NCBI RefSeq assembly: GCF_947568905.1
Contig: NC_079165.1
Coordinates: 72,292,001 to 72,356,000 of the forward strand
DNA from: Ostrea edulis
Taxonomy: Eukaryota
Reading direction: 5' to 3'
Length of the DNA stretch: 64,000 bases
In this document: positions 1 through 64,000 of the stretch, one piece after another
Position numbering within the stretch: the stretch's first letter is position 1
How the letters are laid out: every line of letters begins with the position of its first letter
The notes under the pieces: model-generated
Database searches by the model: none
The model's input: the letters and a program-made list of their open reading frames with translations, nothing else
What the model was told of the DNA's origin: nothing
Position numbers and translations under genes: made by a program

Positions 1-783
1 AAAGTGACAGTCCCTTCGTCCAATCTCATTACGAAGCTGTCCCCTCATTCTTGCACTGCGATTGTAACGCTAATCGGAGGAATATTTCATGTGACATTAT
101 CTCTCTCGCTTTTTGTCAATATTCACACCATTTGGCCAGCGAGGAGGAAAATTTGAATGAAACCCGATTCTAGGATGTGTAAATTTTGTTTCCTTTAGCA
201 CGGATATATGTTCCTGAACTACCCGACTTCTGAAATCATACAACCATTTTTTTTTTATGGTAATAGACCTTTCATCCCACCAGACAATGACAACCTTGGT
301 TCAACTTTCACATCTGGTTAATCCAGGAGTGATCCGATTCAATTTTCCATTGTACCATCCCATTACAAATTAAATAGCATAGAATTTAAAGTATATCGTG
401 TACACACGGATTGCAGATACTGTCATTAATGACAAGCAAGGCTCAATCTAACAGAATCTCTGAAAACTTGGGGGGTCACATAAGGAATGCAACCTTGATA
501 GTAAGCTTACTATTGTTGAGAAAGAAATCACATTTATCAGGCATCTACTACAAGTATCATACCTAACTTTATCAAACCATTACATTTTTCTCCCTCTCTA
601 CATAGATAGTTATCAGTGGTGAAATTTTTCATATCCAGAAATAATTCATTTCTGTAGTTACACAAGAAATTCCACTAATTGTAATTGAACAAATTTTGGA
701 GACTGAACAATAATTAATAAAAATAATTGTGTTTACAAATTTTATCACAATAGAAGCCACAATTACCTTTATGACAAAATCGT

Positions 784-850
784 TTTCCTCTGCACTAAAG
801 ATTTCACTTCTGACAACTTTCCTCTGCACTAAAGATTTCACTTCTAACAA
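784..850. repeat. 34-bp tandem duplication
   Basis: tttcctctgcactaaagatttcacttct(g/a)acaa starts at 784 and again at 818. Confidence 0.9.
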
Positions 851-3800
851 AAGCAAAAAACCCCAATAATTGAAGTTGAATATAAAACAACAGATCCTCA
901 TGTTGCGATGATATCTCAACAAGATAAAAATGAAATATTAAAGAAAAGTTTTGCCTGCAACTATTATGAATATCACTAAGCATTCCGAATGTCCTGTATC
1001 ATTTATGCAGTATCCACAGGCAAGAAGGATCTCATTTATCAGATTAAAAGCTGTGTGAAAATACTTCTGAGGTGTGAAGAACATGGGTCTGATTTCTTTT
1101 TTACTGTTACCTAGTTTATAAATCATTCATGGAGATATTTCAAGAAAGCATCTGATAAAATCAAACAATATTTCAAAAATCCAGTTCTAAAGAATTTTAG
1201 AAGGGGCAGGAGGAAAATATATGCATCCATACTGTAGTCTTAATTATCAAAATTTAAAAACCTTTTTACCTGCATGAAGATACAAAAAATACCTGTGAAT
1301 AAAAAATGATTTTTTTCCCAAAAATTAGAATCCCTGGCTGAACCTTACCTTCAGAGATCTATAACTATGAAAACCCAGATAATTGGTAGATATTCTACAT
1401 ATATCAGAAATTTAAAGGTGTTGAAAAAATGCATCACTACAAACCTATTTTGTCAACAAACATACTCCAAAAACAAACAGCTTCAGGAAAAAGATCACTA
1501 TTCAGTTTCAAAATGTTGTACCCATTCCATCACCGCCTGCCTGTCACTGTCTAATTAACACCATGTCCTTTTTAAGAAGGCAGGACCTAACCCAGAGAAG
1601 CCTTTGTGGCATTCTGTACTCTGATTAAGGAAATAAATTGATGCATATTCTTAATCACTGACCCAGACTTTGATGTGCTTTAATCAATTCCAAGCTTGAT
1701 TAAAGCTGACAATGGGCCCCTCAGTCTGCCACTTAATTGAGTTGATTTAAAAAAAAAATTGAGAAACTATACAACATTTACAGATGTTGTAAAGCATGTA
1801 TAATAGATATAAGCCCTTGAATTCCTATTCCGATTTTCCAATCAAACTGGCATTGATATTCAATTTTGAATTTCTTTGTTGAGATTAATTTAAATTAAAT
1901 CAACTTACATTCAACTCAAACATCCAATATGCAGGTACTCCATCTCATTGAATGCACAAAACTAAACATGAATCAAGCTAAAACAAGTTCAAATATACCC
2001 CTATCTAATATATACAACAATGGAAATACCTCAATGTTGATACTGCAGTGTTAAGTTATCTTTCCTCCTCCCTTCATTGAACACCACCGATTTTTAAATG
2101 CGTGAAATAACAGTCTGTAATACTAGCCCATTGTGACAAAATTTTTGTTCACCCCAAAACTTGTCAATAATAAGATACACTAACGTTTGGGTGCACATCC
2201 CGTTATACTGGGTAATGGCTATCAAATTTTCAGGCAGCTACATACTGATTCTATTAGGTCTTTAAAATTCTATCGATAAAATCGTAATTTTTGTGTCCCA
2301 TGTATTTGTGGCCTTCATCAGATTTCAGCACAATGAGTAGTCAGGCTATTGTGGTTAAGCGTTTCTGATTTACTAAATAATTAATCTATCTTATCACTTT
2401 TCAAATCGCCACATTAGTGTGTGAAGCATGGTCTACTGGGCTTCTGTTTTGACCACATTGTATGGCTAATTCCTGTTATTATCTGCTATTTTATAATATG
2501 TGCATCTACTTTACAAATGACTGATTTTAAAAGGGCTCCTTAAATGATTTTTCATCACATTCAATATAAACTTGATTGTGAGATACATATTTGAATTGTA
2601 TCACTTTATCAGGTACTGTATGACAACATATTTTAAGGATCTGACTTCATGTAAATCCAAGCCAAAACATGATTACATCTCCCAACATCAAAATTTTTTT
2701 TAAAAAATTCCGTTTGGCAAAATCAGAGAGAAAAAGCAAATAGAATAATTCATATCAATATGTTCCATGTCAAGTCTTGAATCAGAAAGATATATTTTTT
2801 TTTTTTACAAAAAATACAATTTAGTATGATCCTGAGAAAGATGGAAAATATTTCAAATTGATTTTGAAACAGCTGCAAATGCATGTATAGGAGTAGCTTC
2901 TGAAACATTGCAAGCAGGTGGAGATTGACAAATTGTGAATGCAATATTCAAGACAAAAAAACTTCCAAGAAAAAAAAATCACTGTAAGAGAAAACAGAAA
3001 ATAGTTCTCTCAAAATACCACCAAATATTTGCTGAAAATTTATTTTGTGAAATTCCTAAACATAATATATATTCTGGAGTGAATGAGACAAATGACGTGT
3101 ATGCTTAATGACAGCGAGCACTTGCAGTCTTTCAGCAGTCTCCCTCTGATCAGATATCACTTAGTATCTGCGCAGAACACTGATATCTTTGTCACTGACT
3201 TCAGCACTTCATAATTGTCGGGATATCGAAGGAGAACCAGCTATCTTTACATACAACACAAGATAAGTGTGGTCATTTTAGGGTCCTAGTGATATTACCA
3301 GCTAGCTGAATTGAATAGGGTATGATTATGTTCTTTGTAAAGAGAACTGAATTAATGATAATCAGAAGGAAAACTATGAGAAAGTTGCTTCAATAAAAAC
3401 CATTTTGGCGATTACATTGAATCAATATGAGATAGTACAAGAAGCCATATTGTGTAAGACGACATGGAAGCTACAGATCTTTGATGTATGATTTCCCACT
3501 TCCTTTAAATTGAAAATGTTTATCTAAGTGTCTTTTATTGAAGGGAACTAAATTAAAAGTTGTTTGCTTATGAAGCAATATGCTGGGCGAGATCTTTTTG
3601 CATGCTTCTCAAACCAACAGTGCACACATGGTGCTAATCAAGGAAAAGGACCCTTAATTGTGTACCAATAAACAATTTTAATGCAAACAATTTCACCAGA
3701 CTGCAATATCAAAGTTGAGAACTTGTGCTGTTGGATGAGATCCCCTAGGCATCTTTTTAATACCCTTACACCCTCTTCCTTATTCTATTTTGTTAATATT

Positions 3801-6800
3801 TTGGTATTCACCACAATCTGTTTTACAACATGTCTAGTTCAACATACTGAAGCATTACACGTTGATTGAATGCCCTGGTCACAGCGAGGTTCCTAACAAA
3901 TTTCATATCTTAAAATGTACTTCAGCACTTTGAAAGAAAATGCTTTCTTTTCCGAAAAATATGGACTATGGCTACGAGATATGTGTATATGCCAAAAGGT
4001 TTGAATTATCAGGTGAATAAATGATAAACACCATCTTTGTTATGCTGTGGTGATTCTTCATATCTGATCTTGCTAATTGTTCAAGAAATGCAAAAAACAA
4101 GTGTACCTGAATGCTATGTAGTATCTTGGTAAAAATATTCAAAATATAAAAGATTTCAGTTTATCCCACTTCGAATATTAACCCATTTTCTTTTTAAAAC
4201 TGTTAAGTTTTGAACAATGTTCCTTGAAAGTGTGATGATATCATGGTTTGTTTGAAAAAAGAAAAGTTAATCCCAATGGATTTGTGCCATCAAACATTTC
4301 ATTTACAAAGATTAAACATGCTCTCAACCTGCCGATTTTGTTTTCTTCATGAGTAAGCTGGGTTGCCATATCAAAGCTTACAGATACCTCCATTTTAATC
4401 TGGTAATGTTACCACACAGCAAAACCAATCAGTACCAAATAGCAAAGATCCTTTAGTTCTCTGTAATTTGAAAGATAAAGACGGATGCCTTCTAGCTTTT
4501 GAGAAAATTGATTGTTTTACAAATTAGAAAGCCAATCTAATGTATTTAAAGTGGTTTATAAGAACAGAGAGTGGTATACAATTCTGGTCTGTTGCTAACT
4601 ACTTCCAGAAATGACATATTTGAGCTACCCTTCCTGAACATTCTAAGGCCCCTGATTTTGAATGGGCCATAAAAAACTTTGAAGAACAGGGCAAAAAAGA
4701 GCAGAACTGGCAAATCAAACTAAAAAGATAAGTTTCCACAGGCTAATGCTCTGGCAATAACATTTCAGCATCAAATTATGACCTTTTTATTGCAACTTTG
4801 GCATCAAATGTAAAACAAGGCTAAAGATACAAAAATTGTAAAAGACAAATTTATGGATTTTCCCGTTTTGTCTGAAAAATGGCAGATGGAATGGTAACCT
4901 TGAATACATGAAATCTTGGGATCCTGCATGAGTTTAGATACACCATCCATTGCATACCTTTCCCAATCCTGTTTATAAAACTGACATTTCTTGCTATATA
5001 TATTCCCCTAACTGATGCCATTTCAGAAATATCCTTTGTGATTCTTCCTTGTTCCAAGAGAGATCACCGGAAAAAGCTTTTATTGTTAAAGCTTTCACTC
5101 ACACAAAATTTTGTTTTCCTAAAAAAAAAACAATATAATATACACTTCTGCAATTTTTTTTAAATAATTAGGTTTTGTAGATACATGGTAACACTTACCA
5201 CTTTCATTGATTGTATGGACTGGAAGCACAGTTGACAGAATCATTTAAACTGACGCACTGTTTAAACCACATACATTTATATATGCACATCCAAACTTGT
5301 AGCTGTTCATTTGCATAAAATCATTATTTTCTTAGTGCTTGGGATTTTAAATTTTGTGTAAAATCTGTTTCATTTCAAACCTGCCAGTATGTGTGTATAT
5401 ATTCAAAAAAATGATTGTAAATTTAATAATTTCATTTCAAAATTTAATGAGGCACAGATTTTGAAGATGTGTATATTTTCATTAATGCCCAATGTCATTT
5501 ACTTTTAGTTCCTGTACTTAACCCAGTTGGGGAGGGAAAAAAATGGGAGGGAAAGTCGGTTTCGTTTTCCATCACTTAAAAGTAATATTGGCTATCAGCA
5601 GGGTGGTGAAGTTATGAAATATTAATGGTGGCAGTGCAGACTTCGTTAATTATCTCCCTTCAGTCGGTGCATGCCATATCGCACCGAGCTTCTGAGGTAA
5701 ATTTACTATGTGACACCACAGAACACTGTGCCACTCGTTCTATCACATACAGAGCATAGCCAAAATTCAATTCTGTGTAACTTTCTTTAATAACCATTAG
5801 AAAAATATCACAACACACCAACTATTTTAATTGGTTGCACAAGCCATCCTTATCAAATAATAATAATGGTGTAAAATTTTTATAACAGTATGTTAAAAAA
5901 CTAAATAAATAACAGACAAACCTTTCAGACATGAGAATTATTTCCTAGAATATGATAAATGCCCTGCTTTCCTGTGGTAGGGCCATTTAACACCATTTCT
6001 CTACACCATCATTATCCCAGCAGATAATTCAATTACACACACAAGCGAAAATACAAATGTTTATGACACTATGGCTCTTTTTCTCTATGTCCAGACTGAC
6101 CAGAACCATCTATCACAATGTTCTGGACAGTGGCTATGATGAAAGACAGCGGAAATAAAATCTGCTGCCCAGAACAAGAGAACAGACACAGTTTATGATC
6201 AGCTGATGACATTTGTGACCTATGAATGCATTTTATGTGGTACTAATTGATTTCTCCCCTTACCATAGTTCAATATGACTACATCTATATATATTTATAT
6301 GTACACATATTTTTTTCATTATTTCAAATTACCATGCTCCTCAGTAAATAGTTTTTCTTGATATGAAAAACAACACATTTCCTTCAAAATTGTATTTTTC
6401 TGATGTTATTACATGGTAATAATATGACCCGATTTTTTTTTTCTTCTTACAAATTACAAGTTCTTCAAACACTCCACATACAGAACATACTAGTTTAGAA
6501 ATATTATAGATCTGATGATTTAATTGTGATATAAAAAAAGTTAATTGCGACATGTAACTTCAGAAAAATAATAAATATCTAATTCTAATTTATGGTATCA
6601 ATAATCAATGAATTTCAAACAAAGTAAGACAATTTCTTCTTACCTGAATCATGTGGTGTCAGTTTCAATTTGATGCATGTAGAACAAGGTTTATGGAGGT
6701 AGAACTTTACAACATTCTTGAAACATGAAATATACTGCCTGAAGTATCAGCAAAAGGCCAGTCACACTGCTGAAACATACAGGGTGAAATGTACAGGAGT

Positions 6801-9215
6801 CAATTACACTCACTCTATCAATGCCCCCTTTTCACATTTTTACAAATATTTATATGACTGCATTTGGAAAAAGATGCTAAGCCCCTGGGGGGTGACAACA
6901 AACTGTTTATCTTGAATAAACTGCTAAAACAAATATGGATTCATCATTTGTTACTGAGTAATGAGGTGTATGTGTAACTGTTAAATTAACTCCAATAAAA
7001 ATTGAGATCCAGAAAAAAGTAGCACCTGGTAAGAATGCAACAATAGCCTAGAGTAATAATTGGATTAATGCATTTTTAGTTTTAATCTGAGGTCCATTGA
7101 AAACTACCTGGTTTTTGGAAGGGGTGTAAATTGTTCACACTAGATGTTTTTTCTCAGATTTCTAAGGTTAAAAGCAACATCACTTCATTGCTTTCCAATG
7201 TCTTAAAAAGAAAAGAGATAATGGTTTGAAGAAATTGAAGTGTTTGTTTTCAGAAAGTCTTAATCATTACAACAAAACATAAGAATAATCTTTTCTTATT
7301 TTCATGTACACAAAATATTCAGAGTTGATGCTATCTAAATCAACTTACCTGATTAATGCCACAAGAGACCGGACAAAGAATGTCACACTTTGAAATGTGA
7401 CAATTAACCAAACCACAGAGGTTTCATACCTAAAAGAAATAGACAGGAAGAGAGGCTGAAACAAATGGCCACAATGACAAATTCACCACAAAGACTACAA
7501 AAGCTTATATACAGATGGCCTGTCCATAGATGAAAATCATTACAATATGCTGTGTCAGTGGGGATTGTATGCAGTTATATATGTATAGATAATGTACTTT
7601 AGTCCATTAAAGTGTGAGGGACTTGCTCAGTATTGGTGATGTGAAATGTTGTAATAGGTGAGAGAATTTGCTGAAGTCAGAAGCAGTAGGTGACAGTGAA
7701 AGGGGTTTCAAGTAGGACAGGTGGCGATGGATAAATAGATTCGTGGAAAAGTGAAAATTATAAACTGAGGACATCACAAATGAATGGGAAATACTGTATG
7801 TGTTGGCAAAGAATTTAATGAGAATGTCACATAAAGTACCAATAGAAAAACATGGCAAATCAAATTCCAATTAAGATCTAAAGCCAACAGACAAGTATTT
7901 AAAAAATATTAATTCAGACTTTGAATAAAATAATTAAGAATTTTTTATCTACAAAATATCATACGTAGGTGTATACAGTCTGTTGTTTAATCTGTTTTTA
8001 CCTGTAATCACTCTGTTAATTTTTGTTTCCCTAATCAATACCAAGGAATTACATGTATTTGGATTTTTTTCTCTCTCAAAGAATGGGCTGATGAATTACG
8101 ACTTTTTTTCTGCATAGAAACATTACCTAGGTGTCATCTTGTGAATTTGGTAAACATACTCTAAATTAGAAGATTCTGATAATCAAACACTCAGTGTCGA
8201 GGGTAACTGTATATCCTTGCCAGAGACCCGATAAGTGACACATAAAAGAATATTCGGTTACACATAATCATCATCAGATTTAAAACCAAATCAGAAAAAT
8301 CACTAGATCAAATACATTCCACATATGTCATTTAAATTTCTGAGCAACATAGCCGTCTGGTCGAAAAATCCTATATTCTGTATGACTGGACATTGTGTTT
8401 GCTTTCCATGACCAGAAAAGAGTATTTGAGATTAAAAAAAGGTGTATTTTTACACAGCTTATTTGCTCATTGCTGCTTAATCGGACCAAGTAGCAGTAAA
8501 TCACATTAGCTATTTGCTACCAGCTTTTCATGTTCATATTGTATACCAAAAGTTGTGTCACACTTCAATTCAGCAAGGAAGGGATTTACTAAATTAATTG
8601 GATGTATGCGTCAATATTTAAATATTATTATTTACAAGAAAAGCTCATGACATTTAAAAGACTTCTCACTAAACAAACTATGTAATAAGCATTTTATACA
8701 AGCAGTCCAAAGGTTGGAAGAGGAGGGTTTTTGCAATTAGGAACATTATCCCAAGTTGGCATTTTTGGGTCATAAGTTCATCAAGTTGTTCATTAATTAA
8801 AATGATTTCACACCACTTTTTCATCATTAATATTCTATATTGCTGCACAGCATGTACAAAATAAACCTTAATTATCTGTAAATACATGCATTACAACAAC
8901 CCACCCACCCCCCACCCACTTAAAATACATCAACACGACAATAGTTGTGTCATGAATCAAAATACATGTAGTAGGCCTACTCCACAAAGATGATATTAAG
9001 ATCACCAATATCAACAACAATGACATGTCATAAATAAAATAACAATAATTATGAAGATAATAATAAAAACTATGCATCAACCATGTGCTTTAAACCAAAT
9101 ATACCGGGTGCACAACTTTAAAATATTTTGAACCCCAAACCCGATCTAAAATGGAAAATTACAGTTCCTTGAGCAGTTAGATCTATGTCTTACAACTGGC
9201 TAGTACGTCCAGTAT

Positions 9216-9293
9216 CACAGGCAATTGCATCGCTTGGGGGTCGAATTTACTCTTTATATAGTAAATTCGACCAAAGCGATGCAATTGCCTGTG
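9216..9293. repeat. Imperfect palindrome (MITE-like hairpin)
   Basis: cacaggcaattgcatcgctt...gtcgaatttact / agtaaattcgac...aagcgatgcaattgcctgtg. Confidence 0.85.
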
Positions 9294-9352
9294 TCCAGTA
9301 CGTGTAAATCCTTCCCATTCTTCCAGTGGCTGACCATCGCCAGCACTCACCT

Positions 9353-9364
9353 CCCCCCCCCCCC

Positions 9365-9395
<31 letters not shown>

Positions 9396-9477
9396 AACAC
9401 ACACACACACATCATTATGCTCCTCTGGGGGCCCAAATTGGTTGAATAAAATATTCTATTCTATTCTATTCTATTCT
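9353..9477. repeat. Compound simple repeat: poly-C, (CA)n and (ATTCT)5
   Basis: Read directly from the sequence. Confidence 0.9.
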
Positions 9478-9798
9478 ATAAATCTCCATTTTTATAGAGA
9501 TATGTCCAAAACACTAAAATATAAACGCCCCAAACATCCATACGTTTACCAAACTTATGCGTCCACCCAGCCCCCACCGCGGTTCAGAAACTTCTAGAAC
9601 CGCCACTGTCTTCAGTTATAGAGCTAGCTTTAAGCTTTACTAAACATATGTTCCTCATGTGGTTCTCCAACCCTTGTCGTATATATTTATACAAGTGTGG
9701 TGTTATTGAATTCTTCACTTTGTTTGTGACACATAATATGTAGTTCATTCAAAATTACTGATTGTTCTCACATTATGTGGAACAGAATACACTCTCAC

Positions 9799-10041
9799 CA
9801 ATGGCGGATTTAAGGGGGGGGGGCGCAGCTGAAGCGTGCCCCATCCCCTAAAATTTTCAAAATGATACAAAATGGTAAAAATGACTTCGTAGGAGACATA
9901 TTTCAAGCCCTATAAAATCTGTAAAATCCAGGAGTTCCCCCACGAGGGCTTCGCCATGGACCCACTAGGAGCTTCAAGGCGGCCCCCAGACCCCCTGCCT
10001 CATAAAGTTGCCCCCGACCGCAATTTCTGGATCCGCCCTTG
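9799..10041 (+). mobile_element. Non-autonomous TIR element (MITE) with 5-bp TSD CTCAC
   Basis: Termini caatggcggatt...ggatccgcccttg. CTCAC at 9794-9798 and 10042-10046. Same family as 40722-41124. Confidence 0.75.
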
Positions 10042-10203
10042 CTCACTGTAGGATATTTGTAAAATAAATAGATAAATTATAATAATAATAAAGCAAAAAT
10101 ACGTTCTTAAATTAACCTTGATATCTAAATTTTCTTTCAAACAAAATATTTTTCATAATTTGTATGTTTTTCTTCAGTTTGATGGTTCTCTGAAAAAATT
10201 GCG

Positions 10204-10395
10204 ATAGTTTGCATGATGGTTGCACCAAAGTTTGTATGATGGGCTACGCCATAGTTTGCATGATGGGATGCGCCCAAGTTTGCATGATGGGCTGCGCCAA
10301 AGTGCATGATGTGCTGTGCCAAAGTTGGCATGATGGGCTGCGCCAAAGTGCATGACGGGCTGCGCCAAAGTTGGCATGATGGGCTGCGCCAAAGT
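10204..10395. repeat. GC-rich minisatellite, about 8 units of 22-24 bp (aaagtt[t/g]gcatgatgggctgcgcc)
   Basis: Units read directly. The right half alternates 22- and 24-bp units. Confidence 0.9.
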
Positions 10396-10539
10396 CCGAT
10401 GGTGAGTGACGTTTAGACCTCTCAAATGTAAAACAAAACTCCGACGATGAAATAAACAAAATTGAATTGGCTTTTAAAACAATTTGAAATAGATGTTTAG
10501 TTTTGAACATATATATTTTCTTGAATAAATCAAAAGGGT

Positions 10540-10600
10540 AGGAACCAAATCTTCTGACAGTGTGTAACCAGAGCGCTAGACCGCTCAGCCATCTAGGCAA
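10540..10600 (-). mobile_element. Truncated tRNA-derived SINE-like head
   Basis: Minus strand gacttgcctagatggctgagcggtctagcgc is A-box-like. A second copy lies at about 38120-38215. Confidence 0.5.
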
Positions 10601-12955
10601 GTCTGGCTTTCGATTACGATGAGCATTGAGAGTGGGATACGGTCATTTGATGTAAATTTTAAGAGAATCACAAAACACACTTTGCATTGGAAACATTTTA
10701 TTTAAGTAATTTTTGTGCACTTGGAGTGTCAATCACGATCAAAATTCTTTGCTTTCGCCAATATCTATACGCACATGTACTATACTGTCATTATAATATT
10801 TACACGGAGTGGCCAACAGCATTGCAACAGTTGAATTTTCACTGTATATTTAAATGAAAAACACATTTTTTTCCAAAACTTACTTTGAAATCAATTTCGG
10901 ATGCATCATATTTAAACTGCGAATTACAAGTAGTCATATAGGCCTACTAATTATTTTTCAAATAATATTCTGATAAATCTATGTTCATAAATTAAGATTT
11001 GAACTCGAATGTAAAGAAATAATATATATCCAAGAGGGGGGTCACTGTTGGAAAAAGAAATCGAAATATAAAGAATAAAATGTTCGCATGATCAAGATTT
11101 TGAGTGCTGAAACAACTTTATGAACCGAATTCACATTTCTTGAAAATCTAAATGTAAGCAATAACTTGTAAAATTGAATCACTCTGATGTCAAAGTGCGC
11201 TGTCTATCACAAAGTTTTTGCCAATATATTAGTTTCTAACCAATTAATAAACTGGATTCGATCAAAAATTACCTTCTCTTATCTACTGAGGCGCAATATG
11301 TTCTTGACAACCGTGCATTTTTCAAAAACCCGCTCTCTCTTTCTCTGTATTCCAGGTTGTTGTTTTTTTTAAATCAACGTCAGGGGACCGTTTCGTGTGA
11401 CATCACAATGCCGTGATGGAGCAACACACTTTAGCGTTAAAAGTCATCGCATTTTAGCACGTGCCTTGACGAGGTCATCGCACCCCCCCCCCCCTTTTTT
11501 TTTAAAGTGTGGCACTTAACGTCTCACATATATATCTAATATATATGTAATTACTATACCATAGTAATTATAAATATATGTATCATATGGTATTTCTAAA
11601 ATTCACTAGTCCTCATCATTAATTGCATGGCGTTTGTAATTCTACCTAGTTGTGACCTGTGAGGATAGACTTCGTCGTATTTCTTTATTGGCTCTATAAA
11701 GTTACACGGCCGCCGATGCGAGTGTGTGATGTTCAGTATTCTGTTCGTTTTTTATATATATATATATTTCTCTGCCGCTTGACAGCGATAAAATACTCAA
11801 TCTTTGGCCAACCTCTGACACATAAAGTTGTACGTCTGTGACAATTGTCATAAACGCAAATGGTGTCGGACCGTTGGATTGTTATAATGAAATGGTTGAT
11901 TCATTCTCCTAGAATTTCGAACATGGGTGGGGGAAGGCGGAGGGGGTTGCGGAACAAAAGAAACTTTTGATATAGAAGGATCTATAATTATGAAACACGG
12001 GGGGGGGGGTTATAGAAAAATTTCAATAAATCTAAATTCTACACTCTAGATACAGAACAGTAGGGTGGAGAGTTTTAGGATTTGAGAGAAGGCATATTGC
12101 TGAGATTGAGGTAAGTGGGGCAAATTTATCTTGAATGAAAAAGAGATGCAATTCATAGAAACTTTCTTTCGGCGGAACATGCACGTACGTATATACATTC
12201 CAATTTTTCAAATTGCCACAGCTCTGAATTATACAATCATCAAGAGTTGTAATGTGTTCTATATATTGCAATATACATACTGTACCTTTACGTGCAATAA
12301 TCCATTATATGTATGAAGTGTTCATATTTTCACCAAACTCTGAAACGCATTGACCAAAACTGATTAGGGGGAAATAAAATCAATTAGTTAGGACAGAAGT
12401 GTTAACAAGAGGACGTTATGTAACTACTGATGGTGTATCTGTTAAATCTGATGAATACGCAACGAACAAAGCAACAGGAAATGTCCCTGTCAGGCGGTTG
12501 TCAATCAAGGGGCAGTAATAATGTAGAGAACCCCGCCAAACCGTTGTGTTAAAAAAGAACACGAAGTTTAGTTTTGAGACTGAAGTAGAAGTCCAAACGC
12601 AAAATGTTCGAAGTTTTGGCAGAGGGTGTAGAAAACTTTCGATTTAGTTAGCCGAACTATAAAAACATCATGTACCTGTTTAATCACTGGTGTTTCTTCA
12701 ACTGCTTGTTTACCTGAAACTCGAAATTATTGAATTCGTTGACACAGAGAAAAAGCATGGTACATGTCCGACTTGATGATAAAGGATTGATTTAGAGAGG
12801 TCGGTAACGACAAGTTGTTTTTACTGATTACTGTTCAAATTTTTTAAAGATGTCTTTTTCCCTTATGATATACTTTACTGCGATCAACTGTGCACTGACT
12901 TACTAATGTTTTGTTTTATACACTCCCCTCCAATCCCAAACTAACATGTAACTCT

Positions 12956-13100
12956 CACTTTCGGGAAACCCCGCCCTGTGTGTAAACCAATGCGAATATG
13001 ACGTCATCCCCCTCCCCGAAAAACCCAAATTTTCGAGGAGAGGGGATTGTTTACACACGGTGCACTTGTTTTACACACAGTGCAAGTTTCCCCGAAAGTG
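12956..13100. repeat. Imperfect foldback repeat
   Basis: cactttcgggaaac...tgtgtgtaaac...atcccctccccgaaaa pairs with ttttcgaggagaggggat...gtttacacac...gtttccccgaaagtg. Confidence 0.65.
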
Positions 13101-13489
13101 GGTATATACTTTTAAATAATACAATATATTGTATTCCTGTAAAAATACCAACATGATGAGTAAACCATTTATAGCAAATCGAGGGTTAAAACAAGGGGAA
13201 ACCTGAGCCCCACATTGTTTAGCGTATATACTGATGGTTTGTTAGAATACTTGAATAGTGTATATACTTTACCAGCATATTTATACTCAATGCCTGTAAA
13301 TCACATGTTTTTGCTGAAGAATTAATTTAGAATTTTATTTTAATTTCTGAATAAATATCTGGACTCATTAGAAGAAGAGAGAAAAAAAAACCGGAATGCA
13401 AAATAAATAAATGAATAAATAAAACAATGAACAACATGTTTTGTTTTGTTAAAAGCACAACAATGTATTAATTATTTATAATAGATCAA

Positions 13490-14200
13490 TGTACTAGAGA
13501 ACATTTACGACTTGTGTTTACATATCAAATGGAAAACTGAAGTTTGTTTCAAAACAACTTTCTGAACGTGCTAAAAAGGCATAATATACAATAAAAACAT
13601 GTATACCTGGATTTAATAATATTTCAGTTCAAATTTTATACCAGTCGATAATTGCTCCAATTATTACGTACGGATCTGACATATGGATTATAGATGATAA
13701 ATCAAATATCAAATCTTAAGAATATTTTCCATTCGAAAAGCACAAAATCACATTTTTGAAAGACATTTTGGGTGTGCACAAAAAAGCATCAATTTTAGCA
13801 ATCAATACTGAGCTGCGGTCCTACCCAATTTACTATTTATATTGTGAAAAATTGTTCAAATGCTATACTAGATTAAGATATTTGGAATCGTGTCCGACAT
13901 ACAACAATGCATTTTCAGTACCAGCTTTCAAAGAAGTCAAGGAGTTAACTTTAGAAAAGTCATATAAATATTCCATGGCAAAGTAAACTTTTCAGTCGTC
14001 AACAAAAACTGAACTGCATTTCTTTGAATATTTCTCATAAGGAGTTATGGCTTGAATTGAGTAAAAAAAATTGTTGATACAATTTATGAACAATTGACCG
14101 ATATCTCGTTGTCTTACTCGGGAAAACTCTGTCTCTGTAGCAGAATTTTACATTACGATGAATATAAACTACAAGATTTAATACTTAACTTTTCCTTCAA
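13490..14200 (+). mobile_element. Degenerate non-LTR retrotransposon (LINE) fragment, C-terminal part of the RT ORF
   Basis: Broken frames read ...KQLSERAKKA*...IIAPIITYGSDIW...FLKDILGVHKKASILAINTELRSYPI, matching the P-IL-TYG-x-E/D-IW and LGV...ELG-x-YP motifs downstream of LINE RT. Stops and frameshifts are present. Confidence 0.7.
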
Positions 14201-14296
14201 AATAGCGTGAACGCTCACAACTGACAAAATTAGGGATTGGTGCACATTCATTAACTATTGATACGAGCACATGTTATAAGCCAGTTATCCACAAAG

Positions 14297-14331
<35 letters not shown>

Positions 14332-15112
14332 TCACCTTGGCCCATACTTAAAGATTTTCCCTATATACGTTGATCCCTATTGTGTCCCCATCCTACCGCC
14401 AGGAGCTATGATTTTAACAAACTTGAATCTGCACTATGTCAGGAAGCTTATATGTAAATGTAAACTTCTTTGGCCCAATGTTTCTTGAGAAGAATATTTT
14501 TAAAGATTTTCGCTAGATATTTGTATGTAAAACTTTGATCCCCTATTGTGGCCGCACCCTACCCCCGAGGTCCATGATTTTTACAAACTTGAATCTGCAC
14601 TACACCAGGAAGATTTCATGCAAATATAAACTTTTCTAACCCAGTGGTTCTTGAGAAGAAGATTTTTAAAGATTTTCCCTATATATTTGTTTGTAAAACT
14701 TTGATCCCCTATTGTGGCCTCATCATTCCTCTGGGGTCCATGATCTGAACAAACTTGAATTTACTTTATACCAGGAAGCTTTCAGGTAAATCTCCACTCT
14801 TATGGCCTAGTGGTTCTTGGAAAGAAGACTTTTAAAGATTTCCCCTATATATTAGCATGTAAAAAAAAATTGATCCCCTATTGTGGTCCCAACCTACCCC
14901 CAGGGGTCATGTCAGATTTTAACAAACTTGAATCTCCACTATGCTAAGAAGTTTTCATGTAAATCCCAGCTTGTGATTATCTCCCCTTCTAAGGGGACAT
15001 GGTCTTTCATTTGAACAAACTTGAACCCCCTTCAGTCAAGGATGATTTGTTCCAAATTTGGTTAAAATTGGTCCATTGATTTGGAGAAGAAGTCGAAAGC
15101 TCAGGTGAGCTA
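14297..15112 (+). mobile_element. Helentron/HINE-type non-autonomous element carrying about 3.5 copies of a ~166-bp satellite-like unit (Cg170-like)
   Basis: SubTIR gctcacctgag (14321-14331) / ctcaggtgagc (15100-15110), palindrome ggcccatgggcc. acaaacttgaat recurs at 14417, 14583, 14749 and 14922 (spacing 166/166/173). The family name is recalled from oyster literature. Confidence 0.75.
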
Positions 15113-16180
15113 TTAAACAAGGAACAAAGCACACTGCAAATTATCTGTTGAAAATGAAATACGTTTTGTGTTTCACTGTTCTTTTTATGATAATTTATAA
15201 GCTTCGATTTGAATATTATGATATTTTTAACATAAGCATTGTACTGTGGTACTAATTCCATAAATAAAATTTTCAATATGTGTAATTACAATTGTACATG
15301 TTTTCTGCAGAGAAAAGAAACTCTTTGGTCTTTGAATGTATAGTACCAGAAGTCATTGTCTGCTACTGTTTATTATAATTGAGTTCCCGGTTCTTTGTCA
15401 TTTAACATAATTTTGACTGGTGGTGTTAATAAATGACCTGAATTTCATGATATGTTGCTAAATATTTGCCACTCCCGGTGACGGAGTTCGATTACACATT
15501 TACCCTCCATCATATTTACTTTCTGCGGACAAAGGGGAGTTACTCTTACATCGGTTTACGTTTATCGTCACTTATGACCAAAATAAGTTATGGTTTTTCT
15601 TTCAAGATGAAGTTCTGAGTATACTGAAGTTTGTAGAGTCTACAGGAAGCATTCTTATTTCAGAATTCAGAAGGTTATGAACATATCAGCCAAACCGGAA
15701 GGAATGTTATCAACTTCAATGAAAAGGTGCCAATTAACAACGTTCAGAGAACAGAATCACCAGTGATTTTATCTTTCAGACCGATGTTATTAATTTGAAA
15801 ATGTACTGGCAAATAAAATTTTCGCCGGTTTGATTCGAGTTTAAAATGAATTAGATCAAAGAGAATATTAATGTGGAAGATTTGTATATTTAATGATATA
15901 TCAATATTGTGGATGGAAGTTTTTACGGTAGATCTTTGAAGAAAAAAATCTTGGGAGCCTCGGTATATACAGACGACACACAGGGTTCATCCTGATACGG
16001 ATCCTTGCAAATTTTTACCTTTTTTATTTCAACGAAATGTTAAAATGGAAATATTACAAATGTATGGTGTTGCGGTATTTTATGATGAAATGTAAGCATT
16101 ATCTGTGATACGTGAAACTTTCTATGAATGCTCTCCCTTTGTTGTAACTATAAGTCGGTGTTGAACCAACCTCTGAAATC

Positions 16181-16542
16181 TTAAAGGGGCATTGGCTGTC
16201 ATTTTGTCATCAAAAATTGAATTCCATGAAAATTGCTCTATATTATACATTTCAGTAATAACACCGGTATTTAATAAAATTACATGTGTATTTCAAACAC
16301 AGCAGGCACATGAATGTGTAATTTTGGTAATTAAATAATTATGGTCTTGCAAGGCAATAATTCTTCCTTAAATATTTCTTTACATTAAAAGCGGTTATCT
16401 AAAGTTAATTTCAATAGGTTTCTCTTGTTTTTGTACAAAATAAATACCTTTATTAGTCATTAATATATATTCCTATGCTATTGAAAGATTTTGAGGGGGG
16501 AAAAAATGGTTGCCATCACTTTCACAACTAATGCCCTGTTAA
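16181..16542. mobile_element. Possible TTAA-flanked non-autonomous DNA transposon (Kolobok-like)
   Basis: ttaa|aggggcattgg ... ctaatgccctg|ttaa. The TIRs are degenerate. Confidence 0.35.
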
Positions 16543-19500
16543 GAAATGATTTCACATTGATCAATGTAATGCATTAAATATCAGTTGTGTAATTCTTCAC
16601 CTGACAAGGGAAATGTAAGAAATATGAATTTGAAGGCAAACTTACAGTGCATCCATTAGGAATAAATAACAGAACACCGTGCAAATGTATCGCAGGTTCA
16701 CTGATCAATATGGATTTACATGTATGTTTTCTATAAACAACACAATTGCAAAAGTTGGTTTATTACACTGTCTTGAATAATTGCGGGTTTATATGGTATG
16801 CCGAACATTTCTCAATTTATAAAATTATCCAGCACGTGCATTCACGTTTCATGTTTCCTCCACATGTTTACAGAACGATACTTTTTCTGTAGCCACTATC
16901 AGCGAGAAATTGAAAAAAAAAGAAAGAGAGATTATGCTATTGAGGTCTTGATTTCTTTTATTAATATTAATTTTTCTCTTAGAATTTTAATATTGATATC
17001 ATTACATCTTTGAAATTCTGGAAAAAGATGGAGAGCTGTCTATAACTTTCTGCGAGGGTAACACGTCTTATTGTAGAAATCACCTTCTGGGTCATCTGTA
17101 GTATTTTCCTATTTATTATCTTTTTCTTTGTTTCTGCCTTACAGGTAAAAACCCTCAATTGCAAAGTACTTGTAATCATTTTGATACCCCATCCTATGGA
17201 CAGGTCATATGAGAAACAGAGACGGAGAGCCTCGTTGGATGTTCTTTTTATTTTGTATACCCAGACCGTAATGTTCAATTTGTTGTGTGTGGTTTTTGTT
17301 TGTTTGATTGTTTTCTTCAGTTTCGACATTTTATTCGTCACGACCTCTAGCTTTGAGCCAAGTTCTGCGCCATCGCTTTGTGGGAGATAAGAAATGCTCC
17401 AACGCTGGATTTGTAAAAGTTATGAATTTTAGAAAACAAACACATTCATGTCTGCGGGTTTCCGATTGAACACAAACTGGAAGTTGATGTAAAATATCAG
17501 TGTGTAAATAATATTTTAATGGTAGTCATTGACATTTTACATTTGTACAGTTTTTGAGGACAAAAAGGATCTGGAAACAAGTGTTAATTCAACTTATAGT
17601 GTCCGAAACTCTTAAATTCTTCATCATTACGAAAATAATTATCAACCCATTGTTGAGTGGTCACAAATTAATTATGAATAGTAAACAAACTTAACAACTA
17701 AAATAAAAGTTATGAAAAAGTCCATGTCAAACCAAAACTCTTGTGAAACGTCGTTAGAATGTCACCTAGAGAAATCAATACCAAGTCTCCTCTTTTGTTT
17801 TTGCAAACTCGGAGGCTTTTAAAAAAAAACCACCTCAATTTCAATTTGCTGATATTGCCAGAACGTCTGATTTATTTCAATACACACGAGAACACCTAAA
17901 TTGTTTTTATTAATAATTAGAATTCGCCGTCAAGGGCCCGCGTGTTGATTACATTTCCATGCTCCATTTTCATTAGCATCCATCAAGGTGCAACTGATGT
18001 TACAAAGTTGTGAAAATATTCAAGGAACTTTTATTGGCGAATATACATCCCAGAGTTCTCAGATGATGCTTCCTTCTCTTTCCCGACTCGAAAACGTATT
18101 TCTCTCCCAGCGTGATGCAGATTTTCAATCATTTAGTATTTACCTAAAATACTGGCAGGTGCCATTACATTGCGCAGCTAATTAAAAATCTGTAGATCTC
18201 AAGAAAAATACATCGGGGTTCATGTTGTTTCAAGCATTAAGGGGACACGGCCCAGACCGAGGTTAATCGAACTCTTTTTTTTTTTCTTTTCATAGACATG
18301 ATGGAGAACCATATAGGTGTATCCAGTTTGCGTCAGCGGGTTTAGCTTACTAAATTTCACCAACATATGGAATGCCCAGCATTGTTACTGAAAGCAAGAA
18401 ACCCATTATTATGTAGTTTGAAAGCTCAAATTATATCTTCTCAGTTTTGAAAGGTTTAAATTTGAGAAATTCTGTAACTCCGGAAAGATTATGTATCAAA
18501 TAAGTTATACAAGCTCGTGGATAGCAATGTACGACACCCCGCGATGTCTTGGTGATTTGCTGGTTTTCATGCCAACTTTTCTTCAACTGTGTGACCGACC
18601 AGGGTAGTTTACGTCAAATGATATCCTCTTAATAAATTTAAGTAGCCAATGTATGCAGAAGAGCGGAAAGTTTTTGGTCCAAATTGTCTTGAAACAATTT
18701 TTTACAAGCTCCGTGTAATACCCGTCCTAGATTTTCTCAATTTCAGCGCGTGCCGATTTTCTATCAGACATCACGCCATATTGTGACAACATGCAAAAAA
18801 TACAAGTTTTTAATCCCTTTATTAATATCACAGACAATGCGACAAGATTATAATGATGCACAGTGACATAAATTAGACCTGATTTACACCAAGTCCAGAA
18901 CTATTGAACCTTGGAGGACAGTACTTGACGATGAACTAGAATTGACACTTTGGCGGATTCCTGAGAGTCTTCAGAAGCAGACGATTATTAACGTGATGGA
19001 ACTGCTGTAACGGCGACCAGAGACAACATAAAATCTGCTTTTCTATCGGTAATGACAGCCCGGGGGTCTAATTGGCAAATTCCGAGAGCTGCTAATAAGG
19101 AATCGGGTTCAGAACTGGATACGGATTCCTTTCCGGGTCATTAGTATGCAAATCTGTCCTGCAGCCATGTGACATCAAAATCCTCCCAACGGGAATCAAA
19201 TGAACTACAAAAAGATAAATACCTCATTACATTATAAAAATAAAAGTATAAAGGTCTCAACATACATTATAATTGTATTTGATTCGCTAAGAGTGGGTTC
19301 TTGAGAATCTTCACTTGATTTCGTTTTGGACAGTCAATCGGTACAATTAGTAGTACTGGTACCCATGACTACTTACTAAATGTAAAGGTATATTGCACTT
19401 TGTGTGGTGTTTAATTCTTTGGCTAGTTCCGATACAGCAAGATCCACTGGGTGGCTGAAGGTTACGACGTTCTAGCTAGCTAAGTTCACAATCAACAACT

Positions 19501-19546
19501 CAGTCAAATATAGAAATATCACAGACATGCTTTGTTTGGAAACGTT

Positions 19547-19842
19547 CTAAACGACGTTGCCAGAAAAATGTGGGGAAGGAATTTCCTCCATTGTATGGAT
19601 TCCGGAAGTTCCATCACTGTCTTGTTCTTGAAGTCGGGGCTTTTCATGGAAACTAAATGTATGATGAACGTCGAAGTTCGTATTTTGGCGACACTGGTAT
19701 TTAAAACTACTTCCATGTGAACTTCCCGCCCGGGCAGGAAGGTTTATAGGAGATAAAGGCGATGTCCTATCAGGAAAAAAGTTTGTCGACCTCTCCTGAT
19801 GAAGAATATTAATTGGAGAAGGCATACTGCTTCTAAATTTTC
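19547..19842 (-). CDS. Protocadherin terminal exon (GKFRSSMPSP...DSDGTSGIHTMEEIPSPHFSGNVV*)
   Basis: Strong acceptor tttctctcccttttctAG|GA. Phase 1 matches exon 2 and puts ORF 19547..19825 in frame. Confidence 0.8.
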
Positions 19843-19907
19843 CTAGAAAAGGGAGAGAAAATCATTATAGCATCAGGAACATGTTGCTAATAATCTGATT
19901 CATTTAA

Positions 19908-20030
19908 GAAATAAATAATTTAAAAAAAAAAAAAAAAAAATACATGAGGGTAACCCATAGCACTTCATGAAGTATGCCGGCGTGAAGCGGTGCAGTTCAT
20001 ACCCTCATGTATTTTCAAATATCAAATTTA
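19908..20030. mobile_element. Short deletion derivative of a TIR element, in protocadherin intron 2
   Basis: Perfect 16-bp inverted repeats aaaatacatgagggta (19937) / taccctcatgtatttt (ends 20015). Same ends as 49903-50380 and 61331-61470. Confidence 0.7.
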
Positions 20031-20301
20031 ATTTTATATTTAAATTCTACATTCACTTCTGTCGGAATTCCCAGCCATTAAATCAGACGTACTATGTTTA
20101 CAAAGATTCACACACGCATTGTTCACAACTGCAGTACATTTACGAGGAAATGACTATCAATGCAATTTGTAAAGACATTAAAGGTAAAAATATTGGAAAT
20201 GTAAATACAAGAATATCTTTTCGCTTGTCACCAGAAATGTTATTGTTGAGTTTCATCTACAGGTTAATTTGATATTCATTATTTTCTGATGATGGATGTA
20301 C

Positions 20302-20452
20302 CTTTTCTACTGTGATACAGCATCCCTCTCCCTATGCCATCACGTGCCTCGTCATCACTCAAGCCCCGCCCACTGTCACTATTAGTTGAGTTCATGGAAC
20401 AGTTACTCTGGTTATCCTCCGTCTGATGTCTGGGAAAGTTTGGGAGATGTTC
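20302..20452 (-). CDS. Protocadherin exon 2 (EHLPNF...STNSDSGRGLSDDE...HSRK)
   Basis: Acceptor ttttgttttcaaatattAG|GAA and donor AAAG|GTACAT. 151 nt, phase 0 to phase 1, open frame. Encodes a DSGRGxSD motif like the conserved protocadherin cytoplasmic motif. Confidence 0.85.
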
Positions 20453-23400
20453 CTAATATTTGAAAACAAAAGTATGTTACAAGTAAATCTGCGAAGTGAA
20501 GAAAACAAAATTGTCGCTTTTTAACGACACTATACCTTCCATGGTTTCCTATACATATAATCCTAATTAAGGTATAACGATTCAATCATGCAGAACAGAC
20601 ATTTCGACTGCAATTTCGCATGTCTCTGTAATACCCGGATGACATATGACCATATTTGTGACGTTATATGAATCTACCAGTAAATGACCGGGAAATTCGT
20701 AATAAATCTTTAAGCTGCACCATAAACCGACACAAGCACTCTATCACACACTTTGCTGTCTCAAATACTTGAGAATCAGGTGAATTCACAAATAAGAAGG
20801 AAGAAACGGAAACCATATGCCCCGAACATGAAAAATGAATTGTGGAGAAAAATGCAAAGAGGATGCTAAAAAAAATTGACAGGCCCGCGATACAGGCATT
20901 AAACCTGTTAACTGTATTCCGGTTGGGTCTTTTTTGTACTGTTTACACTGACAAAAAACGGACATGTGCTGTTCTGCTTGGCTAGCTTTCTACAAGTTCC
21001 CGTATCCAGAAGTCTGTCTGACATGGAGTTTTGGGAGGAAAAATAATGAAATCGGGGAGTTAAGGCGGTATAACTAGAATTCCTGACTTGGAGTTCAATC
21101 TATTTTGAAAGTTTACTTCCGCATAAAAATAATAACAATGTGGGAAATATTGAACGATTCCGCAAGTGTTTGGACTTTTCTATTTGAGTATTTCAGATGT
21201 TTTAGAATTAATTCTGGTTATCAAGGTTATAATTAGGTTCAGCGTTTGAAACTTGATAGCATCTTTGTAAACCAAAACTTACAACAAAATTACAAAGGCT
21301 CTACAATTTATTGGAAAATAAATCCTGCAGAGTAGGCTGTATGACCGTTTTAAAATGAAGTGAAAGGTGAAACTGATAGAATACAAACACATTTTTATGC
21401 AATTACTGATCCAGTGTGGTACAACATCAATTCTTGAATGTTTAGTAAGAAATTGAAGACTATAAGCGATACTAGATAATACTAAGTTATGGACTTCTAA
21501 TACACAAATTCGTTCGATACAATCTCTGCTTTATTCATCGCGCTCTATCATACGAATAATTTATGCAAATACGCCATACTTTCTTTCATTTTACCCGGTA
21601 GCAAAGCTACGCAAAAATCAGATTAGGCAACAGATAAAAGAAACACCTTTGCACAGAGTGGTTCTTGTTCTAGGGTCGAATTTATGCAAAACCTGGTCGA
21701 GAATTAGTCGATTAGTAGGATCCACATACAATGTATTCCATAAAAAAAATTATAGCTAGGGGTTACATGGAAATGTAGACATCGCAGACATTTGCGTTGT
21801 ACAATTACTACACATATGAAACAAATCTAAACATCATCATTCATCAAAATTACTCTAAATTTTAGATGCAAAACATTTGATTGTTTGCATCGAATGAAAT
21901 ATTGATTGTGAAACAGTTAATTTCATATTGTAGATTTCAAGCGTGTTATGAACGATCATTCAAGTCGATTTCCACATTCTACTGTTAACCATTTTCACTT
22001 GATGTGATGCAAGCTGGTTTTTCGAACGCGCAAAATTCAAATGTTTACAATCTATTGAATTCAAAGGCTGAATTCTCAAATGAAAGTGACGAAACTTCGT
22101 TTGCAGACTATCGGAAATAGGTTTTTTCACGTCTGCAGCAGTTGCCTCTTCACTGGAATCCATGTTTAACACCATCAACGTTTTAACGTCTCATCAACTT
22201 GAAGAGAACACTTCAAATTGTTTGGTTATTTCATGAAATGCAAACGGTGCAAAACATACCCACTTCACCTTGGAGGTTCACAAATTAACAAATTTTTCAA
22301 AATATACGAATATGATGCATGCCTAAAAGATTGTGCATATGAAAAGAATTTCTGTCAAAACGCCTTCTTAAAACATTACGCATGTATTGTTTATTCGGAG
22401 AGTGCAAAAACTTAATTGTGCCCATGTATACATTTTATATTTATTATTTCAAATAAATCTACCGTTGAGAGTTTAGGATCGGATTTATTTACATGAACTT
22501 TGTACACTTAATGTTCTGTTCGCTTTATTGCATATGTTGGTCCACAACAATCTGTATTTTGTATCAATGCTCGAAGACGGAGAAGGGATCTGAGACATTA
22601 TGCGAAACACTGTAAAGAGAGAGCCGACTTTCCCTTTATCTTAAAACTCGTGGCTTCGTGATAGACATTTATTATAATTTTCTTGATCTGGGCTCAGAAT
22701 TATGATGACTTTTGCAGAATTGATTTTCCCCTTTGCAATCTGGGCTACAAATGTCATAAAAACACGGAAAGACAATGTGTAATGCGGTCCTTCGAGATGC
22801 CCGGATGCCAAAGAAAGGTGAAAGGTGAAACTGACCCTTTGCAGGCCTAAACATACATCTGTTCAAAAACAAGCGAAAATGTAGCTCTGGAATTCTAATT
22901 AAACCTTTGGTCATTCTCAGAAACATTGTACTGAAAAGCACGTCTCTGAGGTTGTGTTACTGCCCATCATCTTATACAGCCCCCTAAATCAACACATGCT
23001 TACTTGATAAAGCGATGTAAGAATCTATCAAAAACCTGAACTATCCGGCTAATATATATTATATTGACATGCGATATATTTTAACCACGGCTTATCGGTG
23101 GATAAATAGCGGGGAAATTGGTCGATATCTTATCTAACGTCGACACCATGTCGACATCGTCGTGTTTTACCATTAATTTTGTAGTGATCTCCCCTGATTA
23201 AGCATGTCGATAGCTACTCTTGAGGTGCGAACAGTTTGATTGATAATCAGATGAAAAATAGGATTTTCGATTTAAAAATTGAAGAATCACTTATTCCTGG
23301 AGATTTAGCCCCCCTTCCTGCTGGGCTATTTTGTTACAAGGGTGGGTCTTATCTAAAACAATGGATCACTTCATAATTTCCATATTTCATAAGCTAATAA

Positions 23401-25012
23401 ATTTCAAAAATCAATCTGTCGATGTTTTCCCTCAGAACATTTATTAACCAGCATTATAATTAAATTCTGCTTGCGAGGTTGAAGGACATGGGAAAATTAC
23501 AGAAATCGAGTTGATCTCAAACCAACAGACATGTTCTGTCTTGTTCAATTTTCTACTGAAGTAGATTCCGATGTTTTCGAGATTATACAGTATCATAAGC
23601 GGAAATGGTAAAAACTAGCGCCAAGGCATAAAGTCAAGTACCCTTCCCTTCCAAAATACATGAAGGATAGCGTGTCCCCCTTCCTGCTGGGCGGGCGCGT
23701 TGGTTCCGGTTTATATGAAATGCAGGGTTGCATTGCATGGTATGGGTTACTCTAAACCTGAAACTGTTCGAGTTGTCTAAACAAAATCTGTTTAGCATTG
23801 TCGACAAATAAGCTTAACTCTAAACATCGTTTGAATGCCATAATTGATTTCACGTGCAAAAACATTTTATTTCAATGTGGATATGTAATAAGAGAACCAT
23901 ATCCCGGAGATTATTAAAACACGGAAAAATATCCATTAGTAATCCCTAGCTCTAAAACTTCCGATACCCCCTTTTTAAAGAACTCATTCTATGTCAATTC
24001 CAAGTCTTCCTTCAATAATCTTGATTTAGTTCACTAATTGCTTGAAAAAGAACATTTAAGTCCATTTCTGTTATTTCTGAAAATAAATAATTACATACAA
24101 TGGCAGTTCCGAGGTGGAAACCATTCAAAACTAACATTAAGAAATAGTTCAATTCTCGCTTAAAATAATGAAATACAGATTTACCTTGTGCCAAAGGATA
24201 AATAAGTTTTGGAACCATGGTGATTTGTTTAATTTTTCTCCACTTACAACTACAGAAACTTGCCCGGCATCTTAAGGAACAACATTACATCATTTCAGTA
24301 TAACGATCTAAAGACTTGCTGTGGGGTTTCTTAAATTGTGGCTACGAGGTTTCAAATAGACTGAAGACGTATATTTTCGAAAGAGAATAAATCAAAAGGC
24401 AGCGACTGTGATACTAAAACTGATTTGTTTACGGTGGTCAATAATTTTGATGTTATCACTCCTACATGTTAATAAAGTGTCACCTCGTCTTCGGGGACGC
24501 AACGGGGCGTTACGCAACCCCCTAACAAGGACACTAAGTACCGCTCCGATCCCCAAACCGAATTTACACTTGAATTATTCATACCAACTACCACCAAGCC
24601 TCCATTCCAATTAATGGCTTAACTTCGATTTAATTAGATGAAATAGTTCGTGATGTGAAAGAGGTTACTCATTACAGGTGCGATGACACACATAAGAGGT
24701 ATTAATTGAAGCTGTAGTAACTATTGTCATTCCCGTCAGTTTCTCTATTGATAGCTCTCACACATCACGGTCGGCTTTTGCATACTTTATAATCAATATG
24801 ATACTCTCAGTAGTAGTTAGGACCATGTATATTGCATCAAAATACTAAACAAGTATTCTAACCATATTTTCAAGCAAATAGAACCAAAGCAATATTGTAT
24901 GTACATGGTTATATATTTCATCTAATCAAAGAGTAAAGAGAGCTGGAAATTTGTAAAAACAAAAAATTGCCAGAATACAATTTATCGAAATCAATAGAGG
25001 TAGCACACTTAC

Positions 25013-27703
25013 CCCATAGACTGGATTAGGAACACTAAGACTGGTCTCTTCGTCCTTAATATCTGGGGCAAAGGTCACTTGGCTCTTGTGTCGTCTGTCG
25101 ACGTCTAGTGAATCTATATATCGGTGGTGATTCGGCACTTTCTTCATTGAACAAGGATCGTCTGCTCCTTCGATATATCGATTTGCGATTGATAACTTAT
25201 GATCTATCTCCTTGGTATCACTCGGAGAAGAGAATGTCTTTTCTACTTTCATTATTTCCCTTGGGTCCTTACGGTTATTGTCCAGCCATCGAATTATACA
25301 GATTGTCAAAATAATGAAGCCAGAGAGAGCTAGGGTCACGGTCACCAATACAATCACTATAGTAATGTTAGTTTGGCTGTTAGAGGCCAGAGATTCAGCA
25401 CCAGCAACCTTGACAAAGAACTCCATTCGACTTATTTGAAACACCAGTCCACGATCCCTAGCAACAGCCACAAGACTAAAAGTCTGACCAGAGTATTCTT
25501 CGAGTGCTTTCTTGGCAATTATATCACCCGTATCAATGTTGGCATAGAGAACTTCAGAAAAGTTTGTGCCCTCGATGCCATAAGTTATCTGACCGTTCTG
25601 TTCTTTGTCTGGGTCTCTAGCCCGCAAGCGTGCGATTATTGTTCCTGGTTTGATGTTTTGGGATACTAGGACCGAATTGTTAGTACTCGTTGGGAAGAGG
25701 AATCTTGGACTGTTGTCATTCTCATCAGCAACTGTAACTTTTACTCGAGCTGAGCTAGATTTTGGAGGTTGACCTTTGTCAGCAACAAAAACTGCGAATT
25801 CAAATATCTCCTGCGATTCTCGGTCTAATGACCTAGTTGTTAAGACGACACCATCTTTGGTGACATTAAACGGCTGAGTGCCACTCTCAACATAAAACTC
25901 AAACTCTTTATTCACTCCTTCATCAAGGTCTCCAGCCATGAGTCTACCAACAGTCGTTCCTGGTGGTTTTTGCTCCGAGACTTTGAATAGAAACATGTTT
26001 TCAAGAAAGGTTGGGGCAACATCGTTTTCGTCAATGACCTTGACCATCACAGTTGCGGTTGCAGACAGAGGTTCAGATCCTTTGTCAGATGCAATGATTT
26101 TGAATACGAAAGACGGAATGATTTCCCGGTCAAATGAAATCCCTGTCGTAACACTGCCTGTGACAGCGTCTATTGCCAGCTGATATTGCAAGGTCTCGTT
26201 ACTAGACAGGAGTTGATACCGCACTTCACCGTTTATACCCTCGTCTGCATCAGTTGCCTGTACTCGGATAACTTGAGCTCCTTTGCGATTATTTTCTGGA
26301 ATACTTCCTTGATATATATTTGAACTGAACTTTGGTGCATTGTCATTTGAGTCCAGAATGATAACTTTAAATGTATGTGTTGAGGTCAATGGAGGGTTCC
26401 CAGAGTCCGAGCACACAATTGTTATCGTATGATTTGGCGATGTTTCGCGGTCTAGAGGTTGCGCAACAGTAACTTTGTACTCATTGACTTCAAGTCTGTC
26501 TATTCTGAAGTACGAGTTATCTAGCGTGCACGTGACGTAACCATTCATGCCGGAATCGCTGTCAATGACAACAACATGAGCTATCGCGGCGTCAACGGAG
26601 GTATCCTCAGAAATCCGCGCAACATCAGACGTTGGAAGAAGAGTGACGTGTATTTCTGGAGGATTATTTCCGGAATCGATGACAGTGACCTTGACGGAGG
26701 TCTGGGTCGTTAGAGGCTGATCCCCTAAATCGCTAGCTTCTACGATCACTCTATAGGGGTTCCCATCATTATAAGGTAAAGTCTTTGCAACACTTAACTC
26801 ACCAGTAGTTTCATTTATTGCGAACAGTTGTTTAATGTTTTCGGACTGATGCGAACTTAGACGATACCTGATATCTGCATTTTTTCCAGTGTCAAGGTCG
26901 GTTGCGGACAAGGTGAGGATTACACTTCCGACAGCAATATCTTCCTTTACGGACACGTTGTAGATTGTGCTGCTGAGCATTGGCGCGTTGTCATTGACGT
27001 CCGTAATCCTGACATTCACGAGTAACTTTTCTGACCTTGGGGGATTGCCGCCGTCAGAGGCAATGACAATGAGGTTATAGGAGTCTTGAACTTCTCTATC
27101 AAGCGCTTTATCAACGACTAACTTCACAATGGATGTACCGTCTAAATTCTTGACAAAGCTAAGGGAAAAGGGTGAATTGGTTTGTTCTAACGTGTAGGAG
27201 TTTAGTGTGTAGTTAGGGCTAGTATCTGCATCTTTGGCACCGTCAATTGTAAAGGAGTTTCCGATGAGTGTGGACTCTGGGATGTCCAGTCGCATGGAAC
27301 TTCTTGGGAAAACAGGAGAATGATCATTGATGTCTTGTATGTAGATCGTCAACAGAATCTTAGTGAAAAAACTGCGTATGCTGGATTGTGCCGCGGCTTC
27401 CAAAGATATTTTACAAACTGTTGAAAAGCGACACACTTGTTCACGGTCGACTACCTGAGCAGTGTACAGATTACCTGAAGTCTGATTTATGGTGAACAAT
27501 GATACGTAACTATCCCCTGATAAAATACTGTAACGAAGGGTTCGGAAATCACTCGGAGTCATCTCTGACATCAGGTTAGAATCCATCGCAACGTTACCAA
27601 TGTAAGTTCCATTAGGAATCTCCTCATCGATGCTGTAGATAATTTCTCGTCCATGACAGGTAACAAGGAGGAAAATCGACATAAACACGGAACACCTCCA
27701 CAT
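25013..27703 (-). CDS. Protocadherin, large first coding exon: signal peptide, 7 cadherin (EC) repeats, TM, proximal cytoplasmic region (897 codons)
   Basis: The ORF has repeated xE / DRE / DxNDN / A-x-D-x-D cadherin motifs, an EC1 C-x5-C loop (VCRFSTVC) typical of protocadherins, and TM segment ITIVIVLVTVTLALSGFIILTICII. The whole ectodomain is in one exon. An in-frame phase-0 donor TATGGG|GTAAGT lies at 25012, so the last 28 codons of the 925-aa ORF are intronic. Confidence 0.95.
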
Positions 27704-30700
27704 TTTGTTAACTCACACAGATTCAAAACGTAAAAATTAAACCATGTTTCGCCAGTTCCTTCTTTAACTTCCTTCTCCGATAATGAGATGATTAATTGGT
27801 ATTTTATTGTAATGCTGTCACTTTTGATCCATTTTCAATGACATTGATGGTATGATTTTTTCGAACACATGGAGGCACTAACACAAACCATACTATTTCA
27901 CTTCAGTTAGCTGTTGAATTTCCTCTCGCAGGACTAAAATTACGACGATACTTCTCTCTAAAAATCAACGGCTGCCTTCCTACAAAATGAAAGCAATTAT
28001 AAATATTTACCCAACATTGTAGGCAATAATACTTAAAACAGATCAACAAGTCAAAATATTTGCCAGTTAGAAATTTAGCATGTGTTTGTGAAACGGCATC
28101 TAAACAAGTGGCCCAAGACGTGCGAAATAATTTACATGAACACCTCGTTTCACACCACAGTAGCCGAGATTTACCTTTCTATTGTACAAGATAATCACAT
28201 ATTGAAGACAGTAAAACCTAAGGAAAACACAACTGTCCACACATCAAAGTTCTCTCCTCATTATCAAACTTTTTGTTGCACTGCAATTTCATGGCTTGGT
28301 CACGCCCCCTATCTATTTACTATCCAATGGACGACCCCGCTGGTGTATTGATGCGGTACTCGAGCACAAGGCACTCGGCGCTTTTAGCACGATAAATATC
28401 TTTAACAACATTTAATCCTCGTATCATCGTATTGTCAATTATAGTAATACTTCTTTCACAATTTTACCAGCAAATGCTTCATCATTCGCAAAGACTTTTG
28501 ATACCTGTTTCAGTGTATCTGTGTACTAAATCTCTCTAACTCCATCTAATTTGAATTCCTTTTTAACCGAGAATCCGATTATCTTAATATTATTAACCGT
28601 TATATTACAAGATAAAAGGGAAACATTTACAAAAAGGAAATTTTTGAAATTCAAATAATTGAAATCTTACGTCCATCTACTTGCCCAAAGGGTGTCATTG
28701 AGTTTATAAGGAAAAAAACCCCATTTGTCATCAAAGCCGTGAGCGCCGAGGCTTTGTATAAATTAAATTCAAACCAAATCATTTATAAATTGATTCATAA
28801 GAAGATGAAATCTAGTCAAAGATGGCCAGAACCGGATCATTGTAAACAAAGGGACGGAAAAATAATTTCGGGGAGGTCTTGACCTATCCGAAATAAGGCG
28901 ATGATACGAACTTATATCACCCGTCATCAATACCCGTTTTCTATAACAGATCGGGCTCGGATCTGAGAATCAAAACTAATCGCAGTAATTCTATACACAT
29001 GTCTGATAAACAAGTACGAGACTATTGTTTTAGACCGTTTAATGATAAAAAGGATACATTTAATTTATGGAATTGACACTTTAACTGATAACTACTGAAT
29101 TGAATGCGTGTGAAGCATTTCAAGACGCGTCTACAAAAAGCTCATCAGCTGCGAGATAAGACAACGGTGGGAGTCTTTTGTTTTTTGCTGTAAGGCTGAA
29201 GAATAAAAAACAAGGTGACGATGGTTAATTCTGATTAGACACACTTAGTCATCCTGCAAGATATGACTCGAGCATGCTTTTTTTAGGCTCTTTGACAGAA
29301 AATATCTGGCTACTAATCCAATTTTTCCTATTTTGCTGTTCAAATGCAATTAACCCGATAACTTTATTGTAAAAGGGTATAATGCTTGTCCAAGATTAGG
29401 GGGACCTCTGTTTTTGCAAAAAAAAATTCCCCCCAAAATTACCATAAAATATAGCAGTTTTTTGGTCCTTTGTGTCAGTAAATATCTTAGTAAATCCAAT
29501 TTCGCTATGCAAATATTATTAATCTGGAGATTTTATGGTTAATCACGGCTTATTCCCTGACCACTGTCCGTGTGAAGAATCGATGACGGGAGAGAAATTA
29601 ATTCCGGGAGAGGGGCACGTGCCGGGAGAAACAAAGAAAGACATGTAATGTCGTCCATGTCGCGGAAGAAGATAGGGAAATTTTATTATCAGGGAGCAAG
29701 GCGAGATGAAATGCAATAACACTAATCATTTCAACAGATGCATTACCACTTCATAGCATTCTTTACACCAGATAAATAACCTTTGACAACCTTAATGAAT
29801 TATTATTAATATCATTTTCCTACTCCTTGTTTTATCAGAAAAGATCACCAATATCTAAGGGTTGCTGTTCGTTTTAAAGGGTTTTTGAAATATAACCAAC
29901 AAAGCACTTTTAATTATCGATAAAAGACGGGGATTGTTTTGGTTAATTATTCGAGTAACGCGAAACACACCACCCCATTGTTCGATAAAGAGGCACAACA
30001 GATTGGAAAACCGGTCTGGGATACTTCCAATGCGAAGTACTGCCATCTTTTTTATTAACCAGAAAGCTAAGGTTGTTGTAGGTCAAATTGCAAAAGCAAG
30101 ACGCAATATTAATACAGGACTCTGCTGAAGAAACTGGCCAGAATTTTGTTTTAAAGTATCATTTACCACTAAATCCCGAAATCCACTTCTTTCCACTTAG
30201 ATAGAAAACATTTTAATGTCTAAAATTTCGGGTATCATTTCAAATCCTGCAGCTTTGAATTCGACCCAGTTTCTGTTTTAATCCAAGTTAATAAATCTTC
30301 GTATTGCTTTCTCTACCTATTCGGTATAGAATTATCCAAGGAATGTTATTTGTAAAGGAAACTTTCATGTATCCATGACAACATCACTCTCCTGATCTTA
30401 TCGCGCAGTGGACGCTGCATGGGTCACGTGGACAATTGTGTCTGCGCCCTACCCACGAGTGAGATGGCAGTTTACATTACATAATTCAAGTCTTTTCAAC
30501 TTTTCAGACAGGTAACCAGCACAGGTAGTCGACAGGTGTCAGTCTATGTTTGTGATATACAAACTGTGATTTCCTTTGAATTTCCAAAGAATAAAGTCTA
30601 TAATAAAGACGAAGTGGTCCTCTGTTTTGATTACAGTAACCTTCAAATTTTTCAATTATACGGTTGCTTGAGTAAGATTTTGCCAGTTCGTTTGTTAACT

Positions 30701-32949
30701 ATCCGCAACAGACACCTTTTAAGATGTTTTACACTACGTAAATGTCATAAGATGGGGATTTTCACATTTTTCTTACACAAAACCCTCAGTAACAGAATGA
30801 TACGTTTTTTCAATAATTTGCATAATTTACCGTCTCCGTTACCATGATAATGCAAGATTATTTGAATGTTGGGTCATTTTACATAATCAGTCAGCGGTAA
30901 CTATCTGAATAGAAATTTTTCATATACTTTGACAGGTAATCATTTGAATTGAAATTGGATATTTCACTTCAATTTTATGGCATTCATACATATATGCTAG
31001 GTAACGTAGCTTAGGTTTTTTTTATTTTAGGACATTTTGCAGTTAGCACGGTACACGATTCCGTTCACTGGATAATTGCGGAAGAAAATTCGTTACATTT
31101 ATTTCAATTTACTTTATCTTTAACGCCAGTGTCAGGTTTCAAAGATGTTATTACTCTTTGTCCTTAGTTTGATTCGTTATACATCCATTGGTCATGACAA
31201 GAATCCATAAGAAAGTTTTCACTTCCGGCCACCGCTACTTGATAATGCAATCGGGTGGGTGATAATGGACAACGAGTAGCCATTAAGTCAAACATCAGAT
31301 GATTCGGTCACTGATAGCAGGAGTCTGAATTGTATTTTTTCCTAAGTTAGGTTTTTGATAATGCCGGTGAAAATGAAGTTTATCTGTTTTTCTTCAGTAA
31401 ATCATTCTTAAGACGGTCTGCATTAGTTCTTTACGATACAGCTGATCGAGATATAAACAGTTTTCTTAAATCACGGTAACACGGAAATATCAAGATATCA
31501 TGTGAACCCCGAACCCAAGCCTATATCTTATTACAAAAATCTCTTCTTTTTTTTGTCTTTATCATATAAAAATATTGGTTTAGCTGATCGCCAAGGAAGA
31601 AAATCTGTTACGTAATAGGGGTATTACCGAGCCATGTATTGTCAGCATTGTTGTGAGGAAGAGAAAGATTTCTGATGATTGTTTCTTCAAATCCATCACC
31701 AGATCTCCGGATTACAAGTAAAAGTGACGATCGTTTGTACTAGATTTGTCTGTAACTGTCCCGTGGCAAAGAACGAGAAATGGCCTAGTATGCTGAACGT
31801 GCCCGAGGCAGTTCCTAAAATCAGACCGCTGTGCACACCGATTTAATCAGAATGCATTTCTTTACACCGTTATCTGATTGCCTTTATTAAAACATCAATG
31901 AAATACCATAAAAACATCAGTGATACAAAATAGGCATAAATATTTTTCCAAGACTTCCGTTTGTTGTATACCGTCAACGCGCTACCGGTGCCCTTCAAAA
32001 CAAAGGCGTTTTCCAGAAATCTTTGAAATTATGGTGGGAATTATCAGTTTGCTGACTTTATCCTCACTTACAGCGGAGCCTTCTCTATCGTCAATTTTCA
32101 GTAGATCTAGATCGGTGTCAACACGACTGTAGATTTAAGCCAACCTGATCCCAATTCATGTCCGATATATAACATCAGAGCAGCCAATTCATCAGTTTGT
32201 TTGGATAGCTCTAGTCAATTACAAGAGTTCTTCATTGCAGTCATTCCTATGTCATTTTAGATTCGTTAGCCAGGGATCATCAATGAAACACTAGTATTTA
32301 CCACAAGGAACAAACTTTATGATGAACCACAGCCTTCAAATTCCAATCTTGTATATCGTTGGCTGAAAAGCAGGTATAAATTAAGTGTTCCGGCTGTATA
32401 ATCAACTAGTCCACTCTCCATTTTCCTTACATGATAATTATTTTTTCTTCTTTTATTTTTTTAAATAAAAAACCAGGGGTGCAAATAATCTTACAAAACC
32501 AAGTGACAGCTGAGACGATCACAAGTGTTAAGTGAATAAAAGCCATGATCTTTTGATTAGCTTGATGGAATCCTCCATATGCAATTACAATTTTTCCATT
32601 GTGGTCATTTCGTGTGGACAAAATTTGCAGTGGTCATTTCTCGTGGACGGAAAGTGACGGCCCGCTATGTTTACAACAAGACTCGGGGGAAAGACAAGAT
32701 TTACTTGACGCCTCGGTCGTAATTTACATGATGTGAGGGACATAAAAAACCGTCAACTTGCAGAGAGAACTGTCATCGATTATTACCCACACCAACAGTA
32801 CAAATCGTGCACACATTGAACTGCAGATAATACATATACACACTAACGAGGGGAAATCCCGTGTATGTATTGCCATTTTGACTTTGAAATGAAATAAATC
32901 ACAATGAATTTAATATTTATCACCAAATGCAGTCTTGGATGCAAATCTT

Positions 32950-32973
32950 TGGGGGGGGGGGGGGGGGGGGGGG
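32950..32973. repeat. Poly-G tract
   Basis: Read directly from the sequence. Confidence 0.85.
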
Positions 32974-35900
32974 TTATGAATGACTATAAAATATGCTGCC
33001 CGTTGGTATCTAAATATTTTATTGAACTTGCATAAACAATTAGGATCGGTCACCGATCTTAATTGTTCAGTTAAGTTCAATAAAATACGGAGTTCTGTAA
33101 TTTAGTACACCCTCTCCCAAAAGTATACGATAAGGAAAAGTAATTCAAAATTACAATATGAAAAAGGTCACTACTACACAATACACCACAGTTCACCATA
33201 CCTACTTGTATTTTTATATTTTGAATGTACATAAATGTACTTATATAATGTACTTATATATAAAAGACAGAATCTTCATCTGCTATCCATTTAATTATCA
33301 TTTTCAAAGATGCCCCCCTTCCGCACCAGTGGATTGATTTTCAACAAGGAATTAAACAGCTCTTGACTGTTCCGGGCAGGGGAAAAAATCTGAAAACTGA
33401 AAATATACAAACATGCAAAACACTCTTTCTTTCAGCATACTGAGGTATGACCAATCGCTGAACCGCATAATGAGCGCTATAGCTGTTTTGTCTTGTAGAT
33501 CCATAAAATTAATGAATCCCTGCTATAAATGAGGCGACTGTGGCGGGATTACTGGTATATTTCGGCAATAAAGGTAAATATATACGAAAACACTGAGAAA
33601 TGGCGAGTCTCTCTCATTCCCAAAATATGCCATTCCAAAGTATAGGCAATTTCCATTTTGATTTGCAACGTTTGCTTTTGGAATATAAGAAGAATTTGAT
33701 GTTTTAATTGTTTGAGACTAAGACAACAAACAAACATTTAAAAAAAATTAAACAGAACTAGGGTCCTCGCCTTACTTTTGACCTTTGGTAGGATAAAGTG
33801 ACTTCACCAATCTTATGAATTTTAAGGTTGTGGGTACAATGTGCTAGTTTTATACAATTATACAACGTCCGTGTTTGATAATGTATATATTTAGGCTATT
33901 TTTCTATGAAATGATTTTATATTACAAAGTTAACAAAAAATACAACCAACCACAAGAAGACCAACGCGGAACTAACCGAGCATCTGCATGCCGACAATTT
34001 TTTTTTTTACGTTTAAGAAAAGATCATAATGAAATAAAACCTCATACCTACATTGCTGTAGTTTTCTCCACAAGATCTATCCGGATCTGCTTCCTGGTCA
34101 ATTACCATCAGTCGGTGATTATAGAAACGCACTTATCATTAAGATCTAATCGTCCTGATACCCACGAGAGGTGTCAATTTTCACACGCCCCTGTGTTACA
34201 CAATAATTTTTTTTAACAAAAAACCAAATCGATTTTCAAGACAACTTTGTTAGTACATCCCTGTATTTTAAAACAACTATATGGCTGTCCCGGGGCTTTC
34301 GTAGTTCTAGTTGTTTGGAGCTGGCCTCGCGCCCGGAGGGGACCGATCACTACACGGCTGATTGACAGTACAGTATTGATGCAGTGACACGCGCATCAAT
34401 CTCTCCATAACACTGCTTAATAGGCTGATAATCATTTTCTGTTTACGGAATACGTATAAGTATTTAGATGTACATATATAAGAACACTCTGTGCACCGCC
34501 TGTGCGTAAGAAGGGTTGTTTTGTATAGGAAGGAAGGACGGGTGCCCAGGCGCCTGAATCATACATTCATATGATGGAGGGAAAAACAGACCCACTGAAA
34601 GTGACATCATGATACTGCTTAATCGTCTGTAAACAACTTCAACATTCAACTTTTCTAATCACAGAGAACTTCATTCTAAATTGACACTTCTCGACAAAGG
34701 TTTCATTTATTTTCTGCTGCGTGTGATGTGATGAAATCTAAGTTTAATGTCCGTTTTTTACTGTTTTCTTGTATGAGAGGAATTTTGATTTGCAACTTTT
34801 TTTTACCCCCGATGTAACGAGTGTTAGTGTAATCAAACTAGATAACACTGTGATTAGACCACTAAAAATAAATCAAGACAGCAGTCAAAAATTCAATTCA
34901 ATGTAGTCACAACTGTTTTCCCCGAACAGTTAGACACTGAAATTGAATTTTAATACGAGCAAGTTTGTATCAAAATTCAATTCACGATAGGTAGGCTGTG
35001 TCATTCAACAAAACAGCAGAAGGGAAAACATGGAACCGTGCATACCGGTACAATGTTTCGATAAAATAGACATATTCACATTTTTTATAAGAAAATGGAA
35101 AAGACAAGAAAGCTTCGATATCTAAGAATTCTTGAATAAATTGCAAAGCAAAATCCCAGCTTCACCAATTCAATCTATCTTAATCTTCTGTGTCTATCGC
35201 GATCTGACAGTTCTCTCTATATTCAGAACGGTATCTGATCCTATCTAAAGCCCATCTTATTTTCGCTGAAATGCTGTCTATCTAGTTCAGTTTAAATCCT
35301 TGCAATTTTTCAAATGATGTAACAGAATCGGATAACATCTGTTTTGAAATAAACTAAATAATGTTCACTTGATACTCAAAACCATTGTCTGTTAGAAATA
35401 TTATTTATGTACCGCACTAAAACCCGAAATTCTAACCAAGTTCTTAAAAACGAATCAAATTGTTTGCTACTGCATTGTACATAGTTCAAGTACGCGTCTT
35501 TAAATCGAGTGTAATGAATTTTACAACACAAGCATCAACAATGTAACGAAAACGCTATTAAATCGTTTTATTTAAATTCATTTTGAATGATATTTGTGTT
35601 ACAAACATCAAGATAATGATGTCCATGTGTCAATTTCAGCCAATGCCAGGATACCAAATATACTGAGCGATCTATTATATACTCTTTGTATTGTAATCCC
35701 AAGCTCGGTGAGTATAAAGGTATTAAAGTAGATTTAAAATTGATTACTTTTGTATTTTTAACAATTTAGATTAAACATGTCGATGACGAGGCTGTTTCAG
35801 CAGGTGGGGCAGAGTACCTGTCGTCTGAGGTGGCCGTCACGGCCGACTGACCTTGTTTGTAGCGCTTAGGTGTGTCCATGTAAGGCTGTCCAAACGACTG

Positions 35901-36009
35901 GCCCCTGGACACGCGTCAGACCAAACCGAACTCTTCATCTAACCGCGCCAATTTCATTTAATCAACAGAATATTTGGAACAGCATGGAACATGACGAATC
36001 GTATGCGTG

Positions 36010-36887
36010 TTATATATCGAATGAGACTGTCTTTTGTCCGCCTTTGGACTCAGAAAAGTCAGAAAGAAGAATTGAACCCTTCATCTGCTTGTCTACTGCT
36101 TCTGGCGCCATTTGATCTTTTGCGTCGTCATCATTCACCTGAAATAATGTATTCTTGGATTTGAAAGTAGTCTGAATCTTGCTCATGTCTGAAGTCCTTC
36201 TGCTAGAACTAGGTGGGGGGAAATTAAACGTCACACCTGGGAGTTGGTGGTCCGTTTTTCTCGCTAATGATTCATCACGTTTGTTGACATCTGATGCATT
36301 GTTTTCTTCATCAGACTTGGCACCTGTCTGTCCATTCGTAATAGTGTGTTTTTCTGCGATTGTTGCTTCTTCGACTGTTTTAAATGTCTCTCTGGTTTCC
36401 GTCTCCTTATTTCCGGTAACGGATTGGTTGACGACTGATTGCAATTCATTGTTTCTTTCAGAACTTTCTTGGAGCTCCCCCACACCTGAAGTTACTTGTG
36501 CACTCTCCACTTCTTCCTTGAATATTCCCTTCGGATCCTGTTCACTTTGTATTGTAATCGGCCAATTTCCTTCGACAGTTTGTTTTTTATTGAGTTTAGA
36601 GCTATATGCAAAATCATTTCTGATAGTGTGAGTCGAATCTGTCCTCACGATGAGAGTGTCTGCAGTTTTCAAAGTGTCTGGGAGATCTCTCTCCCCAACA
36701 TGTTCACAGAAATTGGTTTTCATAACACCCTGTTCCAAATCTTGTACATCTGAATTTGCCCTGCTGCTTTCAGAGGGACTGTCCGTCACTTCGTCCTCGC
36801 TCCTATTCTCGAGGGGATCTTTCTCTTCCTCAAAATGTTGGTTTATTTTGCAGATGCAGTTCATCTGTTCACAGTTGTTGCAGCACC
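36010..36887 (-). CDS. Exon 12 (terminal) of the 12-exon receptor: Cys cluster, then an acidic/Ser/Thr-rich low-complexity tail ending KTVSFDI*
   Basis: Lies within the 301-aa ORF 36010..36915. The phase-1 acceptor ttcgctattttgcatccAG|GG at 36888 is in frame with exon 11. Confidence 0.78.
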
Positions 36888-39800
36888 CTGGATGCAAAAT
36901 AGCGAACTCTTTCAATGTTACCGATTGCCATAATGAATGAATTTCAAACTACAAACTTGATGTTATATAATTTGCTTGCACTTCACTAGAGTGTTCCACA
37001 ATTAATGTACAGGCTGAGCTGTGCGTCTGCTGAATTAACATACACATGTAATTGATGGATGGTCAATAAAGGGCGCATTCCATATTTTTCTTATAACATA
37101 CAATGTATCAACAAAACCATAAATGAGATTTCAGCAAAGTAGAAAGTATATTACCACAGTAGAAATAAGAAGACCATTGCCAATTTATCAACATGAATAT
37201 GTATATATTTACGTATACGTACATATCGATATAGTTTAAGAAATATGGATAGTTTAGCAAATAATTTGTTTTGCTGTTACTATTGCTTTACATTCTAGTA
37301 GAACCTACTCCCGCAATTTTCCCCAGGTCTCTAATTGTCGTGCATATATCAATGTAGAGACAGAATAAAGGTCGGCAGGGGGCAGACACCAATATATAAG
37401 TCCGTACCCCATGGGTCAGTTTATATTACCAATATGCTTGAAATCCTTGTAGCAAAAAATGTTTACACCAATTTACCATACTAGTGCATCATGGCCGAAT
37501 CAAACTAAGACAAAAATATAGGCAGCGATTGCTTCGTCCCCAAACAATTGACATTTGGAAGTGAGACCCACAGGTCTTTTGGATATATTAACGTTAAAGA
37601 ACCTTCACTGCAACGGCTCTGGGTGCTAAACATAGGTCCAAGCTTTTGGAACTGGTGACGTCTCAGTATGAGTGAACAATTCTCGTCGGTACGACTAACC
37701 ATTATTAAAGCGGAATTTATATTTCCCCTCACAGCCGGTGTATATTTTTACTAATCACTTACGGTATATAGTGACCCGCGCACAGCAACGGTGTGTTTTC
37801 TGCTTTAATATGCTTCACATAAATGGATGAAGTTCTCATTCCTCGGTCACTGGTGTCTAATATATTTATATGTATATGATTTCATGATGAAAACTGTACG
37901 GTGAAATTTTGAGACAGTGCATGCATGATTTGGTAAAGAAATGATACTGACGACATACCTTCCAGTTAAAACTTAATTTGATACCACTTACCAGACACGG
38001 GGAGGTTAAACGGCATGATTCACAATGTGCGTGTCCTCATATTTGGACACGGAATGGAAAAATAAATAATGACATACAAAACACAGAGAAATTATCACTA
38101 CAATGTTGATACCCATTTCCGCTCCTACCCGAGGTTGCATCCACAACCTACGGAACCATATTTCGTAACAGAGCACGATCAGCACGCTAGATCGCTTGAC
38201 CATCTAGGCAAGTCAAAACCCTTGCTTTTTTATAGCAGTGGGAATTTTGATACACTGTCGCACGCTACACAGCTATATATATTTTTTATACATTTATCTC
38301 TTTGCATTGTGTTGTAGTGTATTCTCCTTACAGGAACAGACCCTGTAGATGTATAGTAGAGGACATACTCCTTACAGGAACAGACCCTGTAGATGTATAG
38401 TAGAGGACATACTCCTTACAGGAACAGACCCTGTAGATGTATAGTAGAGGACAGATTGCTTTTCTGATTAAATATGTCATGGTCATAACAGTTGATATTC
38501 TATAGAAGAACTGAAAGGTCAAAGTCAAAGCAATATTTCTTGTTGGTAAGGAGATCTTTAGTCATGGACTAATAATGAAAGTTGGGCATGCTCGGAGGAA
38601 TAGCATGGACTCCCTGGTCATAATGGACATCTTGCTATAACACGTAGATTTACATTTGCGCAAAACGGTTTCCTAACTCGATATTTCGTTAAGGTAGTTC
38701 ATAAAGAGAACTTTACGTTGTAGATGTCATGTTGAAACAATCATTAGAAAAATAAAAACTAATGACACGTCTTTACCCTCGAGTTTGTTGTCCAGGTCGG
38801 AGGTGACCTTGTCGTACTGATTTGGAGAAAGACATTCCGGATCTGGTGTGTCTGGAATGATTTTTCTCGTCCATCGACCTAAGACGGAAAAAAAAAGGAA
38901 AATAATACATATAGGCCAAGTTACCATAAAAGAAGTAGAGTTGGAGTACAAAGAGAGATAACTCCAAACCTTACCCGATACAACTGCACTCTCAATGTTT
39001 CTCTTATTTGAATGCTGTAATGGGAATATTCTCATGATTTTTTTCATCCAAGTTTGTGTTTTTTCTACTGCAGGTTGTCTTTGTTTCCATGATAGTATTC
39101 CTGTATCTTTCACAAGGGTTACATCTGAAGGGTTGCTGGGGGTGTGCTGAGATTGCCTCTCTAATAAGGAAGGGAAAGTGTAAATTATTAATACTACAGT
39201 GTACCAGCAAGCAAAACACTATGAAATGTATAAATATTAGATTCATTTAAGTAAGGAGCGATTCATCCCGACACCACTCCTTTTTTCTTTCTCTCTTTTA
39301 TAACAACTCACCACATGTTAACGATATAGAACCTGCAGTCTGTGTTGTTTTTCACTATTGTTTTATTTATTTTTGAACTACTGAATGTGTATAATACCTT
39401 CATCTTCATGTTTTACGGACTGCCTGAACCGTTTTTTGTGGCGGATGACTGTGTACAAAACGATGACAATGCAAACGATAAAAATGACGACACCGAGCAC
39501 TGATCCAACGATGACTCCTGTCTGGTCGTCGCTCGGAGTTGAGACGGCTGAAATATTGAAGGAAGACGATTTGTATCTGTGATATAGCATTATATTTCAT
39601 ATTTTGAAACGAGTTTGTAATTGAGTTAGTCAAGTAGTTAAGGCTATCCATCGCAACTGGGAGTTCCCGGGTTCCATTTCCCATTCCCGACAGCCACTTC
39701 AAATCTAAGACACTTAACAGGGTTCTTTCACCGATCACCCGGCATCAGAAGCCAGTCACGGGTCTCTCGGATGACTTTATGACTATAAAGAATCCTCACT

Positions 39801-42800
39801 TCTACGACATTGAGCGCCATGCATATACCTGTAGGTCAAAATTTGTGGCACTTCATCTTCGTCTTGTGACGTCTAAATTCACGCACGAGACAATAACAAA
39901 AAAGTTTGTAATCGAGTAAGCTCCCTTGTATTGCGATGTTTTATTTACTTACGACAGACTCCTGCAAAAGAAAAAAGGGAATATATTATAAAACAACCGA
40001 CATTCAGGCACTATGTATGTGTATGCTTTCGAGAAAAGACTGTCTTTCTTACCTGATTTCTGTAGTAGCAGAGTGCCAGATCCGTCTGTCTGTCGGTTTG
40101 TTGCTGTTTGACTCGGCTCACAGCTTCCGGCACTATCGCTCGCCTGAACTACAGACTCATTTTGGACGAACGCCTGATAATACCATTTTTCATGAAAAGA
40201 ACCCTTAATATTTTCAAAATCAATATTTATCATGTTGTATATTGGCAAAAGCATCATTCAGATACTTACAAAACACGTAAAGCGATGCGTTGTCAAGGTA
40301 TCAATGTTCTCGTCGGCATTGTAAACAATGGTAAAGTAATGCTGACTCACATTGTCCATCTTTGTGTGAATGCAATTTACTTCACCACCTTCTAAAATTC
40401 AGGATAAAAAATGACAACAAGTTACAAACTAAATATTCGCCCATTTCTGGACGATAAATATAAATATATACTTTTAAAGAGGAACTAAAGCGTGCTTGAT
40501 GGAAAATGCGTATTAGAATGATATGAAAAGGCGAAGATAACGAACAGTGATTAATCTCATAACCCCTATAAAGAAAAGAAAATTGAGAGTATGGCAAACA
40601 CGGACACCTGGACATACCAGAGGTGCGACCAAGTGCCTCGAAGGAGTAAGCGTCCCCTGTCGACCGGTCACACTCGCCGTGAGCCCTACATCTCGATCGG
40701 GTAAACAGAGTTACATGTATCCAGGGGCGGATCCAGGAATTGCAGTTACGGGGGGCGCCACTTTATGAGGAAATGGGTCCAGGGGGAAGCCCTCGAGGGG
40801 GTCCAGGGGGCGAAGCTCCTGGATTTTATGGGGCTTTAAATATTTCTCCTATTTAGTCATTTGTACTATTTTTTATCATTTTAATAAGGTGAAATTAATA
40901 AAATGACCCAAATTTTAAGGGTTTTTTGGAAAAAATTAAGTTCTCCCAATAAATTAATTCAAGAAATCAAAAGATTTTGTCATTTATTTCTCCGGAAGTG
41001 GAAGAAATTATTGCTTCTTTTGTCGTTTAGTACATTTTTCTAAACAAGATACCACGATTTACCTTAAATTTGAAAATTTTAGGGGGGGGGGCGCCTGCTG
41101 CGCCCCCCTCTAAATCCACCACTGGTATCCGTAATCGAAATCAGTGTGTAAAGAACGGCCTCATTTGGTATGAAACATGTCAGACAGCATTTTACCCAAC
41201 GACAGGTTTTATTGATAAATTACATCGTTATAACGACCTTAGAATTTGCGAAATGATGACTTTAAACGAGACTGTTGAAACCCCTGTAGCATCAACTTAT
41301 TTTTAAGTAGCCTCTCTCTGTATAAATTCTGATCATACGCAGAACAAGCTGTTGCGTATAGAATCAGCTGAGAGATATAAACACCATATGCAGGTGATAG
41401 TGGATTTTACCAGAGAATGCTTGTGTTTTGTTGCACTTTTGGTAGTTGAACTTCACGGTGGTCCCACAGACACTTAACGATGAGTCTGCTCTACAGGAAG
41501 TGGTGTTGAGACTCTGATGCTCATATTTCCATAATCCCTGGAGAAGACTTGGACATTCTTTATAAACAGATAGCGAGGAAACTGAAAGGAAAGAATATTC
41601 ATAAAAGGACAGCGTCGAGCAAACGTACCCGCTTTACAGAGGAATAGTTACCTGTTTTCACTAAGACATGGAATTCCTCCGCCGAAGGATTCGTTGTAGG
41701 ACTACAGCTTGTTTGGATGCTGGAAGATAGAGGTGTTGTCGCAAGTTGCACTCGATACCCATTTACAGTATCTAGATCTGAGAATACAATTTGATATATT
41801 CTGAGAATAGAATTTCATACATGAACAAGATAACTAAAACAGTTTAAGAATATTTTGATCCATTCTTTCTGAGTGGCTGAGATTCAATAAACTAGAAAAA
41901 ATAGAATGTTATGTCCACCTCCACGAGCCTTCGAGGTGAATATAACATTTGATTTTTCCAATATCCAACAAAAACAAATGGGTAATTTCCAAATTGATAT
42001 GATTGTCTATTATTTTTTATCGCCCAATAAAAACTTTCTAATGACTTCCTACTAGGTCTATAATACTCTAGCTGTAAACAAAAATGACCGACCAAGAATC
42101 TTTTTGTTGGCTTTAGCGTCTTCAGTGTTTTAAATCATTCAATCATATAGTGAAATAATAATTGATATTTCTGAGGTCAATACAATGTTTTATTTTAGCT
42201 TGGAGAGCTCGGTCAACATTGTATTTCTCGGGTAACTAGACCATAATACTGAACTAAAAAATGTCAAGTATTGTAGAGGATTCAGTTGAAATATTTCATG
42301 ACACAGTATTATATGACATTTCATTTTCTATATTTGTGAAATCCTGCACGTACCATTGTAAACAACGTAGGAATAGGAAAAATCGGTCAGCTTGGTCCAT
42401 CGGATACATCGCATCGCCCCGAATGTGAACCCTGTGCCCGCAACAGTCTGATCTGCACTATTAGGTGTTAGGAACAAATAATATATATACATGTACATTG
42501 TCTTGACTGATACTCTTTGATGTTATGGGGGGGGGGGGTTACCGTAATTTGTGAACATTCAGAGAACATCGGTAAGAAAGTGCATTGTAAGTACAAGATG
42601 ATTACAATTCACGTTGATTAGGGCGAAAATCAAGGCCGTGTAAGAAACCTGATAAATATCTTCAGTGTGTAGTTTCCATACTATGTGTGAATTTCAATAT
42701 AGATGTACTCACTGGAAAAGAAGTATATTTCCGGAGGAATTCTGACACGTCCATGAATGAAAACTAGTAATATTCCATCCGGATAAAATAGATATGGCGT

Positions 42801-43025
42801 CTATGACAATCTCTCCATCCCCAAATTCGCTGCTAAACCAAGATCCGCCCCAATCAGATGGAAATATACAGCTACAGCCTAATGCAATGATATGACATTT
42901 AAAGATATCTTCAGTTCAGATTTCCAAATGTTATACTCATCTTCTGTAAATTTTCCTATTTCCGACTCACCAATATTTTGAATGCCTCCCAACAATACGA
43001 GATTAGAAAGGAATAGTAATTTCAT
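36010..43025 (-). CDS. 12-exon type-I membrane protein, 729 aa: signal peptide, two Cys-rich repeats (DUF7042-like, from memory), TM, ~400-aa Ser/Glu/Thr-rich tail
   Basis: Exons 43025-42971, 42878-42713, 42457-42354, 41777-41652, 41581-41411, 40391-40270, 40173-40053, 39961-39953, 39547-39398, 39160-38975, 38878-38777, 36887-36010. All introns are GT-AG with matching phases. Total 2190 nt = 730 codons with no internal stop. Confidence 0.8.
38120..38215 (-). mobile_element. Truncated tRNA-derived SINE-like head, in intron 11 of the 12-exon gene
   Basis: gacttgcctagatggtcaagcgatctagcg, a close match to the copy at about 10540-10600. Confidence 0.5.
38324..38453. repeat. Perfect 44-bp tandem repeat, about 3 copies
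   Basis: ctccttacaggaacagaccctgtagatgtatagtagaggacata at 38324, 38368 and 38412. Confidence 0.95.
38777..38878 (-). CDS. Exon 11 of the 12-exon receptor (RWTRKIIPDTPDPEC...DNKLE)
   Basis: Acceptor tttttttttccgtcttAG|GT, donor GAGG|GTAAAG. 102 nt, phase 1 to 1. Confidence 0.78.
38975..39160 (-). CDS. Exon 10 of the 12-exon receptor (cytoplasmic)
   Basis: Acceptor ctttcccttccttattAG|AG, donor TCGG|GTAAGG. 186 nt, phase 1 to 1. Confidence 0.78.
39398..39547 (-). CDS. Exon 9 of the 12-exon receptor: transmembrane exon (GVIVGSVLGVVIFIVCIVIVLYTVI-RHKKR)
   Basis: Acceptor tcttccttcaatatttcAG|CC, donor GAAG|GTATTA. Hydrophobic helix followed by basic stop-transfer residues. Confidence 0.85.
39649..39828 (-). 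pseudogene. Decayed sushi/CCP-like pseudo-exon inside the 12-exon gene
   Basis: Intact phase-1 acceptor ttttgacctacAG|GT. The 180-nt frame reads IC...*KNPVKC..GNGKWNPGTPSCD, matching the C..G.W....P.C end of a CCP module. In-frame TGA at 39730-39728. The expected donor reads G|GATAGC instead of G|GT. Confidence 0.6.
39953..39961 (-). CDS. Exon 8 of the 12-exon receptor: 9-nt microexon (G-V-C)
   Basis: ttcccttttttcttttgcAG|GAGTCTGTC|GTAAGT. Near-ideal acceptor and donor 9 nt apart, phase 1 to 1. Confidence 0.7.
40053..40173 (-). CDS. Exon 7 of the 12-exon receptor (AFVQNESVVQASDSAGSCEPSQT...GTLLLQKS)
   Basis: Acceptor tattatcAG|GCG (an in-frame alternative lies at 40143), donor TCAG|GTAAGA. 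121 nt, phase 0 to 1. Confidence 0.75.
40270..40391 (-). CDS. Exon 6 of the 12-exon receptor (GGEVNCIHTK...VYNADENIDTLTTHRFTCF)
   Basis: Acceptor gaattttAG|AA, donor TTT|GTAAGT. 122 nt, phase 1 to 0. An internal in-frame GTGAGT donor lies at 40350. Confidence 0.78.
40575..41320 (-). mobile_element. Penelope-like retroelement 3' remnant in intron 5 of the 12-exon gene, interrupted by a MITE
   Basis: Minus strand reads RLLKNKLMLQGFQQSRLKSSFRKF*GRYND...LGKMLSDMFH, resembling the LxxKLxxQG(F/Y)xxxRLxxxFxKF RT C-terminus of Penelope-like elements. Premature stops are present. Confidence 0.6.
40722..41124 (-). mobile_element. MITE with 5-bp TSD GTATC, nested in the Penelope-like remnant
   Basis: Termini caggggcggatcc...aaatccaccactg. 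GTATC at 40717-40721 and 41125-41129. Inverted relative to the copy at 9799-10041. Confidence 0.8.
41411..41581 (-). CDS. Exon 5 of the 12-exon receptor (ECPSLLQGLWKY...SVCGTTVKFNYQKCNKTQAFS)
   Basis: Acceptor ttctttcctttcAG|TT, donor TCTG|GTAAAA. 171 nt, phase 1 to 1. Confidence 0.8.
41652..41777 (-). CDS. Exon 4 of the 12-exon receptor (LDTVNGYRVQLATT...TSCSPTTNPSAEEFHVLVKT)
   Basis: Acceptor ttgtattctcAG|AT (an in-frame alternative lies at 41771), donor ACAG|GTAACT. 126 nt, phase 1 to 1. Confidence 0.75.
42354..42457 (-). CDS. Exon 3 of the 12-exon receptor (ADQTVAGTGFTFGAMRCIRWTKLTDFSYSYVVYN)
   Basis: Acceptor cctaatAG|T, donor AATG|GTACGT. 104 nt, phase 2 to 1. Confidence 0.75.
42713..42878 (-). 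CDS. Exon 2 of the 12-exon receptor (CSCIFPSDWGGSWFSS...WTCQNSSGNILLF)
   Basis: Acceptor gcattAG|GC, donor CCA|GTGAGT. 166 nt, phase 1 to 2. Confidence 0.8.
42971..43025 (-). CDS. Exon 1 of the 12-exon receptor: signal peptide MKLLFLSNLVLLGGIQNI
   Basis: ATG at 43025, hydrophobic leader, donor ATTG|GTGAGT (phase 1). Confidence 0.75.
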
Positions 43026-43994
43026 TACTTGTCGAGATAAAGTGTGGTGTAGTCAAATCACTTATTGAAACAACGGGCATAGATATTAAATGGAACGTAT
43101 GATATTGTTCTAGTTCTGCAAGGAAGACGTTTCATTTACTGCACACTTTGTCACAAAACTCGATTTGTTTGAAGAATCATTCACGTGTTGTATTCTGCAA
43201 AACGAAGGTGCTTGATTTCTTTTTTTAACATGGTCGGGAATATATATGTTCGGGTTCTTGTATTCTTATCAAACTCCTTCAAAATTTGTGTATATTACCT
43301 TTATTTTGTATGTACAGTATACCAGTAATGTACATGAATACAATGTACTTACTAGTATACACAAGAAACACGAGCTATTTATTGAGCGTATCAAATACTA
43401 GTAGACAATTTGTTATAATACTGCCTCTGTTAGTATCGCTCCAGTCAAGATATTCCAAGCTATCATAAACCTCGGACGTTGATTTATGATCTCGTACACA
43501 ATTAAATTAATTCTTTCAATAGAAAAGTAGGGATAAATGTGTCATTGAAATATAATTTTACGAAACACAATAAATCTCCGGAAACCCTCAGCTTCTTCAG
43601 ATATAATTGAATTTTTCTACACGGTAATCTTTTTGGTGATAAGAATGATAGCATTTATTTTTCATATTGTATTTTCAGCAGAAATCACAGTGGAAAAACA
43701 CCCACACTTGAACTTTAAATAAAACGCTAAAAAAACCGAGTTTTTTTTTCTTTTCTTTTAATGAATACTCGATGTCAAAATAAATAAAACAATAACAGTG
43801 AGAAGCAATACTGTGTAAGTAAAAGTGAAAGTAATCGCTCAATTTTAAAATTAGAACTGTAAAAAAAAAATAAGAGTTCAATTGTGTCGGTAGCACGAAT
43901 TACTAACAAACTTCAAAGCAAAATGTCATAATGCAATAGTCAAACATGAAATTCTTTGCTTTCTCCCAGTAATAATTCATCAAAAAATTTATCG

Positions 43995-45608
43995 TCAGTC
44001 ATATTCATCATAATGACCTATGTTGTGGACCCTTCGCGTACGTCTTGGAGTCAGATTCCGGACGGTATCGAAGAGATCCTGTTTCGGTTTCTTCTCAGGC
44101 ATATCCGGTTTCTTCTTTCTCGTGCAGCAGTGTATCACTAAACAAATCATTGATGTAATGAAAGCGCTTCCTCCGGCCGCGGCAATCATCATGTAGATCG
44201 TGTTCATTGAGAACACACCCTCCGTAGGTTTGGGTGTTGTTTTGACGTCTGCTGGTGGTTTTGGTGTGGTTTTGGGGGTTGTCGTCTGCTTGACAGTTGT
44301 GGTGGTTGTTGGTTTTGCCGTGGTTGTGACAGGGGTTGTAGTAGTTGTGGTGGTAGGAGTTGTAGTGGTAGGAGTTGTGGTGGTGGTGGTGGTCGGTGTG
44401 GTGGTGGTGGTTGTGGTACTAGTGGTGGTAGTCGGAGTAGTGGTGGTGGTGGTACTGGTGGTGGTAGTGGTAGTAGTTGTGGTAGGTATATCGGTCACCG
44501 TCACCCTCACACTCTCTTCGTTCTGTTTTTTCACATTGTTGACCTGAACTTTCCACATCCCGTCATCATCGACGTCCAAGGAATTTATTGTTAGTACACC
44601 TTTGTCGGAGACGTGATACTTTGAGTGATTGTAGTTGTAATATTTCAATTTTGTGCCATCGGGCTTTATCCAAATGACATCAGGAAACGGATCTCCGCCA
44701 AACGTGCATGACATGTTCAGTAAGGTGTGATATTTCCCGGTCTGTGAACTTGATGTGCACCTGACAGATGCAGGCACACAGATGAGCTTGGAAGATGGAA
44801 CATTGACAATGGACTGGTATTTCAGAGAATCCGGTGAACTACACGTTACGGATTCAGGTATTGGACTGGGCAGTACTTTAACCCATTCTAATGCACAGGT
44901 ACATCTCCAGTTGTTGTTGTCCAAACGCACAGTCTTTATTTTATGTAATTCCATCACACTTGTATTTGATAGCTGTGTAAACGAGTTTCCAGATATATCT
45001 ATGTAACCTAGGTTAGGACTTAGTTTGGTGAAGCTCCAGTCTAAGCGTCGAAGTTTGTTTCCGTGAAGGTCCAGAGTCTTCAGCATTGAAAGACTGTTAA
45101 ACAGTCGCTTATCCAGTACATCCAAATGCATTTCTGCCAGATATAATTCCGTTAGTTGCGTCAAAACGTTGAAAGCGGTCAAAGCTATTTCAGTTCCATT
45201 ATTTCCAGACAAATGCAACACCTTCAGCTTAGATAACCCCTTAAAAGTGTTTTCCGAAATTTCACCAATTTCATTGAAAGAGAGGTCTAACAAAATCAAT
45301 GTGTGCGGTAGAGAACCATCTGTAATGGACTCGACATCGCAGAACGCCATATAAAGTCTTTTCAAATTGGGTAAAGATGAGAAATAAGAATTTTCGACTG
45401 ATGCAATTTTGTTTCTGGATGCAAAAGTACCACTGAGTTGTAAAGCAGTGATTTTTGACGGTAATCCTGACGGGAATCTGGTCATTTCCTGTTTACAGAT
45501 TGCAGAAATATTGGAACACTGGCAGCTTGAGGGACAAGCGCATTCAACAGGTACCCAGTTTACTACAATAAGTACACATATAATCACGAGAGCGCTATTA
45601 TTTTCCAT
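43995..45608 (-). CDS. Intronless LRR-Ig receptor A (537 aa): signal peptide, LRRNT, 7 LRR, LRRCT, I-set-like Ig, Thr-rich stalk, TM, short tail
   Basis: ATG at 45608 (the track starts at the GTG upstream). CPSSCQC cap, LxxLxLxxN repeats, NNWRCTCALEW cap, Ig with MSC/VIW strands, poly-Thr/Pro stalk, TM IYMMIAAAGGSAFITSMICLVI. Confidence 0.93.
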   Translation of the reverse strand: MENNSALVIICVLIVVNWVPVECACPSSCQCSNISAICKQEMTRFPSGLPSKITALQLSGTFASRNKIASVENSYFSSLPNLKRLYMAFCDVESITDGSLPHTLILLDLSFNEIGEISENTFKGLSKLKVLHLSGNNGTEIALTAFNVLTQLTELYLAEMHLDVLDKRLFNSLSMLKTLDLHGNKLRRLDWSFTKLSPNLGYIDISGNSFTQLSNTSVMELHKIKTVRLDNNNWRCTCALEWVKVLPSPIPESVTCSSPDSLKYQSIVNVPSSKLICVPASVRCTSSSQTGKYHTLLNMSCTFGGDPFPDVIWIKPDGTKLKYYNYNHSKYHVSDKGVLTINSLDVDDDGMWKVQVNNVKKQNEESVRVTVTDIPTTTTTTTTTSTTTTTTPTTTTSTTTTTTTPTTTTTTTPTTTTPTTTTTTTPVTTTAKPTTTTTVKQTTTPKTTPKPPADVKTTPKPTEGVFSMNTIYMMIAAAGGSAFITSMICLVIHCCTRKKKPDMPEKKPKQDLFDTVRNLTPRRTRRVHNIGHYDEYD

Positions 45609-46434
45609 CACTGTTTGCTCAATCCTCTGTTGTGCTGAGATGTTTCCGTATCGTTCTCCGTTACCGTCTCTGAAAATACAATTTTGTCTCTACCTCCCGT
45701 CTGTCGTCTTTTTAAAATTTGATATCGCAGTCTCGTTTTAAACCGTTGGAGGTACCTGCTAAAGGTTGTTTAAACCTAATTGATGGGAGTTATTCGTGAT
45801 TCTGGTTGCCTATTCACCGATGGTTTTGCTTTTGATATTTCTCATAATACGTCATGTCAAAATTAATGAATTTACATGAACGAAACAGAGGAATGTCGGA
45901 TTAGAAGGCTTTCAGAGAACAACGTCATGAATCAAACCGTGTATATCTTAATGTCTAGAATAAATCATATTAGAATTTAATGTCTTCAGAAACACAATAG
46001 AGTGGATAGAAAAGTTAAGAGAAAGTTCCGTTGCGTCCAATCACAATGCCGTATGTATTAAATGGCGGGTCCTTTGAGTGATAGCAATACAATTACCCAG
46101 TAATCTAGCAGTTTCTATATAAAATTCTCCCCTAGAAAGCAGCTACTTACTTTCCGATCTTTCATATACTTGTTTTAATTTTCCCTAAAATGGACTTGTT
46201 GATTTTTATAATTAATTTCCAATGATTTTGCATGAATACTATGATATGTTGACGTAGAGGGCAGGTCCTCTTGGATGAGAATTCAGAGATTAATTCAGTT
46301 CGTAAAATAGCTCTCAAATAAACCAACGAATGAATCGTCTAGTGACTTTGTCGAAAAGAGGTATATTTTACATAGAATTTTATTTTGGGTGATTATTTCC
46401 CATCTTTATATATATAAATATATATACACTGTGT

Positions 46435-46461
46435 AGAGAGAGAGAGAGAGAGAGAGAGAGA
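46435..46461. repeat. (AG)n microsatellite
   Basis: Read directly from the sequence. Confidence 0.95.
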
Positions 46462-46579
46462 CTGCACACGACTGTAATTTCAAGCATACTATATCGGACC
46501 TTTATAAAGACTATGTTATACCATATACAACATTGTATAATTATATACACTGTAACAGTCGTCGGTTAGAGATAGTACC

Positions 46580-46611
46580 GGTTGATTGATTGTATCTTGC
46601 TTAACGTCCCT

Positions 46612-46646
<35 letters not shown>

Positions 46647-58685: not shown

Positions 58686-60689
58686 GGATATTAGAGATTA
58701 TTTACATTTTCAATGGTTTTGCCTTCAATATCTTTATAAATTGTATTAATAGTCATTTCCTCATGAATGTGCTACAGTTGTGAACAATGCGTCGGCGGAT
58801 CTTAGTAAATAAAGTACGTCCATTTTAACGGCTGGGAATTTCGACAGATATGAAAGTAAAATATACATATAAGAATTGAAAGTTCATGAAAATATGACCT
58901 ACAACGTTTCACATTAAAAATAGTGACCCCGTTAAAAAAAATGTCTTGATTACTAGTGTACTAATTTGTTATAGCACTCTCTGACTTTGTACAGGTGTTT
59001 TTCAATTTCTTTTATTTTTTCTTTTAAAATAAGAATGTAAGATGCAGACTATTATTTTCTCTGCTGTCCAATATATACATAATAACGTAAAAGGCGCCAA
59101 TAACCGAGTTATTAGTGATTTACTTTCTTTTATCCCCCCCCCCCCCCTCTAACCTTTTGTTAATTTTTGACCTAATCATGTTGTGCATCATGCATATCAA
59201 TTAGATATACTTGTATATGTTGCCAAAGTATGATATAAATGAAAATTCGAACATTTCCTGATTTTGTCACAGTTAGTACTTAGCCATTGTATCAAACCTT
59301 GATTTGTTTTGTACCTTTTGCTTATTTGATGCAATAAAATATGTTCAAATCAAAATGTATGGATGAAGGCCACACGTCACCTGCCAAACTGGTTTACCCC
59401 TCCCCCGAACTTACTTGAGGAATTCACGACTAAAATTTTTTTTCGAGAAGATTATATAGTCCAAACCATCGATTTCTCTGCTTTTAATGTTCAGATACAT
59501 ACAAATGCATGAAGGTTGTTTTTTTTTTTAGTAAGACGTGAGCCAAAAAGTTAATTGTTAAGATTCAAATATCTTTCAATGACATCACAGATATTTGCAA
59601 TCTTTCAAGACCCACATCAATTAAGCAATAATTGCTGTTTTCCAATTAATTAACTTGGGTATATTACTAACTGACAGTAATTTATTTTAGTCATGGATTT
59701 ATTTTGGCAACGTTCGCCGTCAGTAAGTTCCAGAAGAATTTCTACAGACGCGGGTTTAAGAGTACACCTGTGACACATGGAATTTTTAAATTTTTCATGT
59801 GGGGCAAAGTATACATGTATAGCAGACAAATATAGCTAGCTTTGGGTGCAAATCGGTAAATTGCCATATTTCTGTAACAAAGAGACCCCGGCTGTGGAAC
59901 GTTAGAAATGTACTTTTAGCCTGAACGTGATTATGTAATATTTTGCCTTATCGTCAAATGAGTAAAATTCCTCAACAATCCCAACAAGAATACTGCTCCG
60001 AGTATTACATTATTTGCATCACAGTAGAAAATTTTGATAAATTTTATTTCATAACGGTTGCTATGACCTAAGAGTTTTGTCACTAATAGGAATGAAATAA
60101 TTTATTTTACTCTAATCATTGCTCCCATTCACGTTTCTTGATAGCGTTTCTTTCTTTCAATGTGTGTCCCCTCTCTTGACAATACATATCTAAATACGTA
60201 TTAGATGAATACTATAAGCTTTTAAGGAAGAATAGAAAAACTGATAAAGAATCCAAAGGGAGGGGAAAACTTTACATTTGATGTTAAATAAACACAACTT
60301 TGGAAGTATTCATTTGAAAATCAGACACTATTTAGATTAAAAGTGATTTTCCTCAATAAATTTTTAATCGATAAAGATTTAAGGAGAGTAAGGGTCAAAA
60401 GGTTATCAAATCAACGGATTATAACAGAAATTAACGTACAAGTGGTATCTTCGAATATTGTCTAATAAAACAGCTTAAAAGATTTTCTTTCTAATTCTTT
60501 GACATATTATCAAAACAATTTAGCCATTAGAATCTCCATCAATTTAAGCTATTTTGAATCTGATTTATATAAGGAGATTCTGAAATAGACAAAGCTACAC
60601 AATGTTCTCCATAGGACTGTCATATTGTAAATATTGAATTTAACAGGTGGCAGTAAATACAAAAACTGTTTAGTCCACTCGTTTATTTG

Positions 60690-60814
60690 AAAATCATAAA
60701 CACAATATGGGGTGAAACCTCTGACAAAATTAGATAGAGAGATGGGTAGAAATCATAAACACAATATGGGGTTAAACCTCTGACAAAATTAGTTAGAGAA
60801 ATGGGTAGAAATCA
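60690..60814. repeat. 59-bp tandem duplication
   Basis: aaatcataaacacaatatgggg...atgggtag at 60691 and 60750. Confidence 0.9.
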
Positions 60815-61024
60815 AACTCTGTGTCCTCCACTATTTGACGTGAGCCGCAAGGAAATTTCTAGTGTATTACAGGTATGTTATGTTATGAATAATATTGAAA
60901 TGATATAACATCAGAAAATTTCTTGACAGAAAACATGGGGGGAAAAAAGTAAGAAACGAGAGTACGAATTTCACGCAGTCATGAAAACGCGAAACCACAT
61001 ACTGTTTCGCGTTATCAGGAGCTG

Positions 61025-61130
61025 TTGGGTACTCGCAAAAGGCAAGACGAAACGAAACAAAACAAAATATAACGAAATGAAATTGCATCGAGACGAAACA
61101 AAATGTAACTTAACAGAACGAAACGAATTT
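61025..61130. repeat. (AACGA/AACAA)-rich repeat fragment
   Basis: ggtactcgcaaaa...acgaaacgaaacaaaac... Confidence 0.55.
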
Positions 61131-61330
61131 TATTGATTATAGCTGAAACCAAAAGGTATGTTTAAAAAAAATTACATTTTCATTATTTTTGCCTTTGATA
61201 ATTTTACAAGTTATAGTGATAGCCATCTCCTCGTGAATGCGTTGCAGTTGTTCCCATTGATCTTGATAAATATAGTCCGTATATTTTACCGACTGGGACT
61301 TCCTACAGAAATTAAGAGAGATTGTAAATA

Positions 61331-61470
61331 TAAGAAATAAATTTCATTTTTGAAAATATACAATGATATGAAATGCAACACTTCAACGTTGGCATACTTT
61401 TCATGCATGCCAGCGTGAAGCTTCGCAATTCATACCCTTTTGTATTTTCAAAAATGAAATTAATTTCTTA
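61331..61470. mobile_element. Short copy of the tacatgagggta TIR family
   Basis: aagaaataaatttcatttttgaaatataca / tgtattttcaaaaatgaaattaatttctt. The subterminal gccagcgtgaag..ttcataccc matches 19975-20005. Confidence 0.65.
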
Positions 61471-61536
61471 AATACTTATTCTCTTGCTCTCATTTGCATA
61501 CAAATAACATTATTACGCTTTTAAAGGTATTCCTTT

Positions 61537-62370
61537 TTAGCTCACATGAACTAGAAGCTCAGTTGAGCTCTTCTGTCCGGTGTCCGTCTGTAAACTTTTA
61601 ACATTTTTGACTTCCCTCTCCAGAACCACAGGGCTAATTTTAGTTAAACATGCAAACAAAGCATACTAACGAAGTGCAACGCCCTTTCTAAAATAGAAAT
61701 AATTAAGAATTAGTAAAAGATTTGTGGCATCGTGTAAAAATCTTCTCCTTAAGAACCACTGGGCCAATTTCAAATAAACTGGGCACAAATCATTTTTGGG
61801 TAAAGAAGGTTGAAGTTTGTTCAAATGAAGGACCATTCTCCCTCCAAAGGATAGATATTCAAGAAAATGCAAAAATAGGATGGCGTCATTTGAAAATTTC
61901 CTCAAGAGCCATTGGCCAGAAAAGTTTAAACTTACATGAAAGCTTCCTGACATAGTGTAGATTCAAGTTTGTTCAAATCACGACCCCCTGGAGTAGGGTT
62001 GGATTACACACAATGGGGGATCAAAGTTTTACACAGGAATATATATGATAAATCTTTAAAAATCTTCTCAAGAACAAAAGGGCCATAATTACTCATATTC
62101 ATATACAAGCATTCCCAGGTAGTGCTGATTCAAGTTTGTTCAAATTGCAGTCCCCGGGGGTAGGATGAGTGTACATTAGGGGATCAAAATTTATAGGAAA
62201 TATTTTTAAGATTCTTCTCATAACAGCAGGGTCATATTAATATGCAAGTATCTTCAGGTAGTGCAAATTTAAGTTTGTTCAATACAAGGGCCCCAGAGGT
62301 AGGATGTGCCATAACACATATGTAAGAGATCAAAGTCAGATATGGGAATATACAGGAAATTAAAACAAAC
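61537..62370 (-). mobile_element. Second Helentron-type element with a ~167-bp satellite-like array, inverted relative to 14297-15112
   Basis: tagctcacatgaac end plus a tgtccgtctgt simple repeat. ttcaagtttgttcaa recurs at 61962, 62129 and about 62268. Confidence 0.7.
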
Positions 62371-63227
62371 TCTCTTCAAGATTAGCAGGACCACACTAAA
62401 TCATACTGAAATGCAAATGTTTTTAAGTTGGTGTGTTGATTCCATTTGTTATGTCCCCTTGACTGAAGTCGGGAGGAGGGGAGGGGTTGTGTGTTTGTCT
62501 TGTCTGTCTGAAACTTGCTCATAACATCTGAATGGTGAGTGATAGGGCTCTCATATTTCATAATTTATTCCTCGTGGCAAGGCCTTTCTTTTGGTGTCAA
62601 AGCTTTTGACCTTTTGTCCTTGACTTTTGAGTTTGATCTACTTTTAAGAAAACCTAACCTAGATCCCTTATGGCAAGACAGTTCCTTTGATGCCATGATG
62701 TTTGACCATGTAACCTTCGCCTTGGAGTTGTACCCACATTCTTGAAATTTAAATGGATTTTGACCTACTTTTAAGAAAAGTTAATTTTAAGCATTGCCAT
62801 CAGAACTGTTTATTTAAGGTAGGGCTTCCATATTTTGTATAGATTCTTTACGACAAGACCTTGCATTTCACACCATATTTTTTCTATCTTGTGACATTAT
62901 ATCATAGTTATATAGTAACCCTATGGGGGTAAGTTGGGACAACGATATAAGGTCAATATTTTCATGTAACTAAAGATTTCAAAATATCTTTTGAAAATCA
63001 CAATAGCTGAACAACACCAAGACCAAGATGACTCATTTGAGCTAAATGGTCCATGGGTCTTTTGTCTTCATAAGTGATCTCAAAGGACTTTCGTAAAAAC
63101 TTCATTTAAAATAAAGGGAATAATAATAGTTCGGAAGTTCATGTATGTATCCCATAAACAGTCATAATGCGCATCTTCATTTTCAAGATGACCACATGTT
63201 TTGCTCGATAGAGTTGATATTCTACAG

Positions 63228-63690
63228 GTAGTTTTGTTATCAAGAGTGAAAGAATTTTGAATTGAATTGATTTTGGGGTGTGCTAGATTCACTACGACAC
63301 TATAGAAAAAGCTTGTAGACGCTCATTGAGAGAGGGTATACGTTTTTTTGTTTTTGGTTGTTTTTTTTTTTTTTTTTGCTTGATAGATTTGATACTTCAC
63401 ATGTAGCTTTGTTATCAAGAGAGGAAGAACCCTATTGATTTTCAAGAGAACCCTATTGATTTGAAAGTAAAGGGTCAAAGTCACTACGGAACTTCAAAGA
63501 AAAGAAAAGGTTTATGAGCAATCTACAAGTCATACGTTTTGTTCGATTGATTTGATGCTTCATATTTAGCTTTGTTATCAATAGAGAAAGAACTTATTGA
63601 TATTAAGATAAGTCATAAGTTTCAAAAGTCAATGTCACTTCGAGACTTCATAGAAAAAGCTTGTAGACACCCTTTGAGAGGGGATGTACC
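63228..63690. repeat. Degenerate ~165-175-bp tandem array of a different unit (about 2.7 copies)
   Basis: gttatcaa(g/t)ag..gaa recurs at about 63236, 63411 and 63574. atagaaaaagcttgtagac occurs twice. Confidence 0.65.
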
Positions 63691-64000
63691 CCACCTTGCA
63701 AAACTCTTGTTTATTTAATGCCTTTGGGTGGTGATGGTGTTGTTTCATAAAGATATTCGACTCGCACCAACCTAATCAAGCAACACTTCTCATCCAAAAA
63801 TTGCAGATATGTTGAAATGTGAATGAAAGAATAAATTTACAGAGTATTTACAATTTCCGTAAAAAAAAAAAAATGTTATGGAAAAAGGCAACTGTCCACT
63901 ATAATCTTACCTACAATACTGGCTATCACAATTTTGTTTATTGAAATAATTTTGCCCTAGGGCCAAAAAACTTTGTGTAGAAATGGATGGTTTGGGTAGT

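What the first reader, a model, noticed from the sequence alone, without database searches (positions are those of the whole stretch)
36010..43025. Hidden 12-exon orphan receptor: tandem Cys-rich repeats, TM and a ~400-aa disordered tail
Only fragments appear in the ORF track, but 12 GT-AG exons join in phase to a stop-free 729-aa protein: MKLLFLSNLVLLGGIQNIG-CSCIFPSDWGGSW...VVYNDLD...ECPSLLQGLWKY...IVYNADENID...-TM-tail. The ectodomain is two copies of one module (C-x(0-2)-P...G-x-W start and a VYN(A)D motif in both). It resembles what I recall as the DUF7042 repeat of uncharacterised mollusc and arthropod proteins. I know of no function for such a receptor. It sits between a protocadherin and two LRR-Ig receptors, which suggests a recognition or adhesion role (inference).
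Basis: partly seen in the sequence, partly recalled or inferred. Interest (0 to 1): 0.7.

Follow-up and report, generated by a model that had tools for sequence, protein, structure and literature searches.

The report
Truncated-in-RefSeq oyster DUF7042 membrane protein
This flat-oyster gene most likely encodes a cell-surface protein with two small beta-barrel domains, one membrane helix and a long floppy tail. It belongs to a mollusc-wide family of unknown function (Pfam DUF7042), so it is not an orphan, and the public annotation cuts it short at a conserved 9-base exon.

Summary
It has a signal peptide, one TM helix at residues 302-323 and a 406-aa hydrophilic tail.

It is not an orphan. The window is Ostrea edulis chromosome C2. 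RefSeq annotates the locus as a 205-aa protein (LOC125678673). That protein is identical to model residues 89-291 and scores above the Pfam DUF7042 cut-off.

Exons 2-7 recur, with the same order and phases and near-identical sizes, in at least 16 tandem units of a giant paralogue on the same chromosome. A profile search found 206 relatives; every one that carries a name is from a mollusc.

A confident AlphaFold model of a paralogue shows two 8-stranded lipocalin-like barrels. Sequence does not show that the two modules are copies of each other.

RefSeq ends the protein by reading through the donor of a conserved 9-nt micro-exon. At least four other models from oysters and other bivalves end the same way. 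Homologues, including an uninterrupted Magallana Logan contig that I read as mRNA, continue from that cysteine into a stalk and TM helix.

No RNA reads were available. The tail exons rest on reading frame, phase and codon usage only. The function is unknown; I infer ligand binding by the barrels. This is a new member of a known kind.

The parts
42971..43025 (-). Exon 1: start codon and signal peptide (residues 1-19), phase-1 donor
   Evidence: First ATG of the open frame, with a GTGAGT donor. The paralogue P0023 has its first intron at the same place, just before the Cys-x-x-Pro motif. RefSeq does not use this exon.
42713..42878 (-). Exon 2: start of barrel 1 (DUF7043/7044-like)
   Evidence: Weak DUF7044 hit, 16.7 bits, E 0.0084. 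It has 26 paralogous exons at 33-51% identity in the own genome. RefSeq does not use this exon.
42354..42457 (-). Exon 3: barrel 1, middle
   Evidence: The 104-nt size is conserved in 14 of the 15 paralogue units where this exon was found. RefSeq P0027 starts at the internal Met in this exon.
41652..41777 (-). Exon 4: end of barrel 1
   Evidence: Junctions 3/4 and 4/5 are present in P0027. Paralogue exons are listed.
41411..41581 (-). Exon 5: start of barrel 2 (DUF7042)
   Evidence: It has 25 paralogous exons. Alignment A1 shows four invariant Cys. The profile of this exon finds 206 proteins.
40270..40391 (-). Exon 6: barrel 2, middle
   Evidence: Present in P0027. Paralogue exons of 107-116 nt.
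40053..40173 (-). Exon 7: end of barrel 2
   Evidence: The 121-nt size is conserved in 14 of the 15 paralogue units where this exon was found. DUF7042 covers P0027 residues 71-188, which are model residues 159-276.
39953..39961 (-). Exon 8: 9-nt micro-exon (Gly-Val-Cys plus the first base of the next codon)
   Evidence: RefSeq uses the acceptor, because P0027 ends Gly-Val-Cys-Arg-Lys-stop by reading through the donor. A 9-nt micro-exon of the same phase sits in the 82.16 Mb paralogue and in loci L048 and L049 of two other species. TM-bearing homologues have Cys then Pro at this point.
39940..39947 (-). Read-through stop codon (39945-39947) overlapping an AATAAA (39940-39945), just after the micro-exon donor
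   Evidence: Read directly from the sequence. This could give a short secreted isoform by intronic polyadenylation. Untested.
39398..39547 (-). Exon 9: Pro-rich stalk, TM helix (residues 302-323), basic stop-transfer stretch
   Evidence: Hydropathy and TM-type Pfam hits. The stalk and TM start resemble those of the Sinanodonta homologue P0080. The 82.16 Mb paralogue has an equivalent exon ending in the same phase.
38975..39160 (-). Exon 10: cytoplasmic tail
   Evidence: In phase with GT-AG. Codon score +0.3 against -36.5 and -11.2 in the other frames, about the 95th percentile of intron controls. No paralogue. This is the weakest exon of the model.
38777..38878 (-). Exon 11: cytoplasmic tail
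   Evidence: In phase. Codon score +15.8, above all 2000 intron controls.
36010..36887 (-). Exon 12: 291 codons of acidic, Ser/Thr-rich tail, plus the stop
   Evidence: It lies in a 312-codon open frame. Codon score +74.6; the highest intron control was -66. The frame is intact in a second individual despite 18 substitutions. It has no paralogue and no other homologue.
40410..41409 (.). High-copy repeat filling most of intron 5
   Evidence: Contig depth is 10^3 to 10^6 times that of the flanks in all four runs.

Best explanation
The locus is an intact member of the molluscan DUF7042 family and most likely encodes a type I single-pass membrane glycoprotein.

Its order of parts is:
- a signal peptide;
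- barrel 1, which is DUF7043/7044-like and carries a lipocalin-style Gly-x-Trp at the first strand;
- barrel 2, which is DUF7042;
- a Cys supplied by a conserved 9-nt micro-exon;
- a short Pro/Ser/Thr stalk;
- the TM helix;
- a disordered acidic tail of about 400 aa.

Shown: the exon phases, the family membership of barrel 2, the conserved exon structure, and the two-barrel fold predicted for a paralogue.

Inferred: the RefSeq 205-aa product is a truncation caused by failure to splice the micro-exon. The two disulfide-braced 8-stranded barrels would bind a small hydrophobic or lipid-bearing ligand at the cell surface, as the second barrel of APCDD1 does. The unconserved tail would act as a flexible docking region.

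The same transcript may also yield a secreted two-barrel form when the micro-exon donor is not used.
For: - The 12 exons join in phase to 729 aa.
- P0027 (RefSeq XP_056009428.1, Ostrea edulis) is 100% identical to model residues 89-291. It scores 36.2 bits on DUF7042 against a cut-off of 27.
- The exon 2-7 set repeats at least 16 times, with the same order and phases and near-identical sizes, at C2:98.96-99.02 Mb. Thirteen of those units rebuild without a stop and align end to end with the window's ectodomain.
- 50 of 73 family proteins of 230 aa or more have a TM helix; in most it lies near residue 300-330.
- A Magallana Logan contig of 3370 nt carries an uninterrupted 616-aa ORF that runs barrel 2, Val-Cys-Pro, stalk, TM.
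- The O. edulis paralogue at 82.16 Mb has the same 9-nt micro-exon, an in-phase TM exon and an acidic tail exon, none of which its RefSeq model uses.
- The AlphaFold model of paralogue P0023 has pLDDT 93.8 and pTM 0.88, with two beta-barrels.
- VIA-align matches lipocalin-like barrels, nitrobindin and APCDD1 at Z 5-8.
- Codon usage supports exons 9, 11 and 12.
Against: - No RNA evidence was available: all runs are DNA-like.
- No transcript-derived ORF of this gene exists in the protein collection.
- RefSeq stops after the micro-exon, and an AATAAA lies right there, so a short form may be the main or only product.
- The tail has no homologue anywhere. It shows more substitutions than its flanks between two individuals, 2.1% against 0.9%.
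- Exon 10 is only marginally coding-like.
- The structural matches are middling by the tool's own standard, and no ligand pocket was examined.
- The fold was predicted for a paralogue only 34% identical, not for this protein.
Confidence: 0.55

Rival explanations
1. The gene makes only, or mainly, a short secreted protein: signal peptide, two barrels, then Cys-Arg-Lys-stop. Transcription would end at the AATAAA just after the micro-exon. The TM and tail exons would be unused relics or rarely used alternatives.
For: RefSeq ends there. The stop codon and the AATAAA overlap at 39940-39947. Five gene models in at least four bivalve species end by the same read-through within 2-8 codons. No TM-containing product of this gene is on record.
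Against: A 9-nt exon with a strong acceptor and a GTAAGT donor is conserved in paralogues and in other species, and in-phase exons follow it. Most family proteins have a TM helix. An uninterrupted Magallana contig, read here as mRNA, runs straight through the equivalent point into a TM helix. The TM and tail exons are open and coding-like. Short-read aligners often miss 9-nt exons (my own knowledge), which would produce exactly these truncated models.
Confidence: 0.2
2. The locus is a decaying paralogue on its way to being a pseudogene. The reading frame survives by chance or recent origin, and no functional protein is made.
For: A sushi-like stretch with an in-frame stop lies in intron 8. The gene is only about 34% identical to its nearest paralogue. 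RefSeq found only a fragment. Exon 12 differs more than its flanks between two individuals, with changes at all codon positions.
Against: All 12 exons are open over 2190 nt of AT-rich DNA. The 12 family cysteines are kept. The splice sites are canonical. Every exon prefers the model frame. Exon 12 has no indel or stop in the second individual.
Confidence: 0.1
3. The ectodomain gene (exons 1-9) and the long exon-12 ORF are two separate genes. The tail of the true receptor would then be short.
For: The 1.9-kb intron 11 is full of repeats. Exons 10-12 have no comparative support. All the tail exons are phase 1-1, so in-phase joining is weak evidence on its own.
Against: The 82.16 Mb paralogue also has an acidic tail exon in phase after its TM exon. 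Long unconserved tails are the rule in the family. The word search recovered only one 284-aa Logan ORF, called on a contig colinear with the genome, and no annotated protein of 160-509 aa containing exon 12.
Confidence: 0.1

Closest known systems
Pfam DUF7042 (PF23069), with DUF7043/7044/7045 (PF23070, PF23071, PF23073): uncharacterised metazoan extracellular domains
   Same: Barrel 2 of this gene passes the DUF7042 cut-off. Homologues score 33-84 bits. Module 1 gives repeated sub-threshold DUF7043/7044 hits at the same position. The Atlas places the paralogue beside molluscan and arthropod DUF7042/7043/7044 clusters.
   Different: Module 1 does not reach either cut-off. The arthropod proteins are about 610 aa and carry more domains. 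This gene adds a 9-nt micro-exon, a TM helix and a unique 406-aa tail. No paper in the library mentions any of these DUFs, so the family gives no function.
APCDD1 (WNT inhibitor; PMC10193966)
   Same: APCDD1 is a single-pass membrane glycoprotein whose ectodomain is two beta-barrels; its second barrel holds a lipid. Its barrel aligns with barrel 2 of the paralogue model at Z 5.9 over 116 residues.
   Different: There is no sequence similarity: no APCDDC Pfam hit and no PDB sequence hit in the ectodomain. The Z score is no higher than for many unrelated barrels. APCDD1 has a short cytoplasmic tail. This is an analogy of architecture, not membership.
Lipocalin / calycin 8-stranded barrels
   Same: Both predicted barrels match lipocalin-like and nitrobindin-type barrels at Z 5-8. 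Barrel 1 matches true lipocalins at Z 5-6: VDE, tear lipocalin, Per a 4 and tick histamine-binding protein. The family consensus at the first strand, Gly-x-Trp-Tyr, recalls the first conserved lipocalin motif; that comparison is from my own knowledge and is only a lead.
   Different: No lipocalin Pfam model is hit. This protein has six disulfide-forming Cys pairs, two barrels in tandem and membrane anchorage.
Giant multi-unit paralogue at C2:98.96-99.02 Mb, and EGF-containing relatives such as Pecten XP_033729075.1
   Same: They share the same six-exon two-barrel unit with phase 1-1 borders. The giant paralogue also ends in a TM exon and a tail.
   Different: The giant paralogue has 16 or more units against one here. 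The Pecten protein has two units separated by EGF repeats (11 EGF stretches in the Pfam scan).

Membership tests
Pfam DUF7042 (PF23069) | Score at or above the curated gathering cut-off of 27 bits | tested here: met
   P0027, the RefSeq product of this locus and identical to model residues 89-291, scores 36.2 bits, E 6.9e-9, over profile positions 2-116 of 123. Single exons alone gave no hit.
Pfam DUF7043 / DUF7044 (PF23070 / PF23071) | Score at or above the 27-bit cut-off on module 1 | tested here: inconclusive
   Window exon 2 scores 16.7 bits on DUF7044. Homologues score 13-23 bits at the same N-terminal position. The module-1 profile against a true DUF7043 protein of this genome scores 8.5 bits, reached by about 1 of 1000 shuffles. 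All of these are below threshold.
Type I single-pass membrane protein | N-terminal signal peptide, one TM helix, and basic residues on the cytoplasmic side | tested here: met
   The N-terminus is hydrophobic and ends in small residues just before the first Cys. There is a single Kyte-Doolittle peak at 302-323, followed by a Lys/Arg-rich stretch. This is in silico only, and it depends on the unverified junctions 8/9 and 1/2.
Lipocalin / calycin superfamily | Eight-stranded up-and-down barrel | tested here: inconclusive
   Predicted for the 34%-identical paralogue P0023 (pLDDT 93.8). VIA-align gives Z 5-8.1, which the tool calls middling.
Lipocalin / calycin superfamily | Match to a lipocalin sequence model | tested here: not met
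   No lipocalin-type Pfam family was listed among the hits. The profile search against PDB sequences found nothing in the ectodomain.
APCDD1 | Sequence homology to the APCDD1 ectodomain | tested here: not met
   No APCDDC hit. No PDB sequence hit to 8e0r or 8e0p. The only link is a one-barrel structural match at Z 5.9.
Sushi / CCP-containing DUF7042 proteins | An intact CCP exon after the micro-exon | tested here: not met
   The stretch 39649-39828 has an in-frame stop and no GT donor. Its two pieces hit no Pfam family. Its likeness to the first CCP exons of L048 and L049 is weak: 24-34 of 2000 shuffles reach it.

The most novel reading that the evidence does not exclude
The conserved 9-nt micro-exon is a regulated switch. 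When it is spliced, the two-barrel ectodomain is anchored through a TM helix and a long tail. When its donor is ignored, a stop follows within 2-8 codons, and here an overlapping AATAAA, releasing a soluble decoy. This would resemble the membrane/secreted choice of immunoglobulin heavy chains. The family would then be a mollusc-expanded set of surface and soluble lipocalin-like ligand binders, running from one unit to 16 or more per protein.
Probability: 0.15. Interest if true: 0.55.

Novelty: new member of a known kind. Interest (0 to 1): 0.35.

Why it matters
For annotation: a 9-nt exon appears to break gene models of this family in several bivalve genomes. A membrane protein becomes a short 'uncharacterized protein', and in two species a second 'Sushi' gene appears right behind it. 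Micro-exon-aware re-annotation would repair a whole family.

For biology: DUF7042/7043/7044 have no literature. A confident two-barrel, lipocalin-like model with an APCDD1-like layout gives a first testable idea, namely binding of a lipid or small ligand at the cell surface. The family is heavily expanded in molluscs and also present in arthropods.

The gene itself is one ordinary, divergent member.

Tried and rejected
**RNA support.** The look-up of sequencing runs found five runs, none on record as RNA. Read laying on 36810-42809 showed only contigs colinear with the genome and no exon-exon joints. The 6000-letter limit left out exon 1, the first 69 bases of exon 2 and most of exon 12.

**Transcript-derived ORFs.**
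- The word search with exon 12 found one Logan ORF, whose contig is unspliced.
- The word search with P0027 found only P0027 itself.
- The look-up of encoding contigs has no record for P0027.

**Internal duplication.** Two hhalign runs were not significant.

**Other family and structure searches.**
- Pfam on single exons gave almost nothing.
- The own-genome DUF7044 search did not list this locus.
- Foldseek against the PDB gave only TM-scores near 0.2, to TbpB and fHbp.
- The word search with the P0080 ectodomain reached only three unionid mussel proteins.

**Literature.** Searches for the DUF names and for the locus or protein accession gave no paper.

**Earlier findings by words.** Nothing.

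- The Atlas was busy for the tail.
I reran it from locus references only.
- The joined 729-aa model has no reference, so I sent it to no search or fold tool. I used exon references, P0027 and the paralogue P0023 instead, and handled the joined model only in local scripts.
Full report
**What is in the sequence.**
The gene lies on the minus strand. I located the exon borders from the sequence and joined them in a script. The result is twelve exons, each with AG before it and GT after it.

The eighth exon is only 9 nt (39961-39953). Leaving it out also keeps the frame and gives 727 aa.

The product has these features:
- a hydrophobic N-terminus;
- 13 Cys and 6 N-glycosylation sequons in a 282-aa ectodomain;
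- one hydrophobic helix at residues 302-323, followed by a basic stretch;
- a 406-aa hydrophilic, mildly acidic tail.

A codon-usage log-odds score was trained on the three large ORFs of the window and set against the gene's own introns. It is highest in the model frame for every exon. Exon 12 scores +74.6, where the highest intron control was -66. Exon 11 scores +15.8, above all controls. Exon 10 scores only +0.3, about the 95th percentile.

**Whose genome, and what is annotated.**
A profile of exon 5 and its paralogues (A1) was searched against 1.84 billion representative proteins. It found 206 proteins at E up to 0.001.

One hit, P0027, is 100% identical to model residues 89-291. It is RefSeq XP_056009428.1, 'uncharacterized protein LOC125678673' of Ostrea edulis. 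It lies on a contig whose length equals that of C2, the contig that holds the window.

P0027 has 205 aa. It starts at an internal Met in exon 3 and uses junctions 3/4, 4/5, 5/6, 6/7 and 7/8. It then reads through the micro-exon's GTAAGT donor, ending Cys-Arg-Lys-stop.

The signal peptide, exon 2, the TM exon and the tail are not annotated.

**Not an orphan.**
Searched exon by exon in the own genome, exons 2 and 5 each have about 25 paralogous copies at 29-51% identity, all on C2.

At C2:98.96-99.02 Mb, the exon 2-7 set recurs at least 16 times in the same order. The gaps between some units are as short as 236-450 bp. Exon sizes are almost fixed (184, 104, about 130, 177, about 110 and 121 nt), and the unit borders are phase 1-1.

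Thirteen units rebuild without a stop and align end to end with the window's ectodomain, with all family Cys in place. The array ends in a TM exon and a tail ORF. It looks like one giant membrane protein.

Every relative that carries a name is molluscan. The bivalves include Ostrea, Magallana, Crassostrea, Saccostrea, Pinctada, Pecten, Argopecten, Mytilus, Mya, Mactra, Solemya, Tegillarca and unionid mussels. The gastropods are Haliotis and Nucella.

The tail exons have no paralogue and no other homologue.

**Family.**
P0027 passes the Pfam DUF7042 cut-off: 36.2 bits against 27. Homologues score 33-84 bits over the same module.

Module 1 gives only sub-threshold DUF7043/7044 hits: 16.7 bits on window exon 2 and 13-23 bits in homologues. 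A module-1 profile barely scores on a true DUF7043 protein of this genome.

The Atlas puts the paralogue P0023 next to a molluscan DUF7042 cluster and to arthropod DUF7042/7043/7044 clusters.

Module 1 and module 2 profiles do not match each other: E 0.13 with 14 sequences and E 0.22 with 43. Their intron positions and phases also differ.

**Fold.**
The joined model has no reference, so I did not send it to any search or fold tool. Instead I folded the O. edulis paralogue P0023, which consists of a signal peptide and one complete unit, together with 45 relatives (A2).

The model has pLDDT 93.8 and pTM 0.88. It shows two beta-rich domains, at residues 25-155 and 162-292.

- Foldseek against the PDB gave only weak two-lobe barrel proteins, TbpB and fHbp, with TM-scores of about 0.2.
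- VIA-align against 48,161 chains matched barrel 2 to YLR301w (Z 8.1), Tp0751 (Z 8.0), lipocalin-like proteins, nitrobindin and mouse APCDD1 (Z 5.9).
- It matched barrel 1 to true lipocalins at Z 5-6. The tool itself rates such Z values as middling.
- A sequence profile finds no solved relative in the ectodomain.

APCDD1 is a single-pass membrane protein with two beta-barrels, the second of which holds a lipid (PMC10193966). That is the same layout, but I found no sign of common descent.

**The micro-exon.**
Several lines support it as a real exon followed by a TM exon.

- TM-bearing homologues have Cys then Pro exactly where the micro-exon joins exon 9. The stalk that follows in the Sinanodonta protein P0080 resembles the start of exon 9.
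- A Magallana Logan contig of 3370 nt carries an uninterrupted 616-aa ORF that runs barrel 2, Val-Cys-Pro, stalk, TM. Because genes of this family have introns, I read this contig as spliced mRNA.
- The O. edulis paralogue at 82.16 Mb has a 9-nt exon of the same phase with a GTAAGT donor. It is followed by an in-phase exon encoding Pro, a Thr-rich stalk, a TM helix and a basic stretch, and then by an acidic tail exon. Its RefSeq model P0023 again ends by reading through that donor.
- Three further models end the same way: C. virginica XP_078325739.1, P0122 and P0119. In the loci of the last two, the 9-nt exon is visible. A separately annotated 'Sushi' gene begins 0.3-1.4 kb downstream on the same strand. 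The first sushi exon seen behind the micro-exon (before that gene's annotated start in L048) is in phase with it.
- 50 of 73 family proteins of 230 aa or more have a TM helix; in most it lies near residue 300-330.

I infer that these short models are truncations at a micro-exon that read aligners miss.

The alternative cannot be excluded here. In the window the read-through stop (39945-39947) overlaps an AATAAA (39940-39945). A short secreted isoform made by intronic polyadenylation is therefore possible.

**What could not be shown.**
No RNA evidence was available. The five runs that hold the stretch behave as DNA. Their contigs run colinear through the introns, and the only joints lie in the high-copy repeat of intron 5.

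The one Logan ORF matching exon 12 sits on a contig colinear with 37251-33998. Compared with the window, that contig has 18 substitutions in the exon-12 coding sequence (2.1%) against 0.9% in the flanks. There is no indel and no stop, and the changes fall at all three codon positions. The frame is kept, but constraint on the tail looks weak.

Junctions 1/2, 2/3 and 8/9 to 11/12 therefore rest on phase, splice signals, codon usage and paralogue structure.

**Verdict.**
- 'Orphan' is wrong, and 'two copies of one module' is unproven.
- The best reading is a DUF7042-family type I membrane protein with two lipocalin-like barrels and a unique disordered tail. RefSeq under-annotates it because of a conserved 9-nt exon.
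- The function is unknown. Ligand binding by the barrels is my inference.
- Its neighbours are a cadherin-repeat gene and two LRR-Ig genes. That says little about its role.

Noticed in passing
G000:C2:98958300-99020400 (loci L033-L040), minus strand: At least 16 tandem copies of the six-exon two-barrel unit. The gaps between some units are as short as 236-450 bp, and all unit borders are phase 1-1. The array ends in a TM exon near 98958931 and a Pro/Lys-rich tail ORF. It is probably one giant membrane protein of more than 4000 aa. Two micro-exon-like 9-mers lie between units, at 98997523 and 98965374.
   Followed up: partly
window 39649-39828, minus strand (intron 8): A sushi/CCP-like stretch, in phase with the micro-exon, starts Cys-x-Ala-Leu and ends Trp-x-x-Gly-Thr-Pro-Ser-Cys. 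It has an in-frame TGA and no GT donor. In two other bivalve genomes (L048, L049) intact sushi exons follow the same micro-exon in phase. This fits the loss of a CCP domain here. The similarity is weak: 24-34 of 2000 shuffles reach it, and the pieces have no Pfam hit.
   Followed up: partly
L048 (GCA_026571515.2) 3001-18971 and L049 (GCA_021730395.1) 3001-12507: A short DUF7042 gene model that ends by micro-exon read-through is followed within 0.3-1.4 kb, on the same strand, by a 'Sushi' gene model of 2050 or 965 aa. The first sushi exon seen after the micro-exon is in phase with it. The two models are probably one gene split by the annotation.
   Followed up: partly
G000:C2:82161300-82171700 (L041, L042), plus strand: In the P0023 paralogue locus, the TM exon (local 12840-13119) and an acidic tail exon (from local 13255) are not used by RefSeq. 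About 0.4 kb beyond the tail ORF's stop, a 30-nt tandem repeat encodes a 10-residue periodic peptide (local 14044-14610). A second family gene starts at local 15272.
   Followed up: partly
window 40410-41409: A very high-copy repeat fills most of intron 5, with contig depth up to 10^6 in DNA runs. It has many internal joints and G/C homopolymer runs. It looks like a compound of short mobile elements.
   Followed up: no
G000:C1:93290294-93292498 (L008 448-2652): An intronless 734-aa ORF with DUF7043 (66.6 bits) and DUF7044 (39.6 bits) hits, a Cys-rich ShK-like stretch (by eye; no Pfam model matched it) and a C-terminal hydrophobic segment. It belongs to a different branch of the same domain group.
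   Followed up: partly
window 36013-36887: Between the window and a Logan contig from another individual, exon 12 carries 18 substitutions (2.1%). The flanking intron and 3' region carry about 0.9%. There is no indel in the exon.
   Followed up: partly
window 24926-27703, 43995-45611 and 53531-55123, minus strand: The neighbours are confirmed: a 925-aa ORF with seven cadherin repeats, and two intronless LRR plus Ig ORFs of 538 and 530 aa.
   Followed up: partly
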